From an uncultured Burkholderiales bacterium (GTDB lineage Bacteria > Pseudomonadota > Gammaproteobacteria > Burkholderiales > JALYOK01), in assembly GCA_964488915.1 (NCBI GenBank), contig CAZAWU010000001.1, positions 2,749 through 66,748 on the forward strand: a stretch of DNA of 64,000 bases. Reading direction: 5' to 3'. A program made the position numbers and the translations under genes. This document shows, piece by piece, positions 1-64,000 of the stretch. The first letter of the stretch is position 1; every line of letters begins with the position of its first letter. The notes beneath the pieces are model-generated. The model ran no database searches. It had not been told where the DNA came from and worked only from the letters and a program-made list of their open reading frames with translations.

Positions 1-2005
1 GCGACGGGTTGCTAGTCACCAGGCGTTGAATGAGCTGCTTGCTGATGAAGGGGCCGACGTTGGGATGATTAAAGATGTTGTCCAATGCATCCTTCAAATC
101 CTTCTCGGGCGTCTGCCCGGCCGGCAACACGGCACCATTGAGCAGCTGCTTGGTACCAGTGGAATGCTTGCTGGGAAACGCCTGCATAGGCGTCACCCAG
201 AACGGGTGAAAGCGCGGCCAGGGAATATTGTAGAAACCCTGGTCGGTCTTCGGGTTGATGCCCACGCTCCAGCCGCTGAACGCTTTGGCGAAGCCCAGCA
301 CGACATCTTGGTCGTAAGTCGGAATCGGATTGCCGCTGCTATCCAACCTCGGCGTCCCATCTTGATTCAGTTGGTGCAGTCCGATCGTGAACAGCTGCAG
401 GATCTCACGCGGATAGTTTTCGTTCGGTTGGCGCCCCGCGCCGGGATCTTCTTTCTCGCTGCGCATCATGTCGAGATAAAAGCCCATCGCATGGTGCAAA
501 GTAACGTCCTCCAGCAGCGCGCGGAAATTGCCGAACGCGTTGCGCCCAAGCATGTCCATGTAGGACGCGAAGGCGAATTCCTCACCGCCCAAGTCGCCGT
601 CGCGGAACGACACCACGAGGATCTGCGAGAGTGCGAAAGCCACCCGCTGCCGTAGCTGGTCTTGACCCTGAATCGCTTGCTTCCACAACGAGCTCATCAA
701 GGGCGTCTCATCGATACTGGTGATGTCCTTGTTAGACGGAAGCGCCAACTCGATGGCACGCAGCACGGCGTAGTGCGAACTCTGCGGCAGAGCGAACTGA
801 TCGTCGATCCACTTTGCCGGGCCTTTGGTCGCTGCGTCTTTGATCGCCACCGTGGTCGGCCCATAGCTTGCTTGAATCAACAAGCGCGCGGCGTCCTTCA
901 ATTGCGCGTCGGTGGGCGGCGGCGGAATGACTACACCGCCCGTTATCGTGAGCGCACCGCTTGTGGCAATCGCCGTCCAGCTTGCGCTTGCGTGCAATCG
1001 AATCTGGTATGTGCCTGCGGCCAAAGTACTCGGAATGGGAAACGGGCAGCTTCCGCTCGGCGCTGCCGCGCCGGCCGTCTTGGTGCAGTTCACGTACATC
1101 CAGTTGCCGTTGTGATTCTGCGAGGCGGCGCCCGGGGTATACAGACCAATCCAGTTCGTGCCGGTTGGTGAAGCGATACCGCTCCAACTCACCGTCACCG
1201 TGCCGCCCGCGGCGACGCTAGCGGGAGAGACGGAAACCACTGTACCGCCACCCCCGCCTCCACCACCAGTGATTGTCAACGCCGTGGTGGCAATCGCAGT
1301 CCAACTCGCGCTCGCATGTAGTCGGATTTCATACGCGCCGGCCACCAGGCCGCTCGGGAGCGGAAAAGCGCAGTTGCCGCTGGCACGTACAGCGCCGGCC
1401 GTCTTGGTGCAGTTCACGTACATCCAGTTGCCGTTGTGATTCTGCGAGGCGGCGCCCGGCGTATACAGACCAATCCAGTTAGTGCCCGTGGGCGACGCGA
1501 TCCCGCTCCAGCTTACCGTCACCGTACTGCCGGCGGCGGCACTGGCAGAGGAAACGCTCACTGTCGTGACGCCACCCCCGCTGCCACCGCCCGTAACAGT
1601 CAACGCCGTCTTGGCGATCGACGTCCAGCTCGCACTGGCGTGCAAGCGCAGTTCATAGCTGCCGCTTGCCGTCGTGCTGGGAACCGGAAAGGCGCAGCTG
1701 CCGCTCGCGAATGCCGCACCCGCCGTCTTGGTACAGTTTACGTACATCCAAACGCCGTTGTGATTTTGTGAGGGCGCGCCCGGGGTGTAGAGTCCGATCC
1801 AGTTGGTGCCGGTCGCAGCGCTGATTCCGCTCCAGCGCACAGTGACCGTGCTGCCGGCCACAATGACGGTTGGTGTGACGCTGAGCGTCTGCGCGAAGGC
1901 GGCGCCGGCACCGGTGGCGCAAAAGCAGAACGCGAGTGCTCGCAACAACCAGTTTGATACTCGAAAAAGATCGCGCATCTGCGCCATCAAAGCATGTATG
2001 CTCAT
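1..2005 (-). CDS. DUF1800-family secreted protein with signal peptide and three N-terminal tandem repeat domains (3' end runs off window start)
   Basis: Absent from the supplied track because it has no stop inside the window. My minus-strand translation from ATG at 2005 (GAGGAGAG RBS-like upstream) gives [45 protein letters not shown]... It stays open to position 1. The distal part reads [21 protein letters not shown] ... [19 protein letters not shown] ... [19 protein letters not shown], which I recognise as the DUF1800 core. Confidence 0.8.
920..1891 (-). repeat. 3 x 324-nt in-frame tandem repeat (108-aa units) inside the DUF1800 gene
   Basis: The marker string cttggt[g/a]cagtt[c/t]acgtacatcca recurs at 1079, 1403 and 1727, an exact 324-nt period. 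Each unit encodes ...TVTV(R/S)WSGI(S/A)..[31 protein letters not shown]...G.C.FP.PS....G.Y.(L/I)[11 protein letters not shown]...LT(V/I)TGG, joined by poly-Gly linkers. Confidence 0.9.
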
Positions 2006-2584
2006 AGCTCTCTCCTCGATACTGAAGTAGTCACACGCGCGCGCACTGCGCGGCGGCAAGCGCACGCACTCAGCGTGCCGCTAAGCGGGATTCCGCCCTG
2101 TGTTCAGCGCTTAGATCGAGTGATACGCAGGCAGCTGCCGGTACGCTGGTCAACGGCCGTATGCGACCGCTGATGCTGCGCTCGCGCACCCGGAGGAAAT
2201 GGCGTAGGGATTAAACCGCAAGATGGACGCGTCCGAAGACGCAGAGGACACAGCTGTCTGCCTGACACGAGAACCTCCACTAGAAAGTACGATCGATACC
2301 CGCCGATTTTTTCGCGGTGCTTCCGGGCAACTTTGTCGTACTTCTAGCGCTGCGGCCTCGATCGCGATTCATTCGCCATTCGATGCTCTGCAGCATGGCC
2401 CGCCTTTTGTTGGGCTTGTTATGTTGATGTCAATGTGCGCGCGAAGAATAAAACAAGCAATTTGAGTTTGTAAAGTGTTCTTGCGTGAATTTTTTGTTGC
2501 TTCGACGTAGTCACCGGTGACTATAGCTCGCGGCAACACTCGTTCATGCCACTTCGTCGCATCACAGCAAAGGGAACTTCTCGG

Positions 2585-3541
2585 CTACGCTGCCAGATAG
2601 GACGCAAGATCACGCAAGTCCACGTTGCCGCCACTGATTAGCACACCAACGCGCGCTCCACGCACGTCGATGCTGTGTTCCAACAAAGCGCTCGCAGCCA
2701 ATGCTCCGGTTGGTTCCACCACAATCTTCATGCGCTCGGCGAACAAACGCAGCGCGCGCACTAACGCCTCATCGGCAACGGTCAGCATATCGTCCACGCA
2801 GGCCAACACGATCGGAAAAGTAAGCGTGCCCAAGCTCAGCGTGCGCGCGCCGTCAGCGATCGTATGGGGCACACGCTCGAGCGCGTACAGCGACTTGCTC
2901 TTGAATGAACGCGTTGCATCGTTGCCTGCGGCAGGCTCGATACCCATCACTTTGCACGCGGGGGCCATCGCCTTCGCCGCAATCGCGCAGCCAGAAATCA
3001 AGCCGCCGCCGCCCACCGGCACCAGCAGGTAGTCCAACGCGCCAACCTCCTCGATCAACTCCTTCGCTGCCGTGCCCTGCCCGGCGATGATATGCGCATG
3101 ATCGAACGGTGGAATTGTGATCAAGCTTTCGCGCCGCGCGATCTCGCCGGCAACGATTTCGCGCTGCTCGCGCGCCGGATCGTACTGCACCACGCGCGCG
3201 CCGTAGCCTTCCACTGCAGCACGCTTGACCGCCGGTGCGTTGCTCGGCATGACGACCACCGCGCGCATGTCCAGCAAACGCGCGGCCAGCGCAATAGCTT
3301 GGCCATGATTGCCAGAGGAATAAGTGATCACGCCGCTGCCCGCCGGCAGTTGCGACAGCGCGTTGTACGCACCGCGAAACTTGAACGCGCCGATGCGCTG
3401 CAAGTTCTCGCACTTAAAGAACACGTGCGCGCCGGTAAGCGCATTGACCGTGCGCGACGCCATGACGGGCGTTACGTGTGCAACGCCTGCGATGCGCCGC
3501 GCCGCAGCGGCGATGTCGTCGTAGTTAACCGCTAAGCTCAT
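2585..3541 (-). CDS. PLP-dependent threonine/serine dehydratase family enzyme (serine racemase / hydroxyaspartate ammonia-lyase-like)
   Basis: 318 aa. FFKCENLQRIGAFKFRGAYNAL (PLP-lysine motif) and YSSGNHGQAIALAA, typical of fold-type II dehydratases. Confidence 0.85.
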   Translation of the reverse strand: MSLAVNYDDIAAAARRIAGVAHVTPVMASRTVNALTGAHVFFKCENLQRIGAFKFRGAYNALSQLPAGSGVITYSSGNHGQAIALAARLLDMRAVVVMPSNAPAVKRAAVEGYGARVVQYDPAREQREIVAGEIARRESLITIPPFDHAHIIAGQGTAAKELIEEVGALDYLLVPVGGGGLISGCAIAAKAMAPACKVMGIEPAAGNDATRSFKSKSLYALERVPHTIADGARTLSLGTLTFPIVLACVDDMLTVADEALVRALRLFAERMKIVVEPTGALAASALLEHSIDVRGARVGVLISGGNVDLRDLASYLAA

Positions 3542-3604
3542 ACCGTCATATGGATATCTTCATAAGTGTCACCCAAAGCCATCCTACGAACAATACCATT
3601 AATA

Positions 3605-4126
3605 CTATGGCCGAAACGAAACCGCCACCGCACCTTTGTCCGCACCTACACACAAATTGGTGATGCTCACTACCCCGCCCTGCGGGAAATGCCAGCTGCG
3701 CCCACCCGGTTCAGTGGCGACGATCATATTGTGCGTACCGTATTCGCGGGTGAACTGCTCCTCGGCGTGGCGCAGCAATCGCAGACATTCGCCCGCGGGC
3801 GTTGTGGCACTGTAGCGATTGAAGCGCAGTGTGATCGCGGCAAGCCGGTCGCTCAATTTATCGAATAGCATCAGGAGTTCCGCCGCTTCGCCGAACGCCT
3901 GCGTCACGCGCGACAAATACTTTGGCGCGAAACTATCGCTGCGCTGCGCGCTTTGCGTATCGTCGGCGTAGAGTGCATCGGCCTCGGCAAAGCTCATGCC
4001 GAAGCGATACCCCCCATACCCATCGATACGCAGCGGCGGATCAGCGCTCGCATCCGTCACCACACAACCGGTCAACACGAAAAGCGCCACGGCGGCACGC
4101 CGCGGCGCTGCCCGCGAGTTCAACAT
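3605..4126 (-). CDS. Hypothetical lipoprotein
   Basis: Track ORF 3605..4297 trimmed to the internal ATG at 4126, which overlaps the TGA of the upstream gene (TGATG coupling). [21 protein letters not shown] carries the lipobox LTGC. No family recognised. Confidence 0.6.
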   Translation of the reverse strand: MLNSRAAPRRAAVALFVLTGCVVTDASADPPLRIDGYGGYRFGMSFAEADALYADDTQSAQRSDSFAPKYLSRVTQAFGEAAELLMLFDKLSDRLAAITLRFNRYSATTPAGECLRLLRHAEEQFTREYGTHNMIVATEPGGRSWHFPQGGVVSITNLCVGADKGAVAVSFRP

Positions 4127-5496
4127 CAAGCTGCTTTGACTGCGGGCAAACCCGCCAGCGCCATTGCCAATTCTTTTTCGTCGTAGTCTTGATCGACCAG
4201 CTTGCCGGCGAAGTAGTCGCTGTACGCCTGCATGTCGAAGTGGCCGTGGCCACACAGATTGAAGACGATGCTGCGCGAGACACCTTCCTCCTTGCACTTG
4301 AGCGCCTCGTCGATTGCGCCGCGCACAGCGTGATTGGCTTCTGGCGCCGGCACGATGCCCTCGGCGCGCGCAAAGGCGACACCCGCCTCAAAGCATTTGG
4401 TTTGATGATAAGCGCGCGCCTCGATTAGCCCAAGCTGTTTAACGTGCGAGATCAGCGGCGCCATGCCGTGGTAGCGCAAACCGCCCGCATGGAAGCCCGG
4501 CGGCATGAAGGTCGAACCGAGCGTGTGCATCTTCACCAGCGGCGTCATGTGACCGGTGTCGCCGAAATCGTAGGCGTACTTGCCGCGCGTCAGGCTCGGG
4601 CACGCCGCCGGCTCGACCGCGATGACGCGCACTTTGCGCCCGCCGCGCAATTGCGCGCCGATAAACGGAAAGGTGAAACCAGCGAAGTTCGAACCGCCGC
4701 CGGTGCAACCCACCAAAACATCCGGCGCATCGCCCGCCATTTCCAATTGCTTCATCGCTTCGATGCCGATGACAGTCTGATGCATCAGCACGTGATTGAG
4801 CACTGAGCCGAGCGCGTACTTAGTGTCCTCGCGCTGCGCCGCGACTTCCACCGCTTCTGAAATCGCGATGCCCAGACTACCCATATTGTTCGGATCTTTC
4901 TCCAGCAGGGAACGGCCGTACTGGGTTTCATTCGACGGGCTGGCGATGCACTTCGCGCCGTACGTTTCCATCAGCGCGCGGCGGTACGGCTTCTGGTTGT
5001 ACGACACCTTCACCATGAACACCGTGACGTCGATACCGAACAACGCACCGGCGAACGCGAGCGACGAGCCCCACTGCCCCGCTCCAGTCTCGGTGGAGAT
5101 GCGCTTAACGCCCGCCTCTTTGTTGTAGAACGCCTGCGGCACTGCGGTGTTGGGCTTGTGGCTGCCGGCCGGACTCACGCCTTCGTACTTGTAGTAAATC
5201 TTCGCCGGCGTACCGAGCACCTTCTCCAGTCGCCGCGCGCGATACAACGGCGATGGCCGCCATTGCTTGTACACATCGCGTACCGGCTGCGGAATTTCGA
5301 TATGGCGTTCTTGCGAGACTTCTTGCAGGATGAGCGACATCGGAAACAGTGGCGCGAGATCGTCCGGCCCGATCGGGTTGCCCGTGCCCGGATGCAACAC
5401 CGGCGGCGGCGGTGACGGCAGGTCCGCCATGATGTTGTACCAATCTTTCGGGATATCGCTTTCTGCGAGCAGATACTTCACGCTGTCGGTCATCAT
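4126..5496 (-). CDS. TrpB-like PLP-dependent enzyme (long 'TrpB2' form of tryptophan synthase beta)
   Basis: 456 aa. [47 protein letters not shown] and [12 protein letters not shown] are recognisable TrpB2-type motifs. No trpA is adjacent. Confidence 0.9.
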
Positions 5497-5718
5497 CGCC
5501 TCCGGAAGCTTGTAGATTTGTAGTGGTTACGGTTGCCAGCGGAGATGGTAGCAGCGTGTGCGCGGCGTGGGAAATGCCGCCGGGTTCATCAGACAACGCT
5601 ACGTCACGTAACCAATACTGGTTATGCCTTTCTTTGTGGAATGACTGTCACAGCGATTCATCGAGTTATCCTGTATTAGGTATCACCACAAAGCACCCTA
5701 ACGCAATGAACCGAGCAG

Positions 5719-5940
5719 CTAGTGTAGTGCTTCGTTCTTAACAGCACAAAAGATGGCGAGAAATCAAGCCAGACTGCGTTGCAAATTCTCGCGAGGTGTT
5801 CAACCTCGCTGCGACACTGGGGAAACAGGGGCCCCATCCCCTGGTGGCCTTGTTTGGCTTGATTTTCGCCACTTTTGCTGCATTAGACGACTGCGCGAGA
5901 TCCAAACATAAGTGCCATTGAGAACGAAGCACTACACTAG
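5719..5940. repeat. Nested imperfect inverted repeat (MITE-like element or structured RNA), about 220 nt
   Basis: Perfect 20-bp arms: ctagtgtagtgcttcgttct (5719-5738) and agaacgaagcactacactag (5921-5940). Inner arms cagcacaaaagatggcgagaaatcaagcca / tggcttgattttcgccacttttgctg pair with three 1-nt bulges. Apical cagggg-ccccat-cccctg. The two arms produce the mirrored AASVVLRS peptides in track ORFs 5523..5741(+) and 5738..5998(-). Confidence 0.75.
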
Positions 5941-5991
5941 CGGCCGCCATGAATCGCGTATGATCGTCGCGCCTAACGTAGGGAGATTCCC

Positions 5992-6855
5992 ATGTCACGC
6001 TGGACTGAACGGCGCGAGGGCTTGCGCCGCATCTTGACGGGGGCGCGCTGCGTCCATCCCGCCTCCGTGCACGACGCCGTCTCCGCGCGCATCGCCGAAG
6101 AGCTCGGTTTTGAAATTTCGATGCTCGCAGGCTCCGTCGCCTCGCTCGCGGTGCTGGGCGGACCCGATCTCGTGCTGCTAACCCTGAGCGAATTTACTGA
6201 GCAGGCGCGCCGCATCGGCCGCGCGGGCGCACTGCCGCTTTTGTGCGACGCCGATCATGGCTACGGCAACGCACTGAACGTCATGCGCACCGTGGAAGAA
6301 CTGGAAACGGCTGGGGTCGCCGCGCTGTCGATCGAAGACACGCTGCTGCCGCAAGCCTACGCGACCGGCGGTAAAGCGCAACTCATCTCGCGCGCCGAAG
6401 GGGTCGACAAGGTGCGCGCCGCGCTCGCCGCGCGCACCGACCCGGCACTCGTCATCGCCGGACGCACCAGCGCGCCAGCGATCAGCGGTATCGCCGATGC
6501 GATCGAGCGCCTGCGCGCCTACGAAGATGCCGGCGTCGACGCGCTGTTCGCGGTCGGGATCAAAACCAAACACGATCTCGACGCCCTCGCCGCCGCCGTC
6601 AAGTTGCCATTGATTCTCGGCGGTGTCGGCAAAGAAATACGCGATCCCGCCTATCTCGCCGCACGCGGCGTGCGCATCTGCTTGCAGGGTCATCAACCAT
6701 TCGCCGCCAGCGTGCAGGCGTTGTACCTAACGATGAAGGCGCTGCGCGAGGGTGTCGCGCCGGAGAGTTTGCCGAGTATCGCCGACGAAGCGCTCATGTC
6801 GCGCGTAGCCGGCGCCGCGCAGTACGCGCGACACACCAAGGAGTTTCTCGGTTGA
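5992..6855 (+). CDS. Oxaloacetate decarboxylase / PEP-mutase-isocitrate-lyase superfamily enzyme
   Basis: 287 aa. HPASVHDAVSARIAEELGFE, LPLLCDADHGYGNALNVMRTVEELETAGVAALSIEDT. Strongly resembles the roughly 287-aa Mg-dependent oxaloacetate decarboxylases of this superfamily (Pseudomonas PA4872 type). GGGAG RBS upstream. Confidence 0.8.
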   Translation: MSRWTERREGLRRILTGARCVHPASVHDAVSARIAEELGFEISMLAGSVASLAVLGGPDLVLLTLSEFTEQARRIGRAGALPLLCDADHGYGNALNVMRTVEELETAGVAALSIEDTLLPQAYATGGKAQLISRAEGVDKVRAALAARTDPALVIAGRTSAPAISGIADAIERLRAYEDAGVDALFAVGIKTKHDLDALAAAVKLPLILGGVGKEIRDPAYLAARGVRICLQGHQPFAASVQALYLTMKALREGVAPESLPSIADEALMSRVAGAAQYARHTKEFLG

Positions 6856-7556
6856 GCATCGAGGAGATCAAACGCAGCATAAAAGTCTGCATGTTCGACC
6901 AGTACGGCACCGTGGTCGACATGCAGACCGGTCTGACCGAAGCAGTCACACCTTACTTGACACGGAAAGGCTGGCGCGGCCGACCCGACGCGCTGGTGAC
7001 TTGGTGGCGGCGCACGCACTTCGAAAATTCAATGATTGACGCACTGTTGCTCAAAGAACACACGCCGTACCGCGAGATCGGCCGGCGCTCACTGGCCTAC
7101 ACGCTGGAGCGCGCCAGCATCGCACACACCGATGAGGAGGTGCGCGAGCTAGTCGCCCACATCGCATGCCTTAAGCCATTCCCCGAGGTTCCCGCAGCGC
7201 TGGCGCGCATCCGGGCGCGCTACCCGATCGTTGTGCTCTCGAACGGCGATCCTGACATGCTCGAAGCAGCGCGAGCGCACCACCAAATCGAGTTCGACAG
7301 AATCATCTCTGTCGCCGCCGCCAACGCTTTCAAACCGCACGCCGCCACCTACACCAAAGCCGCGCAGATCATGGGGGTACGCATGGAGGAAGTTCTGTTC
7401 GTCGCGAACCACAGCTTCGACTGTATCGGCGCCAAGGCCGCGGGCATGCGCACGGCATTCATCAACCGGCGCAATCGTCCCTTTGGTGAAACGCCATACC
7501 AGCCCGACCTCGTCGTAGCGGATATGACAGGTCTTGCCGACTTGTTGAAGTCTTAA
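6852..7556 (+). CDS. Haloacid dehalogenase type II / HAD-superfamily hydrolase
   Basis: 234 aa. HAD motif I in CMFDQYGTVVD, VLSNGDPDML, FKPHAATY, FVANHSFDCIGAKAAGM. TTG start overlaps the upstream stop by 4 nt. Confidence 0.8.
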   Translation: MSIEEIKRSIKVCMFDQYGTVVDMQTGLTEAVTPYLTRKGWRGRPDALVTWWRRTHFENSMIDALLLKEHTPYREIGRRSLAYTLERASIAHTDEEVRELVAHIACLKPFPEVPAALARIRARYPIVVLSNGDPDMLEAARAHHQIEFDRIISVAAANAFKPHAATYTKAAQIMGVRMEEVLFVANHSFDCIGAKAAGMRTAFINRRNRPFGETPYQPDLVVADMTGLADLLKS

Positions 7557-7816
7557 ATGTCGCTTGACCAGCGCTTGCGGGAACGCCGCCGTCGCGTCGG
7601 CAATACGACAGCTTGCGTGAAGTAGGGCGACGCGCCGCGAATGACCCCGAGGGCCAACTAGGGGCCAAGCACTGGGCCGGCACGACTTGCGTGGGTTTCT
7701 CGAGAGGCACAACCAGTTGGCGTGCCTTTCTCTAGCGCGTTCGCCATACGGAAACGAATACTGACTGATTGTCGCGCCATCGAAACTCGTCGCCGCCGCA
7801 CCCGCGGTGATTCGAT

Positions 7817-8860
7817 CTATTCCGAGCGCCGCAACCGATTGCCCGAGCGAGTTTGCCGTTCGCGAATGGCGCTAGGCGTAGCGCCGATTCTCTGTTTGCA
7901 GAATCGCGTAAAGGTGGATTGCTCCGAAAATCCCACCAAACCGGCAATCTCGGCTATCGGATACTGCGTATCCTGCAAGTAGCGAAGCGCTGCTTCGCGC
8001 CGGACGTCATCGCGTATGGATTCGAAGCTGGTGCCTTCTTGCGTAAGGCGCCGTTGCAGTGTGCGCGGGTGCATGGCCAACGTGGCCGCAACCGCGGACT
8101 TGTCAGCGAAGCGGCTACCCAGGCAGTGGCGCAGCGCAAGATGTACGCGCGCTGCGAATGCGGCATCGGGTTGCGGAAAACGTTGAGTGAGATAGTCCGT
8201 GGCGATTTTCAGCAGTGTCGCTTTGGCTGCGTGCACCGGCGCCGCCAGCATCGAGGCGGCGAAGTGCAGTGCGCAATAGGCCTGCCCGGTTCGGACAGGG
8301 ACACCGAAGTAGCTCTCATGCGCCCTCGTACCGTCCTTGGGTACAAATGGTAGTGAGACTGCGGCCAGAGCGTAATGCTCGGCAGCCAACATCCGCAGCG
8401 TGCTGTGCGCGATGGCGATGCCGTGGTCAAACACCTGCGGCGCCACGCGCAATCTGCCACCATCTGAGGGTTCATAGCGTAGATCTATCACGCCTGGTGC
8501 TACGTCACTATGCAAATGAGTGCTTATCACTAGCGCTGGGCTTTGCACGTACAAGAAGCGAGTAAGGCACTTAAGTGATTCCGCGATGGTCGGGCAGTTC
8601 TGCATCGCCAGGGCGAGCGGCCCCAGCATGCTGATGTCTTGGTACTGTGCCGCGCGCAGTCCGATGTCTTGCAACCCCGTATGCTCGGCGCTTACAGCAA
8701 GCAGGTCGAACGCTGCTTGCAGCGATACGCGGTTATCCTCGTCCGCTAACATCTCTGCACTAAGACCGCAGCGCGCCAGCAGCGGCGAGGGATCATGGCC
8801 CAAGGCGCGCATCATGCGCTGATAACCTTGCATCCCACCGGCGCGAACGGTCGTCTCCAT
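7817..8860 (-). CDS. AraC-family transcriptional regulator
   Basis: C-terminal AraC HTH (AATLAMHPRTLQRRL ... IAEIAGLVGFSEQSTFTRFCKQRIGATPSAIR). The track start at 8935 would leave only 23 bp to the divergent gene, so I prefer ATG 8860 (METTVRAGGMQGYQ). Confidence 0.85.
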   Translation of the reverse strand: METTVRAGGMQGYQRMMRALGHDPSPLLARCGLSAEMLADEDNRVSLQAAFDLLAVSAEHTGLQDIGLRAAQYQDISMLGPLALAMQNCPTIAESLKCLTRFLYVQSPALVISTHLHSDVAPGVIDLRYEPSDGGRLRVAPQVFDHGIAIAHSTLRMLAAEHYALAAVSLPFVPKDGTRAHESYFGVPVRTGQAYCALHFAASMLAAPVHAAKATLLKIATDYLTQRFPQPDAAFAARVHLALRHCLGSRFADKSAVAATLAMHPRTLQRRLTQEGTSFESIRDDVRREAALRYLQDTQYPIAEIAGLVGFSEQSTFTRFCKQRIGATPSAIRERQTRSGNRLRRSE

Positions 8861-8958
8861 GTCTCGATATGCTAAATCTTTGTCCGGATCAGTCAATACA
8901 GGCCATTCGGACTGGCGCAAGATTCGCTCTAACAAAGGTAACCCTAAGGAGCGGCCTC

Positions 8959-10521
8959 ATGCAAGCAGATGTGTTTGACGTGCTTGTTATCGGTGCTGGC
9001 GTGTCTGGAATCGGCATGGGATGCGCGCTCAAAACCCGCTGCCCGAATAAGAAATTCGCTATTCTCGAGCGGCGCGAGCGCCTTGGCGGCACGTGGGACT
9101 TGTTTCGCTTTCCCGGCGTGCGGTCGGATTCCGACATGCATAGCTATGCTTACCAGTTTCGGCCTTGGCGTTCATTCAAGGTGCTCGGCGATGGCGCTTC
9201 GATTCGCAGTTATCTCGCCGAAACCGCGCGCGAATTCGCTGTCGAGCCGCACATAATCTATGGCGTAGAGGTCAACACGGCGAGCTGGTCCTCAGCGACC
9301 CAGCTGTGGACGCTGCACGTCGCCGCTAGATCGGGGCGGCAACCACAAAAATATCGTTGCCGCTTTCTAGTGATGGGCACAGGCTACTTTGACTACGCTG
9401 CTGGTTATCGCCCATCGATACCTGGCCTAGAGCAATTCGCGGGACCGGTGGTGCACCCACAGCAATGGCCGGAAAACCTCGACTATCGCAACAAGCGCGT
9501 GATCGTAATCGGCAGCGGCGCCACTGCAATCACGCTCGTGCCAGCACTTGCGCAGTCAGCAGCGCAAGTAACTATGTTGCAGCGCTCGCCAAGCTATTTG
9601 CTCAGTTTACCGACGCACGATCGCCTGGCGCGGTTGCTTTGCCGCTTCGTGCCGAGCGCGTGGGCATTCGCGCTCGGACGGCGTTTGAGCATCACGGTCG
9701 GCAACTTGATTTACTATGCGTCGCGGCGCTGGCCCGAGCGGCTGCGTAAGCTTCTCGTCGCGAGTGTGCGCAAGCAACTGCAAGGCTCCGCGGACATGCG
9801 CGATTTCGAACCACACTACGGCCCCTGGGATCAGCGGCTTTGCATCGTCTCGGATGGCGATCTTTTCGAGCGCATTCGCGCTGGGAAAGTGCAGGTCGTC
9901 ACTGACGAAGTCGAATGTGTCGAAGCCGATCATGTGCGACTAAAGTCCGGCCGTAGTATCGAAGCCGACATCGTCGTCACTGCCACTGGATTCAGTCTGA
10001 AAGCGCTCGGAGGTATCGACGTGCGCATCGATGGGAAACGCTATCAAGTCCCCGAAAACATGTTGTACAAAGGCGTGCTGCTTCAAGGCCTGCCGAACTT
10101 GGCTTGGATCGTGGGATACGTGAACGCTTCATGGACCATCAAGGCAGAGATGGCGGCCACGTACATCTGCAATCTGCTCAAACACATGGACGCAAACGGC
10201 CACGCTGTTGCGATTGCCCATGATCGGGAGGGCTGCCGGCTTGACGACAACATCATGTCGGTCCTAGACGCGGGTTACGTCAAGCGCTCCGGTAGCGAAC
10301 TTCCGCGCCAAGGCAGCAAGGCGCCATGGCGCGTCACTCACAATCAGCGCGTCGATCGCCGCTTGCTGATAGAGGCTCCGATCGAGGACGGCATCCTGAG
10401 CTTCGAGCGCGCGCGCAGGCCTGCTCGAAGCGCGCAAGCGTACGTACGATCAGATTCAGACCGGAAGGTACGTGGGGCGAGCCTCTGGGCCTACCCTCGC
10501 AGGATCTCGTCCTCCGGGTGA
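8959..10521 (+). CDS. FAD/NAD(P)-dependent flavin monooxygenase (Baeyer-Villiger/FMO type)
   Basis: Track ORF trimmed to ATG 8959 (AAGGA RBS). MQADVFDVLVIGAGVSGIG (GxGxxG), GGTWDLFRFPGVRSDS, and a second dinucleotide motif VIVIGSGATAI. Divergent from the AraC regulator. Confidence 0.85.
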   Translation: MQADVFDVLVIGAGVSGIGMGCALKTRCPNKKFAILERRERLGGTWDLFRFPGVRSDSDMHSYAYQFRPWRSFKVLGDGASIRSYLAETAREFAVEPHIIYGVEVNTASWSSATQLWTLHVAARSGRQPQKYRCRFLVMGTGYFDYAAGYRPSIPGLEQFAGPVVHPQQWPENLDYRNKRVIVIGSGATAITLVPALAQSAAQVTMLQRSPSYLLSLPTHDRLARLLCRFVPSAWAFALGRRLSITVGNLIYYASRRWPERLRKLLVASVRKQLQGSADMRDFEPHYGPWDQRLCIVSDGDLFERIRAGKVQVVTDEVECVEADHVRLKSGRSIEADIVVTATGFSLKALGGIDVRIDGKRYQVPENMLYKGVLLQGLPNLAWIVGYVNASWTIKAEMAATYICNLLKHMDANGHAVAIAHDREGCRLDDNIMSVLDAGYVKRSGSELPRQGSKAPWRVTHNQRVDRRLLIEAPIEDGILSFERARRPARSAQAYVRSDSDRKVRGASLWAYPRRISSSG

Positions 10522-10648
10522 TGTCTCTTAGGTCTGTTCGGAGATCGCGTTCAAGACCTACTCGGTACCGCGAGAGGCTACGCCGCGCAGCGTAGCACCG
10601 TCCAACAATCCGGCGCGACTTGAGCTGCGCCTTAGTTGACTGGTGCTA

Positions 10649-11020
10649 CTACTTTGCTTTGCGCTGCTTCACCGGCAGCGCCCGCGCATACGCCAATGCC
10701 TTGCGCATCACAGCGGTGATCTCGCTCGGCGAACGCTCGAGCGTGTCGGCGATAACCACGTACTCACGCATCGTGCGCCCCATCACGGTAAAAGCGGCAG
10801 CGTCCCCAGCTCGCAACAGTTCGTTGCGATCCGCCTCGGGCAGGCGCACTACCAAACGCTGCTCGTGCAGCCCGGTGAACATGTTGCCGTTCACGAACGC
10901 GCACGGGTAGCCGAACATCTGGCGCCGCTCGACGCCCGCCGCGCTGGGCAGGCAAGCATCGAAGCGGTTGATCAGCTCGGGGCTCGACTTCTGCCACTTC
11001 TTGTTTGCGGTGCTCGACAT
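10649..11020 (-). CDS. TfoX N-terminal domain-containing protein
   Basis: 123 aa. ERRQMFGYPCAFVNGNMFTGLHEQRLVVRL resembles the TfoX_N fold signature. Confidence 0.7.
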   Translation of the reverse strand: MSSTANKKWQKSSPELINRFDACLPSAAGVERRQMFGYPCAFVNGNMFTGLHEQRLVVRLPEADRNELLRAGDAAAFTVMGRTMREYVVIADTLERSPSEITAVMRKALAYARALPVKQRKAK

Positions 11021-11065
11021 CGCGGCGCGCCTATGTGCTCGTGCTGATCGCGCGATTTGTGCTCA

Positions 11066-11935
11066 TCAGTACCCGCGGCCCCAATACTCGCAAAAGCGCT
11101 CCACATTGCCCGGAAGCCAGGCTTCATAGTTAGCCCATTTCTCATACTGCGGCAGCTTCACTTCCTTAATTGCTTGATCGAAGCACTTACCCGCCGCCGC
11201 TAACGGCTTCACTGCTTCCGAAACGTCGCTCATGTACTGCTTGAGCGCGCGCACGTCGTCCTTGCTGCCAAACCGCCCGCCGGCGTAGGGGTGGCCCGGA
11301 ATCATGCGCTCCCATTCGAGCGCCAGCACGCGATCGAGCGAATCGAACCAATCGGGGAGGTAACCGTCGGGCATGTCGCGAAACTGCACCGATTCGATCG
11401 GAATAAAGTCCACCGCAAACAAGATCTTCTCTGTTGGCAGCAGCATGACCAGCGAATTATCGGAATGATTGCGCCCCACGTAGTGCAGTTCCACGCGCAC
11501 GCCGCCGAGCTCGATGACGCGGCTATCGTCCACGCTCTCGTCCGGCAGTACCACCACAGGCGAACGCAGCGTTTCTAGGCGCGCTTTGGCATTGCGATGC
11601 GCGATGAACGTGGCGCCGAGCTTCTTGAACGCTTCGCCGCCGGCGATGTGATCGTAGTGATGATGACTGTAGACGACGTAGCGGATCGGCGCGCTCGTTA
11701 TCTTGCGAATCTCGTCGATGTAGGTCTGCGCCGCTTGCGGGCGCGCCAGCGATATCGGGTCGGTTGCGATTACGCCGTCCGGCGTTACCACGAACAACGA
11801 CTGATGATTTTGGTAGCGAAACACATACACGTTGTCGGAAACCTTGCGCGTCTCGAACAGAGTACCCTGCTGCTGGGCGTGCGCAACGGGCAGACAAGTC
11901 CAGCAAAAACACAGCGCCACGATCAGCTTGCGCAT
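11066..11935 (-). CDS. Secreted MBL-fold metallo-hydrolase
   Basis: HxHxDH motif in YVVYSHHHYDHIAGG. Signal peptide MRKLIVALCFCWTCLPVAHA. ATG 11935 with GGAG upstream is preferred over the TTG at 11953. Confidence 0.85.
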   Translation of the reverse strand: MRKLIVALCFCWTCLPVAHAQQQGTLFETRKVSDNVYVFRYQNHQSLFVVTPDGVIATDPISLARPQAAQTYIDEIRKITSAPIRYVVYSHHHYDHIAGGEAFKKLGATFIAHRNAKARLETLRSPVVVLPDESVDDSRVIELGGVRVELHYVGRNHSDNSLVMLLPTEKILFAVDFIPIESVQFRDMPDGYLPDWFDSLDRVLALEWERMIPGHPYAGGRFGSKDDVRALKQYMSDVSEAVKPLAAAGKCFDQAIKEVKLPQYEKWANYEAWLPGNVERFCEYWGRGY

Positions 11936-12148
11936 TGGCTTCTCCGAGAACAAAGGAATAGTTTACGCCTTCCCACAGCTCGCTCGCCCCGAGACCGGGC
12001 AATGAGGATAGATCATTGCCGAGTCAGTCATTTCTCTGGGACAGGCGCGCTATACTCGTTGCCGTCACGCCAGGCGTGGCTGCTGCGCCTCGATCGCCTT
12101 AGAACAATCTCGCCGCGGCACTCAACAGATCTGCTTAAAGGAGGCGCC

Positions 12149-13249
12149 ATGCACTACACCAAACTTGCCCGTTTCGCGTTCGCCGCCGCGCTAGCTTTCT
12201 GCGCCGCGCTCTATACGCTGCCGCTCCGCGCGGACGGAGGCCAGCGCATTAGTCAGCACGGCAAAGGCACCGCATCCGTACTGGTCGCCAACAGCCGCGG
12301 GAATAACATTCTGCGCTACGATCAACACGCCGGACGCTTCTTGGGCGAACTGGTGCCGGCCGGCGCTGGTGGCTTGTTTCACCCGGACACCATGATCATC
12401 GGCCCGGATGGACGCCTGTTCGTGTCTAGCGGCGAAACGTTGGCGGATTCGGCTATCCTGCGTTTCGACGCCTGCAGCGGCGCGTTCGCGGGCGTGTTCG
12501 CATCCGGCAACGGACTGCGGCGTCCCTACGGCATGGCGGCCGGTCCCGATGGCAAGTTCTACGTCGCGAGCTTCTTGAGCGATCAGATTCTGCGCTTCAA
12601 TGCCGCCACCGGCGCGTTCATCGACGTGTTCGCCGCCGGTAACGGCCAGCCGGGCGGACTGAACGGTCCGAACAGTCTGTTGTTCGATGAACACGGCGCG
12701 CTGTATGTCTCCACCGAAGGCAGCATCGCGGTCGATGGCGTGGCCACCTTCCCCGGTTTGCCGAGCCAGATTTTGAAGTTCGATATCCGCACCGGGACTT
12801 CGTCGGTGTTTGCCGATCAACCGCCGCCATCGGCGGAAGGCTTCGGCTTCGTCAGCCTACTCGGCTTGGCCTTCGGCCCGAACTGCGAACGCTCACGCAG
12901 CGGCAACCGGCTCGGCCACTGCGACTTATTCGTCAGCGATTTCGCGGGCGACGTGCGCCGCTACAACGGCGAAGGGCAAATCGTGCAGGTCTTGTCTACC
13001 AACTACACCGGCACCATCCCTAGCCAGAATTTCGTCGGCGGTTTGTCGTTCGGCAAGCGCAATCTATTCGTCGCCGCGTTCAACAACGCCCTTGACGGCA
13101 ACCCGGGCGCCGTCTTGCGTTACGACGGCCACAGCGGCGTCCCCCTCGCAGCGCCTGGACAAAACGGCGCGGTGTTCGCGCCGCAAAACGCCGCTCTCGC
13201 GCGGCCGATCGGCATACTCGCGCTCAACGAGGGATGCAAGCGGTGGTAG
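12149..13249 (+). CDS. Secreted NHL/beta-propeller repeat protein
   Basis: The first 552 nt of track ORF 11597..13249 run mostly antisense to the MBL gene. Trimmed to ATG 12149 with AAAGGAGG RBS. Signal peptide MHYTKLARFAFAAALAFCAALYTLPLRA. Recurrent units xxILR(Y/F)(D/N)xxxGxFxxxF...P.G(M/L)..GPDG.(L/F)(F/Y)V(S/A)S. Confidence 0.7.
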   Translation: MHYTKLARFAFAAALAFCAALYTLPLRADGGQRISQHGKGTASVLVANSRGNNILRYDQHAGRFLGELVPAGAGGLFHPDTMIIGPDGRLFVSSGETLADSAILRFDACSGAFAGVFASGNGLRRPYGMAAGPDGKFYVASFLSDQILRFNAATGAFIDVFAAGNGQPGGLNGPNSLLFDEHGALYVSTEGSIAVDGVATFPGLPSQILKFDIRTGTSSVFADQPPPSAEGFGFVSLLGLAFGPNCERSRSGNRLGHCDLFVSDFAGDVRRYNGEGQIVQVLSTNYTGTIPSQNFVGGLSFGKRNLFVAAFNNALDGNPGAVLRYDGHSGVPLAAPGQNGAVFAPQNAALARPIGILALNEGCKRW

Positions 13250-13352
13250 CAGCACTACGCACAGGGTATGGCCGAACCCTGATTTTTTCCCCGTTTTTGC
13301 TTGCTCGGGCCGAATTCACCACTGCGCCTCTTTATACTTTCTTCTCCGAAGC

Positions 13353-13730
13353 ATGGAATTGCCAATGCCCGCCGCGAAACGAAGTTGCAGTCTCCCCGAC
13401 TTGAGTGCCGCCCTCGCCCGCTTCGCCGACGAGCGCGATTGGGATCAATTTCACAACCCGAAAAACCTGGTGATGGCCTTGATCGCCGAGGCCGGCGAAT
13501 TGGTTGAACATTTCCAATGGTTAACGCCGCAGCAAGCCACCGATCTGCCCGAAACAATCAAGCAGGAAGTGGCTCTGGAGATCGCCGACGTACTCTTGTT
13601 CTTGCTGCGCTTAGCAGACAAGCTCGGTATCGATCCGATCGATGCGGCGTACGACAAGCTCGAATTGAACGCGAAGAAGTACCCGGTTGCGAAGGCGAAG
13701 GGACGGGCGACGAAGTATACAAAGCTATGA
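13353..13730 (+). CDS. MazG-like nucleotide pyrophosphohydrolase
   Basis: Track ORF 12810..13730 trimmed to ATG 13353. FADERDWDQFHNPKNLVMALIAEAGELVEHFQW ... EIADVLLFLLRLADKLGIDP is the MazG/dCTP-pyrophosphatase-type four-helix motif pair. Confidence 0.8.
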   Translation: MELPMPAAKRSCSLPDLSAALARFADERDWDQFHNPKNLVMALIAEAGELVEHFQWLTPQQATDLPETIKQEVALEIADVLLFLLRLADKLGIDPIDAAYDKLELNAKKYPVAKAKGRATKYTKL

Positions 13731-13828
13731 CAGGTGCAGCGTGACGGGTGACGAGTGATGCGATGAGCCTGTCACCCGTCACGCCTAGCCGTCATTGGTC
13801 ATCTCTCATTGCTAACAACCACGACACC

Positions 13829-14722
13829 ATGCTCTCCTACCGCCATCTCTTCCACGCCGGCAACTTCGCCGATGTGTTCAAGCACGCCCTGCTTGCGCAG
13901 TTGTTGGTGGCGCTTCATAAAAAGCAGACGCCGTTCTGCTATCTCGATACGCACGCCGGCACCGCGCTCTACGATCTGGGCCACGCGTGGGCGCAGAAGG
14001 CGCGGGAGCATGAGCAAGGCGTGGCACTGATGTGGCAACGCGAGGATGCCCCGGCGGCGCTCGCACCTTATCTCGAAGTAGTGCGGCGCGACAATCCCGA
14101 CGGCAGACTGCGCTGGTACCCGGGCTCGCCGCGGATCGCGCGTGCGCTGCTGCGTGGGCAAGACCGGATGGTGTTGAGCGAACTAAACGTAGAGGATTGC
14201 GCCAAGCTGGAAGCGGTGTTCGCGAGCGACGCGCAAACTACAGTGCGCCATATGGACGGCTACGACGCGCTGAAGATGTACGTGCCGCCACGCGAGAAGC
14301 GCGGGCTGGTGCTGATCGATTCGGGTTTCGACCAGCGCGAGGAGTTTGCGCGCTTGGTGCAGGCGCTAAGGCTTGCTTATGCGCGCTGGGACACGGGCAT
14401 GTACGCGCTGTGGTATCCGCTCATGCATCGCGGGGTCATGCGCCGCTTCGAGCGGCTGGTGGCCGAGAGCGGCGTGCGCAAAATCATGCGCGCCGAGTTG
14501 GCGCTGCACCCCGAGACTTGGACCATGACCATGCGCGGCTGCGGCATGCTGATCGTCAATCCGCCGTGGCAATTCGAACAAACCATGCGGCCGGTGTTGA
14601 AGTGGTTGTGGGAGGCGCTGTCACCTGCGCGCGAAGGCGGCGTACACGTCGATTGGCTGGTACCCGAAGCACCGCAGAAAACGGTGCGAACGCCGCAAAG
14701 AGCCAATACTAGGGTCAGATAA
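13829..14722 (+). CDS. rlmJ: 23S rRNA (adenine2030-N6)-methyltransferase
   Basis: MLSYRHLFHAGNFADVFKHALL... is the characteristic RlmJ N-terminus, and NPPW is present (LIVNPPWQFE). Trimmed to ATG 13829. Confidence 0.85.
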   Translation: MLSYRHLFHAGNFADVFKHALLAQLLVALHKKQTPFCYLDTHAGTALYDLGHAWAQKAREHEQGVALMWQREDAPAALAPYLEVVRRDNPDGRLRWYPGSPRIARALLRGQDRMVLSELNVEDCAKLEAVFASDAQTTVRHMDGYDALKMYVPPREKRGLVLIDSGFDQREEFARLVQALRLAYARWDTGMYALWYPLMHRGVMRRFERLVAESGVRKIMRAELALHPETWTMTMRGCGMLIVNPPWQFEQTMRPVLKWLWEALSPAREGGVHVDWLVPEAPQKTVRTPQRANTRVR

Positions 14723-14755
14723 CCCTAGACAATCTCCTCACCATTGATTTACGGG

Positions 14756-15235
14756 TTAATCCTCTCGCCAGTGTCCGGATTTTCCACCTAATTTCTCCAC
14801 CAACCGGACGTTGTCCATGCGCATGCCGCGGTCGACCGCCTTGCACATGTCATAGATGGTAAGCAAGCCGATTTGCACCGCAGTCAGCGCCTCCATCTCG
14901 ACGCCGGTGCGCCCGAACGTCTCGGCGGTGACCTCACAATCGACCGCGTTGGTAGTGGCGTCGATTTCGAACTCCGCGCTCACGCGCGTGAGCGGCAGCG
15001 GGTGACACAGTGGGATCAACTCCGAGGTGCGTTTGGCCGCTTGGATCGCCGCGATGCGCGCCACGCCCAGCACATCGCCCTTCTTCGCGCCGCCGGCTTG
15101 GATCATCGCCAGCGTCGCCGGCTGCATGACGATGCGCCCGCGCGCGCGCGCCACGCGGTGCGTCTCCGCCTTCGCCGCCACGTCCACCATATGCGCTTGT
15201 CCGCGTTCATCGAAGTGCGTGAGCTTATCGTTCAT
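14756..15235 (-). CDS. moaC: Cyclic pyranopterin monophosphate synthase
   Basis: 159 aa. [43 protein letters not shown] and EMEALTAV are canonical MoaC. Confidence 0.95.
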
Positions 15236-15296
15236 GGCTAGCTGCGGAGTATGGGGCTTTGGGGAACTTGAAAGCTGATCGCGTTATCATACCAGC

Positions 15297-16784
15297 ATGA
15301 ATTTTCGCCGCTTTTGCTCTAGGACGCGAGCGCCGCAGCGGCGCGCGCTGGCGGCTTGCCTGGCGCTCGGCATGGCGCTGCAGCCATCGCATTTGCCGGC
15401 GCAAAACCTTCCCGATCTCGGTGACAGCTCGCGCAGCGCACTCTCCGCCTCGCAGGAGCGCGCAATCGGCAAGGAGATCATGGGCAAGCTGCGCACCGAC
15501 AATAACTACATGGACGACCCCGAAGCGCTCGACTATATCAACCGTCTCGGCGGCAAGCTGCTCGCTGCCAATCCGGAAGGCCGCCAAGACTTCGAGTTCT
15601 TCGTTATGCGCGATACTTCGTTGAACGCGTTCGCACTGCCGGGCGGCTATATCGGCGTACACACCGGGCTGGTCACGGCGGCGGAGAACGAATCGGAGCT
15701 TGCGAGCGTGCTCGCGCACGAAATCGCACACGTGACGCAGCATCACATCGCGCGCCTGGTCCAGGGTAGTCAAGCCAGTGCGCTGACGACGCTGGCGGCT
15801 GTCGCGGTGGCGATACTGGCCGCGCGCTCTAACTCGCAAGCAAGCCAGGCCGCGATCGCAGCGGCGCAAGCCAGTGCGATCCAAAGCCAACTGGATTTCA
15901 CGCGCGAGCACGAGCGCGAGGCCGACCGCATTGGCCTGCATACTCTCACGCAAGCCGGCTTCGATGCGCGCGCGATGCGCAGTTTTTTCGAGCGCTTGCA
16001 ACGCTATTCACGCCCCTACGAAAGCAATGCGCCTTCGTATCTGCGCACACATCCGGTCACCACCGAACGTATCGCGGATGTCGAGAACCGCTTGGCGCAG
16101 GTGCCGTACAGACAAGTCGTGGACAACCTTGAGTTTCAGTTGATTCGCGCGCGCTTGCGGGCGTTTTCGCTCGCCCCGCGCGAAGCGGTCAAGCTGTTCG
16201 ATTCCGCGCCGGCCGAGAAAACGCCCATCGCACTCGCGGCCCATGCCTACGGCCAGGCCTTGGCGTTGTATCGCGCCAACGACCTCGCGCGTGCCGACGA
16301 GACGCTCGCGCCCGCGCGCAAGCAGTCAAGCGCGTTGATCGAAAGTTTGGCCGCACAAATCAAGCTAGGGCTAGGCCAAAAAGCCGAAGCGCTCGCGCTC
16401 TATCGCGACGCGGTCAAGCGCTTTCCGGACGCACGTGCGCTAAACTACGGTTACATCGAAGCGCTGCTGAGCGACCGCCGCAGCGACGCCGCACTGAAGT
16501 TGGTCAACGATCGGCTGCAACTCACCAGCGGCGATGCACATTTGCATGAGCTGCAGGCACGCTGCTACGCCGCTTTGGGGCAGCGCTTCCGCCAGCACCG
16601 CGCGCAGGCTGAGGCGTATGCACAGCGCGGCCAACTCGGCGCGGCGATCGAACAATTGCAGTTGGCGCTGCGCGCGCGCGACGGTGATTTCTACGAAACC
16701 TCGAACGCGGAAGCGCGTCTGAAAGAACTGCAAAGCGCGCTGCAGGCTGAACGCAAAAGCCAACCCAACGCGCGAGCGAACTAG
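15297..16784 (+). CDS. bepA: Periplasmic M48 metalloprotease with TPR domain (BepA/YfgC-like)
   Basis: 495 aa. Signal peptide, HExxH in LAHEIAHVTQHH, downstream EREADRIG, TPR-like C-terminal half. Confidence 0.8.
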   Translation: MNFRRFCSRTRAPQRRALAACLALGMALQPSHLPAQNLPDLGDSSRSALSASQERAIGKEIMGKLRTDNNYMDDPEALDYINRLGGKLLAANPEGRQDFEFFVMRDTSLNAFALPGGYIGVHTGLVTAAENESELASVLAHEIAHVTQHHIARLVQGSQASALTTLAAVAVAILAARSNSQASQAAIAAAQASAIQSQLDFTREHEREADRIGLHTLTQAGFDARAMRSFFERLQRYSRPYESNAPSYLRTHPVTTERIADVENRLAQVPYRQVVDNLEFQLIRARLRAFSLAPREAVKLFDSAPAEKTPIALAAHAYGQALALYRANDLARADETLAPARKQSSALIESLAAQIKLGLGQKAEALALYRDAVKRFPDARALNYGYIEALLSDRRSDAALKLVNDRLQLTSGDAHLHELQARCYAALGQRFRQHRAQAEAYAQRGQLGAAIEQLQLALRARDGDFYETSNAEARLKELQSALQAERKSQPNARAN

Positions 16785-17173
16785 TGGCGGCAATGCGAAA
16801 CAACGCCACTGCGTCGGCATGGCGCGCGACACTGGCGGGGATGCTCGGCCTGGGCATTGCGGCATGCGCCGGTAACGGCGGCGACGGCAGCGTTAGTGCA
16901 TCGGCTGGGCGCCGCTTGGCGCACGACTGGAGCAAGGGCAACTGTCTCGCATGCCACAAGATTCCAGGAGACGCACAAGCCATCACGTCTGCGGACATCG
17001 GCCCGCCGTTGCAGGATATCAAAGCCCGCTTCCCGAATCGCGACAAACTGCGTGCGCAAATCTGGGATGCGCGTGGCGTCAACCCCGATACCGTGATGCC
17101 GCCGTTCGGGGCCGCGCACATCTTGACGGAAAACGAAATTGATAAAATCGTCGACTATCTTTACATCTTCTAG
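16784..17173 (+). CDS. soxX: Sulfur-oxidation c-type cytochrome SoxX
   Basis: 129 aa. Single heme motif CLACH in GNCLACHKIPG, then MPPFG. Possible lipobox GIAAC. GTG 16784 overlaps the bepA stop by 1 nt (alternative ATG 16793). Confidence 0.8.
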   Translation: MAAMRNNATASAWRATLAGMLGLGIAACAGNGGDGSVSASAGRRLAHDWSKGNCLACHKIPGDAQAITSADIGPPLQDIKARFPNRDKLRAQIWDARGVNPDTVMPPFGAAHILTENEIDKIVDYLYIF

Positions 17174-18041
17174 CGCCACTACAGTGTTCCCATCGCGCCG
17201 CCAATGGCTCGCCACCGGCGCGGCATCCGCCGCGTTGACCCTGTTGCGGCGCGCTCCAGGGCTTAGCGCGCTCGCAGCACCAACTTTTCTGAGCAAGGTC
17301 GCGGCCGCGGATGCGCCAGACTGGAATGCCGCCGCCTTCGACGCACGCAACCTTAGGGACGCGCTGCGCCTGTGGGGCATCGCGGAAGTGCAAGAGACCG
17401 CGGACATCGTGTTCCCGAGCGCCTGGGACACCGCCGAGAATGGGGCGGTCGTGCCATTGGAAGTACGCAGCAATATCCCGGACACGGAATCGATCACTTT
17501 GTTCGCCGACAAAAACCCGCAACCGCTGATTGCGAGTTTCAACTTCTTCAATGGCACCGAGACGTATGTATCGACGCGCGTCAAGCTCGGCGAGACGACG
17601 CTGGTGCGCGCATATGTCAAAGCGGGCGGCAAGCACTATCTGGCAACGAAGCAGATCAAAGTCACCATCGGAGGCTGCGGCGAATACGAAGTCGGCGCGC
17701 CGCCAACGGGCAAGCCTTCGGGCGAGCCGATGCGCACGCGCACGACGCTGCGTGGCGATGTCGCGGAAATCAAGGTCCTGATGAGCCATCCGATGGAGAC
17801 TGGGCGCCGCAAGGATGACAAGGGCAGGCTTATCCCGGCCTATCACATCAAGAACGTCGGCGTCAGCTTGAACGCGCACCCCGTGTTGCAAGCGCAGTGG
17901 GGCACGCCCGTTTCGCGCAATCCCTATCTAGCGGTGCGCGTACGCGGTGCCAAAGCGGGCGACAAAGTGCTGATCGCTTGGATCGACACAGCGGGTGAAA
18001 AGGCGCAGGTCGAAACCGTAGTGGACGTGCCGAAGACGTGA
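17139..18041 (+). CDS. soxYZ: Fused SoxY-SoxZ sulfur carrier protein
   Basis: Tat-type signal SRRQWLATGAASAALTLL. The SoxY body ends in KVTIGGCG, normally the C-terminus, but continues in frame (EYEVGAPPTGKPSGEPM) into a SoxZ body (RTRTTLRGDVAEIKVLMSHPMETGRRKD...). The start may be GTG 17184 rather than 17139. Confidence 0.8.
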   Translation: MIKSSTIFTSSSATTVFPSRRQWLATGAASAALTLLRRAPGLSALAAPTFLSKVAAADAPDWNAAAFDARNLRDALRLWGIAEVQETADIVFPSAWDTAENGAVVPLEVRSNIPDTESITLFADKNPQPLIASFNFFNGTETYVSTRVKLGETTLVRAYVKAGGKHYLATKQIKVTIGGCGEYEVGAPPTGKPSGEPMRTRTTLRGDVAEIKVLMSHPMETGRRKDDKGRLIPAYHIKNVGVSLNAHPVLQAQWGTPVSRNPYLAVRVRGAKAGDKVLIAWIDTAGEKAQVETVVDVPKT

Positions 18042-18883
18042 GGGGGATTGCAGCCGCGTCGCGCGCTCTGGCTGCGCTCCTGGCGGCGCTGATATCTACT
18101 GCGGAGGTCCACGCCGATCCTGCCGCGCAGCGCGCTGAGGTGATCGAGTTCTTTCAGCGTGCGTTTCCACAGTTTCCCCTAGACGACTACGCCCACGGAT
18201 CACTGATGTTTCGCCCGGAGGCGCGCAAGCAGTTCGAGAGCATTATGGAGTTTCCGCCGTTTCTGAGCACAATCGATCGCGGCAAGCAGATGTGGGATCG
18301 GCCCTTCGCCAATGGTAAGCGCCTGGCCGACTGCTTCGAAGACGGCGGACGCGGCGCGGCCGCCAAGTTCCCGCGCTACGATGCGGCACGCGGACAAGTG
18401 GTGACGTTTGAGCTGGCCGTGAACGATTGCTTGCGCACCAATGGCGAGCGGCCGCTGGCGTTTGCCGACATGAACACGATAGGTGCGCTGATGTCTTACG
18501 CGCGTACGCTTTCTGACGGCGCACGCCTCGATGTGCGCGCGGATACTCCGGAAGCGCAAGCGAAGTTGGACGCGGGCAAAGCAATCTACTATCAGCGACG
18601 CGGTCAAATGAATCTTGCCTGCTCTAACTGTCATATCGGCCTGGCCGGGCGCTACATGCGCGATGAGATTATTTCGCCCGTCGTCGGCCAAGCAACACAC
18701 TTCCCGGTGTTTCGCCGCGGCGGGGAAGAGTTGCTTACGGTGCAGGCCTACTTCCGGCGCTGCTTCACGCAGATTCGCGCGACCATACCGGCACTCGGCA
18801 GCGAGACGATGAACAATCTCGAGTACTACCACGCTTACTTGAGCAACGGATTGCCGATGCGCGCTTCGGTGTATCGAAAGTGA
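18038..18883 (+). CDS. soxA: Sulfur-oxidation cytochrome SoxA (single-heme type)
   Basis: 281 aa. Heme motif CSNCH (MNLACSNCHIGLAG) and a candidate distal Cys in AYFRRCFTQIR. No N-terminal second CxxCH. Start overlaps the soxYZ stop. Confidence 0.85.
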   Translation: MRGIAAASRALAALLAALISTAEVHADPAAQRAEVIEFFQRAFPQFPLDDYAHGSLMFRPEARKQFESIMEFPPFLSTIDRGKQMWDRPFANGKRLADCFEDGGRGAAAKFPRYDAARGQVVTFELAVNDCLRTNGERPLAFADMNTIGALMSYARTLSDGARLDVRADTPEAQAKLDAGKAIYYQRRGQMNLACSNCHIGLAGRYMRDEIISPVVGQATHFPVFRRGGEELLTVQAYFRRCFTQIRATIPALGSETMNNLEYYHAYLSNGLPMRASVYRK

Positions 18884-18908
18884 GCCCGTTTCGACGGCAC
18901 AATCGCCC

Positions 18909-20057
18909 ATGAGCTTGCATCCGAGTTGGCCTTTGATTCGGCGCATCATCTTTTGGGTGCTGCTGCTTGCGGGGCTTTCCGCCGTCGCACTTGCCCTGCA
19001 GAAGCGCCCGGAACAAAAGCCGGCTCAGCGCTATCGCACCGAGGCGGTGGACATAGGCGACATCGTGCGCACCATTACGGCGAACGGCACGCTCAATCCC
19101 GTGGTGATCGTCAACGTCGGCACTCAGGTGTCAGGCACGATCGCCAAACTGCACGCGGATTTCAACGATCAAGTACGCGCCGGCCAAGTGTTGGCCGAAC
19201 TCGATCCCGCGTTGCTGCGCGCCGCCTTGCAGCAAGCGATCGCCAACCGCAACAGCGCGCAGGCCGATTTGCAGCTGGCGCGCGTCAAGGAAGCACGCTC
19301 GCGCTCACTGGTGCAGAAGGGATTCCTCGCTCAAGCCGAACTGGACGACGCCGTACAAGCCAGCGCGGCTGCTGCCGCCAAGGTCAAGGCGCTCGATGCG
19401 CAGATCGAGCGTGACAGAGCAAACTTGAACTACAGCGTCATCCGCTCACCGATCTCTGGCGTGGTGGTTGCGCGCAGTGTCGACGTCGGTCAAACAGTTG
19501 CCGCGAGCTTCCAGACGCCCACTTTGTTCCAAATCGCGCAGGACTTAAGAGAAATGCGCATCGAAACCAGCGTCGCCGAGGCTGATATCGGTTTCCTGAA
19601 AGAAGGCCAGCGCGTAACCTTTACCGTCGACGCTTATGCGGACCAGGTGTTCGACGGTGTGATCAAGCAGGTACGGCTTAATCCTACCATCCAGCAAAAC
19701 GTGGTGACCTACAACGCGGTGGTATCCGCCGCCAACCCGGAAGCGAAGCTGCTGCCAGGCATGACCGCACATGTACGCGCGGAAGCGCAGCGCCGCGATG
19801 GTGTGCTGCGCGTACCCAACGCAGCGTTACGGTATAAACCACGCGATAGCGATACTAAAGATAGTGTCATCCCAGGACAAACTGTTCACCTGATTTCAGA
19901 GGGCAAACTAACGACAGTACAAATCAAACCTGGCTTATCCGACGGCACGCATACGGAAGTCCTGGGCGGTGCGCTCAAAGCGGGCGACCAGGTTGTGGTG
20001 CGCGAAGCGCAGAGCGGAAGAACTGAGTCCTCCAACTTCCGCATCCGCATGTTCTGA
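18909..20057 (+). CDS. Efflux periplasmic adaptor (HlyD/MacA family)
   Basis: 382 aa. N-terminal TM, lipoyl-like halves (GTIAKLHADFNDQVRAGQVLAELD / IRSPISGVVVARSV) flanking a coiled coil, beta-barrel C-terminus. Confidence 0.85.
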   Translation: MSLHPSWPLIRRIIFWVLLLAGLSAVALALQKRPEQKPAQRYRTEAVDIGDIVRTITANGTLNPVVIVNVGTQVSGTIAKLHADFNDQVRAGQVLAELDPALLRAALQQAIANRNSAQADLQLARVKEARSRSLVQKGFLAQAELDDAVQASAAAAAKVKALDAQIERDRANLNYSVIRSPISGVVVARSVDVGQTVAASFQTPTLFQIAQDLREMRIETSVAEADIGFLKEGQRVTFTVDAYADQVFDGVIKQVRLNPTIQQNVVTYNAVVSAANPEAKLLPGMTAHVRAEAQRRDGVLRVPNAALRYKPRDSDTKDSVIPGQTVHLISEGKLTTVQIKPGLSDGTHTEVLGGALKAGDQVVVREAQSGRTESSNFRIRMF

Positions 20058-20073
20058 CGCGGGCTGAACTCGC

Positions 20074-20849
<776 letters not shown>

Positions 20850-20853
<4 letters not shown>

Positions 20854-22073
20854 TGCTGTTTACCGTAGCCGGCGAAGCGCTGCGCGCGTTGCGGGCGAAC
20901 CGGTTGCGCACCGCCCTGAGCATGCTCGGCATGGTGATCGGCGTCGGCGCCGTGGTGCTCATGCTCGGCATCGGGCAAGGCGCGCGCGCGAACGTCACGC
21001 GCGCCGTGTCCTCGATGGGTAGCAACGTGTTGATCGTCATGTCCGGCAACATGACCACCGGCGGCGTGCGGCTCGGACAAGGCGCCTCGCCGACGCTTAC
21101 GCTCGCGGACGCGGAGGCGGTGGGTAAGCTTGCATCCATCCTGCTGGTGAGCCCCACATCCAACAACAGCGCGCAGGTCAGCTTCGGCAATGCCAACTGG
21201 GCTACGAGCGTCGTGGGGGCCACGCTCAATTTCTTCGCCATCCGCGCCTGGACCGCCGAGCGCGGCGACTTCTTCACGGATGCGGATGTTCGCAATGCGG
21301 CGCAAGTCGCGGTGCTGGGTCAAACCGTGGTCAAGAACCTGTTCGGAGCCGAGGAGCCCGTCGGCAAGACCATTTCGATCAAAGGCAAACCGTTCGTTGT
21401 GCTCGGCACACTCGAGCCCAAAGGGCAGAGCTTGGACGGTCGCGATCAGGACGACACGATCGTTATCCCACTCTCTACTGCACAAGGCAAAGTCTTCGGC
21501 AATCCGTTTCCCGGCACCGTGCGCCTCATGATGGCGCAAGCGCGCTCGGGCGACGAGCTGCAAGCGGCGGAAGAGGAAATCACGCAACTGCTGCGCGAAC
21601 GTCACCGTTTGAGCGGCGACGCCGACAACGACTTCACCGTGCGAAATCTGACCAGCTACGCCGAAACGGCGGCGATGGCGGCACGCACGCTCACGCTGAT
21701 GCTCGGCGCGGTTGGATCGATCGCTCTCTTGGTCGGCGGCATCGGCATCATGAACATCATGTTGGTGTCTGTCACGGAGCGCACGCGCGAGATCGGCCTG
21801 CGAGTGGCCGTTGGCGCTCGGCAAGGGCAAATCATGTTGCAGTTTCTAGTCGAAGCAACTGTGATCTGTATTATCGGTGGCTTGCTCGGCGTGCTGCTCG
21901 GAGGCGTCGCTGCTTGGTTCCTGGCAAGCAGCCTGTCGATGGAAGTTGAATTGACTGCTAGCTCAGCTTTGGTTGCGTTCGCGTTCGCCGCCGGCAGCGG
22001 ATTGCTGTTTGGGTTGTTTCCCGCGCTGCGAGCAGCTCGACTCAATCCCGTTGACGCGCTTCGGTATGAGTAA
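20850..22073 (+). CDS. ABC transporter permease (MacB-type FtsX fold)
   Basis: 407 aa. N-terminal TM, large periplasmic domain, C-terminal FtsX-like TMs (IALLVGGIGIMNIMLVSVTERTREIGLRVAVGA). 4-nt overlap with the ATPase gene. Confidence 0.9.
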
Positions 22074-22140
22074 GCCTAATCACGTCAAACGTTCGGGTGC
22101 ATCCCGGCATCGCCCGCTGCGGCCGACCAGTATGCATAGC

Positions 22141-22176
22141 CTAGAAAAACAAAAGCCCCTCGGGGGAGCGAGGGGC
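22141..22176. terminator. Hairpin terminator between the convergent ABC permease and pilA genes (T-tract on the minus-strand reading)
   Basis: gcccctcg (22155-22162) / cgaggggc (22169-22176). On the minus strand the stem is followed by TTTTGTTTTT (plus 22141-22154). Probably bidirectional. Confidence 0.55.
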
Positions 22177-22300
22177 GTGAGGGCCTTTGATTATTGTTAG
22201 AGGTGGCAAACAGTTTCTTTTTGAGCCTTCCGCCGAAGACGCTGGCAAGAAGACTCACCTGTAAAAGCAAAGTGCATGCCTGATATTCAGCAGCGACGCG

Positions 22301-22332
22301 CACAAACGAAAACGCCTCCCGAAGGAGGCGTT
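22301..22332 (-). terminator. Rho-independent terminator of pilA
   Basis: aacgcctcc-cgaa-ggaggcgtt (22311-22332), 18 nt after the pilA stop, followed on the minus strand by UUCGUUUGUG. Confidence 0.7.
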
Positions 22333-22349
22333 CGTGGTTCTGGACTAGA

Positions 22350-22772
22350 TTAGCAGCCCTTGGGTTTCAACTTCGCCGGAATGCTGAAGCCCGTGCAACC
22401 CCAGTTGTTGTTCGCTGTGTCGAACGTGTAAACGACGTTGAGGCCTGCGATCTGATCGTTGACGCCCGCGTTCTTGAACGTAGCCGTCACGGTACAGGTG
22501 GTACCGGCAACAGCGAAGGCCAAGCCCTGAACGTACTTGCCCGTGGTAACAGCACCACCCGGAGCAACGCAAGTCGCGGCAGTCAAACCGCCATCGGAGA
22601 TCGCGTCGACCAAGCCGGTTTTCAGACCGTCGATCATCGTGGGTGCTTCGGAAACTTGCGCCTTAGCCGTGTAGTCTTGATAGGCGGGGATCGCGATCGC
22701 CGCCAAGATGCCGATAATCGCAACAACGATCATCAACTCGATTAGGGTGAAGCCTTTTTGCATTGCCTTCAT
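22350..22772 (-). CDS. pilA: Type IV major pilin
   Basis: Trimmed to ATG 22772 (AGGAG RBS). The class III leader plus conserved N-terminus [34 protein letters not shown] is diagnostic. C-terminal Cys pair (C...C at the end). Confidence 0.9.
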
Positions 22773-22853
22773 GTAGTGCTCCTGTGTTATGGTTACCAAA
22801 GAAATTTGAATCTGCTCGCGTCACGCTATCAATTGCGCGTCTGTAGCTGGTAG

Positions 22854-22869
22854 AGCAATCGTTGTGCCA
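22854..22869 (-). promoter_or_regulatory. Sigma-54 (RpoN) -24/-12 promoter upstream of pilA
   Basis: The minus strand reads TGGCACAACGATTGCT. This is an exact fit to TGGCAC-N5-TTGCW with correct GG-N10-GC spacing, about 80 nt upstream of the pilA ATG. Confidence 0.7.
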
Positions 22870-23191
22870 AGCTCCGCGCGCTGCACCAAGCGATTTCGCA
22901 CTGTTGCCACGAGTTGGTTTTTTTAAGAACTACATCAAAGAGTTATCGAATTACCCGGTGCAACGCGAATGGAACTCGTCGGTTTTCCGATCGCATAACC
23001 GGAAATGAGTCCCTCTGCGAGATGTTTGCGCTGCCTGGCTGGCTCCTCTCGAGTCGGCGAAATGTGACCATCAACGTCAGCCGCGAGCACACCGAACGGT
23101 TTGGGAAACTAGCAAGCAAGACTGATCAGCGACCGCACGAAATACGGCCAGAAACACTGTCAGCGGTGTAATTTGCTGAGGACGAGAACCG

Positions 23192-25543
23192 CTATTTGAT
23201 GCAGACCGCGCGCACCTGCGCCAGATCCGTAATACCCAGCAGAATTTTCTCGATACCATCCTGCTTGAGAGTGCGCATACCCTCGCTTAAAGCGGTTATG
23301 AGCATATCCGCGACGCGGGCGCGTCCTTGGATGTCTTTCTTGACGGCATCGGTGCCCACCAACAACTCGTGCAAACCGACACGGCCCTTGTAGCCAGTGT
23401 CGCCACAAGCCTCACATCCTACCGGCTCGTAGATCGTGATCTCGCCTTTCTGATTGCCGAACTGCTTCACCCAATCTTCGTAGATGCGCTTGTAGCCAGC
23501 CTGGGGATCCTTCTTCCACTCCGGCAGATTTGTTAGCTCTTCGCAGTACTCTGTCATGAGACGTTTGATCTCATCGGGCGTAGCGGTATGCGGCTTCTTG
23601 CACTTGGAACACAACCGCTTGGTCAAACGCTGCGCGAGCACCCCGAGCAAAGCGTCCGCAAAGTTGAACGGGTCCATGCCCATGTCCAACAAGCGAATGA
23701 TGCTCTCAGGCGCGCTGTTCGTATGCAGAGTCGAAAGAACCAAGTGGCCAGTGAGCGACGCCTCGATGCCGATGGAGACAGTCTCTTTGTCGCGCATCTC
23801 GCCGACCATGATGATATCGGGATCAGCCCGCAGGAATGCCCGCATGGCTGTGGCAAAGTTGAGGCCGGCCTTGTTGTTCATCTGAACTTGCCGCAGGCCC
23901 TTCTGCGTGATCTCTACAGGATCCTCTGCAGTCCATATCTTCGTCTCGGAATCGTTCAGGGCTGCAAGCACAGAGTGCAACGTCGTCGTCTTGCCGGAAC
24001 CGGTCGGCCCACAGACAAAGAACGCGCCGTAAGGCTTCGAGATGATGTTCTTTAGGTTCTCCACGTTACCCTTGGACAACCCGATCTTATCCAATGGCAG
24101 CGGCTCGCCCGAGGCGAGAATACGCATCACGACATCCTCTAACCCGCCGGCCGTTGGGATAGTCGCCACGCGCAGTTCGATATCCAGAGGCGCGAACTTC
24201 TTGAACTTGATCTTGCCGTCCTGAGGCTTGCGCCGCTCCGCGATGTCCAAATCGCACATGATCTTCAGACGCGTAACCAGGGGACTACGATAGCTCGCCG
24301 GAACCTCAATGTAGTTCACCAGGCTGCCGTCGCGGCGGAAACGGATCAGCGTCTTGTTCTTCCCCGGATAGGGTTCGATGTGTATGTCTGACGCGCTTTG
24401 GTTGTACGCGTCATAGATCATCTTGTTGACGAACTTGACCAGCTCGTTCTCGGAGGCCGCCGACAATTCCTCTTGGCTGACGGCGATAATTTCATCGGAA
24501 TCGCCCTCTTCCATCGAAGATAAGAGATCGCCGATACTGCCGCTGCCCATCGAATCGCCATAAAACTGCTCGACGGTCTGATTGAACTCAATACCACTGG
24601 TTACGCGATAGATGATCCTGTGCTTCGGGAAAACGTGCTTCGCGATCTGCGAGCTGCGCAAGCGCTCGGGATCGGGAGTCACAACAATCAAGCCGTCCTT
24701 TGAATCATCCAACGGCAACCACTGATTATTCTCCGCGTATTCGCGCTTGATGGTCTTAAGTAGATCGATCGGCTTGACGCGATCGGCCTTGAATGGTTCG
24801 TAGTCGACGCCAAAGAACGATGCCAGCGACTGTCCGATCGCGCTCGGCTTAACTTGAAATTCTTCGACGAGAATTTCCTCGATATCTTTGCCTTTGCGCC
24901 TCGCAGTACGAGTGGCCAACTCCAACTCGCCCCCAGAAATCACCCCGTCGGTAATCAACTGGTCATACTTCGTGCGTAGCTTGTTGGTCGACTGACGCGA
25001 GCGCAAGGCCATAGCCAGGCCCTTGCACAACTCTTGCGCCAAGTCGACCGAAGCCTGAGAAAATGGTACGCCGTCGCGCGTATTGATGAGTTGAACGCAG
25101 CCAAGCAGCAGCTTGGGATCATCAGGATCAAGCACTGGCGCAACCAGCATCTGCTTTGTGCGATAGCCGGTGCGCTTGTCGACCTCCTTCAGAAAACTCA
25201 AGCGTGGGCTATGGCGCTTGAGTTCCGCCTCATCGTAGACGTCCGCGATATGCAACGTGCGCTTATGAAACGCAGCGAAGCCGGCGATGCTGGCCTCGGT
25301 AATCGGTAACTTGAGATCCCGAAAAGAAGTCAGCCCGGTCTTCACTCGCGCCACGAGCGCGAGCCGGTCCTCGCTGAGTGCGTAAACTGTGATTCGGTCC
25401 GCTCGAAAGAGATCGCAAATTTCTTGGCTAAGCTCGTTGACTTTCTCGTCAAAGCTTCGAGCTGCTTGAATCTTGGCAAGAATATCCGGCAAAGTGCCTG
25501 AGCCTTCGGCGCTACCAAATTCCTTTTCTGCAAGAGCACTCAT
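23192..25543 (-). CDS. GspE/PilB-family secretion ATPase with N-terminal GAF domain
   Basis: 783 aa. GAF-like N-terminus (ITVYALSEDRLALVARVK...LHIADVYD...KQMLVAPVLD...GCVQLIN), T2SSE_N-like segment, Walker A GPTGSGKTT, Asp/His boxes, and a tetracysteine cluster CSKC...CEACGDTGYKGRVGLHELL. Confidence 0.9.
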   Translation of the reverse strand: MSALAEKEFGSAEGSGTLPDILAKIQAARSFDEKVNELSQEICDLFRADRITVYALSEDRLALVARVKTGLTSFRDLKLPITEASIAGFAAFHKRTLHIADVYDEAELKRHSPRLSFLKEVDKRTGYRTKQMLVAPVLDPDDPKLLLGCVQLINTRDGVPFSQASVDLAQELCKGLAMALRSRQSTNKLRTKYDQLITDGVISGGELELATRTARRKGKDIEEILVEEFQVKPSAIGQSLASFFGVDYEPFKADRVKPIDLLKTIKREYAENNQWLPLDDSKDGLIVVTPDPERLRSSQIAKHVFPKHRIIYRVTSGIEFNQTVEQFYGDSMGSGSIGDLLSSMEEGDSDEIIAVSQEELSAASENELVKFVNKMIYDAYNQSASDIHIEPYPGKNKTLIRFRRDGSLVNYIEVPASYRSPLVTRLKIMCDLDIAERRKPQDGKIKFKKFAPLDIELRVATIPTAGGLEDVVMRILASGEPLPLDKIGLSKGNVENLKNIISKPYGAFFVCGPTGSGKTTTLHSVLAALNDSETKIWTAEDPVEITQKGLRQVQMNNKAGLNFATAMRAFLRADPDIIMVGEMRDKETVSIGIEASLTGHLVLSTLHTNSAPESIIRLLDMGMDPFNFADALLGVLAQRLTKRLCSKCKKPHTATPDEIKRLMTEYCEELTNLPEWKKDPQAGYKRIYEDWVKQFGNQKGEITIYEPVGCEACGDTGYKGRVGLHELLVGTDAVKKDIQGRARVADMLITALSEGMRTLKQDGIEKILLGITDLAQVRAVCIK

Positions 25544-25638
25544 CTCGAAGACTCTAAAAATTCAAGCCAGAGCAGAATATCACACGCTTGCAGCACGCGA
25601 CTTGGTCGATACACATTGTCACAGAGCGCAAACACCGA

Positions 25639-26397
25639 CTAAAACTCGAATACCTGACCGTTAGTTAACGGTCGCAATGCGCGAGAACTTTCGCGCAGTT
25701 CCTGCATGATCGTACTGGTTTCACCCGGTTTCATGTGAGTGATGTAGATCTCCGGATTGCCCGCCAGTTTGCCCAGTTCCGGTACGAGCAGCGCCGGACA
25801 ATAGTGCTTCGAAGCCACGGCGATCGAACGGTCACGGTTCGGAAAGGCCGATTCCACAATCAGATAACGGGCGTTTGCCTGAGAATTAAAGTACTCCCAT
25901 AGCGAATCGTTCACAGTTGTGTCGCCGCTAAATATCAAGCTGGCTGCACCGCTATCCAGGTGGTAACCGACCGTGGGCACGACGTGATTGGCTGCAATCG
26001 GCGTGATCTGCCGCCCTTCCAATTGCACCGTTTGCCCTACCATGATTGGCTCGAAGGCTAGATAGGGTTGGCCAGGCCGGGGTATACGTGTGAAATCTGG
26101 CCAGACGCGCCAATTGAACACATGCTCCTGCAACGTTCGGATAGTCGCTTCCAAAGCGTACACACGCAGGGGCTGGCGCCGCAGATGCCCAATGGAATCG
26201 ATGAGCGCGGGCAGCAAGGCAATATGGTCCATGTGCGAATGCGTGATGAACACATGCTTCAGTTCGCACATGCGCCGCAGGGAAAGTGATCCCAAGCCGC
26301 TGCCCGCATCAATGAGCACGTCGTCGTCGAGCAAGAAACAGGTCGTGTGATCGTCGCCGCCAATGCCACCACCGCAACCGAGGACCGTGAGCTTCAC
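25639..26397 (-). CDS. MBL-fold hydrolase resembling class II 3',5'-cyclic-nucleotide phosphodiesterases
   Basis: 252 aa. MKLTVLGCGGG..., HVFITHSHMDHIALLPALIDS (HxHxDH[I]-type signature as in class II PDEs), YITHMKP near the C-terminus. Confidence 0.65.
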   Translation of the reverse strand: MKLTVLGCGGGIGGDDHTTCFLLDDDVLIDAGSGLGSLSLRRMCELKHVFITHSHMDHIALLPALIDSIGHLRRQPLRVYALEATIRTLQEHVFNWRVWPDFTRIPRPGQPYLAFEPIMVGQTVQLEGRQITPIAANHVVPTVGYHLDSGAASLIFSGDTTVNDSLWEYFNSQANARYLIVESAFPNRDRSIAVASKHYCPALLVPELGKLAGNPEIYITHMKPGETSTIMQELRESSRALRPLTNGQVFEF

Positions 26398-26462
26398 GCG
26401 TGCTCTGCCTGCTCGCTACCCGGGGGTCGTCCGGAATCTGACGCAAACGTGAGAACCAGGCG

Positions 26463-27221
26463 CTACGACTTGTAGAAAAACTCCATCTTTACGCCAGCAA
26501 TCTCGATTACATCGTTTTCTTTCAGCGACGCTGCCTGCGCGCCGACCGAAGCACCGTTGACGACCGGAAAACTTGCACCCTCAACGTGCGTAATGAAATA
26601 GCCGTTTGGCCGCTTGGTGATCACTGCAACTTGAACACCGGGCTTGCCGAGCGTCGTGAGAGACTTGGTGAGCTCCAACGTCTTGCCAGCGTTCTGCCCG
26701 TTGAGCACTTGCACCATCCCAACCGCCGACACGATGGGAGCTGTTGCAACCGCGCTGTTCGCTTGCGGTGCACGCACGTTCGAGCCGACCGATGTGCGGC
26801 TCGTCACGGTCGAGCGGGCACCGACCTGTGTGTCGCTCAAGCCGCGCTCAACTACGGCGGGCTGCGGCGCCAGATCGCTGGGCCGGCGCAGCACCATAGT
26901 TCTCTCAAATTCCTCCGCCGTGGTCGACGAAGGAACTTCATTCACATACTTGAGCTTGTGCTTGCCGATTTCAATGACATCGCCGTCTTGCAAAAAATGG
27001 CGCTTGACTGAAGCGCCGTTGACTAGAGTGCCGTTCGTGCTGCCTAGATCCTCCATGAAAGAATCATTCAGGATCGTGATGATGACCGCGTGCTTCCCGC
27101 TGACGGCAAGATTGTCGACCGGAATGTCATTATCAGCCTTGCGGCCAATCGTCACCCGTTCCTTGTCTAGCGGGAATTCGTTTAGTACTTGGCCATCGAG
27201 ACTGAGGATCAACTTCGCCAT
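26463..27221 (-). CDS. Protein with two FHA domains
   Basis: N-terminal FHA (VTIGRKADNDIPVDNLAVSGKHAVI...GSTNGTLVNG...DGDVIEIG), Ser/Thr-rich linker, second degenerate FHA-like domain (LTTLGKPGVQVAVI...VNGASV...ENDVIEIAG). Confidence 0.85.
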   Translation of the reverse strand: MAKLILSLDGQVLNEFPLDKERVTIGRKADNDIPVDNLAVSGKHAVIITILNDSFMEDLGSTNGTLVNGASVKRHFLQDGDVIEIGKHKLKYVNEVPSSTTAEEFERTMVLRRPSDLAPQPAVVERGLSDTQVGARSTVTSRTSVGSNVRAPQANSAVATAPIVSAVGMVQVLNGQNAGKTLELTKSLTTLGKPGVQVAVITKRPNGYFITHVEGASFPVVNGASVGAQAASLKENDVIEIAGVKMEFFYKS

Positions 27222-27230
27222 GAGTGCACC

Positions 27231-28061
27231 CTATCGCTTGAACCAGGACTTGAGCCTGACCAACCAGCTGCGCGTAATCTGAAAATCATTCAACACTTTC
27301 ACGAGAACCACGGAAATGTTGTCTCGCCCACCGCTATCGTTGGCTGCCTGAACTAAGTGCTGCGCCGCCAACTGAACATTGGATTGCAAAGTGAGTAGCG
27401 TAAGCCGGATCTCCTCGTCGTCGATCATGTCGTTCAGCCCATCCGAACACAGCAAATATACGTCACCGGGTATCACGTCATGCGTGTGGACCTCCGGCTC
27501 GACCATTGGATCCACACCGAGCGCGCGTGTTACCAAGTTCTTGTTGTGCGACAAACGCGCTTCTTCTTTGGAAATCACACCCTGATCGATCTGCTCCTGC
27601 AACAAAGAATGATCACGCGTCAACTGATCGAGGTGTTCTCCGCGCAGGCGATATAGGCGCGAATCGCCCACATGTGCGACTGTCAACAGATTATCGAAGA
27701 AAAGGCCGACCACCAACGTCGTACCCATGCCCGAGTATTCGGGGGTATGTTGCGCCGCTTGGTGCACGGCACTATTTGCACGGGCAACATGTTGGCGGAT
27801 CAAGGATGCCGCTATCTCCTGCGCCTGCTCACGATCCATTTGCGACAGGCGGCATGTCTGCCAGTCCTGCTCGATGCCGTCGGCGATCAAATCAGTGGCC
27901 ATGCCGCTCGCAACGTCACCGGCGTTGTAACCCCCCATTCCGTCGGCCAGCAAAACCAGCCCAGCCTCCCGCCGCTCCGCAACGTAGTCTTCGTTGCGCT
28001 TTCGCAAACGCCCAGGATCGGTCAAGCTAGTGATCTGCAGTGCTTCGATAATCTGCATCAT
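27231..28061 (-). CDS. PP2C-family Ser/Thr protein phosphatase
   Basis: RKRNEDY, LLADGMGGYNAGDVAS, TTLVV, AHVGDSRLY, LLCSDGLNDM and GGRDNISVV are the full PP2C/Stp motif set. Confidence 0.9.
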   Translation of the reverse strand: MMQIIEALQITSLTDPGRLRKRNEDYVAERREAGLVLLADGMGGYNAGDVASGMATDLIADGIEQDWQTCRLSQMDREQAQEIAASLIRQHVARANSAVHQAAQHTPEYSGMGTTLVVGLFFDNLLTVAHVGDSRLYRLRGEHLDQLTRDHSLLQEQIDQGVISKEEARLSHNKNLVTRALGVDPMVEPEVHTHDVIPGDVYLLCSDGLNDMIDDEEIRLTLLTLQSNVQLAAQHLVQAANDSGGRDNISVVLVKVLNDFQITRSWLVRLKSWFKR

Positions 28062-28397
28062 TAAGCAAATCTGTTTATTTCAGCAACGCGCATTCTACTC
28101 GTCAGCAGCCCCAGGCATTCATTGCAATGAAATAGTGCTGTTGGCAACATCGACAATGCGCGATGTCCGCGCCAATCACCCAGCAAACAGCGCTCCTAAA
28201 GTTGCGGTCGCGCCTCATCAACAGCGCAAAACTGCCTGAATTCTTTAGAAAAGTCAATCGAGCTCCCCGTCCGAAGCGGTTCTGGCCTCGGAATTCTCCG
28301 GTCCGGCTATGGTAGACTGAACTGGTCGACGGTGACGAACTGCAGCCGTTGACAAACCACGTCCGTTGTCTTTTTGCCATAAGCAAGAATCGCGCCC

Positions 28398-31058
28398 ATG
28401 GACATTCTCCCCGACATCGATCCACAAGAAACCCGGGAATGGTTAGACGCGCTCGACGCCGTACTTGAGCATGAAGGTCCGGAGCGCGCGCATTTCCTGC
28501 TCGAAAAACTCATCGAGAAGGCGCGCCGTTCGGGGGCCCATCTTCCCTACCGCGCGACGACTGCTTACCTGAATACCATTCCTCCGCACAAAGAGGAACG
28601 CTCTCCCGGCAACCACGAGTTAGAACACAGAATTCGTTCCTACGTTCGCTGGAATGCGCTTGCGATGGTCTTGCGAGCCAATAAGCATACCAACGTGGGC
28701 GGGCACATCGCGAGCTTTGCTTCCGCCGCTACTCTTTACGACGTCGGATACAACCACTTCTGGCACGCACCTTCGGCAGAATCGCTCGGTGACCTGATTT
28801 ATTTTCAAGGCCACTCGGCGCCGGGCATGTACGCCCGCGCGTTCATGCTCGGACGCCTAACTGAGGACCAACTTGACAGATTTCGTCAGGAAGTTGACGG
28901 CAAAGGGCTATCTTCCTACCCACACCCGTGGCTCATGCCGAACTTTTGGCAGTTTCCAACTGTTTCCATGGGGCTCGGGCCGATCACCGCGATCTACCAA
29001 GCGCGCTTCATGCGTTACCTGCAGGATCGCGGCCTGGCCAATACTGAAGGTCGCAAGGTGTGGGCGTTCATGGGCGACGGCGAGATGGACGAGCCGGAGT
29101 CGCTCGGCTGCATCTCGCTCGCCGGACGTGAACGACTAGATAATCTAGTTTTCGTCGTCAACTGCAACCTGCAGCGTTTGGACGGTCCCGTACGCGGCAA
29201 CGGCAAGATCATCCAAGAGTTGGAGGGCGATTTCCGTGGCGCGGGGTGGAATGTTGTCAAACTCATCTGGGGCTCCTACTGGGATCCGTTGATCGCCAAA
29301 GACCGCAGCGGCTTGCTGCTCAAGCGTATGGAAGAAGCGGTCGACGGGGAATATCAGACATTCAAGTCCAAAGACGGCGCATACGTACGTAAGCATTTTT
29401 TCGGCAAGTACCCAGAACTTCTGGAACTCGTCGCCAACATGACGGATGACGACATTTGGCGCCTCAACCGCGGCGGACACGATCCGCACAAGATCTACGC
29501 CGCCTATGCCGCCGCCGTGAAACACACCGGGCAGCCCACCGTCATTCTTGCTAAGACGATCAAGGGTTACGGCATGGGCGAGTCCGGTGAAGCTCAGAAC
29601 ATCACCCATCAGCAGAAGAAGATGGGCACGACTTCGCTCAAGGCGTTCCGTGACCGCTTCGGCGTGCCCGTACCGGACGACAAACTCGAAGAGATGCCGT
29701 ACATCAATTTCTCGAAGGATTCGCCGGAACTGAAATACATGCGTGAGCGGCGCCTGGCGCTCGGCGGTTACCTGCCTCAGCGGCGCGTCGACGCACCCGT
29801 GCACAAGGTTCCTGCTCTAGGCGCTTTTGACGCCTTGCTCAAGAGCAGCGACGAGCGCGAACTTTCGACCACGATGGCGTTCGTGCGCATTTTAAGCACG
29901 CTCCTGCGCGACAAAGAAATCGGCAAATACATTGTGCCGATCGTACCGGACGAATCGCGCACCTTCGGCATGGAAGGCTTGTTCCGCCAACTCGGTATCT
30001 ACTCCTCGGTCGGCCAGCTTTACGAGCCGGAAGATTCCGACGAACTCATGTATTACCGCGAGGCCAAGACCGGCCAGATGCTGCAGGAAGGCATCAACGA
30101 AGCCGGTGGCATGTCGTCGTGGATCGCGGCCGCCACTGCGTACAGCACGCACGGCGTCTGCATGATGCCGTTCTTCATTTTCTATTCGATGTTCGGCTTC
30201 CAGCGTGTGGGTGATCTCGTCTGGGCTGCGGGGGACTGCCAAGCGCGCGGCTTTCTGCTCGGCGCCACCGCCGGGCGCACCACGCTCAACGGCGAAGGTC
30301 TGCAGCATCAAGACGGCCAGAGCCAGTTGCACGCCTCCTTCATCCCAAACTGTGTCTCCTACGACCCGACCTTCGCGTACGAGCTCGCCGTCATAATGCA
30401 AGATGGCATGCGCCGCATGTACGAAAAGCAGGAGAACGTCTTCTATTACATCACCTTGATGAACGAGAACTACACGCACCCGGCATTGCCGGTGGGCGCG
30501 GAAGCGAACATTCTCAAGGGACTGTATCTGCTGCGTACGGCGGACGACAAGAAGGCGAAAGCTCCACGCGTGCAGCTCATGGGCTGCGGCACCATTTTGC
30601 GCGAAGTGATCGCCGCGGCGGATCTGTTGCGCAATGACTTCGGCGTCGAAGCGGACTTGTGGAGCGCGACCAGCTTCAACGAACTGCGCCGCGACGGCTT
30701 GAGTGCGCAGCGCTGGAATCTGCTGCATCCGAGCGAAAAACCGCGCCTCTCGCACGTCGAACAATGTTTGAGCAAACGCAAAGGGCCGGTCATCGCCGCC
30801 ACCGACTACATGCGCAGCTTCGCCGATCAAATCCGCGCCTTCGTCCCGCAACGCTACGTCGTGCTTGGCACCGACGGTTACGGACGTTCCGATACGCGTG
30901 AGCAGCTGCGCAGTTTTTTCGAAGTCGACCGCCGCTATGTCACGGTCGCCGCGCTCAAAGCGCTCGCCGACGATGGGACCATCGACGCCAAAGTGGTGGT
31001 GCAAGCGATCAAGAAGTACGGTATCGACAGTGAGCGCGTCGAACCATGGAAGAGCTGA
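28398..31058 (+). CDS. aceE: Pyruvate dehydrogenase E1 component (homodimeric type)
   Basis: 886 aa. DIDPQETREWLDALDAV..., GGHIASFASAATLY and GDGEMDEPES are canonical AceE. Confidence 0.95.
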   Translation: MDILPDIDPQETREWLDALDAVLEHEGPERAHFLLEKLIEKARRSGAHLPYRATTAYLNTIPPHKEERSPGNHELEHRIRSYVRWNALAMVLRANKHTNVGGHIASFASAATLYDVGYNHFWHAPSAESLGDLIYFQGHSAPGMYARAFMLGRLTEDQLDRFRQEVDGKGLSSYPHPWLMPNFWQFPTVSMGLGPITAIYQARFMRYLQDRGLANTEGRKVWAFMGDGEMDEPESLGCISLAGRERLDNLVFVVNCNLQRLDGPVRGNGKIIQELEGDFRGAGWNVVKLIWGSYWDPLIAKDRSGLLLKRMEEAVDGEYQTFKSKDGAYVRKHFFGKYPELLELVANMTDDDIWRLNRGGHDPHKIYAAYAAAVKHTGQPTVILAKTIKGYGMGESGEAQNITHQQKKMGTTSLKAFRDRFGVPVPDDKLEEMPYINFSKDSPELKYMRERRLALGGYLPQRRVDAPVHKVPALGAFDALLKSSDERELSTTMAFVRILSTLLRDKEIGKYIVPIVPDESRTFGMEGLFRQLGIYSSVGQLYEPEDSDELMYYREAKTGQMLQEGINEAGGMSSWIAAATAYSTHGVCMMPFFIFYSMFGFQRVGDLVWAAGDCQARGFLLGATAGRTTLNGEGLQHQDGQSQLHASFIPNCVSYDPTFAYELAVIMQDGMRRMYEKQENVFYYITLMNENYTHPALPVGAEANILKGLYLLRTADDKKAKAPRVQLMGCGTILREVIAAADLLRNDFGVEADLWSATSFNELRRDGLSAQRWNLLHPSEKPRLSHVEQCLSKRKGPVIAATDYMRSFADQIRAFVPQRYVVLGTDGYGRSDTREQLRSFFEVDRRYVTVAALKALADDGTIDAKVVVQAIKKYGIDSERVEPWKS

Positions 31059-31128
31059 TACTAAAGATAGTATCAACTCAAGAATAAGATTCACATTTAT
31101 TTTCCATATTTTACTATAGGGGGTAACC

Positions 31129-32463
31129 TTGGCCACGCTGCAAGAAGTGCTCGTGCCCGACATCGGTGATTTCAAAGAAGTCGAAGTGATCGAGGTCCTG
31201 GTCAAACCCGGCGACAGCATCAAGAAAGAAGATTCCCTGATCGCTTTGGAGTCCGACAAAGCCACCATGGAAGTGCCCTCGCCTGTCGCGGGCACGGTAA
31301 AAGAGCTGAAGATTAAAGTCGGCGACAAGGTGTCACAGGGATCGATCGTGCTGGTGGTGGAAGCCACCAGCGACGCGTCCGCCAAAACCGCAACCGCAAC
31401 CGCATCGGCACCGGCGCCTGCGGCAGCGAAGCCTGCCGCGCCCACAACGCCGTCCGCGCCGGCACCGTCGCTAAATATTCCGCCCCCGCCACCACCGACT
31501 TTCGCACCTGCCTCGCCGGCATTTACCGCGTCGTTGGAGCGCTCGTTGAGCAAAGCGCACGCGAGCCCCTCGGTGCGCGCCTTCGCGCGCGAACTCGGTG
31601 TCGATTTAGGGCGCGTGACGGGCAGCGGACCGAAGGGACGCATTCTCAAAGAGGACATCCAGCAATTCGTTAAGAGCGAGCTGGCCAGTCCGGGCAAAGC
31701 CGCCGGCGGAGGCGGCGGTCTGGGCTTTAACCTACCGCCCGCACCGGCGGTCGATTTCGCCAAGTTCGGACCAATCGAAACCAAGCCGCTGTCGCGCATC
31801 AAGAAAATCTCCGGGGCGAACCTGCACCGCAACTGGCTTTCGATCCCCCACATCACGCAGCACGAAGAGGCCGATATCACGGAGCTGGAAGCGTTCCGTC
31901 AAGCGCAGAGCGATGCTGCGGCGAAAAGTGGCGTCAAGCTGACACTGCTGGCTTTCATCCTGAAAGGATGCGTCGCGGCGCTCAAGCGTCACCCGGAATT
32001 CAACGCCTCACTCGCTGCTGACGGCGAGAATCTTGTGCTCAAGAACTACTACCACCTGGGTTTTGCCTGCGACACGCCTGACGGACTGGTGGTACCAGTC
32101 ATCCGCGACGTCGATCAGAAAGGCATATTCCAAATCGCCAAGGAGCTCGCTGAGCTGAGCGCCAAAGCGCGCGAGAAAAAACTCTCCCCCAGCGACATGC
32201 AGGGCGGAACCTTCAGCGTCTCGAGCCTGGGCGGCATCGGCGGCACGCAATTCACCCCGATCATCAACGCGCCGGAAGTCGCCATCCTGGGCGCCAGCCG
32301 CTCGGCGATGAAACCCGTGTGGCAGAACGGTCAGTGGGTGCCGCGCATGATACTGCCCCTGTCACTCTCGTACGACCACCGCGTGATCGACGGTGCTTTG
32401 GGCGCGCGCTTCATCACTTACTTGAGCGGCGTGCTCGCGGACATGCGCCGCGCCATGCTCTAA
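31129..32463 (+). CDS. aceF: Dihydrolipoyllysine-residue acetyltransferase (PDH E2), single lipoyl domain
   Basis: Lipoyl motif [13 protein letters not shown], Ala/Pro linkers, E3-binding domain (ASPSVRAFARELGVDL), catalytic SYDHRVIDGA. TTG start at 31129. Confidence 0.9.
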   Translation: MATLQEVLVPDIGDFKEVEVIEVLVKPGDSIKKEDSLIALESDKATMEVPSPVAGTVKELKIKVGDKVSQGSIVLVVEATSDASAKTATATASAPAPAAAKPAAPTTPSAPAPSLNIPPPPPPTFAPASPAFTASLERSLSKAHASPSVRAFARELGVDLGRVTGSGPKGRILKEDIQQFVKSELASPGKAAGGGGGLGFNLPPAPAVDFAKFGPIETKPLSRIKKISGANLHRNWLSIPHITQHEEADITELEAFRQAQSDAAAKSGVKLTLLAFILKGCVAALKRHPEFNASLAADGENLVLKNYYHLGFACDTPDGLVVPVIRDVDQKGIFQIAKELAELSAKAREKKLSPSDMQGGTFSVSSLGGIGGTQFTPIINAPEVAILGASRSAMKPVWQNGQWVPRMILPLSLSYDHRVIDGALGARFITYLSGVLADMRRAML

Positions 32464-32466
32464 CCC

Positions 32467-34269
32467 ATGAGCAATCTCATCGAAGTGCGCGTGCCGGACA
32501 TCGGCGACTTCAAAGACGTCGAAGTCATCGAAGTGCTGGTCAAATCGGGCGACGTGATCAAACCGGAAGATTCGCTTATCGCATTGGAATCCGACAAGGC
32601 GACTATGGAAGTCCCGGCACCGGCCGGCGGCACCGTGAAGGACTTGAAGATCAAGGTCGGCGACAAGGTTTCGCAAGGCTCGCTTATCCTGATGCTGGAA
32701 GCGGGAGCGGCGGCTACGCCGAGCGCATTGCGCGCGCCAGCACCCCCAACTGCTGCTTCAGCGGCTGCGCCGACAGCTCCAACGAGCGCCGCCACGCCGC
32801 CGAAACAAACTTCGGGGGCCGATATCACCACTGAGGTCGTCGTGCTCGGCGCCGGGCCGGGCGGCTATACCGCCGCGTTTCGCGCGGCCGATCTCGGCAA
32901 GCAAGTTACGCTAATTGAGCGCTACGCGGCGCTCGGCGGCGTTTGTCTCAATGTCGGCTGTATTCCATCCAAGGCGTTGCTCCACGTCGCGAAAGTGCTC
33001 ACCGAGGCGGAAGTCGCCGCCGAACACGGCGTCGAATTCGGCAAACCCAAGATCGATTTCGGCAAAGTGCAAGGGTGGAAAACTTCCGTCGTCGAAAAGC
33101 ACACCAAAGGACTCACCGGGCTTGCCAAGCAGCGCAAGATCACTGTGGTTCACGGCACGGCGACGTTTGTGAACTCACATCAGGTACAAGTGCAAACCAG
33201 CGAAGGCAACCGGACGATCGGCTTCCAGCACGCCATCATCGCCGCCGGTTCGCAAGCCTTTAAGCTACCCGGTTTGCCGTGGGGCGATGCGCGCTTGCTC
33301 GACTCCACCGATGCGCTCGCGCTGAAAGTAATTCCTAAACGCATGCTCATCATCGGCGGCGGCATCATCGGCTTGGAAATGGCCACGGTTTACGATGCAC
33401 TCGGTAGCAAGATCAGCGTCGTGGAGTTGATGGACAATCTCATTCCGGGCTGCGACCCCGATCTGGTGCGCCCTCTCGCGCGCCGCATCGGCAAACGCTA
33501 CGAGCAGATCCTGCTCAAAACCAAGGTCACCAAAATCGAAGCTAAGCCGGAAGGCCTACTCGCCCACTTTGAAGGCGCCCAGGCCTCGGATGCGGCGCCC
33601 CAACCGCAACTGTTCGATGCCGTGCTGGTTGCGGTCGGTCGTCGGCCTAACGGCAAGGCGATCGGCGCCGAAGCCGCCGGCGTAAAGGTCGACGAACGCG
33701 GTTACATCCCGGTCGACAAGCAGCAGCGCACCAACATCGGCCATATCTTTGCCATCGGCGATATCGTCGGCGAGCCGATGCTGGCGCACAAGGCCACACA
33801 CGAAGCGAAAGTCGCCGCGGAAGTCATCGCTGGGCACAAGGCTGCGTTTGACGCCCGAGCGATTCCCAACGTTGCCTATACCGATCCCGAAGTAGCCTGG
33901 ATGGGAATGAGCGAAACCGAAGCCAAGAAGCGCGCAACGCAAATCGAAGTGGCCGTGTTTCCTTGGACCGCCAGCGGACGCGCGTCCGGCCAAGCGCGCA
34001 ATGAGGGTGTGACCAAGCTGATCTTCGAGGCGGGCACGCGGCGCCTGCTGGGCGCTGGGATGGTCGGACCAAACGCCGGCGAGCTTATCGCGGAAGCGGT
34101 GTTAGCCCTGGAAATGGGCGCCGACGCCGCGGACTTGAGTTTGACGATTCACCCACACCCGACGTTGTCGGAAACGCTGGGTTTGGCGGCCGAAATGGCC
34201 GAGGGCAGCATTACCGATTTGCTCCCCGCAAAGAAAACCGCGCTTGAATCCACGTTCAAGCGCGGTTGA
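32467..34269 (+). CDS. lpdA: Dihydrolipoyl dehydrogenase (E3) with N-terminal lipoyl domain
   Basis: 600 aa. N-terminal lipoyl domain ([13 protein letters not shown]), then GAGPGGY, redox-active [14 protein letters not shown]-terminal HPHPTLSE. Confidence 0.9.
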
Positions 34270-34296
34270 TTTTTACTTTCAAGCTATCGCGAAAGG

Positions 34297-34355
34297 AACC
34301 GAGGTCCGCTACGCCGGGAGGAGGAGGAGAACCGGCTTCACGAGACCTCGGTGTT
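34297..34355 (+). terminator. Possible PDH-operon terminator: compound hairpin with purine-rich loop
   Basis: accgaggtc (34297-34305) pairs with gacctcggt (34343-34351) and encloses an inner stem gccgg/ccggc with loop gaggaggaggagaa. Followed only by GUUU, a weak U-tract. Confidence 0.35.
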
Positions 34356-34422
34356 TCGCCGCTCTGGAGGAGGAGACGAGAACCCTTGGCCTACCGCGCC
34401 TTATCGAGCGCGGTCCCTGCAA

Positions 34423-34662
34423 CTAGTTGAGCTGACTCGCGTCGTGCAAGCGATGCACTTCGCCTTGTAACCGCGCGCGGTAGCCAGACATCACATCCTC
34501 CAGCTCACGCACAAAATCTAGGTATCCTTCGTTTCGTGCGAACGCAGCGATGCTGGTGCGCGAGTAGCGGTGATCGATAGCAATGGCGGTCGCGCAATCG
34601 TCCGGAATGGTCTTGCGAAAGGTTTCGATCAGCGAATTGAGTTCTAACGACAACAGGGCCAT
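34423..34662 (-). CDS. Hypothetical small protein (79 aa)
   Basis: Track ORF 34423..34797 trimmed to ATG 34662 with AAGGA RBS (..AAAAGGAAAAAGACCATG). MALLSLELNSLIETFRKTIPDD... No family recognised. Locally lower GC. Confidence 0.5.
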   Translation of the reverse strand: MALLSLELNSLIETFRKTIPDDCATAIAIDHRYSRTSIAAFARNEGYLDFVRELEDVMSGYRARLQGEVHRLHDASQLN

Positions 34663-34679
34663 GGTCTTTTTCCTTTTGT

Positions 34680-34871
34680 TCAGTGAAGCACTGGCTCGTG
34701 CGACGGCAACAGAGCGATCATTCCATCTGGGCCAACCGGAAACTCGTCGAGATCGAGGACTTCGTGAATCGCTTCGACCAGCGGGTGCCCCAAGCAAGAC
34801 AAGTCACCTAAGGTCAGCGCTTGTGTCTCGCTTAACTCATCAAACTTGAGCATGTCGTCCAAGGGTCCCAT
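34680..34871 (-). CDS. Hypothetical small acidic protein (63 aa)
   Basis: Trimmed to ATG 34871 (MGPLDDMLKFDELSETQALTLGDL...). 17 nt upstream of the next small ORF and downstream of a sigma-54 promoter motif. No family recognised. Confidence 0.45.
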   Translation of the reverse strand: MGPLDDMLKFDELSETQALTLGDLSCLGHPLVEAIHEVLDLDEFPVGPDGMIALLPSHEPVLH

Positions 34872-34926
34872 GATTCGAATTTTCCTTCTACTTGACTGCG
34901 TTTTTGGTTGGCTGCGAACAGAGTTA

Positions 34927-34942
34927 AGCAACCGGTATGCCA
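34927..34942 (-). promoter_or_regulatory. Sigma-54 (RpoN) -24/-12 promoter motif upstream of the small-ORF pair
   Basis: The minus strand reads TGGCATACCGGTTGCT (GG-N10-GC spacing correct, one mismatch to TGGCAC), about 55 nt upstream of ATG 34871. Confidence 0.55.
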
Positions 34943-35115
34943 GAATGTTGGCGACATAGATGCCTCGTATTTTATTGCGTCAGAACAATAAGTTACTGAT
35001 GAACAAGCGGCCCAAATTCAAGCCAACCAACGTTTTAAATGCTGCTTGAACCAAGGTTCAGTCGTCATGTCGGCGTCGTGACGTCGACGCGACGACAGTC
35101 TTTTGGCAGCGGGCC

Positions 35116-36549
35116 ATGAGCGCAGTGGTTCAAGTCCCACTTTGGCTGTTCGTACCGCTGGCGTTGATGGCGGCGTGGGCCGTGTTGGTGTTCGTGTTGG
35201 TGCCCGGGATGCGTTGGTATTTCTGGCGTCGCGGCCATGACGCCCTGCAAGAATTCAAAGCGCGCGCTAACACGCGCACGCCGGATCTGAGCGTCACGCG
35301 GCGGCGGATCTTGATCGACCGGCTGCTGCATGACAGCAAAGTTAGAGAAGCGATTGACACAGCGGTGCAAGCTCAACCGGGTAACCGCGCGAGCATCGAA
35401 CGCCGCGCCGCCGAGTACGCACGCGAGATCGTGCCCTCCTTCAGCCCGTACTTGTACTTCCGCGTCGGCTATCGCTTGGCGCGCCGTCTGGCCACTTTTC
35501 TCTACCGCGTGCGCTTGGGTTACGTCGACGGACAGGCGCTCGAGCAAGTCGATCCGAACGCCTCGATCGTGTTCGTGAGCAATCACCGCAGCAACATGGA
35601 CTACATCCTCGTCGCATTCCTCGCCGCGGAGCGCACAGCGCTTTCTTACGCCGTCGGCGAATGGGCGCGGGTTTGGCCGCTGCATGCGCTCGTTCGCTCG
35701 CTCGGCGCCTATTTCGTACGCCGCAACTCTGGCGATCCGCTCTATCGCGCCGTGCTCATGCGCTATGTGCAGTTCGCCACCGAAGGCGGCATTTGCCAAG
35801 CGGTTTTCCCGGAAGGTGGCTTGAGCCGAGACGGACATCTGCGCGCCCCGAAAATGGGGCTGATCGATTACATGTTGCGCGCGTTCGATCCCGCGAGCGA
35901 GCGCGACCTCGTTTTCATCCCGGTTGCGATCAACTACGACCGCGTAATCGAAGATCGCACGCTGCTGCTTGACACGCAAGCGGCGCCCGCACCCCGCGGC
36001 ATCGGGCACGCTTTGAAGACCACGGCCAAAGCCATTGGGCGCAGCTTGCGGCTCATGCTGCAAGGACGCTGGTACCGCCTTGGCTATGCTTGCGTGAATT
36101 TCGGCACGCCACTTTCGACACGCGCATACCTGCAGGCCAACAGTAACGATTTGCGCCGTCTGCCGGAAGCGCAGCGCCACAATGAAGTCGCAAGGTTCGC
36201 GCAGCTTTTAATGCAGCGCATCGCGGGCTTGCTTCCCGTTACGCCGGTCGCGCTCATCGCCACTGTATTCGCGCAAAGCAGCGCTCGGGCGCTTAGCGAA
36301 CTTGAACTCAAATCGCGCACGCTGGCGCTGATCGAACGCCTTACCCTAAACGGCGCGCATCTGTATATCCCACGCAAAGACCACGACTACATGGTTTCGA
36401 CTGGACTGCGCATGCTGTTGCTGCGGCGCATCGTCGCGCAGCACGACGGGTTGTACTCAAGCGTCGCTGCGCAGCAGCCGATCCTGGCCTACTACGCCAA
36501 CTCCATCGCACATTTGCTTGCACCGCGTCCGCCTGGGCAATCGGGCTAG
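35116..36549 (+). CDS. Glycerolipid acyltransferase (PlsB/GPAT-like, LPLAT superfamily)
   Basis: 477 aa. N-terminal TM, HxxxxD motif in VSNHRSNMDYILV, FPEGGLSRDG, IPVAINYD. Confidence 0.75.
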   Translation: MSAVVQVPLWLFVPLALMAAWAVLVFVLVPGMRWYFWRRGHDALQEFKARANTRTPDLSVTRRRILIDRLLHDSKVREAIDTAVQAQPGNRASIERRAAEYAREIVPSFSPYLYFRVGYRLARRLATFLYRVRLGYVDGQALEQVDPNASIVFVSNHRSNMDYILVAFLAAERTALSYAVGEWARVWPLHALVRSLGAYFVRRNSGDPLYRAVLMRYVQFATEGGICQAVFPEGGLSRDGHLRAPKMGLIDYMLRAFDPASERDLVFIPVAINYDRVIEDRTLLLDTQAAPAPRGIGHALKTTAKAIGRSLRLMLQGRWYRLGYACVNFGTPLSTRAYLQANSNDLRRLPEAQRHNEVARFAQLLMQRIAGLLPVTPVALIATVFAQSSARALSELELKSRTLALIERLTLNGAHLYIPRKDHDYMVSTGLRMLLLRRIVAQHDGLYSSVAAQQPILAYYANSIAHLLAPRPPGQSG

Positions 36550-36761
36550 CCGCGCACGCGCGTGCCGGTGTAGCTTTCTTCGATGTTGTCCTCGAAATAG
36601 CTGCCTGGCGAAGGCGCGTTCATGAGCCGGCGGTGCACTTCCGATGACACGCGCGCGTATTGCCAAATGGCACCGCTGCTGAACTCTACTTCCAATGTCT
36701 GGGTCTTAGTGTCGTAGCCGATCGAGCGGATCTTGCTGGCGCTGACTCGTTTGCGTTCCAT
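36546..36761 (-). CDS. KTSC domain-containing protein
   Basis: 71 aa. VSASKIRSIGYDTKTQTLEVEFSSGAIWQYARVSSEVHRRLMNAPSPGSYF matches the KTSC small-domain pattern. Confidence 0.8.
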   Translation of the reverse strand: MERKRVSASKIRSIGYDTKTQTLEVEFSSGAIWQYARVSSEVHRRLMNAPSPGSYFEDNIEESYTGTRVRG

Positions 36762-36882
36762 AGCCTCGGAAAACGTGACCTCGCGCCCGCAACCATGCCA
36801 GGACTTTGCCGCCGAAGCAAGCTGTAAGGCGCGTGCCGCGTCTTCGTCAAATGGTCATCAATCAGAAGGGCCTGCAGGCACT

Positions 36883-37656
36883 ATGCGCGGATCGATAGTC
36901 GTTTGTATTGCGCTCGCCATTGGGCTGAGCAGCCGCATCGTCTTGGCAAAAGAATGCAGCGCGAAAAGCGGTGTGCAGAGCACCGCTTTGCTCGAGCTCT
37001 ACACTTCTGAAGGCTGCAATAGTTGCCCGCCTGCCGATGCTTGGGTTAACGAACTGGAGAAACGCGGCGTTGGCAGGGGGCGCGTCGTGCCGCTCGCGCT
37101 GCACGTCGACTATTGGGACTACATCGGTTGGAAGGACCGCTTCGCGCAGCCGCAGTTCACGCAGCGCCAACAGTTGATCTCGCGCCGCAATACGCTAAAC
37201 ACGATTTTCACGCCGCAACTCGTGCTCAACGGCGTAACCATGCGCCGTTGGGGTGACGACAGCAAACTCGCCACCGCGCTCGATCTCATACAATCCGGCA
37301 AGCCGCGCGCCGATATCGGCCTGAGTTTGCGCGAAACCCGCGCCGATCGCCTCGCGATCGAAGCCGGCGTGACGCTGCACGACCCGAACGCGCGCACGAA
37401 CAGCGCGCTCTATCTCGCGGTATACGAGAACGGCCTTTCCAGCGAGGTGCGCGCGGGCGAAAACAGCGGGGTCACGCTGCGCCACAACTACGTGGTGCGC
37501 GCATGGCTCGGTCCGCTGCCGGTCGACGCAACCGCGGCGCGCGAAATCGATCTGTCGCACGACTGGCGCAAACAGAATCTTGGCGTGGCCGCCTTCGTGG
37601 AAGACCACGATACCGGGGCCATCCTACAGGCGCTGGCTTTGCCTCTTTGCCGTTGA
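36883..37656 (+). CDS. DUF1223 domain-containing secreted protein
   Basis: Trimmed to ATG 36883 (signal MRGSIVVCIALAIGLSSRIVLA). ELYTSEGCNSCPPADAW is the hallmark DUF1223 CxxC segment. Confidence 0.8.
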   Translation: MRGSIVVCIALAIGLSSRIVLAKECSAKSGVQSTALLELYTSEGCNSCPPADAWVNELEKRGVGRGRVVPLALHVDYWDYIGWKDRFAQPQFTQRQQLISRRNTLNTIFTPQLVLNGVTMRRWGDDSKLATALDLIQSGKPRADIGLSLRETRADRLAIEAGVTLHDPNARTNSALYLAVYENGLSSEVRAGENSGVTLRHNYVVRAWLGPLPVDATAAREIDLSHDWRKQNLGVAAFVEDHDTGAILQALALPLCR

Positions 37657-37741
37657 GTTTGCTAGATACTGCTTTAGGGATTCTCTTTAGAATGCAATTC
37701 TAAGGGATTCTCGTGGTTATTCAGCCGCCAGTATTGCTCAC

Positions 37742-38668
37742 TTAAGCCTGATTATCTTTGCGTGACGCGCGCTTGGCCTGCGCCGTTGCGCTCGACCCTG
37801 CCGTCCACCACAGCTGCAGTAGACCGATTGCGATCAACAGCATGCCTATCGCCTCGAAACGGTTTGGGCGTTCGCCAAACTGCAGCCATGCGAATATGAC
37901 CGCGAGTGCCGGGATAGCGAGCGTGTTCAGCGTAGCAACATTCGCGGGCAGCCGATTGATGATGTAGGTCCAAAGCAACCAGGCGAGTGCGGTGCCCAAC
38001 ACACCGAGAAAAACCACCGCCGCCCAGAACTGCGGAGTCCATTCGACGGCACGTTCCGGCACAATCCACGCAAGCAACACCAACAGCGGCGCGCCCAGCA
38101 ACATTTGCCAGGCGATCAAGGCGATGGCGTCCATGCGCTGCAATTCGCCACGAAAGCGCTTCAACACGATGGTGCCGATGGCCCAACTCAGCCCCGAGCA
38201 CGTCGCAAGACCGGCACTCGCAAGCTTATCGCCCAGCTCCCACGGTTGCGCCACAAAAACGAGGCCGGCAAACGCCGTGCCCACAGCCAGCCATTGCAGG
38301 CCGCGCACGCGCTCGCCCAAGAATGGCCACGACAGCAGCACCACCCAAAACGGCATGGTGAAGTTGAGCACCGAAACGCGTCCAACGCCGCCAAGCGACA
38401 GCGCCCACAAGGTCAGCAGGATGAACAGCGTGGACTGAAACAGAGCCAGTAGCGCCACCGGTAGCGGCGCGCGCAAACGCGCGTCACGGCGCGTCACGAT
38501 CACCACCGCGAACAAGCACGCGGCAGCCACGCAGGTGCGCAGCGCGGCGAAAAAGAACGGCCCAGAATAATGCAACGCGTACTTCATCGCGATCCAGGCG
38601 TAGCCCCAAATTAAGCACAGCAGAATGAGCGCCGAAAGCGCGCGGCGGTCGGCGGCTGGCTCGGTCAC
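37742..38668 (-). CDS. DMT-superfamily (EamA) transporter
   Basis: 308 aa, about 10 hydrophobic segments, two EamA-like halves. Confidence 0.85.
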   Translation of the reverse strand: MTEPAADRRALSALILLCLIWGYAWIAMKYALHYSGPFFFAALRTCVAAACLFAVVIVTRRDARLRAPLPVALLALFQSTLFILLTLWALSLGGVGRVSVLNFTMPFWVVLLSWPFLGERVRGLQWLAVGTAFAGLVFVAQPWELGDKLASAGLATCSGLSWAIGTIVLKRFRGELQRMDAIALIAWQMLLGAPLLVLLAWIVPERAVEWTPQFWAAVVFLGVLGTALAWLLWTYIINRLPANVATLNTLAIPALAVIFAWLQFGERPNRFEAIGMLLIAIGLLQLWWTAGSSATAQAKRASRKDNQA

Positions 38669-38677
38669 GAGCGGAGG

Positions 38678-39565
38678 TTATTTTGCGGCACGCCAGGCGT
38701 ACGGATTGGGCTCACCGGGCGGGCGCGTACGGAAGCGTTTGTGAATCCAGAAGTACTGTTCCGGCATCTCCAGCGCGCGCTCTTCGATAAAGGCATTCAT
38801 GCGGCGCGTATCAGCAGCGACGTCCTCGCTGGGAAAATTTTCCCAAGCAGGATAAAACCGCACCACATACCCGCGCGCCGCAGGCAACTGTTCGGTGACG
38901 CACGGCACCACCACGGCAGCGGTCATCTTGGCGAAACGCGATAGCACCGGCACGGTGGCGGCCGGCACATTAAAAAACGGCACGAAGATCGACTCTTCGG
39001 CGCCAAAATCGCCGTCCGGCAGCAAGTACAGCGGCGTGCCCTGCTTCAGCGCGCGCAACGCGGGGCGCAAGCTATCCTGACGCGCGAAGACTTCTGTCAA
39101 TCCGAAGCGTGTGCGCGCGTGCTTGAGCAAACGATCGAGAAACGCATTCTTCTGGCGGCTGTATACCGCGGCGCCGCGATGCTCGGTGGAAAGACGCACG
39201 CCGCCGAAATCGAGCCCGACAAAGTGCGGCGTGAAGCAGATCAACGGCTGCTTGCGCTGCGCATAAGGCAGCGCGTGTTCGAGCCCCTCGACGCGCACCA
39301 GCTTTTGGATCCGCTCTTTCGAGCCCCACCAGAGGATACCGAGAGCAAGCGCACTCTGCCCGAGCGCGCGAAAATGCCGCCGCGCGATGCGTCGGCGCTC
39401 GGTTTCGCTCAAGTGCGGAAAGCATAGCCGCAAATTGATGCGCGTGGTGCGGCCCTGCCCCGCAATGTAGAGCAGCATCCCGAGCGTCTGCCCCAGCACC
39501 GCGACGACCGGAAACGGCAGCAGGTGCAGCAGCCAAAGCAGGAATATGCCGATGCGCGTGAGCAT
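38678..39565 (-). CDS. Lipid A biosynthesis late acyltransferase (LpxL/HtrB family)
   Basis: 295 aa. N-terminal TM, RINLRLCFP, TPHFVGLD, and overall LpxL-like length and order. Confidence 0.8.
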   Translation of the reverse strand: MLTRIGIFLLWLLHLLPFPVVAVLGQTLGMLLYIAGQGRTTRINLRLCFPHLSETERRRIARRHFRALGQSALALGILWWGSKERIQKLVRVEGLEHALPYAQRKQPLICFTPHFVGLDFGGVRLSTEHRGAAVYSRQKNAFLDRLLKHARTRFGLTEVFARQDSLRPALRALKQGTPLYLLPDGDFGAEESIFVPFFNVPAATVPVLSRFAKMTAAVVVPCVTEQLPAARGYVVRFYPAWENFPSEDVAADTRRMNAFIEERALEMPEQYFWIHKRFRTRPPGEPNPYAWRAAK

Positions 39566-39683
39566 CTGGTGGAATAGGTAGGAAGACGCCGCGCCGCAGG
39601 CGGGCGGAGCAAAAGCACGAGTTTACCGAATCGGCGCCCGCTGAGGCCCGCGAAGTGCGCCGGGTCTGGTTTACACTGGCACG

Positions 39684-40130
39684 GTGAACGCCACAAACAT
39701 CGCGGTCGAAGCCGTCAGCTGGGACAGCGCACAGGTCGAACTGCGCGCGATTCGCACCGAAGTCTTCGTGCACGAGCAGCAGGTCGCGCAGGCGCAGGAA
39801 TGGGACGGTTTGGACGAGCACGCGCTGCATGTGCTGGCGCGCGCCGGCGTTGAAGCCGTCGGCACCGGGCGCTTGCTGCTGGAAGCCGGCAACATCGCCC
39901 GCATCGGCCGCATGGCCGTGCGCAAAGCGTGGCGCGGCCAAGGTATCGGCGCGGCGCTACTGCGCAAGCTGATCGCGCTTGCGCGTGAGCGCGGCTGCGA
40001 AGAAGCGTACCTGCACGCGCAAACGCATGCGCTCGCCTTCTACGCGCGCCACGGGTTCGTGGCCCAAGGCGATGAGTTTTGGGAAGCAGACATTCTCCAC
40101 CGCAGCATGCGCTCGCAACTGCGCCGCTAG
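39684..40130 (+). CDS. GNAT-family N-acetyltransferase
   Basis: 148 aa. RMAVRKAWRGQGIGAALLRKLI (acetyl-CoA binding Q/RxxGxG/A), FYARHGF. Confidence 0.85.
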   Translation: MNATNIAVEAVSWDSAQVELRAIRTEVFVHEQQVAQAQEWDGLDEHALHVLARAGVEAVGTGRLLLEAGNIARIGRMAVRKAWRGQGIGAALLRKLIALARERGCEEAYLHAQTHALAFYARHGFVAQGDEFWEADILHRSMRSQLRR

Positions 40131-40146
40131 CGCTTTGATCTAATAC

Positions 40147-41166
40147 TCACTCCAGAGTATAAGGAAGAGTGAGAATAGACAGGATTGAACCGATCGTACT
40201 ACCTAGATGTATGGGCTGCGCCAAGGTTTCGACCTGGAGCACGGCGAGCGCATCGTTGCCACCCTCGGGTGCCGGCGCCGCATTGACGATCATGCCGCAG
40301 CTTTGCTCACCGAATGCCGCGCCGAATAGTTCATCGCCCGGCGCAGCTCTATCCACGTGCACCAGATACATGCGGCGCTTGAGTTTGCCCAAGTAGTGCG
40401 TGCGCGCCACGATCTCTTGACCCGGATAGCAGCCCTTGCCGTAGGTCAGCGCGCCGAAGCGGTCGAAATTTGCCATCTGCGGCACGAACTGCTCTTGCGT
40501 GGGCTGCGTGATCCAAGGAATGCCGGCGCGGATGTCGAGCCAACGCCAAGCCGGCGTGCCCACCGGGCGCGCGTGCTGAGCGAGCGCATCCCAACATGAC
40601 GGCGCCTTCTCGACCGGCAGCACGATCTCGTAGCGCAGAGCGTCCAACTTGATGAGCGTCGCTGCACCGTGCGAGGTGACACCGAGCGCTTGATCGGCAG
40701 GCGCGCCGAGCGCCGCGCGCACGATCTCGCCGGCTTGCGGCCCAGCCAACCCCAAACGCACGAAAGTGTCGCTGGCATCGGCCAGCTTCACTTTCGAGCG
40801 CAAGATGTACATGCTTAAGCGCTTCTGCATCACTTCGCGCAGTTGCGCATCGAGCTGCAACAAGAATCCTTCGCCGCGCGGCCAAAGCAGGAAATTGGCG
40901 AGCAAGCGGCCCTTCGGCGAACAGTAGCCCGCGTAAGCGGCTTGCGCGGCGCTCAACTTGCTCACATCGCTGGTGAGTTGATTGTTGAGAAACTCACGCG
41001 CATCCGCCCCGCTCGCTTCCAGCAAGGCGAAGTGCGACAGATCCGCTACGATCGTAGCGGCCTGCGCAGCGCGCAATTCGTCTTCCTGTGCGCCGAAATG
41101 CGTGACTACGCCCGCCTCGATGCGCGCTGCACGTGCCGTGAGATGCTCTTGCCAGGAAATGTGCAC
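40147..41166 (-). CDS. ygfZ: Folate-binding Fe-S cluster repair / tRNA-modifying protein YgfZ
   Basis: 339 aa. Hallmark KGCYPGQEIVARTHYLGKLKRRMY near the C-terminal third. Confidence 0.85.
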   Translation of the reverse strand: MHISWQEHLTARAARIEAGVVTHFGAQEDELRAAQAATIVADLSHFALLEASGADAREFLNNQLTSDVSKLSAAQAAYAGYCSPKGRLLANFLLWPRGEGFLLQLDAQLREVMQKRLSMYILRSKVKLADASDTFVRLGLAGPQAGEIVRAALGAPADQALGVTSHGAATLIKLDALRYEIVLPVEKAPSCWDALAQHARPVGTPAWRWLDIRAGIPWITQPTQEQFVPQMANFDRFGALTYGKGCYPGQEIVARTHYLGKLKRRMYLVHVDRAAPGDELFGAAFGEQSCGMIVNAAPAPEGGNDALAVLQVETLAQPIHLGSTIGSILSILTLPYTLE

Positions 41167-41219
41167 CGATATAATCGAGCGATTGGAATTCGCATTACCT
41201 TACGGGTTCCCCGGCGACT

Positions 41220-41720
41220 ATGCAATACGCTGCCGCGCCGCTGCTGCGGCTCGAATGGCAAGGCTCAAGGCGCTTGGCGTTGCTGCTTGGACTCGCACAC
41301 GCCCTTAGCGCGGCGGCGCTGCTCGCCGTGCCGCTGCCTGGCTGGAGCAAGCTGCTGGCGCTCATCGGTTTATCCGTTAGCGCTTTCTTTCATGTACACC
41401 GCGCGCTCAGTCCCGCTGCTGGCGCTCCTCTGTTCAGGTACTGGAGCGCGCGCCGCATCACCGCGCTGGAACTGAAAAACGGTGCTGCCCACGCCGCGCG
41501 CACGCTCGGTGGGCAGTGGCACGAAGTCAAGTTGCGCGCCGAATTGGCGACACCGATGCTCGCCATCGTCCGCGTGCGGCTCGACGGCCGGCGCTGGCCG
41601 GCATTCGTCGTGCTCATGCCGGACATGCTGCCTTCCGAAGACTTTCGGCGCTTGCTGGTTCGGCTGCGCTGGGACGATCTCGAGGCGAACCACGCACGCG
41701 CGAAGAAGACTGCTGCATAG
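41220..41720 (+). CDS. YgfX/CptA-like inner-membrane protein (DUF1434-like)
   Basis: 166 aa. LRLEWQGSRRLALLLGLAHALSAAALL, a second TM, and C-terminal VVLMPDMLPSEDFRRLLVRLRW parallel E. coli YgfX (..LRVSWRAQWLSLL.. / ..LAADSMDEAEWRDLRRILL). Sits next to ygfZ, as in E. coli. Confidence 0.55.
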   Translation: MQYAAAPLLRLEWQGSRRLALLLGLAHALSAAALLAVPLPGWSKLLALIGLSVSAFFHVHRALSPAAGAPLFRYWSARRITALELKNGAAHAARTLGGQWHEVKLRAELATPMLAIVRVRLDGRRWPAFVVLMPDMLPSEDFRRLLVRLRWDDLEANHARAKKTAA

Positions 41721-41749
41721 GGCTTCGCGTATAATGCGCGCTCCCGCCC

Positions 41750-44700
41750 ATGCCATCGATTCTTCTCCTTCAGGGCCAGCCCGCCCTGTCCGAGTTTCGC
41801 ATCCAAAAGCTGTTGAACACGCTGCGCGAAGCAGCGCCTGAGGTCCGCGGCCTCAGCGCGGAGTTTTGCTATTTCGCGCAGACGCAGCGTGCGCTCGAAG
41901 CGCGCGAAACAGCGTTGCTATGCACACTGCTCAGCGCGCGGGAGGACTCCAGTACGAACGATGGCGCGTTCTTATTAGTGGTGCCGCGTCTCGGCACGAT
42001 ATCACCGTGGTCCTCCAAAGCCACGGACATCGTGCGCCAAAGCGGTCTGGAAGCGGTGTTACGCGTCGAGCGCGGCGTACACTATCGCGTTGATGCGGCC
42101 CCGAAGGTTCTGACGCATCCGCAAATCGCCGCTGCGCTGCATGACCGCATGACGCAGTCAGTGGTCGACAACTGGCAAGAAGCGCAACGTCTGTTCGAAC
42201 AATTGCCACCGAAACCGCTGTCGACGGTTGCTTTGCTGGCTCGAGGACGCAGCGCGCTGGTCGAAGCAAACCAAACGCTCGGGCTGGCGCTGTCCGAAGA
42301 CGAAATCGACTACCTGCGCGACTACTTCACCGGCATCGGGCGCGATCCAACCGACGTGGAAATCACGATGTTCGCGCAAGCGAATTCCGAGCACTGCCGG
42401 CACAAAATTTTCAACGCACAATGGGTGGTGGACGGCGAGCAGCAACGGCAATCGCTGTTCCAGATGATCCGCCATACGCACCAAGCCAGCCCGCAGCGCA
42501 CCGTGATCGCCTACGCCGACAATGCCGCGGTGATGCAAGGCGCCGAGATCGAGCGCTTTTATCCGGATGCGAACGGCGCGTATCACTTCCAGCCGGCGCT
42601 GACGCATACGCTCATGAAGGTTGAGACGCATAACCATCCGACCGCGATCGCACCCGACCCCGGCGCCGCCACCGGTGCGGGCGGCGAGATCCGCGACGAA
42701 GGCGCGACCGGTCGCGGCGCGAAGCCGAAAGCCGGATTGGCCGGCTTTTCGGTGTCTAACCTCCGAATCCCGCAGTTGCCCCAGCCGTGGGAGCAGCACG
42801 ACTATGGCCGCCCGCGCCACATCGTTTCCGCGCTGCAGATCATGCTCGACGGGCCCATTGGCGCGGCAGCGTTTAACAACGAATTCGGCCGGCCCAATCT
42901 TGCAGGCTATTTCCGCACTTACGAGCAGGCCAACGGCGGGGTCATGCGCGGCTATCACAAGCCGATCATGCTCGCCGGTGGCATCGGCAATATCGACGCG
43001 CGCCACACTGCCAAACATGCGCTCGGGGCCGGCGCGCTTTTCATACAACTCGGCGGGCCGGGCATGCTGATTGGTATGGGCGGCGGCGCCGCGTCGAGCA
43101 TGGCCACAGGCGCCAATTTGGCCGATTTGGATTTCGATTCGGTGCAGCGCGCCAACGCCGAGATGCAACGGCGCGCGCAAGAGGTGATCGACCGTTGCTG
43201 GCAGTTGGGCGAGGCCAATCCGATTCTCTCGATTCACGATGTCGGCGCAGGTGGCCTATCGAACGCGCTGCCGGAGCTGGCGCACGGTGGCGAGGTCGGC
43301 GCCACTTTCGATTTGCGCGCGGTGCCGAGCGAAGAACCGGGTATGGCGCCGAAAGAGATCTGGTGCAACGAGTCGCAAGAGCGTTACGTGCTGGCGATTG
43401 CGCCCGAGAGTTTGGCGCGCTTTCGCGCGCTGTGCGAGCGTGAACGCTGTCCGTTCGCAGTTGTCGGCGTTGCACAAACCGAGCAGAGCCTGCGTGTTGA
43501 GGACCAGCACTTCGCCAATGTGCCGGTCGACATGGACTTGAACGTTTTGCTCGGCAAACCGCCGCGCATGACCCGAAGTTTCTCGCGCACGCGCACGCGC
43601 CCGGCGCCACTCGAACTTGCGGGTATCGACCTCAAAGAGGCGCTGTACCGCGTGCTGCGTCTGCCGAGCGTGGCAAGCAAGAGCTTTCTCGTTACCATCG
43701 GCGACCGCACCGTGGGCGGATTGACTGCGCGCGAGCAGATGGTCGGACCTTGGCAAGTGCCGGTGGCGGACGTGGCGGTCACTGCGCTCGGCTACCGCAC
43801 GAGTGTGGGCGAAGCGTTTGCGCTTGGCGAACGCACACCGCTCGCCTTGATCGACGCGCCCGCCTCGGGGCGCATGGCCGTGGGCGAAGCGATCACCAAC
43901 CTCGCCGCGGCCGATGTCGAGGACTTGAGCCACATCAAACTCTCTGCCAATTGGATGGCGGCGGCCGGTTCACCGGGGGAAGATCAAGCGCTGTTCGACA
44001 CGGTGCGCGCGGTTGCGCTGGAGCTGTGCCCGAACTTGGGCATCAGCATTCCGGTCGGCAAGGATTCGATGTCGATGCGCACTACTTGGCAGGACGGTGC
44101 GCAGAAGAAAGAAGTGGTTGCGCCGCTGTCATTGATCGCCTCTGCGTTCGCGCCGGTAGCTGACGTACGCCGCACGCTGACACCGCAATTGCGCACCGAC
44201 TGCGGCCCGACTGCGTTGGTGCTGGTCGATCTCGGCGAGGGCCGCAACCGTTTGGGCGGCTCGGCGCTCGCGCAGGTCTACGGCGAACTCGGCGATACAG
44301 CGCCGGACTTGGACGATGCGGCGAAGTTAAAGGGATTCTTCGAAGTGACTCGCACGCTGCGTCGCGCAGGCGAAATTCTCGCTTATCACGACCGCTCGGA
44401 CGGTGGCTTGGCCGCGACGGTGTGCGAGATGATGTTCGCCGCAAGGTGCGGGGTTTTGGTTGATACAGTCGATAGTGTGTCCCGATCAATCAATTTAGAG
44501 TTTATTTTCAGTGAAGAACTTGGTGCAGTACTCCAAATCAGGCAAGAGCGAACTGCATATGTCGTTGCAGAATACGCGCGGGCGGGCGTGCGCGCCGGTG
44601 TGATCGGCCACGTCACCAATGATGACTGCCTGACGCTCAAACACGCGGGCCGAACCCTGTTGCACGAAACGCGCACGGACTTGCAGCGCGCGTGGGCAGA

Positions 44701-45628
44701 GACTTCGTATCACATGCAAAAGCTGCGCGATAACCCCGCGTGTGCCCAGCAGGAATTCGATGCGCTGCTGCAAGCCGGCGACCCCGGCTTGAGCGTGGCG
44801 CTCACGTTTGGCTGGCCGCCACAGGCCGCAGCACCGGCTGCTGGCGGTGCACGAGCACGCGTGGCGGTGCTACGCGAACAGGGCGTCAACGGGCATGTCG
44901 AGATGGCGGCAGCGTTCGTCGCAGCAGGCTTCGAGGCCGTCGACGTCCACATGAGCGACATCATCGCCGGGCGCGTCGGTCTGGCAGGCTTTCAAGGGCT
45001 GGTCGCGTGCGGCGGTTTTTCTTACGGCGACGTGCTCGGTGCCGGCACCGGCTGGGCGAGCTCCATCCTCTATCACGCGCGCGCGCGCGACGAGTTCGAA
45101 CGGTTCTTCCGGCGCGAGAACACCCTCTCGCTCGGTGTATGCAACGGTTGCCAAATGATGAGCCAGTTGCGTGATCTGATTCCTGGCGCCGACTTTTGGC
45201 CGCACTTCGTACGCAACGAGTCGGAGCAGTTCGAGGCGCGCTTCGTCATGGTCGAGGTACTCGATACGCCCTCGGTATTTCTGCGCGGCATGGCCGGCTC
45301 GCGCTTGCCGGTAGTGGTTTCGCACGGTGAGGGACGCGCACAGTTCCGCGACGACGTGCGACGGCAGCAGGCGCGCGGCTACGCCAGCCTGCGCTTCGTC
45401 GATCACCAGGGTGCAACGGCGCAGCGCTACCCGTTCAACCCGAACGGCTCACCCGACGGCCTGACCGCCCTCACCAGCCGCGATGGACGTTGCACCATCA
45501 TGATGCCGCACCCGGAGCGGTGTTTGCGCACCTTGAATCTGTCGTGGCGCCCCCCCGAGAGCAGCTCCTGGGGCGAATACAGCCCTTGGCTGCAGATATT
45601 CCTCAACGCGCGCCACTGGCTCGCTTAG
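41750..45628 (+). CDS. purL: Phosphoribosylformylglycinamidine synthase (single-chain large form)
   Basis: 1292 aa. [27 protein letters not shown], and a C-terminal glutaminase with GVCNGCQMM. Confidence 0.97.
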
Positions 45629-46006
45629 GCGAATCTCCAACCCTGCGAGTGCAGGCCCAGGGCTTGCTTAGGACCTGGGCACTAGCGTCTGAGGAGTCGT
45701 TTCGCAAGCTCGCTTTGCACGCCAGGGCACTTGTTGCCCCGTGGCGTCATCTTGCGCGCGGCTACTCGACAGAAAATGCGTGAATGTGAAGCAGCCTAAT
45801 CTTTGTTTCAATTGAGCTATTGTCGCTTCTGGTAAAGAAGCGGAGGTATGAAGGTCGATGGTTTCAGCAAGGCAAGCGAGGCGGGAGCGCCAGGATGGCC
45901 GCGTCAGCTGCGCGAGCAGCCAAGGTCTTCACGTTGCCATATGGCCTAGTCTAGACGAGGACATGACTCAGCCAGCGCTCGAGCTTCTTCGCATGCGGCG
46001 CCCGCT

Positions 46007-47512
46007 TTGGAACCTGCCATGAGCGCGGCTCTTGCCACGAGAAATCAGCAACGCGACAACGCTGTACGCGACGCAGCTGAAAAACCGCCGCAAAGCGCAA
46101 GTTCCTCCGCGCCCGCGATGGAATCGAACGCGCCGGCGCCTCAACCAAGCGCACCACTAATCCTGCAACTGATTGCAACCGCGCTGGACCACGAGAAGTT
46201 CGCTAACGCAGCCGCGGCTCTATCCAGCGAACTCACGACGCAACTTCGCTGTGAGCGCGTGAGTATCGGCATCGTCAACGAAGGGTACATGGAGGTCGCC
46301 GCGCTTTCTCATGCCGGCACACTCGCTCAAGACGAGGCTTTGCTGCGCGATCTCAGCTCGGCGATGGACGAGGCGGCGACGCAAGGCGCGCTGATCCAGT
46401 ACCCACCAGACTCGGCCAATAAGCCGCGGATCACGCTGCAACACGCCGAGCTTGCGAAGCGGCAACAAGTTGCCGCCATCGTAACTACCCCGCTGGTCTC
46501 CGAAACACGTTGTTTCGGTGCGATCTGTTACGAGTTCGCTGAGCAGCATCAGGTGGACTTGGCCACGCTTAGACTGGTCGAGGACATCGCGGCCTTTCTC
46601 GCTCCACCGCTCGCATTGAAGCATGCCTACGAACGCGCCAGCGTCGATCGAGCGTTGGGCAAAGCGCGCCGCATAGCAGGAAAGCTGCTCGGCGAGGGTC
46701 ATGTGGGATTCAAGCTCGGTGCCGCAGCAACCGCTTTGCTAGTGGCTGGCCTTGCTTTCGTGCCGGCTCCGTTCTACGTGAGCGCCGAGGCGCGTGTCGA
46801 AGGTGCCGTTCAGCGTGCGTTGGTCGCTCCCACGGACGGCTACTTGAAGGAAGCGCACGTGCGCCCATCCGACCAAGTCAAAGCCGGCCAGTTGCTGGCG
46901 GAGCTGGCCGACGAAGATCTGAAGTTGGGCCGGCGCAAGTGGGAAAGCGAGTACGCGCAGGCTGAAAGCGCGTACGGCGAAGCGCTGGCTAAACAAGACC
47001 GCGCCCAAGTGGTCATGCAGCAAGCGCGCATGGAAGAAGCGCGGGCGCAACTCGAACTCACTCAGCAAGACATCGCGCGCTCGCAAATCGTGGCGCCGTT
47101 CGATGGTGTCATCATCAAGGGCGATTTGACGCAAGCCCTCGGTGCGCCGGTCAAACGCGGCGACCCGTTGCTCACGATCGCACCGAGTGACGTCTATCGC
47201 GTGATCATGGAAGTGGACGAACGCGATATCGCCTACTTGCAAACGGGCCTCCACGGAGCGCTGGCACTGAGTGCGCTGCCAGGCAAGCCAATGGAAATCG
47301 AAATCGTGCGTGTCACACCAGTCGCACGCAGCGACCAAGGGCGCCACTACTTCGAAGTGGAAGCTACGTTGATCAAAGAGCCCGCTGCGCACATGCGTCC
47401 CGGATTGCGCGGCGTTGCCAAAGTATCGGTGGGCGAGCGCTCCGTGCTATCGAATTGGACGCGCCGCACCGTGAACTCGATCCGACTATTGCTCTGGTCT
47501 TGGTTCGGCTGA
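46007..47512 (+). CDS. GAF-domain / single-TM / HlyD-type membrane-fusion protein
   Basis: 501 aa. GAF-like region (LRCERVSIGIVNEGYMEVAALSH...AIVTTPLVSETRCFGAICYEF), TM FKLGAAATALLVAGLAFVPAPFYV, MFP body with lipoyl-like halves and a coiled coil. Start is TTG 46007 or ATG 46019. Confidence 0.8.
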   Translation: MEPAMSAALATRNQQRDNAVRDAAEKPPQSASSSAPAMESNAPAPQPSAPLILQLIATALDHEKFANAAAALSSELTTQLRCERVSIGIVNEGYMEVAALSHAGTLAQDEALLRDLSSAMDEAATQGALIQYPPDSANKPRITLQHAELAKRQQVAAIVTTPLVSETRCFGAICYEFAEQHQVDLATLRLVEDIAAFLAPPLALKHAYERASVDRALGKARRIAGKLLGEGHVGFKLGAAATALLVAGLAFVPAPFYVSAEARVEGAVQRALVAPTDGYLKEAHVRPSDQVKAGQLLAELADEDLKLGRRKWESEYAQAESAYGEALAKQDRAQVVMQQARMEEARAQLELTQQDIARSQIVAPFDGVIIKGDLTQALGAPVKRGDPLLTIAPSDVYRVIMEVDERDIAYLQTGLHGALALSALPGKPMEIEIVRVTPVARSDQGRHYFEVEATLIKEPAAHMRPGLRGVAKVSVGERSVLSNWTRRTVNSIRLLLWSWFG

Positions 47513-47516
47513 TTCC

Positions 47517-49664
47517 ATGCGCGAATCGCTTTACAGTCCCAATTGGTACCGCATCGCGCATTTAAAACCTAAGCTGCACCTGCACGTACGTGTCGAGCGC
47601 CAGCTCTATCGCCATCAAACCTGGTATTTGCTGCGCGATAGTACTTCCGGCAGGCATCACCGGATAAACGAACTCGCGTATCAATTCGTCGGCCGTCTGG
47701 ATGGCCGTCTCACTGTGGAGCAGATCTGGAATGTGCTCGCCGAAGAATTGGGTGATCGGCGCCCAACCCAAGACGAGATCGTTCAAACGCTCATCCAATT
47801 AGCAGAATTGGAGTTGATTCAGCCGGACCGCAATCCCGAATTCTCCGAAGTGTTTCAGCGGCGCGAGGAACGTGCGCGCAAGCGCTGGAGTAACGACGTC
47901 AACCCACTGTCGTTCAAAGTGCGCTTGTTCGATCCGAGCGACTTCCTGGCACGCTTTATTCGCGTTGCAAAACCACTATTCAGCTTGCCGTTCCTATGCG
48001 CGTGGATCGCACTCGTTGCAGCCGCGTTACTCGCCGCACGCGGCAATTGGGATGTGATCGTAGCTCACACCGCGACGGACGTCTCGACGCCGCGCTTCCT
48101 GCTACTGACTTGGCTGTGCTACCCGTTCATCAAACTGGTGCATGAATTTGCGCACGCATTCGCCGTAAAGGTTCTTGGTGGACACGTACGCGAAATGGGC
48201 GTGCGCGTTCTGTTTCTGACTCCGGTACCCTACGTCGATGCGAGCGCAGCAAACGGCTTGCGCGGCAAGTGGCAGCGCATCATGGTCAGCGTCGCCGGCA
48301 TCATGGCCGAGGTGCTCCTGGCGGCGCTGGCCTTGTTCGTATGGATATCGATTGAGAACGGGTTGCTCAAAGACGTCGCGTTCGTCACGATGCTCATCGG
48401 CGGCATATCGACGGTCCTGTTCAACGGCAATCCCTTACTGCGTTTCGACGGCTATTTCGCGCTCGCCGATCTGCTTGAATTACCGAATCTTGCACAGCGC
48501 AGCAATGCCTACTGGATGTACCTTGCGCAGCGACATGTTTGCCGATTGCGATCCGCGCCCTGCCCCGCCGCGAACTTGACCGAGCGGCTCTGGTTCCTCG
48601 CCTATGGAGCAAGCGCGCTAGTCTATCGGTGGCTGGTGTCGATCTGGATCGTTCTATGGATTAGCGGCAAGTCGGCCTTCCTCGCTATTGCGTTGAGTGT
48701 TTGGTTCATGTTCACGCTTATCGTGAAGCCTGCGGCTGCGGTCGTCGAGTTCCTCTTGCTAGCACCGCAGTTGGCTCGAATCCGGGTGCAGGCGATTGCC
48801 ATTGGCGCCTGCGCTCTTGCGGCAATCGTTGCTGTAATCCTGTTTCTTCCAGTGCCTTCTTCCACCTTAGCCCAAGGAATCGTGTGGCTGCCTGAGCAAG
48901 CCCGCGTACGAACACAAACGGACGGCTTTGTCGAGGAAATCCTCGCCCAAGATGGCAGCTTTGTAAAAGCGGGCGAAACGATAGCCCTGCTGAAGGCCCC
49001 TGACCTCGAAGCAAAGCGCAGCGAGCTAACCGCCAAGCTTGAAAGCCTAGAAGCTCAATACCAACGCGCACTAAGCGCCAGCCCCGGCGAAGCGACGGTC
49101 GCAGAGCAAGCGCGCGATCAAGCTCAAGCCGAATTGTCACTAGTCGAGCAGCGTCTCGGCGCATTGCGCATAGCTAGCCCTGCCGAAGGCAGGCTGGTGA
49201 TGCCGCACCAGAACGATTTGCAGGACGGCTTTGTGTCGCGCGGCACAGCGCTTGCCCACCTCATCACTGATTCGACACTGGAAGTTCGCCTGGCTGTGCC
49301 GCACAGCGACGCCGCACTAGTGCGCGAACGACACGACCGGATCGAGGTGCGGCTTGCTGAGCATCCCGAGCGCGCCTTGGCCGCACATTGGTTGCGTGAA
49401 GTGCCTGCCGCGACTCACGTCCTACCGGCGGCGGCACTAAGCGAGTCTTACGGAGGCAGCATCACGACCGATCCGCAAGACGCAGATGCATTGCTTACCC
49501 TGGAACCGGTCTTTGTATTTGACGTAAGTGTTCCTTCCAAGCGCTTTCAGCGAGCCGGCGCGCGCGCTTGGGTGCGTATCGACCACGGCAGCGAGCCCTT
49601 GGCCGCCCAGTGGGCTCGGAGTGTGCGCCGTATCGTCTTGCGCCACTTCACGGTCCAATCTTAG
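47517..49664 (+). CDS. PqqD-like N-domain / M50 site-2-protease membrane core / C-terminal HlyD-like domain fusion protein
   Basis: 715 aa. N-domain YQFVGRLDGRLTVEQIWNVLAEELG...IVQTLIQLAELELI. HExxH in LVHEFAHAFAV. Second M50 motif NGNPLLRFDGY. At least 6 TM segments. C-terminal coiled coil plus barrel (IALLKAPDLEAKRSELTAKLESLEAQYQ...IASPAEGRLV). Confidence 0.8.
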   Translation: MRESLYSPNWYRIAHLKPKLHLHVRVERQLYRHQTWYLLRDSTSGRHHRINELAYQFVGRLDGRLTVEQIWNVLAEELGDRRPTQDEIVQTLIQLAELELIQPDRNPEFSEVFQRREERARKRWSNDVNPLSFKVRLFDPSDFLARFIRVAKPLFSLPFLCAWIALVAAALLAARGNWDVIVAHTATDVSTPRFLLLTWLCYPFIKLVHEFAHAFAVKVLGGHVREMGVRVLFLTPVPYVDASAANGLRGKWQRIMVSVAGIMAEVLLAALALFVWISIENGLLKDVAFVTMLIGGISTVLFNGNPLLRFDGYFALADLLELPNLAQRSNAYWMYLAQRHVCRLRSAPCPAANLTERLWFLAYGASALVYRWLVSIWIVLWISGKSAFLAIALSVWFMFTLIVKPAAAVVEFLLLAPQLARIRVQAIAIGACALAAIVAVILFLPVPSSTLAQGIVWLPEQARVRTQTDGFVEEILAQDGSFVKAGETIALLKAPDLEAKRSELTAKLESLEAQYQRALSASPGEATVAEQARDQAQAELSLVEQRLGALRIASPAEGRLVMPHQNDLQDGFVSRGTALAHLITDSTLEVRLAVPHSDAALVRERHDRIEVRLAEHPERALAAHWLREVPAATHVLPAAALSESYGGSITTDPQDADALLTLEPVFVFDVSVPSKRFQRAGARAWVRIDHGSEPLAAQWARSVRRIVLRHFTVQS

Positions 49665-49674
49665 ACGTATCTGT

Positions 49675-51654
49675 ATGCGCACAGCGACGCTTCCGATCCC
49701 CGGAATCGTGTTCGGCACCTATCCCGAAAAACGCTCACCCGCCGTGACCGGCACGCGCGCGCTAGCTGCGCTACTGCGTCCCAAGCTGTTCGGTGATCGC
49801 TTGCTACGAGCGAAGTTCAGCTCTGTACGCGCCTTGATGGCCTCGCACTCCGACAACAGCCTTGACGCCATTCCCGCATTCAGAAGCAAGCTACATGCTA
49901 CTCGCGCACAATTGGGTCGCGACGGCTTCACACCTGCGCTGGTCGCGGATAGCTTTATCCTAGTCAGCAACGCGATCCACCGGCGATTGGGCTACCACGT
50001 GTTCGACACACAGCTCTACGCAGCTTGGATCATGCTGCACAATCGCTTGGCTGAAATGGCGACAGGCGAAGGCAAGACCGTTGCCGCCTCGCTCGCAGCG
50101 GCAACGGCCGCATTGGCCGGCATACCCGTGCACGTCATAACCGCCAACGACTACCTGGTGCAGCGCGACGCCGAACTACTGCGGCCAGTCTACGAAACCA
50201 TAGGACTCAGTGTCGGCTACGTAACTCAAATAATGGACGAGCAGCAGCGGCGCGAAGCATATGCATGCGACGTGACCTACTGCACGGCCAAGGAGTTGGT
50301 ATTCGACTATCTGAGAGACGGTCTTGGACGGCGAGCCCACGCGAGCGATCTGCACGCGCGCGCGGCACGACTGAGTTCCAACAGCCACCGCGCGCCGGTG
50401 CTACGCGGCCTTTGCATGGCAGTGATCGACGAAGCAGATAGCATCTTGATCGATGAAGCCCGCACGCCGCTAATACTGGCGCAGGCCCTCAACAACGAAG
50501 CACAGTCGAATCTCTATCGCGAAGCGCTTTCAGTAGCGGCCGAGTTACAAGCGTGGCAGCACTACCGATTGGACGAAACCCATCAGACGGCGGAACTCAC
50601 CGAAGCTGGCGTCATTCAATTGGAGCAGCGTTGCGGCGCCTTAACCGGTGGGTGGCGTGACCGGCGCTGGCGTCACGAAATGGTTACGCTCGCGCTGGCG
50701 GTTCAGCATCTGTTCGTGCGTGATAGGCACTACATCGTGCGCGACGGCAAAGTGATACTCGTGGATCAAACAACCGGACGTGCCGCAGCGGGGCGGATCT
50801 TCTCGCGCGGCATCCATCAGATGATCGAACTCAAAGAGGGCTGTGTCGTCACAGGTGAGCAGCGCACGATTGCTCAGATCACTTACCAACGCTTCTTCCC
50901 ACGCTACCATCGCTTATGCGGGATGAGCGGCACGCTGCGTGAAGCAGGCACTGAGCTGCAGAGTGTCTACGGACTTGACACCAGCGTCGTGCCGTTGCGC
51001 CAAACCAGCAAACGCCGCGTTTGGCCCATGCGCGTCTTTGCGAATGCGGGAGCAAAATGGACAGCAGTTGTGGACCGTATCGCCGAGTTGCACCGATCTG
51101 GCCGACCCGTATTGATCGGCACCGATTCCGTCGCCGACTCCGAGCAGCTTGCGCAGCGCTTAGCCAATGTCGGTCTGGCAGCACAAGTTCTAAACGCGCG
51201 CAACGACGGAACGGAAGCGACGATCGTCGCGCGCGCAGGCGAAGCCGGCGCCATCACGGTTGCGACTAACATGGCGGGCCGCGGCACCGACATCGTACTC
51301 GGCAAAGGCGTGGCTGAGCTAGGCGGCTTGCACGTCATCTGCTGTCAGCGCAACTCGGCGCGACGAATCGACCGTCAGTTGCAGGGTCGCTGCGCGCGGC
51401 AAGGTGATCCAGGCAGCACCGAAACGATCTTGACGCTCGATCAGGGACGGGTCCACAAGTACCTGCCTACCCACGTTCGGCGCAGTCTCGCGAATCCTCA
51501 CAACACGAAAGCGCTGCCCTCGATGCTGGGCGGCGCGCTCATCGCACTCCCGCAACGCATCGAAGAACTTCGCCACCAATTCGAGCGCTGGCAACTGCTG
51601 CGTCGCGACATCCTGATTGATCGTCGGCTCTCATTCGCCGGTCGCGGCGAGTAA
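49675..51654 (+). CDS. Truncated SecA-like DEAD-motor ATPase
   Basis: Trimmed to ATG 49675, 10 nt after the upstream stop. LAEMATGEGKT (Walker A), HVITANDYLVQRDA, VIDEADSILIDEARTPLILA, HYIVRDGKVILVDQTTGR, GMSGT, TNMAGRGTDI and RRIDRQLQGRCARQGDPGS follow the SecA NBD1/PPXD/NBD2 order. Only about 78 aa follow the last motif. Confidence 0.85.
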   Translation: MRTATLPIPGIVFGTYPEKRSPAVTGTRALAALLRPKLFGDRLLRAKFSSVRALMASHSDNSLDAIPAFRSKLHATRAQLGRDGFTPALVADSFILVSNAIHRRLGYHVFDTQLYAAWIMLHNRLAEMATGEGKTVAASLAAATAALAGIPVHVITANDYLVQRDAELLRPVYETIGLSVGYVTQIMDEQQRREAYACDVTYCTAKELVFDYLRDGLGRRAHASDLHARAARLSSNSHRAPVLRGLCMAVIDEADSILIDEARTPLILAQALNNEAQSNLYREALSVAAELQAWQHYRLDETHQTAELTEAGVIQLEQRCGALTGGWRDRRWRHEMVTLALAVQHLFVRDRHYIVRDGKVILVDQTTGRAAAGRIFSRGIHQMIELKEGCVVTGEQRTIAQITYQRFFPRYHRLCGMSGTLREAGTELQSVYGLDTSVVPLRQTSKRRVWPMRVFANAGAKWTAVVDRIAELHRSGRPVLIGTDSVADSEQLAQRLANVGLAAQVLNARNDGTEATIVARAGEAGAITVATNMAGRGTDIVLGKGVAELGGLHVICCQRNSARRIDRQLQGRCARQGDPGSTETILTLDQGRVHKYLPTHVRRSLANPHNTKALPSMLGGALIALPQRIEELRHQFERWQLLRRDILIDRRLSFAGRGE

Positions 51655-51724
51655 CTGCCACACTGAAGCCTACTTTACCGAGCCGACCGCGCCGCGAAAG
51701 CAGGCCGACCCGGATGGGTTGGGA

Positions 51725-51800
51725 TGGCGTCCCCACGGGGATTCGAACCCCGGTTACCGCCGTGAAAGGGCGATGTCCTAGGCCTCTAGACGATGGGGAC
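51725..51800 (-). tRNA. tRNA-Glu (anticodon UUC)
   Basis: Reverse complement GTCCCCATCGTCTAGAGGCCTAGGACATCGCCCTTTCACGGCGGTAACCGGGGTTCGAATCCCCGTGGGGACGCCA. 76 nt, cloverleaf with loop CUUUCAC, encoded CCA. Near-identical in pattern to E. coli tRNA-Glu. Confidence 0.95.
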
Positions 51801-51813
51801 GACGTTTGTTGGG

Positions 51814-51889
<76 letters not shown>

Positions 51890-51943
51890 AAACCGAACGT
51901 CACATTATACAGGCTTGTCCGGAGCATGGGAATTTTAGACGCT

Positions 51944-53338
51944 CTAGGCCAACGCGTGCCGCATACGGGCGAGCACATCGTCCTTGCCGATCAACTCCAG
52001 GGTGGCGTCGATTGAAGGCGTGTGCGGTGTGCCGCATACCGCAACGCGCAGAGGCATCGCCAACTCAGGCATTTTGAGTTTGCGCGCGGCGAGCACTTGC
52101 TTGATCGCGGCGCTGATTTCCTCTCGGCGCCAGTCGGCGCGCGCAAAATGCTGCGCCAGCTCTTCCAGTGTTAAGCGCGCTGAGGCAGTCAAATACTGCG
52201 CGATCAGTTCGCTAGACGCGTGAACCGGCCGAAAAAAATACACCGCCGCATCGGCGAGTTCGACCATCGTGTTCACCCGCGCCTTTAAGAGTTCCGCTGC
52301 GCCAGTGAGCTTGCCGCTGTCGAACGGACCGGCGACGCCGTGACTAGGCAAGCGTCGTGCGAGCGCGGCACCCAGAGCCACACTGTCGTGCGTCTTCAAG
52401 TATTGCTGATTGAGCCATAGTAGTTTTTCAGGATTGAACTGCGCGGCCGAGCGGCTGATGTGCTCGAGGTCGAACCAATCGACGAACTGTTGCATGGAGA
52501 ATACCTCCTCGTCTCCATGGGACCAACCTAAGCGCGCCAAGTAATTATTGAGCGCAGCGGGCAAGTAGCCGTCCTCCTCGTACTGCATCACACTCACCGC
52601 GCCGTGGCGCTTTGACAAGCGCTCGCCATCCGAGCCGAGAATCATCGGCACGTGCGCGAAGTACGGCAGGCTCGCGCCGAGCGCCCTGAAGATATTGATC
52701 TGCCGCGGGGTATTGTTAACGTGATCGTCACCACGGATGACATGGGTCATGCGCATGTCGATGTCGTCCACGACGACGCCGAAGTTGTATGTCGGCACGC
52801 CGTCGGCGCGCAGGATGACCAGATCATCGAGTTCCGTGTTGCTGAATGAGATGTCGCCCTTCACCAAATCGCGCCATGTCACCTCGCCTGAATCCGGATT
52901 GCGAAAACGCACAAGCGGTTCAGCGCCTGCCGGCGGCGTTTTGCCCTTCGCGTTCTCAGGGCGCCAGCGCCCATCGTAACGTGGCTTTTCGCCGCGCGCG
53001 CGCTGCTGTTCGCGCATCAGCTCGAGATCTTCCTTGCTCGCGTAGCAGCGGTAGGCGTGGCCGTCCTTGATGAGCTGCTCGGCAACTTCGCGGTAGCGCT
53101 CGAGGCGCTGCATCTGATAGAACGGCCCCTCGTCGTAGTCGAGCTTGAGCCACGCCATGGCGTCGAGAATCGCCTGCGTGGAAGCTTGCGTGGAGCGCTC
53201 GCGATCGGTGTCCTCGATGCGCAGAATGAACTTGCCGCCGTGCTTGCGAGCGTAGGCCCAAGAGAACAATGCGGTGCGCGCGCCGCCGATATGAAGATAG
53301 CCGGTCGGGCTGGGCGCAAAGCGAGTGCGAACGCTCAT
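51944..53338 (-). CDS. gltX: Glutamate--tRNA ligase
   Basis: 464 aa. RFAPSPTGYLHIGGART (HIGH) and the KMSKS-type LSKRHG. Confidence 0.95.
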   Translation of the reverse strand: MSVRTRFAPSPTGYLHIGGARTALFSWAYARKHGGKFILRIEDTDRERSTQASTQAILDAMAWLKLDYDEGPFYQMQRLERYREVAEQLIKDGHAYRCYASKEDLELMREQQRARGEKPRYDGRWRPENAKGKTPPAGAEPLVRFRNPDSGEVTWRDLVKGDISFSNTELDDLVILRADGVPTYNFGVVVDDIDMRMTHVIRGDDHVNNTPRQINIFRALGASLPYFAHVPMILGSDGERLSKRHGAVSVMQYEEDGYLPAALNNYLARLGWSHGDEEVFSMQQFVDWFDLEHISRSAAQFNPEKLLWLNQQYLKTHDSVALGAALARRLPSHGVAGPFDSGKLTGAAELLKARVNTMVELADAAVYFFRPVHASSELIAQYLTASARLTLEELAQHFARADWRREEISAAIKQVLAARKLKMPELAMPLRVAVCGTPHTPSIDATLELIGKDDVLARMRHALA

Positions 53339-53389
53339 GAATTTCTCGTGCGATGTGACAAGGACCGCGTTGCGGCGAAGTCGCCTATT

Positions 53390-56374
53390 TTACGCGCGCG
53401 GTGCTTCAGTTCTTCGCAGCGCGCGCTGCAGCACACGCGCAACGTGCAACGCCTCGCGTTTCGCGCCGTCGTGAATCTGATGCCGGCAACTCGTGCCGTC
53501 GGCCACGATCAACGTGTCTTCGGCGGCGTCGCGCACCGCCGGCAACAGTGCGGCTTCGGCCATGCGCATTGATACACCATAATGCTTAGCCTCCAAGCCA
53601 AAGCTGCCCGCCATTCCACAGCATGATGTGCTAACAGTATCCACCTCGAGCTCAGGAATTCGCGCGAGTACGGCTTGCACGGCAGGCATGACGTCAAATG
53701 CCTTTTGATGACAGTGCCCGTGCAACAAAGCGCGCTTCTGCGGCAGCGCTTGCACCTCCAAGTGCATCCGCCCCACCCGGCATTCGCGCTCGATGAATTC
53801 TTCGAACGTCAGCGCAGCGCCGGCAATCTGACGCGTGGGTTCGCTCGGCAACAAGGAAAGGAATTCGTCGCGCAGCGTCAATAGACATGCGGGTTCGAGT
53901 CCCACCACCGCCACGCCGCGCTGCACGTAAGGCATGAGCGCATCGATCAAGCGCTGCGCTTCGCTACGCGCTTGATCGACAAGGCCCGCGGCGAGAAAGG
54001 TGCGTCCGCAGCAAAGCGGGCGTTGCGCATCCAGCCCACGCGCGAAGTGCACGCGGTAGCGCGCGCGCGCAAACACTTCGAGTGCCGCATGCACGTTTTC
54101 GCTTTCGAAATAGCGGTTGAAGGTGTCGACCAGCAGCACCACTTCGCCCGCCGGAGAATTCACGCTCTGCGCGGGTAGCTGAGATTCGTCAAAGTAATCG
54201 CCGCGCCAACGCGGCAAACTACGCTCGCCGGCGAATCCAAGCGTTTTCTCCAATAGCCAGCGATAGCCGGGGATGTGTTCGTACAGATTGCCCAACATAG
54301 AGAGCCGCGCCACCCGCGGCGCGTAGCGCGGCAAATACGCAACCAAACGCTCGCGCAGCTTAAGCCCATGCGCTCGCGTGTAGTGATGCATGGCTTCGAT
54401 CTTCATCTTCGCCATGTCGACACCGGTCGGGCACTCGCGTTTACAGCCCTTGCAGGAGACGCAAAGATCAAGCGCTGCGCGCACTTCGGCGGAGGCGAGC
54501 CCCCGGGTGCCCAGCTGCCCTGACAGCGCCAAGCGCAGGGTGTTCGCGCGCCCGCGCGTGAGGTGCGCTTCATCCTGGGTCGCCCGAAACGAAGGGCACA
54601 TCGTGCCGGCGTCGAACTTGCGGCAGTGACCGTTGTTGTTGCACATCTCCACCGCTTTGTCGAACCCCCCCGCCTCGCTCCAATCGAGCACGCTGGGCGG
54701 TGACAGCGTGCGATAGCCGGGCGGATAGCGGAATAGCGAACGCTCGTCCATTCTGCTCGGGCGCACGATCTTCCCCGGGTTCATGACGTTCTTGGGATCG
54801 AACCAACTCTTGATCTCGCCGAGCGCGGCGGTCAAGCGTGCACCGAAAAACGGCTCGATCCACTCCGAGCGCACCAAGCCGTCGCCGTGTTCGCCTGAGT
54901 AGGCGCCCTTGTATTCCTTCACCATCGCGCACGCTTCTTCCGCGATCGCGCGCATCTTCACCGCGCCGTCGCGACGCATGTCCAGGATCGGACGCACATG
55001 CAAGCAGCCGACCGACGCATGGGCGTACCAAGTGCCCTTGGTGCCGTGCCTGGTGAACACCTCGGTCAAGCGGCGTGTGTATTCGGCAAGATGTTCCAGC
55101 GGCACGGCGCAATCTTCGATGAACGATACCGGCTTGCCGTCACCTTTCATCGACATCATGATGTTGAGGCCTGCCTTACGCACCTCCCACACGTCGCGCT
55201 GTAGTTTGCCGTCAGTGATCTCGACGACGCTGCCCGGTAGACCAAGATCACCGAGCAACTCGACGAGTTGCTTGAGCTGCGTCTGGTTGGCATCCTTCAC
55301 CTGGCCAGCGAACTCCACCAACAAGATTGCGTCGGGCTCGCCTTTGAGAAAGCGATCCACGGTGGCGCGAAACGCGCCGATCTCGCGCGAAAGTTCGATC
55401 ATCGTACGGTCAACCAACTCCACCGCGGTAGGTCTCAATTTGACGATGTGCTGCGCAGCAGCCATTGCGTCATAGAAGCGCGGAAAGTGGCACACGCCCA
55501 GAACTTTATGCCGCGGCAGCGGCGTAAGCTGCAAGTGCAAGCGCTCAAAGTACGCGAGCGTGCCTTCGGAGCCCACCAGCAAACGCGCCATGTTGTGCGT
55601 ATCAGGCGACAGGCAATCCAAGTTGTAGCCCGCTACGCGCCGCAGCAGTTTGGGAAAACGCGCGGCGATCTCATCGCGCTCGCGCTCCCACAGCGCGCGC
55701 GTTTGCCGGCACAATTCCTTGTAGCGCGCGGTGCCGGTGACCTCGCGTACGTCGCGCGGCACCGCGCCGCAATGAATCAACTCACCGCTCGGCAATAGCG
55801 CATCGATGGCATTGACGTTGTGCACCATGTTGCCGTGCGCGATCGAGCGGCTGCCGCAGGAGTTGTTGCCCGCCATGCCACCGAGAGTAGCTTGCGCCGC
55901 GGTCGACACGTCGACCGGGTACCACAGCTCGTAGCGCCTCAACCAAGCGTTGAGCTGATCGAGCACAACGCCCGGCTGCACCACCACACGCATCTCGTCC
56001 TCATCGAACGAGACGACTTGATTAAGCCATTTGCTGTTGTCGATGACCAGCGCCGCGCCGACCGTCTGCCCGCATTGAGACGTGCCGGCGCCACGCGGCA
56101 AGATCGGCACGCCTGCTTCGGCGGCGACTTGGATCGCGGTGCGCGCGGCCTGCGGCGTTTTTGGCACAACCACGCCGATCGGCATGATTTGATAGATCGA
56201 CGCGTCGGTTGCGTAGCGCCCGCGCGAAGCGGCATCGAAATAGACGTCGCCTTCGACCTCGCGGCGCAAGCGCGCTTCGATCGGGTGCACCGCCACGCGT
56301 TGCAGCGCGATGAACTTGCGGCGGGGGAGAAACGACTGCTCCAAAAGGGATTTTGCGGTGGAAGGTTCGTGCAT
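53390..56374 (-). CDS. FAD-binding (GlcD-like) plus Fe-S/CCG-domain (GlcF-like) fusion oxidoreductase
   Basis: Track ORF trimmed to ATG 56374, because the upstream part overlaps the divergent gene. FAD-PCMH domain (PRGAGTSQCGQ), 4Fe-4S motifs CVSCKGCKRECP and CNNNGHCRKFDAGTMCP, C-terminal CCG repeats. Confidence 0.9.
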   Translation of the reverse strand: MHEPSTAKSLLEQSFLPRRKFIALQRVAVHPIEARLRREVEGDVYFDAASRGRYATDASIYQIMPIGVVVPKTPQAARTAIQVAAEAGVPILPRGAGTSQCGQTVGAALVIDNSKWLNQVVSFDEDEMRVVVQPGVVLDQLNAWLRRYELWYPVDVSTAAQATLGGMAGNNSCGSRSIAHGNMVHNVNAIDALLPSGELIHCGAVPRDVREVTGTARYKELCRQTRALWERERDEIAARFPKLLRRVAGYNLDCLSPDTHNMARLLVGSEGTLAYFERLHLQLTPLPRHKVLGVCHFPRFYDAMAAAQHIVKLRPTAVELVDRTMIELSREIGAFRATVDRFLKGEPDAILLVEFAGQVKDANQTQLKQLVELLGDLGLPGSVVEITDGKLQRDVWEVRKAGLNIMMSMKGDGKPVSFIEDCAVPLEHLAEYTRRLTEVFTRHGTKGTWYAHASVGCLHVRPILDMRRDGAVKMRAIAEEACAMVKEYKGAYSGEHGDGLVRSEWIEPFFGARLTAALGEIKSWFDPKNVMNPGKIVRPSRMDERSLFRYPPGYRTLSPPSVLDWSEAGGFDKAVEMCNNNGHCRKFDAGTMCPSFRATQDEAHLTRGRANTLRLALSGQLGTRGLASAEVRAALDLCVSCKGCKRECPTGVDMAKMKIEAMHHYTRAHGLKLRERLVAYLPRYAPRVARLSMLGNLYEHIPGYRWLLEKTLGFAGERSLPRWRGDYFDESQLPAQSVNSPAGEVVLLVDTFNRYFESENVHAALEVFARARYRVHFARGLDAQRPLCCGRTFLAAGLVDQARSEAQRLIDALMPYVQRGVAVVGLEPACLLTLRDEFLSLLPSEPTRQIAGAALTFEEFIERECRVGRMHLEVQALPQKRALLHGHCHQKAFDVMPAVQAVLARIPELEVDTVSTSCCGMAGSFGLEAKHYGVSMRMAEAALLPAVRDAAEDTLIVADGTSCRHQIHDGAKREALHVARVLQRALRRTEAPRA

Positions 56375-56413
56375 AATAGTCGCATTCAAGCCGCGCTGTA
56401 AAACGAGGGTACG

Positions 56414-57625
56414 ATGACATTCGCCACCGGCCGACACTTCCTGCAAATCCCCGGGCCCACCAACGTGCCCGAGCGCGTACTGCGTGCGATCGATCGGCCC
56501 ACTATCGATCACCGCGGCCCGCAGTTTGCGCAGCTCGCGCGCGAGTGCTTGGACGGCTTGCAGGCGGTGTTCAAGACACGTCAACCGATCGTGATCTACC
56601 CCGCCTCCGGCACCGGCGCATGGGAAGCGGCGCTGGTGAACACGCTTTCGCCCGGCGATGCCGTACTCATGTACGAGACCGGGCATTTCGCCGCAACGTG
56701 GAAAAAGCTGGCCGAATCACTTCAGCTAAAAGCACATTTCATCGCTGACGATTGGCGCAACGGTGTGCGCGCGGATGCGATCGAAGCGAAGCTCGCCGAA
56801 GACAAAGCCCATGCGATCAAAGCCGTGTGCGTGGTGCACAACGAGACCTCGACCGGCGTGACCAGCGATATCGCTGCCGTGCGCCGCGCCCTCAATCGCG
56901 CGCAGCATCCGGCGCTGCTGATGGTGGACACAATCTCTTCGCTGGCTTCGATCGACTATCGCGCCGACGAATGGGGTGTGGACATTACTGTCGCAGGCTC
57001 GCAAAAAGGACTCATGCTGCCGCCGGGACTGAGCTTCAATAGCGTGAGCGAGAGAGCGCTCGCCGCAAGTAAGACTGCCTCGCTGCCGAAATCGTACTTC
57101 CGCTGGGCTGACATGCTGGAAGCGAACAAGAACGGGTTCTTCCCTTACACACCGGCGACTAATCTGCTGTACGGCCTGCGCGAGGCACTGGCCATGTTGC
57201 AGGAAGAAGGGTTAGAGCATGTTTTCGCGCGCCACGCGCGTCACGCAGAAGCAACTCGGCGCGCGCTGCAAGCCTGGGGGCTTGAAGCGTGGGCGCGTAA
57301 CCCGCTCGAGTACAGCAATTCGCTCACTGCCGCGCTCATGCCGGGCGGACACGATGAACGCGAACTCCGCCGCGTGGTTCTCGAACGCTTCGACATGTCG
57401 CTCGGCTCGGGTCTGGGCAAGATCGCGGGGCGAGTTTTCAGAATCGGCCATCTCGGTCACTTCAACGATTTGATGCTGTGCGGCACGCTCGCAGGCGTCG
57501 AGATGGGTCTTGCCGCAGCCAGCGTGCCGCACCAGAGTGGCGGCGTGCAAGCAGCGATGGCGCACCTCACCGGTGAGGGCACGACCAGCAAGACCAACGA
57601 TCCAAGTACGGCACGGGCCGCCTGA
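56414..57625 (+). CDS. Class V aminotransferase (serine-glyoxylate / alanine-glyoxylate type)
   Basis: 403 aa. FLQIPGPTNVPERVLRA, HNETSTGV, and GSQKGLMLPPG (the PLP-lysine context). Confidence 0.9.
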   Translation: MTFATGRHFLQIPGPTNVPERVLRAIDRPTIDHRGPQFAQLARECLDGLQAVFKTRQPIVIYPASGTGAWEAALVNTLSPGDAVLMYETGHFAATWKKLAESLQLKAHFIADDWRNGVRADAIEAKLAEDKAHAIKAVCVVHNETSTGVTSDIAAVRRALNRAQHPALLMVDTISSLASIDYRADEWGVDITVAGSQKGLMLPPGLSFNSVSERALAASKTASLPKSYFRWADMLEANKNGFFPYTPATNLLYGLREALAMLQEEGLEHVFARHARHAEATRRALQAWGLEAWARNPLEYSNSLTAALMPGGHDERELRRVVLERFDMSLGSGLGKIAGRVFRIGHLGHFNDLMLCGTLAGVEMGLAAASVPHQSGGVQAAMAHLTGEGTTSKTNDPSTARAA

Positions 57626-57716
57626 TACTAATCATACGATAGCTATGGCAATAAGATTGGTAGCTATTTATTGAAGTATGCTATACCGTGTATGAATTTT
57701 TGACCGCACTTCCAGT

Positions 57717-57745
57717 TTGACCAGCGTCCGCGCCTATGGTCTAAT
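57717..57745 (+). promoter_or_regulatory. Candidate sigma-70 promoter of tRNA-Val
   Basis: TTGACC (57717-57722), 17-nt spacer, TCTAAT (57740-57745), GC-rich discriminator. The tRNA starts at 57761. Confidence 0.4.
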
Positions 57746-57760
57746 CCGCTTCCCTTCTCA

Positions 57761-57835
57761 GGGCGGTTAGCTCAGCGGTAGAGCACTGTCTTCACACGGC
57801 AGGGGTCACTGGTTCGAACCCAGTACCGCCCACCA
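57761..57835 (+). tRNA. tRNA-Val (anticodon CAC)
   Basis: GGGCGGTTAGCTCAGCGGTAGAGCACTGTCTTCACACGGCAGGGGTCACTGGTTCGAACCCAGTACCGCCCACCA. 75 nt, loop UUCACAC, encoded CCA. Confidence 0.9.
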
Positions 57836-58256
57836 AAAAATCAAAGGGTTAGAGAATAGCGGCCCGTTTTCTGCGAGCCTGCACTTTTCCTAATGCCCAC
57901 TGATAGCGACACCGCCATCGCGCCGCGCAACTGGATTCGCGACGAACTGCACGCTGAAGAAGCGCAAGAAGCCTAGGCGATCGCTGCGCTTGGCGGCGGG
58001 GAACCGCACGCCTTCGCTCATCTAATCTTCTTCGCGACAGCGTACGAATTGCCCTCCTCGCCCGCCGCGCTCATGCGTCAGGCGCAGCAGATGAACGAGC
58101 ACACGCAAGCGTTCATGGCGCACAATTTTGCGGTACGAAGCGGAGCTGCGTATCGCAAGCGAAATCGGGATGGGCACTACCGTTAGCTTCTACTTGGCCA
58201 TAGCCTAATCTCCTGGGGACTTTCGTGCTGCTGTTGCTGAGATTAGGCGACACTCA

Positions 58257-59507
58257 CTATCCGTGGCTCGGTGCCGCGCTATCGCCCGCGTGGAGAATAG
58301 CGCGAGGAATCAGCACCAGCTTGCCGAAATGCTGCACCGGCGGATCATCGCTCGACAGACAGATCTCTCGCAGCGCGCGCAGTACCTTGCCGGCCACGGT
58401 GTCGAGGTAGTACCAGCGTTCCAGCGCAGCTGATGAAAGCGCGCCCGGTTGCGCAGCGCCCGCTTCTTCGTAGAACGCGCGCAAGTCGTCGCACGCATTT
58501 TTCACGCGCGTAACCATCTCCGGGTCGCTATCTCCCGAGAAGGCCACGCTCAGACGCCCGACGATGAACTCGCCTGCCTGCTCGGGCGTCAACCCGCTCA
58601 GGCCGTAGGTCGTGCGCTCGTTGCTTCGCGCAATCTGGTCGAACCACGGCCGCAGTTGCGCGATTTCTTCCCGCAGCGCCTGGCCCAGCGCGGCGGTGCC
58701 TTGTAGCGCGGTCGGGGGACGGCTGAAGTTAACGGGGCACGAGGCACCCTCGAAATCCGCGCTTGGCGCGTAGGCGATTTCGGTTGCGAAATCGCGCAGA
58801 ATCGGGCCTGCGGGTTCCTCGAGCAGCGCAAGCGCCGCCATCAGCACGTCGGCTTGAAGCTTCGGCTCATGCGGCGCGCCGAATGGCCGACCGAGCGCAA
58901 ACGGCACCCATAGCGCCCGCGGCGGGCGCATGACTTCGGTGTGTTCGCGCACCAGGCTAACCAGCGTCGTTGCAACCCCTTCTTCCTCCAAATACTGACC
59001 GATGGCGCTCACGGCGCACGTGCAATTCGGTCAAACTGGGCAGAGCACCGCCGCATCGACGCCGTCGCGCTTTAGTAGACCAGCTAACTGGCGCGCAGTG
59101 TGCTCGAATTGTGTGGGCGGAAACGGCGCGCCCATGAACGAGTAGTGATAGTCGGCCACCGAGCCGATCGCCCCCTCATCGGCTAACTCGCGCAGCCGGT
59201 CCACCGGCAAGACGACGTTCACGTCTTGGCGGTAACCGGTGCGGTCGAAGTTGACCGAGATATGACTCATGACCAATTCGCTGGCCGCGGTGTCGGACGG
59301 TATGACGCGATACTCCGTTGCACCCGCGCCGCTGCCGAAGGAGCGATCTCCGCGGCGATGCAGGCCGGCGGTGCTTATCAGCGCGACACGGCGCTCGCGC
59401 AGCGCTGGGCCGTGCACCCATGGACGGGTGGTAAAGGTGGGCGCTCTGCGCCCAAGATTGAGCAGATGCTCGCGCTCCCATTCGGGTAAGTCTGCCAGGC
59501 GAACCAT
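58257..59507 (-). CDS. GrdB-family (glycine/sarcosine/betaine reductase component B-like) protein with in-frame TGA, candidate selenoprotein
   Basis: Track ORFs 59031..59507 and 58257..59012 are in the same frame, separated only by the TGA at 59033..59031. Read-through gives ...GVDAAVLCPV-U-PNCTCAVSAIGQYLEEEGVATT..., matching the GrdB selenocysteine context (..GVDAVILTSTUGTCTRCGATMVKEIE..). Confidence 0.7.
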
Positions 59508-59671
59508 GTTTGCTTCCTTCTCGTTAGTTATCGGCGAATCGTTACTCTAGCGCGCAGCCCGTTCACGGACAGGCAGCACAGCAAAAAAACAATAGAGCGC
59601 GCGTTTTAGTCGGCACCGGAGGCTTTGGCTGCGTCGTTGAGCCGATGCGCTTTGCGTCCCCCGCGCGCTGT

Positions 59672-60076
59672 TTATTGGGCAGCCTCAGCGTGATTGAGCA
59701 ATATGCGTGCTGCGGCGACGCTGCGATCTACTAGTGCGCGCGCGCCAGCACGCAGCTCGCGGCTGCCTTTGACTTCGACGACGTTACGCTCCATATCCTC
59801 GGCCGATCAGCCACGCGAGTGGGCTGTGTAGGGAAACTGCGGAAACAAGAATCCGAGTTCCGCGAAAAATTGCATCGACTGGCCCGCCACCGCCTGCACA
59901 TTGTCCTGTCCACCGGTGATGATGAAGGCTGCGACTTTGCTTCGAATGAGCACATTGTTGCGCAGTGTCATCTGGTTTTGTACGCAGTTGAGCCGCTCCG
60001 CCATTTTGAAGTAGAGCGAGCTGGCCGCCCCCCCAACGGATCGGGGTGGCGATGAGGACGACATCGGCCCACACAT
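59672..60076 (-). pseudogene. Decayed flavodoxin-like / NADPH-dependent FMN reductase family gene
   Basis: Homology is split over two frames (ADVVLIATPIRWG in one; SSLYFKMAERLNCVQ...AAFIITGGQDNVQAVAGQ...FPYTAHSRG in another), with the switch near a C7 run around 60027-60033. A premature TGA at 59809..59807 sits where W is expected (RG*SAEDMERNV...), and the frame then stays open to the TAA at 59674..59672. The N-terminus is missing, since the next gene ends at 60083. Confidence 0.6.
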
Positions 60077-60082
60077 CGAGCG

Positions 60083-60979
60083 CTATGTCCGCACTTTCAC
60101 CTCAACGCCTGCCCAGCGCTCGACATACTGCACAATCTTAGTGAAATCCTCGTTCGCGCCGATCTCCTGGCACGCGAGGAACCACGCCTGGCGCACGCCC
60201 TGACCGACGAACATCGGCACACCAAGCGCGTCGGCTTCTTCCAAGCACAGCTTTACGTCTTTGTACATGAGGCCGTTGGTGAAACCGAAGTTGAATAGGC
60301 GCGGCACGATGGCGCGTGGAAATTTGTCCTGCGAGGCGCTGTTGCGCCCTGTGCCGGCGTTGATCACATCCAGCATCACGTTCGGGTCGAGCCCGGCCTT
60401 GACACCCATCACCATCGCCTCCGAAGTGATCGCCATCGCAGTGGCGGAGAGCAGATTGTTGGCAAGCTTCATCACCTGCCCCATGCCCGGCTGCGCGCCG
60501 AGGTAAAACACTTTGCCGAATACCTCCAGCACCGGCTTCAGCCGCTCCAGCTGTGCCGCGCCGCAGGCCGTCATCACCGCTAACGTGCCTTTCTTCGCGC
60601 CGGCGACACCGCCCGAAACAGGCGAATCGACTAGGTCGATGCCCTTGGCGCTTAGCACTTGCGCGATCTCTTGCTCCACACGCGCGCCGGTGGTCGATAG
60701 ATCGATAATGGTGCGCACTTTCGTACCGCTTGCGACGCCGTTCGCGCCGAGAATCACCTCGCGCACGATCGCCGGCGTGGGCAGACTCACCAACACCGTC
60801 TCAACCTGCGACGCCACCTCCGCCGCCGACCGCGCTACCTGCGCTCCGCGCGCCGCCAGCGGCTGCGTCGCCTCCGCGCGCGCGTCGAAAATCGTTAGCG
60901 TGTAACCCGCGTCCAACAGACGCCCCGCCATCGGCCCGCCCATTTGGCCGACGCCGACAAAGCCTAAATGTTTGTTCAC
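60083..60979 (-). CDS. NAD(P)-dependent 3-hydroxyisobutyrate dehydrogenase-family oxidoreductase
   Basis: 298 aa. LGFVGVGQMGGPMAGRL (Rossmann) and the GxxGxGxxxKxxNN-type GMGQVMKLANNL. GTG start with GGAGG RBS. Confidence 0.9.
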   Translation of the reverse strand: MNKHLGFVGVGQMGGPMAGRLLDAGYTLTIFDARAEATQPLAARGAQVARSAAEVASQVETVLVSLPTPAIVREVILGANGVASGTKVRTIIDLSTTGARVEQEIAQVLSAKGIDLVDSPVSGGVAGAKKGTLAVMTACGAAQLERLKPVLEVFGKVFYLGAQPGMGQVMKLANNLLSATAMAITSEAMVMGVKAGLDPNVMLDVINAGTGRNSASQDKFPRAIVPRLFNFGFTNGLMYKDVKLCLEEADALGVPMFVGQGVRQAWFLACQEIGANEDFTKIVQYVERWAGVEVKVRT

Positions 60980-61066
60980 GACACCTCCACCCCTGTAAGA
61001 CTCTTCGAAACCCGTAAGTCTACTCGACGAAAAGAGGCCGCGCCTGTCCGTTGAACATGAGACTGC

Positions 61067-62278
61067 CTACTTGCCTAACACCTCTCCGAACCAAACCCAT
61101 TGCTTGCCGTCGAAGCGCTGCAAGCGCAGCCGCTCGATCGGTTGGTGGTCGGTCGGACTCGTATCGAGAGTTATACCGTCCAAGAACAGCGGCATCGCTA
61201 CATTGCGCAAGCTCTGCGCTTGGCGCATCACACTGGCGCGCGTCAAATCGTCGCCGCAGCGCTTGAGCACTTCGATGAGCGCCTTCGCTGCGTTATAGCC
61301 GTACGCGGACTGATCGATATCGTCGACCGCCTCCGGGAAGTACTGTCTCTGCCAGGCGAAGAACTCCTTCATGCCTGGTTCGTTCGCCCATTGAGGATCG
61401 GAAGGATCTTTCGCGAAGTACGCCTGAGTGATCCCTACGCTTTTCTCCAACCCTGCCGGCTTCAGGGTTGCGTCAATCGAGCCTCCACTGGTCGTCAGGA
61501 TGCGCAGTGGGCGCCAGCCGATATCCCAAATCTTACGGATTGCTTGCGCGGCGAACTTGGGTGTGGCGGCCAGTACCACCGTGTCGGCGCCGGAGGCTCG
61601 CATCGAGATAACTTGCGAATCGACATTGGTGTCTGCGATCTCGTAGCTCTCCCGTGCCACGATCGCCCGCGCAGCGCGCGCGCTGTAGCCTTCATCCAGT
61701 CCTTCTAGATAGGACTTGCCGATGTCATCGGACTGGTACAGCACGGCAACTTTCGCGTTCGGCCGCTCTCCAAGCAGATATTGAGCGTACACGCGCCCCT
61801 CGGAAACGCCGTTCGGCAACCAACCGATGCTCCATGGATAGTTTCTGTAGTCGCCGACCTTTGGGCTCATGGTAGAAGCAAAAATCATCGGCACTTTCTT
61901 CGCGTTGGTGTACTTGATGATGGCACTGATCGGTGCCGTGCCGAGCGGCTGAAACAAGAACAGCACCTGTTCGTGTTCGACTAGCCTGCGCGTCTGCTCC
62001 ACGGTCTTGGACGGATTGAAGCTATCGTCCAGACTGATAAGTTTGATCTTGCGGCCGTTCACACCGCCCTCGGCGTTAACTTTGTCGAAATACGCCCGAT
62101 GCGCGCGGCCGGTGATACCAAAGGCGGATACCGGTCCGCTGTAGGGCATGGTTTGACCGATCTTGATTTCGGTATCGCTGGCACCGGGGTCGTAGTTACC
62201 GGCGGCGGAAGCCACGCCAACCTTACACGCGAGAGCTGCAGCAATCGCAAATCGGGCAGGGGAGGCAGGAAATCTCAT
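61067..62278 (-). CDS. ABC transporter substrate-binding protein (branched-chain amino acid / LivK-like family)
   Basis: Trimmed to ATG 62278 (signal MRFPASPARFAIAAALACKVGVASA). EIKIGQTMPYSGPVSAFG is the typical family N-terminus. No permease or ATPase genes are adjacent. Confidence 0.8.
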   Translation of the reverse strand: MRFPASPARFAIAAALACKVGVASAAGNYDPGASDTEIKIGQTMPYSGPVSAFGITGRAHRAYFDKVNAEGGVNGRKIKLISLDDSFNPSKTVEQTRRLVEHEQVLFLFQPLGTAPISAIIKYTNAKKVPMIFASTMSPKVGDYRNYPWSIGWLPNGVSEGRVYAQYLLGERPNAKVAVLYQSDDIGKSYLEGLDEGYSARAARAIVARESYEIADTNVDSQVISMRASGADTVVLAATPKFAAQAIRKIWDIGWRPLRILTTSGGSIDATLKPAGLEKSVGITQAYFAKDPSDPQWANEPGMKEFFAWQRQYFPEAVDDIDQSAYGYNAAKALIEVLKRCGDDLTRASVMRQAQSLRNVAMPLFLDGITLDTSPTDHQPIERLRLQRFDGKQWVWFGEVLGK

Positions 62279-62372
62279 GCGTTCTATCCTCCTTTGTTCG
62301 TCAGCGCAATGTTTGAGCGAATCTGAAAGAGCTCCCCCTCCCGTTCGAGGGGGATTCATCGGCCGGAGCGTG

Positions 62373-62870
62373 CTAGCGCAGCTTATAGGTGCCCGTATTG
62401 CGATGACAACGCGCATAGGTGTTGGGGGCCACCGCAGGCACCTCGCCGAGGGCTTTGTAAGCGCCCTTACCGGTCATTCCGGTGTATTTGCCGCTGCCGC
62501 CCACGGCGATCCACTCGCCTTCAAACGGATTCTTTTCCGTGACATCCATGATCCACTTGTCGCCGTCCGCGTCGGTGATCTCACAGTAGCCGCCGCCGCG
62601 TTCCTTGCCGTCGAACGCAGAGTAGGTGCCGAAGCAGCGCGAGGACTGCAAATCGAACGGCCCACCGCCGGGATTGGCGTGGATCGCCGCATAAACTTTG
62701 TAGGCGCCGAACATCAGCTTATCCGTGACCGTCACGGGCTCTTCCATAGAAGCAAAGCAGTAGTTGAAGTCGAGCTTGCCTTCCTTCGGCATTTCCACTT
62801 TGGCAGCATTCGCGGCGCACAGCGGTAAAGCCACTAAGACGGGCAAGCACAGTTTACGGCGAGCGTTCAT
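62373..62870 (-). CDS. Secreted hypothetical protein (165 aa)
   Basis: Trimmed to ATG 62870 (AAGGAGG RBS). Signal peptide MNARRKLCLPVLVALPLCAANA. No family recognised. Confidence 0.6.
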   Translation of the reverse strand: MNARRKLCLPVLVALPLCAANAAKVEMPKEGKLDFNYCFASMEEPVTVTDKLMFGAYKVYAAIHANPGGGPFDLQSSRCFGTYSAFDGKERGGGYCEITDADGDKWIMDVTEKNPFEGEWIAVGGSGKYTGMTGKGAYKALGEVPAVAPNTYARCHRNTGTYKLR

Positions 62871-63073
62871 ACTGAATCCTCCTTGCGTTTGCGTTTCGAT
62901 GAAGGTCGTCGTTCTTGATAGTTCCTTACGATCGCCCACAAGTCGCGCGCCGAGCGAAAACCAATCTGCTGACCGGTTTGCGGGTCTTCGCACACGCCAA
63001 CCCACCTCTCGGTGGAGTCAAGCGTGCGCGCGTAAAGGCGCAAGATGAGGGTGTGACGCTGATCCAATGGCAC
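62867..63073 (-). CDS. Small basic-tailed hypothetical protein (68 aa), translationally coupled to the downstream gene
   Basis: Its stop TGA (62869..62867) overlaps the ATG (62870..62868) of the next gene (ATGA). Sequence HTLILRLYARTLDSTERWVGVCEDPQTGQQIGFRSARDLWAIV plus the KRKRK tail. The start (GTG 63073 or TTG 63067) is uncertain. Confidence 0.45.
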   Translation of the reverse strand: MPLDQRHTLILRLYARTLDSTERWVGVCEDPQTGQQIGFRSARDLWAIVRNYQERRPSSKRKRKEDSV

Positions 63074-63173
63074 GCTCCCAAGAACGTGCGCTCAGGCTAA
63101 GGTGGGTAATACTACGAATCGACTACGAATTCACAACAAAGGTCGCGTCTGCCAAATAAGATGCAGTATATGC

Positions 63174-64000
63174 TCATGAATCGCTCTGGTTATCATAAAC
63201 CGATCGGTACAGTACCTCCGTATCATAAGACGGCTTAACACCGAGCACGACCGACAGGGTTTGTCGTAGGCGACGATAGACGCCCAATGCCTCAGCACTG
63301 CGCCCGGCTCGGAGGTAACAGCGCATCAACCCCTGATGAAAGCGCTCGAATAGATTGTCAGCGTCGACGCCACGTTGATATAGCTTCGCAGCTGCATCCC
63401 AGTTTCCTTCTAACTCCAATGCTTGTGCTGCGATCTCAATGATGGCAATGAACTTGCTGCGCAAGCGCTCGCGCATCGGCAAAGCCCAGCCGGCATCGGC
63501 GTCGGCGCTCAAGAAGTCGCCGCGGTAAAGGGACAACGCGCGCGCAGCATCGCTTCGTTGCGCATCGCTCGCGTCGAAAGCGAGAGCGTCCACCCAAACG
63601 ACGGCTCGATTGAGTCCGATTTTGCCATCGCCAACCTCTATCGCCGCCACGTTTCCAAGTAGCTTGCGCAAGCGAGTCATGGCTACGTTGAGCGACTTCG
63701 TGGCGGCGTCACCTTCCTCCTCGCGCCAAAGCACGTCGATCAGTTTGCTCTCCGGCACTTCGGTACCGCCAAAGGCCACGATCGCTTTGAGCAGCGCCAA
63801 CAGTCGCGCCGGCGGTTTTCGCCCATAAGCGAGGGGCGCATCGTCGACCAGGATCTCGAAGTTGCCAAACGTGCGGACTTTGATAGGCCAGGGCCAGTTC
63901 TCGTTCGTTGGATCGTCGGCACTGATGCACCACTTGCGGGCAAGCGTGCGCACAGCAAGCGGTTCGATGTCGTGTTTCAGAGCAATAGCAAACATCCGCG
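63174..64000 (-). CDS. SARP/BTAD-type transcriptional activator, C-terminal winged-helix + BTAD part (5' end beyond window)
   Basis: IKVRTFGNFEILVDDAPL...RKPPARLLALLKAIVAFGG...LIDVLW is an OmpR-like wHTH. ARALSLYRGDFL...HQGLMRCYLRAGRSAEALGVYRRLRQTL is a BTAD. The frame stays open through 64000. Confidence 0.75.
   Translation of the reverse strand, partial: RMFAIALKHDIEPLAVRTLARKWCISADDPTNENWPWPIKVRTFGNFEILVDDAPLAYGRKPPARLLALLKAIVAFGGTEVPESKLIDVLWREEEGDAATKSLNVAMTRLRKLLGNVAAIEVGDGKIGLNRAVVWVDALAFDASDAQRSDAARALSLYRGDFLSADADAGWALPMRERLRSKFIAIIEIAAQALELEGNWDAAAKLYQRGVDADNLFERFHQGLMRCYLRAGRSAEALGVYRRLRQTLSVVLGVKPSYDTEVLYRSVYDNQSDS

Follow-up and report, generated by a model that had tools for sequence, protein, structure and literature searches.

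In the textbook Sox mechanism, a free C-terminal swinging arm of the carrier enters the partner enzymes. Fused SoxYZ carriers with an internal cysteine also exist, and to our knowledge none of them has been characterised biochemically. Such forms have been published for symbionts and methylotrophs (PMC11237559; PMC6548844) and for Methylophaga thiooxydans (PMC6548844), and a passage of PMC11237559 credits Ghosh et al. 2009 with fused SoxYZ in Alphaproteobacteria. Divergent fused clades, S2 and S4, adjoin PQQ alcohol/methanol dehydrogenases (PMC11237559; PMC12997753), and auxiliary genes of phages include fused soxYZ with a "ggCs" cysteine (PMC8190135). One passage of a 2026 survey of sox clusters (PMC13500833) lists fused sox(AX) and, within that passage, does not mention a fused soxYZ in a core cluster. 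The fused architecture itself is common and already known. What is new in the locus presented here is an independent fusion that lies between soxX and soxA. It was found in a 64-kb window (the whole stretch of DNA that was analysed) and has the following features:

15297 to 16784, plus strand: gene for an M48/TPR periplasmic metalloprotease, BepA-like (NF052400 M48_BAM_BepA)
16784 to 17173, plus strand: soxX, monohaem cytochrome c (TIGR04485, 88 bits against a cut-off of 61)
17184 to 18041, plus strand: fused soxYZ, 285 amino acids and stop codon, identical to public protein P0001
17184 to 17318, plus strand: Tat signal peptide region of soxYZ, residues 1-45, with an SRRQWL twin-arginine motif read from the sequence
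17319 to 17681, plus strand: SoxY domain, residues 46-166, ending KVTIGGCG (TIGR04488, PF13501)
17682 to 17729, plus strand: inter-domain linker EYEVGAPPTGKPSGEP, residues 167-182, in place of the soxY stop codon and the soxY-soxZ spacer
17730 to 18041, plus strand: SoxZ domain, residues 183-285, and stop codon (TIGR04490, PF08770)
18038 to 18883, plus strand: soxA, monohaem (TIGR04484, 187.2 bits against a cut-off of 110)

The mechanical open reading frame of soxYZ extends from 17139 to 18041 and opens at a TTG codon (17139). The GTG at 17184 is likely to be the real start, because the identical public protein P0001 begins there and the relatives agree; the product would then begin MFPSRRQWL and carry a twin-arginine motif. 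This motif (SRRQWL, residues 4-9) aligns with the RR motif of the relatives and is a predicted export signal, and the AlphaFold2 model of the signal region consists of a predicted helix followed by residues of low pLDDT. The frame is made of four parts: the Tat signal, a SoxY domain of canonical type, a linker of 16 residues and a complete SoxZ domain. The NCBIfam model SoxY_true_GGCGG (TIGR04488) recognises residues 21-166 with 126.8 bits against a cut-off of 125, a pass that is only marginal because the final profile position is unmatched, and SoxZ_true (TIGR04490) recognises residues 185-278 with 107.3 bits against a cut-off of 76. Pfam agrees with NCBIfam in placing PF13501 (SoxY) and PF08770 (SoxZ) in one protein.

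It was suggested in a first-pass annotation of this DNA that SoxY and SoxZ form one polypeptide, that the carrier cysteine is internal at the domain junction, and that the gene sits in a genuine soxX/soxA context. These three proposals are borne out. The codons AAA GTC ACC ATC GGA GGC TGC GGC GAA TAC GAA GTC translate to KVTIGGCGEYEV and contain no stop; in the window sequence AAAGTCACCATCGGAGGCTGCGGCGAATACGAAGTC the SoxY motif is followed by an uninterrupted reading frame, and both domains are called in that single frame. The codon of the carrier Cys165 is TGC at 17676-17678. After GGCG the chain runs on as EYEVGAPP... for 120 more residues, and the free GGCGG-COOH arm is absent, as is a separate signal-less SoxZ subunit, the SoxZ domain being contained within the soxY frame. 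The linker string and SoxZ start given in that annotation (EYEVGAPPTGKPSGEPM and RTRTTLRGDVAEIKVLMSHPMETG) are exact, and the soxX and soxA assignments score above their respective cut-offs. The VTIGGC carrier motif is invariant across the alignments with relatives.

Two independent Logan assemblies contain the gene in identical form. Diverged fused versions with 76-83% amino-acid identity occur in other projects, namely an NCBI metagenome-assembled genome (GCA_902826775.1, "Proteobacteria sp. RBC049"), the ERR30892xx runs, ERR11593397 and JGI metagenomes, which makes at least four lineages overall. Every diverged version is fused and lies between soxX and soxA, and an in-frame stop is found in none. 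When four lineages were compared by the method of Nei and Gojobori, the whole of soxYZ showed dS of 0.9-1.6 (saturating) and omega of 0.05-0.07. In the 16 linker codons, each pair of lineages differed by 4-9 synonymous and 0-2 non-synonymous changes (omega 0-0.07). Mean pairwise identity within the clade was 40% in the Tat signal, 89% in SoxY, 94% in the linker and 85% in SoxZ, the linker being the best conserved segment of the protein. A missed stop due to sequencing error, which the first-pass annotation had named as the observation that would overturn it, is excluded by these four diverged and concordant lineages, the independent assemblies, the saturated synonymous change and the low omega of the linker. 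Purifying selection together with this conservation indicates that the fusion is translated, that it is old when set against synonymous turnover, and that it is maintained for its function. Thus, we demonstrate a genuine single-chain SoxYZ carrier gene that strong purifying selection maintains in four lineages or more.

An AlphaFold2 model of the protein, built with a 49-sequence alignment, had a pTM of 0.80 and pLDDT above 90 in both beta-sandwich domains. When the two halves were superposed on solved chains of SoxY and SoxZ, the target TM was 0.77-0.83 and the rmsd about 2 Å. By sequence and fold, the SoxY half matches 2NNC, 2OXG and 4UWQ, and the SoxZ half matches 1V8H, 2OX5_Z and 4UWQ_C. 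Among the PDB relatives there is no solved fused SoxYZ, every one of them consisting of separate chains. Residues 161-180 have pLDDT of about 57, falling below 50 at 167-169, and are devoid of secondary structure, although low AlphaFold2 confidence at the junction loop is no proof of flexibility. Cys165 is internal in sequence, and its predicted position is at the foot of a flexible loop, where it would not be buried. The term "buried" used for this cysteine in the first-pass annotation is not supported, because the model has a low-confidence coil loop between two confidently packed domains.

The rarity implied by that annotation gave too little weight to how common fused carriers are, both in the published forms and in sequence collections. 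A query consisting of the SoxY C-terminus, the linker and SoxZ was run against 1.84 billion cluster representatives, and the best 150 matches were considered. They included 54 proteins of at least 220 amino acids, 35 of which (clusters at 50% identity) keep an internal GGC at the SoxY-SoxZ junction. Several further fused proteins have GSC, GAC or SGC at that position. Retention of the junction GGC in 35 other fused clusters suggests that an internal cysteine may well be workable elsewhere.

Comparison with separate SoxY/SoxZ pairs and with fusion families, which had been recommended, showed that the closest relatives are unfused. Outside its own clade, the SoxY domain had single-domain SoxY proteins as its best 108 matches (54-61% identity), and the best 12 matches of the SoxZ domain were likewise all single-domain; the first other fused protein ranked 109th and 13th, respectively. 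Since both domains have unfused proteins as their nearest relatives, this fusion arose independently of the other fused clades. The closest relatives of SoxX (51-64%) and SoxA (38-48%) are found in clusters ordered X-Y-Z-A, and clusters ordered Y-Z-X-A or Y-Z-A, which are common in Betaproteobacteria, are much less similar (SoxA about 25% identical). One genome from each of 185,579 species was scanned, and 79 loci were retrieved. At 78 of these, soxY closes with GGCGG and a stop, and a separate soxZ starts with MADPMKIR or similar; the only fused locus is that of the RBC049 metagenome-assembled genome. In a scan of metagenome contigs, all relatives among the matches listed were unfused and the fused clade was not enlarged.

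In L110, the unfused operon that comes closest, soxY and soxZ share a reading frame and are separated by one stop codon (VTIGGCGG*WLQANRKTKMADAMKIR), and the distance from the cysteine to the conserved SoxZ methionine is 16 residues in L110 versus 17 in the fusion. A fusion of this kind could therefore be obtained directly by loss of a single stop codon. The likely route, judging from these sequences, would be loss of the soxY stop in an ordinary soxX-Y-Z-A(-B) operon, with the spacer turned into a linker and later refined.

The genes of the locus are tightly packed. The stop of the M48 gene overlaps the soxX start, so that the M48 gene is probably the first of the transcription unit; soxYZ begins 11 nt past soxX, and its stop overlaps the soxA start (GTGA). 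SoxX carries the haem motif CLACH at residue 54, and SoxA carries one CSNCH haem site and an RRCF cysteine-ligand motif, both of which are kept in relatives. A MacA/MacB-like efflux system starts 25 nt after soxA, and there is no convincing plus-strand terminator before about 22.1 kb. The sox cluster is surrounded by housekeeping genes. The synteny MazG-RsmJ-MoaC-M48-soxX-soxYZ-soxA is common to the window and its relatives, and the order soxX-soxYZ-soxA occurs in every member of the fused clade seen, but the genes downstream differ. In the relatives these include genes of the tetrahydromethanopterin pathway (MCH, Fae) and a PQQ dehydrogenase, a set that points to methylotroph-like Betaproteobacteria.

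The protease gene matches NF052400 (M48_BAM_BepA) along the whole profile with 357.9 bits, below the cut-off of 570, and Pfam Peptidase_M48 and TPR were found in its orthologues. M48 homologues adjoin soxYZ in many differently arranged clusters. Where an unfused locus extends at least 4 kb upstream, such a neighbour is present in 60% of cases. No paper linking SoxYZ with M48 or BepA was found in the literature searched.

Neither soxB, soxCD nor a second soxY was found in the 64-kb window by a six-frame motif scan, GC3-based gene calls, Pfam and tblastn, or within 10 kb of the operon in relatives. The tblastn query was SoxB from L057, verified at 888 bits against TIGR04486, and it gave no match in the 64-kb window or in the 10-kb flanks of the relatives. 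In the unfused M48-X-Y-Z-A clusters L057, L174 and L175, soxB directly follows soxA, and unfused clusters of this order that carry soxB show 31-40% identity in the protease gene. The soxXA context without linked soxB is the distinctive feature of this fusion.

How would such a carrier operate? The fusion would be exported folded by the Tat system as a single chain, in place of the co-export of SoxY with a signal-less SoxZ, and the single chain would fix SoxY and SoxZ at 1:1 stoichiometry. Cys165, at the base of the loop, would remain the sulfur-binding site, to which the co-encoded SoxXA may oxidatively attach thiosulfate, or sulfide as persulfide. In canonical carriers, as Grabarczyk et al. 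reportedly described in 2015 (PNAS, 4UWQ), the SoxY arm enters a narrow SoxB tunnel and places its C-terminal carboxylate beside the metal site. An arm held as a loop could get into SoxB only as a hairpin. Most likely, the bound sulfur would be handled without canonical SoxB docking, either by build-up and transfer of persulfide or polysulfide or by an unlinked enzyme, since the loop would be unable to thread the SoxB tunnel as a free C-terminal arm does and soxB is not linked. On balance we lean toward a single-chain loop carrier whose bound sulfur has a SoxB-independent fate or goes to an unlinked enzyme.

A different possibility is that the chain is a pro-protein, exported whole and then cut in the linker just after GGCG by the M48 protease or another periplasmic protease, yielding a canonical free-arm SoxY and a separate SoxZ, which would then cooperate as usual with SoxXA and with a SoxB from an unlinked gene. 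Cutting would lift the steric problem with SoxB, and the M48/TPR protease gene is translationally coupled upstream. The linker, with its 94% identity and omega of 0-0.07, resembles a recognition site in spite of being predicted disordered; judged from the alignments, such conservation appears to suit a passive loop no better than a sequence-specific role, of which a cleavage site would be one example. In addition, of 84 unfused loci whose upstream sequence extends to 4 kb or more, 50 have an M48 homologue next to soxYZ, and the fused P0129 has one nearby too. However, this same neighbour is equally common by unfused soxY and soxZ, and is thus not specific to the fusion, which weakens the case for cleavage. 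The M48 gene also matches the housekeeping BepA profile along its whole length, dozens of further fused families carry linkers of unrelated sequence, and a soxB that could use the regenerated arm was not found nearby. We consider cleavage of this kind unlikely.

Less probable still, and in our opinion quite doubtful, is that the invariant linker has a function of its own within a minimal module (M48 protease-SoxX-SoxYZ-SoxA) that works without SoxB, and that M48 has a wider role in Sox. The linker could in that case be a maturation site, cut by M48 to unmask the GGCG arm on demand, or it could be a docking peptide presenting the looped cysteine to SoxXA. In a broader sense, the M48/TPR protease beside soxYZ may be a helper of the Sox carrier that has so far gone unrecognised.

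It could also be argued that the operon is a decaying remnant, in which soxB was lost and a read-through fusion is tolerated in an unused operon on its way to pseudogenes, as the absence of soxB from the window and from the flanks of relatives, and the position of the cluster among housekeeping genes, might suggest. This is very improbable, as soxX, soxYZ and soxA are intact in four lineages at dS of about 1 or more, with omega of 0.05-0.07 for soxYZ, 0.06-0.13 for soxA and 0.13-0.19 for soxX within the clade, and the haem motifs, the SoxA cysteine ligand and VTIGGC are all kept. Finally, there is next to no chance that the soxY stop was lost in sequencing or assembly, or that SoxZ is separately initiated at the methionine of GEPMRTR, an ATG exactly where separate SoxZ proteins carry a conserved internal methionine: the same architecture, with no in-frame stop, recurs in independent assemblies of different projects, the sequence 5' of the ATG is synonymously variable and has no conserved Shine-Dalgarno ribosome-binding site (GGGCGAGCCG, GGGTGAGCCG, GGGTGAACCG), and SoxY would still have no free GGCG end.

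Under the preferred reading of a single-chain loop carrier, a SoxY of canonical lineage, paired with SoxXA and under strong selection, has its arm tied as a loop. It constitutes a natural experiment on which Sox partners need a free end, and on the role of SoxXA-SoxYZ without linked SoxB. The locus would also be a clean example of fusion by stop-codon loss, in which the spacer would have been recruited as a linker. Because many fused SoxYZ proteins whose cysteine is internal are known, some of them from publications, the gain is modest and not surprising; Sox specialists should find it moderately interesting as a natural test of whether the swinging arm is needed.

Among known fused carriers, those of phages are phage-borne and come without soxXA (PMC8190135), unlike the operon in the window, and patterns based on VTIGGC retrieved no relative of the window protein from a viral contig collection. 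The PQQ-dehydrogenase-associated family TIGR04557 is fused and periplasmic like the window protein, but its members are strongly divergent from canonical SoxY, have a mutated arm motif, and lie beside PQQ alcohol/methanol dehydrogenases and SoxH (PMC11237559), whereas the window protein has a canonical VTIGGC and lies between soxX and soxA. Membership in this family was rejected, as the match of 112.2 bits is below the cut-off of 140 and the gene context differs. No PQQ or metallo-beta-lactamase domain was found among the window ORFs scanned; in relatives the PQQ dehydrogenase is about 9.5 kb downstream, on the opposite strand, and not adjacent.

Other fused clades with a junction GGC are found beside fccAB, encoding flavocytochrome c sulfide dehydrogenase (P0008/P0128), beside an HDOD gene (P0014, P0135), and beside radical-SAM and M48 genes (P0129), and another sampled fused clade has no obvious partner gene nearby. 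Like the window protein, they keep the junction cysteine and have a linker rich in Pro, Ala, Gly and Asp, but they are only 36-41% identical to it overall, their linkers are unrelated and their contexts differ, with no soxXA near the five other fused clades sampled.

The M48-X-Y-Z-A order of the window is shared by the uncultured Gammaproteobacteria L057, L174, L175 and L077, plus L110; these keep the soxY stop (GGCGG*), which is absent from the fused clade. With respect to the canonical SoxYZ heterodimer (Paracoccus pantotrophus 2OX5/2OXG, Thermus thermophilus 4UWQ, and SoxY of Chlorobium, 2NNC), the window protein differs in being one chain, in having its cysteine followed by G-EYEV... instead of GG-COOH, and in having no linked soxB. 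Its domains nevertheless match those of the heterodimer, with which it has in common the VTIGGC motif, the Tat signal on the SoxY part, and soxX and soxA as neighbours.

A gene for a BepA-like M48/TPR protease lies beside the fused soxYZ gene in the window, and genes of this type adjoin soxYZ in many clusters (loci L004-L177), with varying gene order and orientation. The window gene and three examples from compared loci are:

Window 15297-16784: M48/TPR BepA-like protease gene, beside soxYZ
L057 (unfused cluster) 141-1244: M48 gene beside soxYZ
L077 (unfused, uncultured gammaproteobacterium) 7773-9353: M48 gene beside soxYZ
L177 2642-3943: M48 gene beside soxYZ

The arrangements seen were M48-X-Y-Z-A-B, M48 divergent from Y-Z-X-A-B or Y-Z-A-B, M48-Y-Z in Methylophaceae-type (Methylophilaceae) MAGs, and a fused soxYZ with radical-SAM and M48 genes after it. 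Of the 84 unfused loci whose upstream sequence reached 4 kb or more, 50 had an M48 homologue within 4 kb. A search of one literature collection for a connection between M48/BepA and soxYZ found no paper. The adjacency may be a matter of deep synteny, or the protease may be an accessory factor that has gone unrecognised.

Further genes noted in the window are:

Window 11597-13249, + strand: 550-aa ORF with weak NHL/ScyE-like similarity only
Window 18909-22073, same strand as soxA: gene for a MacA-like adaptor, and split genes for a MacB-like ATPase and permease
Window 49528-51651, + strand: SecA-like ORF with DEAD, preprotein cross-linking and P-loop domains
Window 58260-59546, - strand: two neighbouring ORFs

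The MacA-like gene starts 25 nt after soxA, with no clear terminator between soxA and the MacA/MacB-like genes. These genes are found 3' of soxA in this lineage only; the relatives carry H4MPT-pathway genes there. Upstream of MazG, at the place of the 550-aa ORF, the relatives have TusA, rhodanese and GNAT genes. The SecA-like ORF encodes only about 708 aa, below the typical SecA length; the call may be truncated, or the protein may be a SecA2-like paralogue. One ORF of the minus-strand pair has the C-terminal domain of GRDB (glycine/sarcosine/betaine reductase component B), which is unusual in an aerobic-looking proteobacterial neighbourhood, and a Pfam search with the second gave no match.

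The compared loci also included a tandem soxY-soxZ duplication (Y-Z-Y-Z-A-B) in several betaproteobacterial MAGs (L023, L029, L035, L039 and L040), the two pairs of each locus lying about 2.3 kb from one another and having identical junction sequences. Proteins P0008 and P0128 represent a separate fused SoxYZ clade with an internal GGC[AS] motif, encoded at:

L086 1235-3921: fused soxYZ and fccAB-like genes
L087: the same genes
L094 8148-10801: the same genes
L095: the same genes

The fccAB-like genes, which code for flavocytochrome c sulfide dehydrogenase, were always adjacent and divergent in this clade, and this constant association suggests a sulfide-linked role for its fused carrier.

Within the window protein, the inter-domain linker (17682-17729) is the most conserved segment, with 94% identity and omega of 0-0.07, although disorder is predicted for it. 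Other fused SoxYZ clades have linkers of unrelated sequence.

Follow-up and report, generated by a model that had tools for sequence, protein, structure and literature searches.

Cyclic AMP controls type IV pili through CRP-family transcription factors, Vfr in Pseudomonas aeruginosa and Sycrp1 in Synechocystis. The Arn system acts on archaellum gene expression.

Regulation at the level of the motor is known for c-di-GMP, which acts on ATPases of the MshE/PilB type via the MshEN domain, as in Vibrio cholerae MshE and Myxococcus xanthus PilB (PMC5013675, PMC5544727); a further case is FimX–PilB in P. aeruginosa (PMC5595344). The MshEN receptor is made of two tandem 24-residue motifs, RLGxx(L/V/I)(L/V/I)xxG(L/V/I)(L/V/I)xxxxLxxxLxxQ (PMC5013675). 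The threonine phosphorylation pathway of the type VI secretion system (T6SS) comprises the kinase PpkA, the PP2C phosphatase PppA and Fha1 (PMC5995506), while the FHA protein ArnA, together with ArnB and the kinases ArnC and ArnD, controls the Sulfolobus archaellum (reviewed in PMC4307647, PMC10117864). The link between cAMP and type IV pili via transcription factors is covered in part in PMC7690835.

The cluster described here lies in a 64 kb window (the whole stretch of DNA that was analysed) and is made of five co-oriented genes on the minus strand, with the following features:

27231–28061 (−): PP2C-type Ser/Thr phosphatase, 276 aa (NCBIfam NF033484, Pfam PP2C_2 and PP2C)
26463–27221 (−): FHA adaptor, 252 aa (Pfam FHA, PF00498)
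25639–26397 (−): MBL-fold metallohydrolase, 252 aa (Pfam Lactamase_B_2 and PDEase_II)
23192–25543 (−): predicted hexameric-type ATPase, PilB-like, of GAF–MshEN-like–T2SSE architecture, 783 aa (Pfam)
24989–25471 (−): GAF domain of the ATPase, residues ∼25–185 (phmmer against PDB, Foldseek)
24539–24976 (−): MshEN-fold domain of the ATPase, residues ∼190–335 (Pfam MshEN)
22855–22869 (−): putative sigma-54 type −24/−12 promoter element, TGGCACAACGATTGC (exact motif scan)
22350–22772 (−): type IVa major-pilin-like prepilin (Pfam Pilin and N_methyl)
22310–22333 and 22155–22176 (−): two terminator-like hairpins 3′ of the pilin gene (consensus scan)

The five genes had been proposed in an earlier reading made without database searches (the sequence-only reading below), and all were recovered in the ORF list with the domains assigned to them there: in Pfam/NCBIfam scans the PP2C, FHA, PDEase_II/MBL, GAF, T2SSE and pilin models all matched. 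The intergenic gaps, from PP2C through FHA, MBL and ATPase to pilin, are 9, 65, 95 and ∼420 nt. The same reading had found the window devoid of a Hanks-type kinase and of the usual pilus partners. Indeed, Pfam scans of the other long ORFs in the 64 kb revealed no kinase, cyclase, pilC/pilD or pilMNOPQ, no T2SSF or peptidase A24 domain and no T6SS genes, and tblastn of the window with the kinase, cyclase, cNMP-binding and GAF-HD proteins of relatives gave no match. The reading that we favour, with moderate confidence, is that the cluster is a reduced signalling module around an orphan PilB-type assembly ATPase and a neighbouring type IVa major pilin gene, with the motor gated by cAMP and phosphothreonine.

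To place the cluster among its relatives, homologues of the GAF-ATPase were collected from one genome per species (at least 540 relatives), and synteny was counted in those 57 species loci whose upstream flank reached 8.6 kb or more. The PP2C gene is found upstream in 55 of these loci, the FHA and MBL genes in 54 each, and the MBL gene is directly 5′ of the ATPase gene in 54. The three genes stay beside the ATPase in 54–55 of 57 species, irrespective of which genes lie further out; the synteny on which the sequence-only reading had staked its proposal is there, and this shared gene order makes the cluster more than a product of chance. Distant GAF-ATPases (35–40% identity, N-terminal region) stand alone without the regulators.

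The related loci also carry genes for a CHASE2 Ser/Thr kinase (44/57), a CHASE2 class III cyclase (45/57) and a cNMP-binding/rhodanese protein (32/57). Downstream of the ATPase gene lies a GAF-HD-GYP gene in 65 of 67 loci; in 37 of 56, one or other of these two genes is followed by a pilin gene. The domain architectures of these additional proteins are CHASE2+Pkinase, CHASE2+Guanylate_cyc, cNMP_binding+Rhodanese and GAF+HD_5, the last carrying HHExxDGxGYP. In full, the module comprises nine genes and is conserved in many betaproteobacteria. Its kinase and cyclase genes come and go as a pair, with both present in 43 of the 57 loci, the kinase alone in one, the cyclase alone in two and neither in 11. 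The partner kinase expected for the PP2C and FHA proteins is encoded inside the cluster of relatives, as a CHASE2-Pkinase, and is missing from the window. The cyclase specificity residue Lys (KY[IM]GD) is found in every cyclase match, and Thr (AYT[VA]MGD) in 39 of 63, namely those in which the motif was found. Judged by sequence, these are the residue pair of class IIIb adenylate cyclases, so the messenger of the module is probably cAMP.

The cluster in the window is a pared-down version of this module, without the kinase, the cyclase, the cNMP-binding/rhodanese protein and the GAF-HD-GYP enzyme. The reduced form recurs in several lineages: one locus (L085) has the same five-gene layout, and other reduced loci include L082, L084, L002–L004 and L008. 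It is under strong purifying selection. For the reduced-cluster genes dN is 0.045–0.15 with dS saturated, the PP2C gene compared with a 93%-identical relative gives a dN of 0.09 (dS saturated), and the dN/dS of the ATPase against its nearest relative is 0.014. With no kinase or cyclase gene in the window, both inputs are hypothetical in the source organism; since readers and erasers are kept under purifying selection without writers, the signals must come from writers elsewhere in the genome.

The motor itself is PilB-like. Its Pfam scores are 381.5 bits for T2SSE, 42.7 for MshEN (cut-off 23.1) and 36.2 for GAF, and among solved structures it is closest to Myxococcus PilB (3jc8, 370 bits), Thermus PilF and Geobacter PilB, each scoring above GspE (316 bits). 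The catalytic motifs (Walker A GPTGSGKTT at 512, Asp box EDPVE at 540, Walker B DPDIIMVGEMRD at 574 and His box TGHLVLSTLHTN at 598) are all intact. So is the tetracysteine motif of the T2SSE core: its two CxxC motifs, CSKC at 645 and CEAC at 710, are 61 residues apart, and the extra stretch between them aligns to no solved PilB, PilF or GspE chain. The scores against the equivalog models fall below the cut-offs for both PilB (TIGR02538, 481.9 bits against 675.65) and GspE (TIGR02533, 457.7 against 630.25).

A simpler explanation would be that the ATPase is an ordinary PilB with an additional N-terminal domain, that pilC and pilD are located elsewhere and that the PP2C, FHA and MBL proteins act on other targets. 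The nearest solved relatives are indeed bona fide PilB/PilF extension motors, and the adjoining major pilin gene has a sigma-54 promoter, as in many pilA loci. However, the PilB equivalog score is well short of its cut-off, and the three regulatory genes keep to the ATPase while the outer flanks vary. Canonical pilB is usually contiguous with pilC and pilD, and direct pilCD adjacency was the very arrangement that the sequence-only reading had set against its own proposal. A tblastn search with E. coli HofC (E ≤ 1e-5), a divergent query of limited sensitivity, found no PilC/HofC-like platform gene within ±10 kb of 86 loci or anywhere in the window (0 of 87 sources). We therefore regard an ordinary PilB as unlikely and retain the signal-gated motor as the preferred reading.

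In this family the MshEN fold is present and its c-di-GMP motif is destroyed. The NCBIfam model of the motif (NF053729) gives the ATPase 16.4 bits, below its cut-off of 38, and a relaxed version of the 24-residue motif (PMC5013675) matches none of 120 family members. Compared with V. cholerae MshEN (5htl) the domain has the changes R9K, L10Y, Q32A, R38D, G40E, G47F and Q61F, with G11 deleted. The 0/120 motif count and the replaced or deleted key Arg, Gly and Gln residues speak against an identity as an MshE-type c-di-GMP receptor. As in MshE/PilB and FimX–PilB, a second messenger (here a predicted one) would act on the N-terminal regulatory region of a type IV pilus/T2SS extension ATPase with the same MshEN fold and T2SSE core. 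Unlike in MshE/PilB, a GAF domain of the cNMP type is fused in front of the destroyed c-di-GMP motif, and the module encodes a dedicated cyclase and predicted phosphodiesterase alongside the motor.

The top phmmer match of this GAF domain in PDB is the cAMP-binding tandem GAF of CyaB2 (1ykd, E 4e-20), followed by the PmGH GAF-HD-GYP and then by the GAF domains of PDE2A, PDE6C, PDE5 and PDE10A. Foldseek with the AF2 model of the domain (pLDDT 80) returned the same set and cAMP-bound Lcd1. The motifs FxxEVDxxTGYR[TS]KQML and VQxIN are invariant in the family, as are T52, I86/A87 and T125, with T or S at position 129. These positions correspond to S424, I458/A459, T488 and T492, which we take to be contact residues of PDE2A, the PDE2A numbering having been mapped by reading the phmmer alignment rather than against a structure. 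A GAF domain without nucleotide-binding residues had been named as a finding that would count against a cyclic-nucleotide input; in this alignment the equivalents of the contact residues are conserved. The equivalents of PDE2A F438/D439 are K68/T69, so nucleotide specificity cannot be read from the sequence, and the equivalent of E512 is Gln, as in cAMP-binding CyaB2. By homology, the affinity of the domain is of the cNMP type, and cAMP as the predicted ligand is suggested mainly by the Lys/Thr residues of the associated cyclase. The domain shares the TGY/FRT phosphate-contact segment with its closest sequence and structural relatives, the GAF domains of CyaB1/CyaB2, PDE2/5/6/10 and Leptospira Lcd1. 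Those tandem-GAF cNMP enzymes have a cyclase, PDE or diguanylate cyclase as output, whereas here a single GAF is joined to a hexameric secretion-superfamily ATPase.

The MBL enzyme had been assigned to the class II cyclic-nucleotide phosphodiesterases from its HSHMDH signature. This assignment stands in part. Lactamase_B_2 matches with 53.4 bits and PDEase_II (PF02112) with 46 bits (cut-off 23.7; 46–53 bits in three orthologues), but the PDEase_II match is local rather than over the whole domain, covering residues 46–104, the HSHMDH region, and profile positions 83–143 of 340. Across 19 orthologues the metal ligands H53, H55, D57, H58, H138, D159 and H221 do not vary. Yeast PDE1 (4ojv) is the best solved match in the single-sequence search and again in the profile search (E 6.5e-11), where Cas14 (9.2e-11) and RNase Z (9.9e-11) come near-equal, and the class II PDE-specific stretch HVFNxxxWPD is common to the enzyme and yeast PDE1. 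The score against NF041851 (46.6 bits) is far below the cut-off of 400. The protein is probably a class-II-like cyclic-nucleotide phosphodiesterase, an assignment of predicted activity that is only marginally better than an RNase Z-like/beta-CASP one.

The near-equal profile matches also feed a reading in which the MBL protein is an RNase Z-like nuclease outside signalling and the GAF domain responds not to a cNMP but to, for example, a metabolite or the binding of a partner protein. The GAF fold is versatile, PtsP and phytochrome GAFs are among its Foldseek structural matches, and the reduced clusters lack a cyclase. Yet all significant sequence-level matches of the GAF domain are cNMP binders, HVFNxxxWPD is shared specifically with class II PDE, and the related loci frequently encode a class III cyclase and a CAP-type cNMP-binding protein (45 and 32 of the 57 species, as above). 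We consider this reading improbable.

Cyclase, nucleotide-activated effectors and a self-protecting phosphodiesterase could also make up a Pycsar-like anti-phage system. PADLOC PycC models match the cyclase of relatives (up to 104 bits), kinase-containing defence models match their kinase, and that arms race also involves MBL phosphodiesterases such as Apyc1. These PADLOC matches, however, reflect a generic fold; no meaningful match to a defence model is seen for the ATPase, the MBL enzyme or the FHA protein, and the Apyc1 Pfam model gives 11 bits against a cut-off of 50. In addition, the cyclase combines adenylate-cyclase Lys/Thr residues with an extracytoplasmic CHASE2 sensor, the chromosomal neighbourhood of the cluster is fixed across species and its output side consists of pilus motor and pilin genes. 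A defence role is thus very hard to credit, and gating of the motor by cAMP and phosphothreonine remains the reading that we follow below.

On the phosphorylation side, the PP2C protein scores 246.5 bits against the Stp1/IreP equivalog NF033484 (cut-off 230). The adaptor had been described as having two FHA domains, which holds fully for the first one. The N-terminal domain (Pfam 72.9 bits, residues 23–86) is canonical, with R27, S41, H44, S61, T62 and N63 invariant in 41 homologues. The C-terminal domain is invisible to Pfam and FHA-like by its alignment to the N-terminal domain (hhalign probability 71%, E 3.7e-5), but it is degenerate, being without the phosphothreonine-binding Arg and Ser. 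The AF2 model of the adaptor (pLDDT 64) has two all-beta domains, and Foldseek matches are GarA/OdhI and other FHA domains. In the Pro/Ala/Thr-rich linker, T108 in FE[KR]TM[VI][LI]R and T131 in DTQ are invariant. The TagH/VI_FHA model of T6SS (TIGR03354) gives the adaptor 35.9 bits, below its cut-off of 120.25.

Structurally, the N-terminal FHA domain is closest to GarA and OdhI of actinobacteria, which could mean that the PP2C and FHA proteins form a GarA/OdhI-like switch of 2-oxoacid dehydrogenases or the TCA cycle, adjacent to the pilus genes by ancestry only. In the window, as in nine related loci, the cluster and aceE-aceF-lpd are divergently oriented, and in 13 loci the cluster comes after sucCD; aceE or sucCD flank it in 22 of ∼85 loci, which leaves room for a metabolic link. 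The linkage to the ATPase (54/57) is nevertheless far tighter. The adaptor differs from GarA/OdhI in architecture and targets, lacking the N-terminal ETTS tail and having the extra C-terminal pseudo-FHA domain, and its OdhI equivalog score of 57.8 bits is far below the cut-off of 200. We give such a switch little weight as an account of the cluster. By analogy with GarA/OdhI, the adaptor's own FHA domain may bind phosphothreonine of the same polypeptide at T108.

Under the preferred reading of a gated motor, the full module would have two membrane receptors with CHASE2 sensors, the Hanks-type Ser/Thr kinase and the class IIIb adenylate cyclase. The ATPase would read cAMP with its own N-terminal GAF domain, as a functional replacement of the MshEN c-di-GMP site, and the MBL phosphodiesterase, encoded immediately upstream, would reset the signal. 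For the phosphothreonine mark, the reader would be the adaptor's canonical FHA domain and the eraser PP2C, the likeliest phospho-site being the adaptor's own conserved linker T108 (I/L at +3), and the degenerate C-terminal FHA-like domain could be a docking surface on the motor. If the signals act in the permissive direction, the ATPase would engage a platform protein encoded elsewhere and polymerise the neighbouring pilin, with pilus extension as the putative output. In the source organism the writers (kinase and cyclase) would be encoded elsewhere in the genome, with readers and erasers retained in the cluster.

The sequence-only reading had proposed a motor under the joint input of a cyclic-nucleotide and a Ser/Thr phosphorylation signal. 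This proposal gains from the kinase, the cyclase and two further cNMP-type receptors in the clusters of relatives, and from the nearest matches of the GAF domain (cNMP GAFs) and of the MBL enzyme (class II PDE); ligand binding and phosphorylation are predicted steps. As in PpkA/PppA/Fha1, a membrane Hanks kinase, a PP2C eraser and an FHA scaffold are encoded with a secretion/filament nanomachine, all three together in 44 of 57 relatives' loci. Unlike in that pathway, the proposed target is a PilB-family motor, the adaptor has a second, degenerate FHA-like domain and the window has only PP2C and FHA, the kinase being absent. With ArnA/ArnB the module shares an FHA protein and Ser/Thr kinases placed over a type IV filament system, while the Arn system is archaeal and has neither a cyclic-nucleotide arm nor a sensor–motor fusion. 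As with Vfr and Sycrp1, cAMP would be tied to type IV pilus production, but they work at the transcription level, whereas the predicted cAMP receptor here is the motor itself. In the searchable literature we found no characterised example or study of the module, in agreement with the earlier reading, which was aware of none.

Transcription of the pilin gene would be gated separately, by sigma-54. The pilin matches Pfam Pilin (54.9 bits) and N_methyl (39.1 bits) above the cut-offs; it has a leader MKAMQKG ending in Gly, mature Phe1 and Glu5, a hydrophobic N-terminal helix and a C-terminal Cys pair. Its start was taken as the ATG behind AGGAG (the ORF tool lists TTG at 22799). The sigma-54 promoter claimed upstream of it is borne out as the only perfect consensus in the window: TGGCAC-N5-TTGC has one exact match on both strands of the 64 kb, with 0.35 expected, ∼85 nt upstream of the pilin ATG. 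A cognate enhancer-binding protein was not identified in the window. In related loci, 21 of 48 pilin matches have the strict motif in the 400 nt upstream of them. On the 3′ side, the two hairpins from the consensus scan have GC-rich stems followed by T runs, and these terminator-like elements are predicted to close the pilin transcription unit.

The cluster at 22350-28061 on the minus strand consists of five co-oriented genes, on which the ORF listing and the reading of the sequence agree, as they do on the lengths of the first four.

27231-28061, minus strand: PP2C phosphatase, 276 aa
26463-27221, minus strand: FHA protein (the adaptor), 252 aa
25639-26397, minus strand: MBL-fold enzyme (the MBL enzyme), 252 aa
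23192-25543, minus strand: GAF-MshEN-T2SSE protein (the ATPase), 783 aa
start ATG at 22772, minus strand: prepilin, with AGGAG ahead of the ATG and the leader MKAMQKG

The ATG at 22772 behind the AGGAG is the most plausible prepilin start. From the PP2C gene to the pilin gene the intergenic gaps are 9, 65, 95 and ~420 nt, and the aceE-aceF-lpd genes run divergently from the cluster from 28398 on (28398-34269, plus strand). All domains named in the sequence-only reading were recovered with Pfam and NCBIfam HMMs: the phosphatase scores above the Stp1/IreP equivalog cut-off (NCBIfam), the FHA domain of the adaptor reaches 72.9 bits (Pfam), the ATPase carries GAF, MshEN and T2SSE domains, and the pilin matches Pilin and N_methyl. 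The MBL enzyme matches Lactamase_B_2; PDEase_II is also above the gathering score, but locally, around HSHMDH. The sigma-54 promoter proposed ahead of the pilin is an exact TGGCAC-N5-TTGC that occurs once on both strands of the window, at 22855-22869 (minus strand). A sigma-70 promoter scan of the cluster region gave no match; two terminator-like hairpins lie 3′ of the pilin gene.

The kinase and the other pilus genes, noted earlier as missing, are indeed not found in the 64 kb, nor is a cyclase, either by Pfam scans of the other long ORFs or by tblastn with the kinase, cyclase, cNMP-binding and GAF-HD proteins of relatives. The ~420-nt spacer between the ATPase and pilin genes contains no tblastn-detectable remnant of a GAF-HD-GYP gene. 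The remaining long ORFs encode housekeeping and transport functions only, and Rfam finds three tRNAs and nothing else. Among these ORFs, a three-gene stretch at 46007-51654 (plus strand) encodes two HlyD-family membrane-fusion-like proteins of 501 and 715 aa and then a SecA-like protein of 708 aa with the domains SecA_DEAD, SecA_PP_bind and P-loop_SecA; the second and third ORFs overlap as called, and a short SecA paralog paired with HlyD-like genes is unusual. The G+C content is 0.54-0.57 across 22001-30000 (the cluster and the start of aceE) versus ~0.58-0.64 for most of the remainder, a dip too small to name the cluster an island.

Homologues of the ATPase number in thousands; the best 120 all have the GAF-MshEN-T2SSE architecture, at 64-93% identity, and their sources, where named, are mostly Burkholderiales, Rhodocyclaceae, Gallionella, Sulfuricella and Sulfuricellaceae. 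The first related contig examined, from a Rhodocyclaceae MAG (L001), has a nine-gene string in the order CHASE2-Pkinase, PP2C, FHA, CHASE2-Guanylate_cyc, MBL/PDEase_II, cNMP_binding-Rhodanese, GAF-ATPase, GAF-HD(HD_5) and pilin, architectures borne out by direct Pfam scans. The GAF-HD protein is assigned as an HD-GYP enzyme because it carries the HD and HHExxDGxGYP motifs. An alignment of the GAF+MshEN region of 11 family members, searched against one genome per species, matched at least 599 stretches, of which at least 540 encode a GAF-ATPase relative; these species-level carriers include iron-, sulfur- and ammonia-oxidising as well as denitrifying betaproteobacteria important in groundwater and wastewater. 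Eighty loci were fetched with up to 10 kb flanks, all nine proteins were mapped on them by tblastn, and the counts of upstream genes rest on the 57 loci that had 8.6 kb or more on that side.

Module genes beside the GAF-ATPase gene, by tblastn, among loci with enough flank
PP2C, upstream: 55/57
FHA, upstream: 54/57
MBL, upstream: 54/57
Kinase, upstream: 44/57
Cyclase, upstream: 45/57
cNMP-binding/rhodanese, upstream: 32/57
GAF-HD-GYP, downstream: 65/67
Pilin, downstream: at least 37/56 (a lower bound, as pilins diverge fast)

The regulatory genes are thus syntenic with the GAF-ATPase, and the kinase expected from the presence of PP2C and FHA proteins exists as a CHASE2-Pkinase gene inside the clusters of relatives. 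Kinase and cyclase come together: both are present in 43 loci, the kinase alone in one, the cyclase alone in two and neither in 11. Two GAF-ATPases with 35-40% identity in the N-terminal region stand alone, so the regulatory neighbours are a feature of the betaproteobacterial clade only. The module is widespread and coherent, while its function is predicted from sequence. A Pycsar-like defence system has some support as an alternative reading; PADLOC matches are to generic kinase and cyclase folds, for which reason a defence assignment was rejected, and such a system would leave the tight linkage of every part to the GAF-ATPase unexplained.

All members of the window's own clade are of the reduced type, without kinase and cyclase, and adjoin aceE. 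A relative with 69% identity (L085) has the same five-gene layout, with the pilin kept and GAF-HD-GYP absent. Another (L084) has kept GAF-HD-GYP and has no pilin. The closest relative (L082, ATPase 93% identical) has an IS66-family element (12621-15104, minus strand) exactly at the place of the window's sigma-54 promoter and pilin. Within this clade the module is evolutionarily labile at its downstream end. Comparison of the window with L082 gave dN of 0.045-0.15 with dS saturated, hence the reduced set is kept by selection. Reduced forms are also found in Pelomicrobium, Usitatibacter and other lineages.

The nearest solved relatives of the ATPase are Myxococcus PilB, Thermus PilF and Geobacter PilB, ahead of GspE and far ahead of PilT, BfpD and CpaF. 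Every catalytic motif and both CxxC pairs are present, and the protein scores below the cut-offs of both the PilB and the GspE equivalog models. An ordinary PilB with unrelated neighbours is an alternative with some support, yet it does not explain why every part of the module is so tightly linked to this gene; nor does a canonical PilB with pilC adjoining describe the family, since no PilC/HofC-like platform gene was found within 10 kb in 87 sources. The ATPase is, as judged by these comparisons, a predicted orphan PilB-like motor. Its MshEN domain has kept the fold and lost the c-di-GMP site: in the alignment with V. cholerae MshEN the key Arg, Gly and Gln residues are replaced or deleted, and the relaxed c-di-GMP motif published with the MshEN structure (PMC5013675) is matched by none of 120 family members. 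The control of MshE/PilB by c-di-GMP has a similar logic, but the ATPase here conforms to neither the defining c-di-GMP-binding MshEN motif nor the canonical PilB model. As a separate observation, the CxxC motifs are 61 residues apart (residues 645-713; window 23405-23611, minus strand), and matches to solved PilB/PilF/GspE chains stop at about residue 653-665. The stretch between the motifs, EIKRLMTEYCEEL...WKKDPQAGY...WVKQF, has no counterpart in these chains and is found in all 30 of the 30 homologues displayed.

For the GAF domain, phmmer against the PDB placed the cAMP-binding tandem GAF of CyaB2 first (E 4e-20) and the GAF of the HD-GYP protein PmGH next, with the cGMP/cAMP GAFs of PDE2A, PDE6C, PDE5 and PDE10A further down; an AF2 model (pLDDT 80) gave the same list as structural matches, plus cAMP-bound Lcd1. 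By our reading of the alignment, the PDE2A cGMP contacts S424, I458/A459, T488 and T492 presumably correspond to T52, I86/A87, T125 and T129 of the ATPase, which are invariant or conservatively T/S within the family, and the position of PDE2A E512 is Gln, as in CyaB2. The expectation of nucleotide-binding residues is borne out for these contacts. The base-specificity pair F438/D439 is K68/T69 in the ATPase, so that nucleotide specificity cannot be read from the sequence. The cyclases of relatives have Lys within KY[IM]GD in all hits and Thr within AYT[VA]MGD in 39 of 63 hits, those where the motif was found; we take this Lys/Thr to be the class IIIb adenylate-cyclase pair. The messenger is likely to be cAMP.

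The metal ligands of the MBL enzyme are invariant. Among solved structures, yeast class II PDE1 matches it best in both sequence and profile searches and shares its HVFNxxxWPD stretch; RNase Z and Cas14 match almost equally well. An alternative in which the GAF domain binds no cNMP and the MBL enzyme is RNase Z-like has some support, though the tight linkage of both to the other parts of the module would remain unaccounted for. Precomputed matches hinted at the anti-Pycsar protein Apyc1; the direct Pfam score was 11 bits against a cut-off of 50, and this identity was rejected.

Two FHA domains had been proposed for the adaptor. The N-terminal one is canonical, with invariant phosphothreonine-binding residues. 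The strongly conserved C-terminal 85 residues align in register with it (hhalign probability 71%, E 3.7e-5) but lack the FHA Arg and Ser. An otherwise variable linker contains two conserved motifs, each with an invariant threonine, FE[KR]T108M[VI][LI]R and DT131Q, and T108 and T131 are the predicted phosphorylation sites; I/L at +3 of the threonine is a common FHA preference, and T108 has I/L at that position. In an AF2 model of modest confidence the adaptor folds into two beta domains, for which Foldseek finds FHA domains, with GarA/OdhI at the top. A GarA/OdhI-like metabolic switch has some support and is suggested by the aceE and sucCD flanks, although the adaptor does not classify as OdhI by its defining test and such a switch leaves unexplained the tight linkage of every part to the GAF-ATPase. 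As to the flanks themselves, aceE-aceF-lpd is divergent from the module in the window and nine related loci (L008, L013, L051, L077, L080, L082-L085), and sucCD lies upstream in 13 (L001, L003, L010 and others). In E. coli K-12, ppdD-hofB-hofC (pilin/ATPase/platform) is just 5.5 kb from aceE. Such central-metabolism flanks are unusually frequent for the module and may be coincidence or old synteny.

Our preferred reading starts from the full module, in which two CHASE2 receptors, the Ser/Thr kinase and the adenylate cyclase, would write two marks that converge on the motor. The cAMP would be read by the motor's GAF domain and, in the full module, also by the GAF-HD-GYP enzyme and the CAP-type protein, and erased by the adjoining predicted phosphodiesterase. 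Phosphothreonine would be read by the FHA domain of the adaptor and erased by PP2C, with the adaptor's pseudo-FHA domain as a candidate surface for docking on the motor. The output would be polymerisation of the adjoining, sigma-54-transcribed major pilin via a platform encoded elsewhere. The writers, missing from the window, would therefore have to act in trans. For this scheme we infer what the ligand is, which site is phosphorylated and in which direction regulation runs.

Tentatively, and with somewhat less than even confidence, we suggest that the module is a coincidence detector by which a dedicated, alternative T4P extension motor fires only when an extracellular cue meets a suitable cell state. 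The paired CHASE2 receptors would sense the cue, one making cAMP and one phosphorylating threonine, the FHA adaptor would additionally license the motor, and in the full version the cAMP-sensing GAF-HD-GYP enzyme would wire it to c-di-GMP turnover. If so, the ATPase would be the first of the secretion superfamily to serve as a cAMP receptor in its own right, and the window's reduced form would show readers and erasers kept while writers are outsourced to other loci. To our knowledge, c-di-GMP is so far the only second messenger known to control pilus motors directly. Among bacterial nanomachines, phosphothreonine/FHA control has been established chiefly for type VI secretion, where the PpkA/PppA/Fha1 pathway has a similar logic, although the adaptor here does not score as a TagH-type FHA protein; FHA/kinase control of the archaellum is also similar in logic. 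As the earlier reading supposed, the searchable full-text literature gave us no account of a PilB-type ATPase fused to a GAF domain or of such a cluster. A cAMP-type sensor on the motor, paired in the module with a dedicated predicted phosphodiesterase and a kinase/phosphatase/FHA arm, would offer a new way of regulating surface motility, adhesion and DNA uptake. The system is tractable, since the GAF domain, MBL enzyme and adaptor are all small and soluble and culturable carriers include Methyloversatilis, Azospira, Usitatibacter and Pelomicrobium. Complete genomes are available for carriers such as Ca. Desulfobacillus denitrificans (AP021857.1), Ferrigenium straubiae (NZ_CP194331.1), OZ242188.1 and Methyloversatilis thermotolerans.

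Several further features were observed in the related loci. The cNMP-binding protein of L001 (8902-9963, plus strand), whose gene is not in the window, bears a rhodanese domain whose active-site loop, CQSGRRS, is intact, and so joins cyclic-nucleotide reception to a fold of the sulfurtransferase or phosphatase-like kind. Some 4 kb downstream of the GAF-ATPase cluster of another locus (L003; 16154-18574, plus strand), and preceded by a gene for a TPR protein, an 806-aa Response_reg-MshEN-T2SSE ATPase is encoded, a second sensor-fused motor; this lineage therefore has a pair of neighbouring PilB-like ATPases that differ in their gating. After the pilin gene of L001 lies a gene (14780-16579, plus strand) for a ~600-aa membrane protein with an N-terminal FxFDD-type motif and no Pfam match, and glycosyltransferase genes come after it. 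Equivalents occur in seven other loci (L002, L004, L014, L027, L030, L042 and L043) and not in the window, and the protein may be a pilin glycosylation enzyme.

Follow-up and report, generated by a model that had tools for sequence, protein, structure and literature searches.

Gene organization of the locus

The window, a stretch of 64,000 nucleotides from an uncultured Burkholderiales bacterium (GCA_964488915.1, CAZAWU010000001.1:2749-66748), carries a three-gene operon encoding a GAF-HlyD membrane-fusion protein (MFP), a PqqD-M50-HlyD fusion protein and a SecA homologue (Table 1). The intergenic gaps are 4 and 10 nt, and the operon is flanked by purL on one side and by tRNA genes and gltX on the other. 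The third open reading frame begins with an in-frame ATG, 11 nt past the stop codon of gene 2. Because alignments with homologues start at residue 1-4 of its product, the ATG at 49675 is taken as the start; a GTG at 49528, which would create a 137-nt overlap with the upstream gene, was rejected. A minus-strand tRNA-Glu gene begins after a gap of 70 nt, and the closest relative (L004) shares this gene/tRNA-Glu junction (76 nt, 100% identical). The tRNA leaves no room for a frameshifted secA remainder, in line with the first-pass annotation of this DNA. Promoter and terminator scans of the operon were uninformative, with counts at shuffle level. No canonical secA was found elsewhere in the window; an 886-aa open reading frame at 28398 is pyruvate dehydrogenase E1.

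Table 1. Positions of the operon genes, their domains and motifs, and the downstream boundary
Feature	Position (nt)	Strand	Residues	Remarks
Gene 1, GAF-HlyD membrane-fusion protein	46007..47512	+	501 aa	
Gene 1 GAF domain	46220-46603	+	72-199	cytoplasmic; Pfam GAF 2.9e-5
Gene 1 single TM	46724-46780	+	240-258	one hydrophobic segment
Gene 2, PqqD-like + M50/S2P-like intramembrane metalloprotease + HlyD/MFP	47517..49664	+	715 aa	
Gene 2 PqqD-like domain	47565-47822	+	17-102	RRE-type
Gene 2 TM region	47985-48845	+	157-443	
Gene 2 HEFAH	48141-48155	+	209-213	HExxH zinc-site motif
Gene 2 NPLLRFDG	48429-48452	+	305-312	NxxPxxxxDG zinc-site motif
Gene 2 MFP periplasmic part		+	445-715	RND_mfp 2.6e-13 (NCBIfam)
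Gene 3, SecA-like ATPase	49675..51654	+	659 aa	NBD1 + PPXD + NBD2 + one scaffold-type helix
N-terminal motif PGIVFGTYPE	49699..49728	+	9-18	family-specific; canonical SecA has its own N-terminus there
Walker A, MATGEGKT	50056..50079	+	128-135	
DEAD box (Walker B)	50428..50439	+	252-255	
PPXD (preprotein cross-linking domain)	50503..50829	+	277-385	SecA_PP_bind 3.7e-25, profile 2-110 of 110
NBD2	51028..51435	+		with TNMAGRGTDI and motif VI; Pfam P-loop_SecA 2.7e-47
Motif VI RRIDRQLQGRCARQGDPGS	51361-51417	+	563-581	within NBD2
Single long C-terminal helix	51520..51636	+	616-654	AlphaFold2; first part of SecA helical scaffold
C-terminal motif LSFAGRGE	51628..51651	+		family-specific; consensus L-[SA]-F-[SA]-G-x-x-E
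tRNA-Glu(UUC)	51725..51800	-		downstream operon boundary; ARAGORN

A SecA motor that ends within the scaffold helix

Every motor motif quoted in the first-pass annotation was located in the reading frame, and Pfam detected SecA_DEAD (2e-86) together with the SecA_PP_bind and P-loop_SecA (NBD2) domains listed in Table 1. Motif VI ends in …GDPGS, leaving the 78 residues counted earlier. Against the PDB, phmmer aligns residues 68-645 with residues 40-600 of B. subtilis SecA at about 35% identity and goes no further; the segment ALPQRIEEL...QLLRRD pairs with the start of the scaffold helix, a resemblance that had been suggested before. No match to SecA_SW (PF07516; scaffold, wing and two-helix finger/IRA1) was obtained with Pfam at E<=0.01. 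The NCBIfam SecA and SecA2 models score 371-522 bits against cut-offs of 725-1493, with alignments ending near model position 470-560 of about 790. The housekeeping equivalogs TIGR00963 and NF009538 remain below cut-off (521.8 vs 800 and 512.1 vs 814 bits), as do the SecA2 models TIGR03714 (416.6/930), TIGR04221 (438.7/725), TIGR04397 (485.6/1085) and NF012136 (371.3/1100).

The AlphaFold2 model (pLDDT 87.5, pTM 0.87) places only two short helices (591-605) and the one long helix after NBD2, and this predicted structure leaves nothing past helix 616-654 from which a wing domain or two-helix finger could be built. Residues 655-659 are disordered (pLDDT <50). Many SecAs, not all, have a C-terminal Zn-binding/SecB-binding tail; no Cys/His cluster of this kind is present in the SecA-like protein, which ends ...RRLSFAGRGE. 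The strong Foldseek matches of the model are SecA and SecA2 only, SecA2 structures 6sxh and 4uaq being among the best. The best superposition is on SecY-bound, substrate-engaged SecA (6itc_A, TMq 0.84, rmsd 2.9 A; 5eul_A, 0.83), indicating that the polypeptide clamp is intact.

Pfam, NCBIfam, the phmmer alignment and AlphaFold2 thus agree with the earlier claim that the two-helix finger, the wing domain and the C-terminal tail are absent. The broader statement that the protein has lost the SecY-engaging half of SecA holds only in part: the two-helix finger and wing are gone, but the PPXD and the long scaffold helix, which are said to contact SecY as well in the SecA-SecY complexes described by Zimmer and colleagues in 2008, are retained. 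The losses make docking to SecY unlikely, but with the PPXD and most of this helix still in place it is not excluded.

A conserved clade of short SecA-like proteins

Among representatives of clusters formed at 50% identity, the best 150 have lengths of 508-739 aa, mostly about 640-690, and scores of 445-606 bits; B. subtilis SecA reaches 372 bits. At 90% clustering, the 120 closest groups have a length of about 655-665 aa and no PF07516. As defined here, the clade comprises proteins of about 640-690 aa that consist of NBD1, PPXD, NBD2 and one helix, carry an N-terminal PGxxxGxYPE and a C-terminal L[SA]F[SA]GxxE, and are encoded after GAF-HlyD and PqqD-M50-HlyD genes; the protein of the window has every one of these features. 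Its distinctness is based on the score gap, the length and the private motifs, without a tree that includes canonical SecAs.

Within a 33-sequence alignment (A2), P9, G14, Y16 and P17 of the N-terminal motif are at least 90% conserved, and T130-K134 of Walker A and D252, E253 and D255 of the DEAD box are invariant. Catalytic motifs are kept in 68-71 of the 72 homologues from genome loci (GEGKT in 70, DE[AV]DS in 71, GRGTDI in 70, motif VI in 68), and a few family representatives (P0241, P0262) have degenerate ATPase motifs. The terminal motifs reach far into the family, PGIVFGTYPE-type sequences being seen in representatives down to about 40% identity and LSFAGRGE-type sequences down to 37%. 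The SecA-like proteins form one large clade in which length is conserved and both termini bear private motifs. LSFAGRGE is a candidate docking peptide, a role that is inferred.

A decaying or truncated copy of secA would be expected to be short, and the SecA-like protein is indeed about 240 aa shorter than housekeeping SecA. That explanation is practically ruled out. The length is conserved across the best 150 clusters at 50% identity, and the family-specific terminal motifs are conserved too. The tRNA follows after 70 nt, a junction shared by the nearest relative. In addition, comparison with that relative gives a pN of 0.17 against a saturated pS of 0.75, the pattern of a gene under purifying selection. 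With the tRNA boundary, the conserved length and the evidence of selection all against it, the pseudogene or frameshift reading was rejected. The protein is natively truncated: it has the full motor and the PPXD clamp, and ends within the scaffold helix.

The two presumed partner membrane proteins

The periplasmic part of the gene 1 product matches HlyD_3 (4.2e-19) and HlyD_D23 (5.4e-15) in Pfam, and its best PDB sequence match is the type I secretion system (T1SS) adaptor LipC (5nen, 3.3e-9). In 79 of 82 loci, the M50-HlyD gene is immediately preceded by the GAF-HlyD gene. A PqqD match is obtained for 19 of 20 diverse members of the gene 2 family (best 8.4e-9), and the family profile matches the PqqD structure 3g2b (2e-4 and 5.4e-5). 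The two zinc-site motifs of gene 2 fall in TM helices. HExxH occurs in 82/82 gene 2 homologues and NxxPxxxxDG is conserved, from which the M50 protease is predicted to be active. An AlphaFold2 model of a gene 2 family protein, for which database proteins rather than locus-derived sequences were used, has a pLDDT of 83.3, and the best Foldseek matches of the M50-HlyD model are MexA, MacA and AcrA over about 270 columns. The window operon encodes two inner-membrane-anchored MFPs with alpha-hairpin, lipoyl and beta-barrel domains. At JGI, the gene 2 family is named 'putative peptide zinc metalloprotease'.

This name and the best NCBIfam matches of gene 2, namely the daptide (daptide_HExxH, NF041824; 1.4e-43) and YydH/LiaK (NF058609) metalloproteases and also NHLP bacteriocin HlyD, could point to a RiPP/bacteriocin cassette, in which the PqqD-like domain binds a precursor leader, the M50 protease removes it as in daptide/YydF-type systems, and the MFPs and the motor export the peptide. 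PqqD-like domains typify leader recognition in RiPP systems, and the N-terminal 400 residues of gene 2, which align with the daptide (MpaP-type) intramembrane metalloprotease model, start with such a domain. However, the scores are far below the family cut-offs (149.5 vs 300 and 32.3 vs 225 bits), and gene 2 is fused to an MFP, unlike those peptidases. The window operon has no precursor-like open reading frame with an LEPR-type motif next to it, nor any modification enzymes (radical SAM, YcaO, etc.); its flanks are purL and tRNA/gltX. In related loci, the recurrent neighbours are proteins of 900 to more than 2600 aa rather than peptides, and the associated substrates appear to be giant proteins. 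A RiPP function is accordingly regarded as improbable.

Synteny with membrane-fusion protein genes

Through the M50-HlyD protein alone, 80 genome loci were retrieved. The SecA-like gene is present in 77 of them, adjacent downstream on the same strand in 76 and 6 kb downstream in one, and the order GAF-HlyD, M50-HlyD, SecA-like is found in 76/80. In L056 and L069, the two MFP genes have a flank without a SecA-like gene. With the SecA-like protein as the query instead, 5/5 loci had an adjoining M50-HlyD and/or GAF-HlyD gene, and the operon of a member with 37% identity also encodes an OEP/TolC protein. Carriers belong to at least five bacterial classes, all Gram-negative (Beta-, Gamma- and Alphaproteobacteria, Desulfobacterota and Myxococcota), and include cultured Zoogloea, Aquincola and Nitrosospira as well as a Methylosinus plasmid. 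Across the loci compared, the SecA-like gene thus almost invariably directly follows the two inner-membrane MFP genes. Neither the operon nor its recurrent neighbours include an ABC, RND or MFS transporter, the SecA-like protein being the sole NTPase. The suggestion that the motor has a partner other than SecY, with the co-transcribed M50/MFP proteins as candidates, gains strong comparative-genomic support from these counts; physical partnership is inferred from the synteny and the 4-10 nt spacing and has not been shown.

The same observations bear on whether the protein is an accessory, SecA2-like motor that serves SecYEG for some substrates, with neighbours that are functionally unrelated or merely substrates. 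Like SecA2 of mycobacteria, Listeria/Bacillus and the SecA2-SecY2 systems, it would be a second SecA paralogue for a subset of cargo; it is a bona fide SecA homologue that keeps the PPXD and part of the scaffold helix, and its model is closest to a SecY-bound conformation. However, SecA2 retains the scaffold and the two-helix finger and acts on SecY or SecY2, whereas the SecA-like protein lacks the two-helix finger, the wing domain and the IRA1 region, and all four SecA2 models score it far below cut-off. The SecA2 setting (SecY2/Asp/glycosyltransferase genes; Gram-positive or mycobacterial) is lacking too: the neighbours are GAF-HlyD, M50-HlyD, purL, tRNAs and gltX, and the carriers are Gram-negative. 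The tight, phylum-spanning synteny with MFP genes also argues for a dedicated partner, and we regard a SecA2-like role as very improbable.

Additional genes and presumed giant cargo in related loci

Beyond the motor and its two neighbours, the wider system includes the PqqD-like leader-binding domain and, in related loci, a fourth MFP, TolC and LEPR-XLL/DUF4347 cargo, none of which figured in the first-pass annotation. A small HlyD protein with a Sec signal peptide follows in 40 of the 50 loci having at least 5 kb downstream. Eight related genome loci contain a TolC-family gene, and so does the divergent operon L084. DUF4347 proteins are encoded downstream in 26 of the same 50 loci, so that an adjacent DUF4347 gene is present in only about half of the well-covered loci. 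These giant, adhesin-like proteins carry cadherin/Big_9 repeats and match LEPR-XLL (NF012209; cut-off 17 bits) with scores of 19.5 and 17.1 bits. At the N-terminus, most of them have no hydrophobic core of the signal-peptide kind. The presumed cargo leader in related loci includes …EEIEPRILYSAD…. A C-terminal hydrophobic motif, ...SLLSSLPAW..DPLPVL, is located 6-56 residues before the stop in 21 loci. In a reverse search via the cargo N-terminus, 19 of 28 metagenome loci with at least 8 kb upstream have all three core genes; this sample is biased because it comprises the best 80 relatives of a cargo that was itself system-adjacent. Genes for signalling proteins (PAS histidine kinases, GGDEF/EAL) recur near the loci. 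A weak DUF4347 match to PDB 9qpe was discarded, as that structure is a P. aeruginosa Hcp-effector complex unrelated to the system.

In the window, no DUF4347, LEPR-like or cargo C-terminal motif was found in any frame, and neither a fourth MFP nor TolC is present. For T1SS, it is common that the outer-membrane factor (OMF) is encoded away from the operon. With only the three core genes in the window, the cargo, the fourth MFP and the OMF are encoded elsewhere, or this lineage runs a reduced system.

Proposed function of the module

On balance, we favor the interpretation that the SecA-like protein is the cytoplasmic ATPase of an envelope-spanning module dedicated to export and processing rather than of the general Sec pathway, an inference for which interaction, ATPase and secretion data are lacking. 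In such a module, the PqqD-like domain would recognize the N-terminal leader of the cargo as RiPP recognition elements do, while the motor would be tethered to the cytoplasmic domains of both membrane proteins, possibly via its conserved termini. The motor would then clamp the unfolded chain and push it from N to C across the inner membrane at or through the M50/MFP assembly, and the periplasmic MFP domains, with a third, soluble MFP in most relatives, would connect to a TolC-family channel. The overall layout would resemble that of a T1SS with a SecA-type motor in the place of the ABC transporter. Trimming of the cargo by the M50 protease may take place at either end, the leader or the conserved hydrophobic anchor at the C-terminus, and the GAF domain may gate the process. 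In related loci, the presumed cargo would be the giant cadherin/Ig-repeat protein with an N-terminal LEPR-XLL, DUF4347 and the C-terminal ...SLLSSLPAW..DPLPVL motif. To our knowledge, M50/S2P proteases do not form protein-conducting channels, and the translocation pore of the module therefore remains unidentified.

A more specific proposal, which we put forward tentatively and with somewhat less than even confidence, is that these loci represent an unrecognized class of Gram-negative secretion, in which a SecA-type motor on an S2P-like/MFP complex threads giant adhesins N-to-C through an MFP/TolC conduit. Their LEPR-XLL leader would be read by the PqqD-like domain, and the M50 protease, under GAF control, could cut a C-terminal inner-membrane anchor to release the cargo. 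The logic would be that of sortase-like or LapG-like retention and release, built from different parts.

The conserved zinc-site motifs also fit a module for ATP-dependent regulated intramembrane proteolysis instead of secretion, in which the motor is an unfoldase or feeder to a probably active M50 site, the GAF domain is a sensor and the MFPs are scaffolds. The substrate would be the C-terminal anchor of the giant proteins, whose conserved TM-like motif makes them plausible S2P substrates, or an unrelated regulator in cargo-less genomes such as that of the window. The absence of cargo, OMF and a fourth MFP from the window operon and the recurrence of PAS histidine kinases and GGDEF/EAL proteins nearby speak for this explanation. 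However, three MFP types with full TolC-docking architecture and the TolC genes of some operons are difficult to understand without an envelope-spanning conduit, and extracellular-type adhesin repeats without an ordinary signal peptide require some exporter. Proteolysis in place of secretion is thus considered unlikely; it overlaps with the favored export and processing module because both activities may occur.

Comparison with known systems

The SecA-like protein shares homologous NBD1, PPXD and NBD2 and all motor motifs with housekeeping SecA of E. coli and B. subtilis. It differs in ending in the first scaffold helix, without a wing, two-helix finger/IRA1 or Zn/SecB tail, in having its own terminal motifs, and in belonging to an MFP/M50 operon instead of standing alone. 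Almost the same domains (DEAD motor and PPXD) are found in SecA-N68, an engineered C-terminal truncation of E. coli SecA (5k9t; Foldseek TMt 0.68), whose ATPase, according to what Karamanou and colleagues are reported to have found in 1999, is deregulated and translocation impossible. N68 is a laboratory fragment, whereas the SecA-like protein is natural and conserved, is longer by about 40 helical residues and ends in a conserved tail; it is therefore presumably regulated by other partners.

With T1SS and tripartite efflux systems (HlyB-HlyD-TolC, MacAB-TolC, LipBCD), the module has in common inner-membrane-anchored MFPs (with matches to LipC, an HlyD-type MFP, MacA and MexA), TolC genes in some related operons, and giant repeat-rich, adhesin-like cargo without an ordinary signal peptide. 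In contrast to these systems, it has no ABC, RND or MFS gene and contains two or three different MFPs, one of them fused to M50 and PqqD-like domains, and its cargo carries an N-terminal LEPR-XLL and a C-terminal hydrophobic motif instead of a C-terminal RTX-type signal.

No description of a SecA-like/HlyD/M50 family was found in the literature searched, and 'SecA-like' mentions from the Aravind laboratory concern other architectures. The only related precedent is the SecA-like domains of giant proteins: those of Omnitrophota and Actinobacteria embed SecA_DEAD and PPXD without scaffold or wing, and, in the authors' proposal, these domains export the giant protein without the help of canonical SecA (West-Roberts et al., bioRxiv 10.1101/2023.11.21.568195). 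They reside inside proteins of >30,000 aa with their own TM segments, whereas the motor of the present module is a stand-alone protein of 660 aa in a conserved MFP/M50 operon, and the giant cargo of related loci has a gene of its own.

The accepted role of SecA is that of a motor dedicated to the SecYEG channel. A large, multi-phylum clade that has lost all of the elements inserting into SecY, and whose genes are firmly tied to those of MFPs and an intramembrane protease, would show that the SecA motor has been reused for another export route. If the proposed model is true, it would add a fourth kind of energizer, after ABC, RND and MFS, to tripartite envelope-spanning machines, explain how widespread giant surface proteins without a signal peptide (LEPR-XLL/DUF4347) leave the cell, and provide a function for the LEPR-XLL signal and DUF4347 proteins. 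The question can be tested directly in the cultured carriers Zoogloea, Aquincola, Nitrosospira and Methylosinus. Thousands of database entries are mis-described as 'preprotein translocase subunit SecA', 'DEAD/DEAH box helicase' or even 'prepilin peptidase'.

A SecA-type motor without the SecY-inserting elements

The SecA-like gene is the third of a three-gene core module, whose members are separated by 4 and 10 nt. Its ATG at 49675 lies 10 nt past the stop of the upstream gene; alignments with homologues of 655-665 aa begin at residues 1-4 of the protein, which identifies this ATG as the true start. Every motif quoted in the first-pass annotation is present in this ORF. Pfam searches identified SecA_DEAD (2e-86), full-length SecA_PP_bind (3.7e-25) and P-loop_SecA (NBD2, 2.7e-47), but not the SecA wing/scaffold family PF07516. 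The protein is homologous to housekeeping SecA, yet it qualifies neither for that family nor for any SecA2 family: scaffold, wing and finger are absent, and its scores of 371-522 bits against the NCBIfam SecA and SecA2 models are all far under the curated cut-offs, with alignments ending about two-thirds along the models. HMMER comparison with PDB sequences equated residues 68-645 with residues 40-600 of Bacillus subtilis SecA, where the match stops, so that the C-terminal segment aligns with the beginning of the scaffold helix, exactly as had been proposed. The 78 residues beyond the GDPGS motif, and a tRNA-Glu starting 70 nt past the stop, were likewise borne out; the tRNA lies on the opposite strand.

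Coordinates of features in the window and of signalling genes in related loci
Feature	Location	Strand	Length	Description
Gene 1 (GAF-HlyD)	46007..47512			Membrane-fusion protein (MFP): cytoplasmic GAF domain, one TM segment, HlyD-type periplasmic part
Gene 2 (M50-HlyD)	47517..49664			Fusion of PqqD-like domain, M50/S2P-like metalloprotease and MFP periplasmic domain
SecA-like gene	49675..51654	+	659 aa	
Secretion-type ATPase	23192-25543	-	783 aa	GAF + MshEN + T2SSE (type II/IV secretion ATPase)
Pyruvate dehydrogenase complex cluster	28398-34269	+	886, 444 and 600 aa	E1, E2 and E3
Signalling genes	L001:14823-19179			Beside module
Signalling genes	L071:19406-22397			Beside module
Signalling genes	L062:17435-19438			Beside module

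The AlphaFold2 model, for which 33 family members were used, was confident (pLDDT 87.5, pTM 0.87) and places two short helices, a single long helix of 39 residues (616-654) and a disordered tip after NBD2. The only strong Foldseek matches were SecA and SecA2, and the matches included the engineered Escherichia coli fragment SecA-N68 (5k9t), which the protein resembles. Because the best superposition is the SecY-bound, substrate-engaged SecA 6itc_A (TMq 0.84, 2.9 A), the polypeptide clamp is structurally complete. These results establish that the SecA-type motor and its clamp are complete and that the SecY-inserting elements are absent. The PPXD and the scaffold helix also touch SecY in canonical SecA, and their retention is a main weakness of the export model set out below; a SecA2-like helper of SecYEG nevertheless appears very improbable for a protein that fails every SecA2 family.

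A native clade rather than a broken gene

The first-pass annotation had seen no sign of a truncated secA pseudogene, and all details of its observation on the gene proved correct. Among the 120 nearest clusters at 90% identity, every one measures about 655-665 aa and none has PF07516. When 1.84 billion cluster representatives were scanned exhaustively with HMMER, the 150 top-scoring proteins (445-606 bits, against only 372 for B. subtilis SecA) showed 39-51% identity and lengths of 508-739 aa, nearly all 640-690. The clade carries private motifs at the N-terminus, PG(I/V)xxGxYPE(R/K), and at the extreme C-terminus, L(S/A)F(S/A)GxxE, both absent from canonical SecA and both kept down to 37% identity. 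Of 72 genome homologues, 68-71 retain intact Walker A, DEAD box, GRGTDI and motif VI sequences. The closest relative lies on a metagenome-assembled contig, L004 (CADEHE010000024.1), whose positions 1-15236 are collinear with window 36967-51800 through purL, the three-gene operon and tRNA-Glu, at 68-75% nucleotide identity (100% for the tRNA). Synonymous sites of the SecA-like gene are saturated in this comparison (pS 0.75), against a pN of 0.17 (0.21 for gene 2). With conserved family length, this substitution pattern and the same tRNA-Glu junction, a pseudogene is virtually ruled out.

A few members, including the family representatives P0241 and P0262 and L085:1604-3616, have degenerate ATPase motifs (e.g. 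MEPSTGKT, VDGADH, ANIAWRDIDI); as their genes are still flanked by an M50-HlyD and a small HlyD gene, these members could be paralogues without catalytic activity.

A conserved operon with two membrane-fusion proteins

By sequence, the best solved relative of gene 1 is the type I secretion adaptor LipC. Taken by itself, the window protein gives only a weak match for the cytoplasmic PqqD-like domain of gene 2 (1e-3). Of 20 diverse family members, however, 19 match it (best 8.4e-9), and the PqqD structure 3g2b is hit by the family profile, demonstrating a leader-binding-type domain. The metalloprotease is polytopic, with HEFAH and NPLLRFDG, and is apparently active as an intramembrane protease. 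Its nearest matches are the daptide and YydH/LiaK RiPP peptidases, which together with the PqqD-like domain would suit a RiPP-type cassette for peptide maturation and export; the matches fall well under the cut-offs of those families, and we consider this reading quite improbable. The MFP periplasmic domain is complete, with an alpha-hairpin at 495-548 (AlphaFold2 model, pLDDT 83.3) and Foldseek matches to MexA, MacA and AcrA.

An alignment of gene 2 alone, searched against a single genome for each species, yielded 183 relatives, from which 80 loci were kept, spanning Burkholderiales and other Betaproteobacteria, Gammaproteobacteria, Alphaproteobacteria, Desulfobacterota, Geobacteraceae and Myxococcales. 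Among the cultured carriers are Zoogloea oleivorans, Z. oryzae, Z. ramigera, Z. dura, Aquincola agrisoli, Nitrosospira sp. Nsp1 and Methylosinus sporium, the last with the module on a plasmid. The order GAF-HlyD, M50-HlyD, SecA-like, adjacent and on one strand, holds in 76 loci, and in one further locus the SecA-like gene lies 6 kb downstream; the co-transcribed M50/MFP proteins, first suggested as partners from this single operon, accompany it in 77/80 loci. The first-pass interpretation of a different partner holds, as an inference without interaction data. In the remaining three, one contig stops just past gene 2 and the flanks of the other two contain no SecA-like gene. Assembly frameshifts account for three apparent truncations among the surveyed loci. 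Conversely, an M50-HlyD and/or GAF-HlyD gene adjoins in 5/5 loci reached via the SecA-like protein. One of these five, the most divergent member examined (L084:1-7908, 37% identity), has a permuted operon: an unidentified partial gene without an M50-HlyD match by BLAST, SecA-like, OEP/TolC, HlyD with Cds6_C, and a GAF-HlyD gene confirmed by BLAST. The SecA-like gene belongs to a conserved operon that also encodes two inner-membrane MFPs.

A wider system with giant proteins

Clustering all ORFs of the surveyed loci showed that the system extends to five to six components. Of the 50 loci with at least 5 kb downstream, 40 encode, directly after the SecA-like gene, a HlyD/RND_mfp protein of ~300 aa that carries a Sec signal peptide. 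Giant proteins (median 1587 aa, up to >2600) are encoded in 26 of these 50, and four have neither gene. A TolC-family gene occurs in 8 loci. The giant proteins begin with a short basic N-terminus, mostly without a signal-peptide-like hydrophobic core, and then (E/D)E(I/L)EPRILYSAD, a segment that passes the cut-off of 17 for the NCBIfam LEPR-XLL model (19.5 and 17.1 bits), and carry DUF4347 (4e-53) and cadherin and Big_9 repeats. In genes whose 3' end lies within the contig, a conserved, TM-like hydrophobic motif, ...VGYVxWLLRGGxLLSSLLSSLPAWxxxDPLPVL, is located 6-56 residues from the stop in 21 loci and precedes a charged tail (e.g. the last ~110 aa of L007:9458-16345; also L001, L011, L046, L063, L072, L098, L113, L115, L140 and L142, among others). 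No NCBIfam model matches it; it resembles a C-terminal sorting or anchor domain not yet catalogued and is a possible substrate of the M50 protease. In the reverse search of metagenome contigs with the cargo N-terminus, all three core genes were present in 19 of 28 loci with at least 8 kb upstream, a sample biased to relatives of system-adjacent cargo. In related loci the module is often accompanied by a third MFP, by TolC and by giant adhesins without signal peptides.

The window itself contains no DUF4347, LEPR-like or cargo C-terminal motif in any frame, and no fourth MFP or TolC. The nearest relative has the same three-gene arrangement, and this reduced form is stable in the lineage, as the purL-to-tRNA-Glu arrangement is collinear between the two.

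In an alignment of cargo N-termini (L003, L007, L019, L072 etc.), DUF4347 has invariant H120, H124-G125 and Y165-G166-C167, a His...Cys pattern reminiscent, on these conserved residues alone, of clan-CD (caspase/CHAT-like) peptidases. Its only solved relative is a weak match, PDB 9qpe chain G, an Hcp-loaded T6SS effector of Pseudomonas aeruginosa.

Proposed mechanism and comparison with known systems

We propose a type I-like layout in which a SecA-type engine would replace the ABC transporter. The motor may dock on the cytoplasmic domains of the MFP/M50 complex and drive leader-tagged cargo N-to-C into an MFP/TolC conduit, while the M50 protease would trim the cargo leader or C-terminal anchor and the GAF domain would regulate export. 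As a whole this mechanism is inferred, and we hold it to be reasonably probable. Its other main weaknesses are that no pore has been identified, that there are no interaction or activity data, and that the window lacks cargo. ATP-fed regulated intramembrane proteolysis without secretion, which overlaps this model, would likewise use the motor and protease; it is unlikely given the recurrent MFPs, TolC and giant proteins.

The module resembles type I and tripartite systems in its MFPs and occasional TolC, but differs in having no ABC, RND or MFS transporter. The closest published precedent found is a set of SecA_DEAD + PPXD modules that lack scaffold and wing and are embedded in giant proteins of Omnitrophota and Actinobacteria; its authors propose that the modules export these giant proteins (bioRxiv 10.1101/2023.11.21.568195). 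A full-text literature search found no description of the stand-alone clade or its MFP/M50 partners, and no function for LEPR-XLL or DUF4347 in this context; database names of these proteins are generic or wrong. We regard the finding as a SecA paralogue and, on the inferred mechanism, a tripartite MFP/outer-membrane-factor exporter with a new engine, with a substantial chance that the module is a distinct class of secretion system.

Neighbouring genes

The window encodes a second GAF-regulated secretion-type ATPase with no evident link to the operon. The E3 of its pyruvate dehydrogenase cluster has an extra N-terminal lipoyl domain, and the 886-aa ORF, considered as a candidate secA, was rejected as E1 in an ordinary housekeeping context. 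In related loci, PAS histidine kinases, response regulators and GGDEF/EAL proteins recur beside the module (ORF cluster 8, 18 loci), which hints at its signal-controlled deployment.
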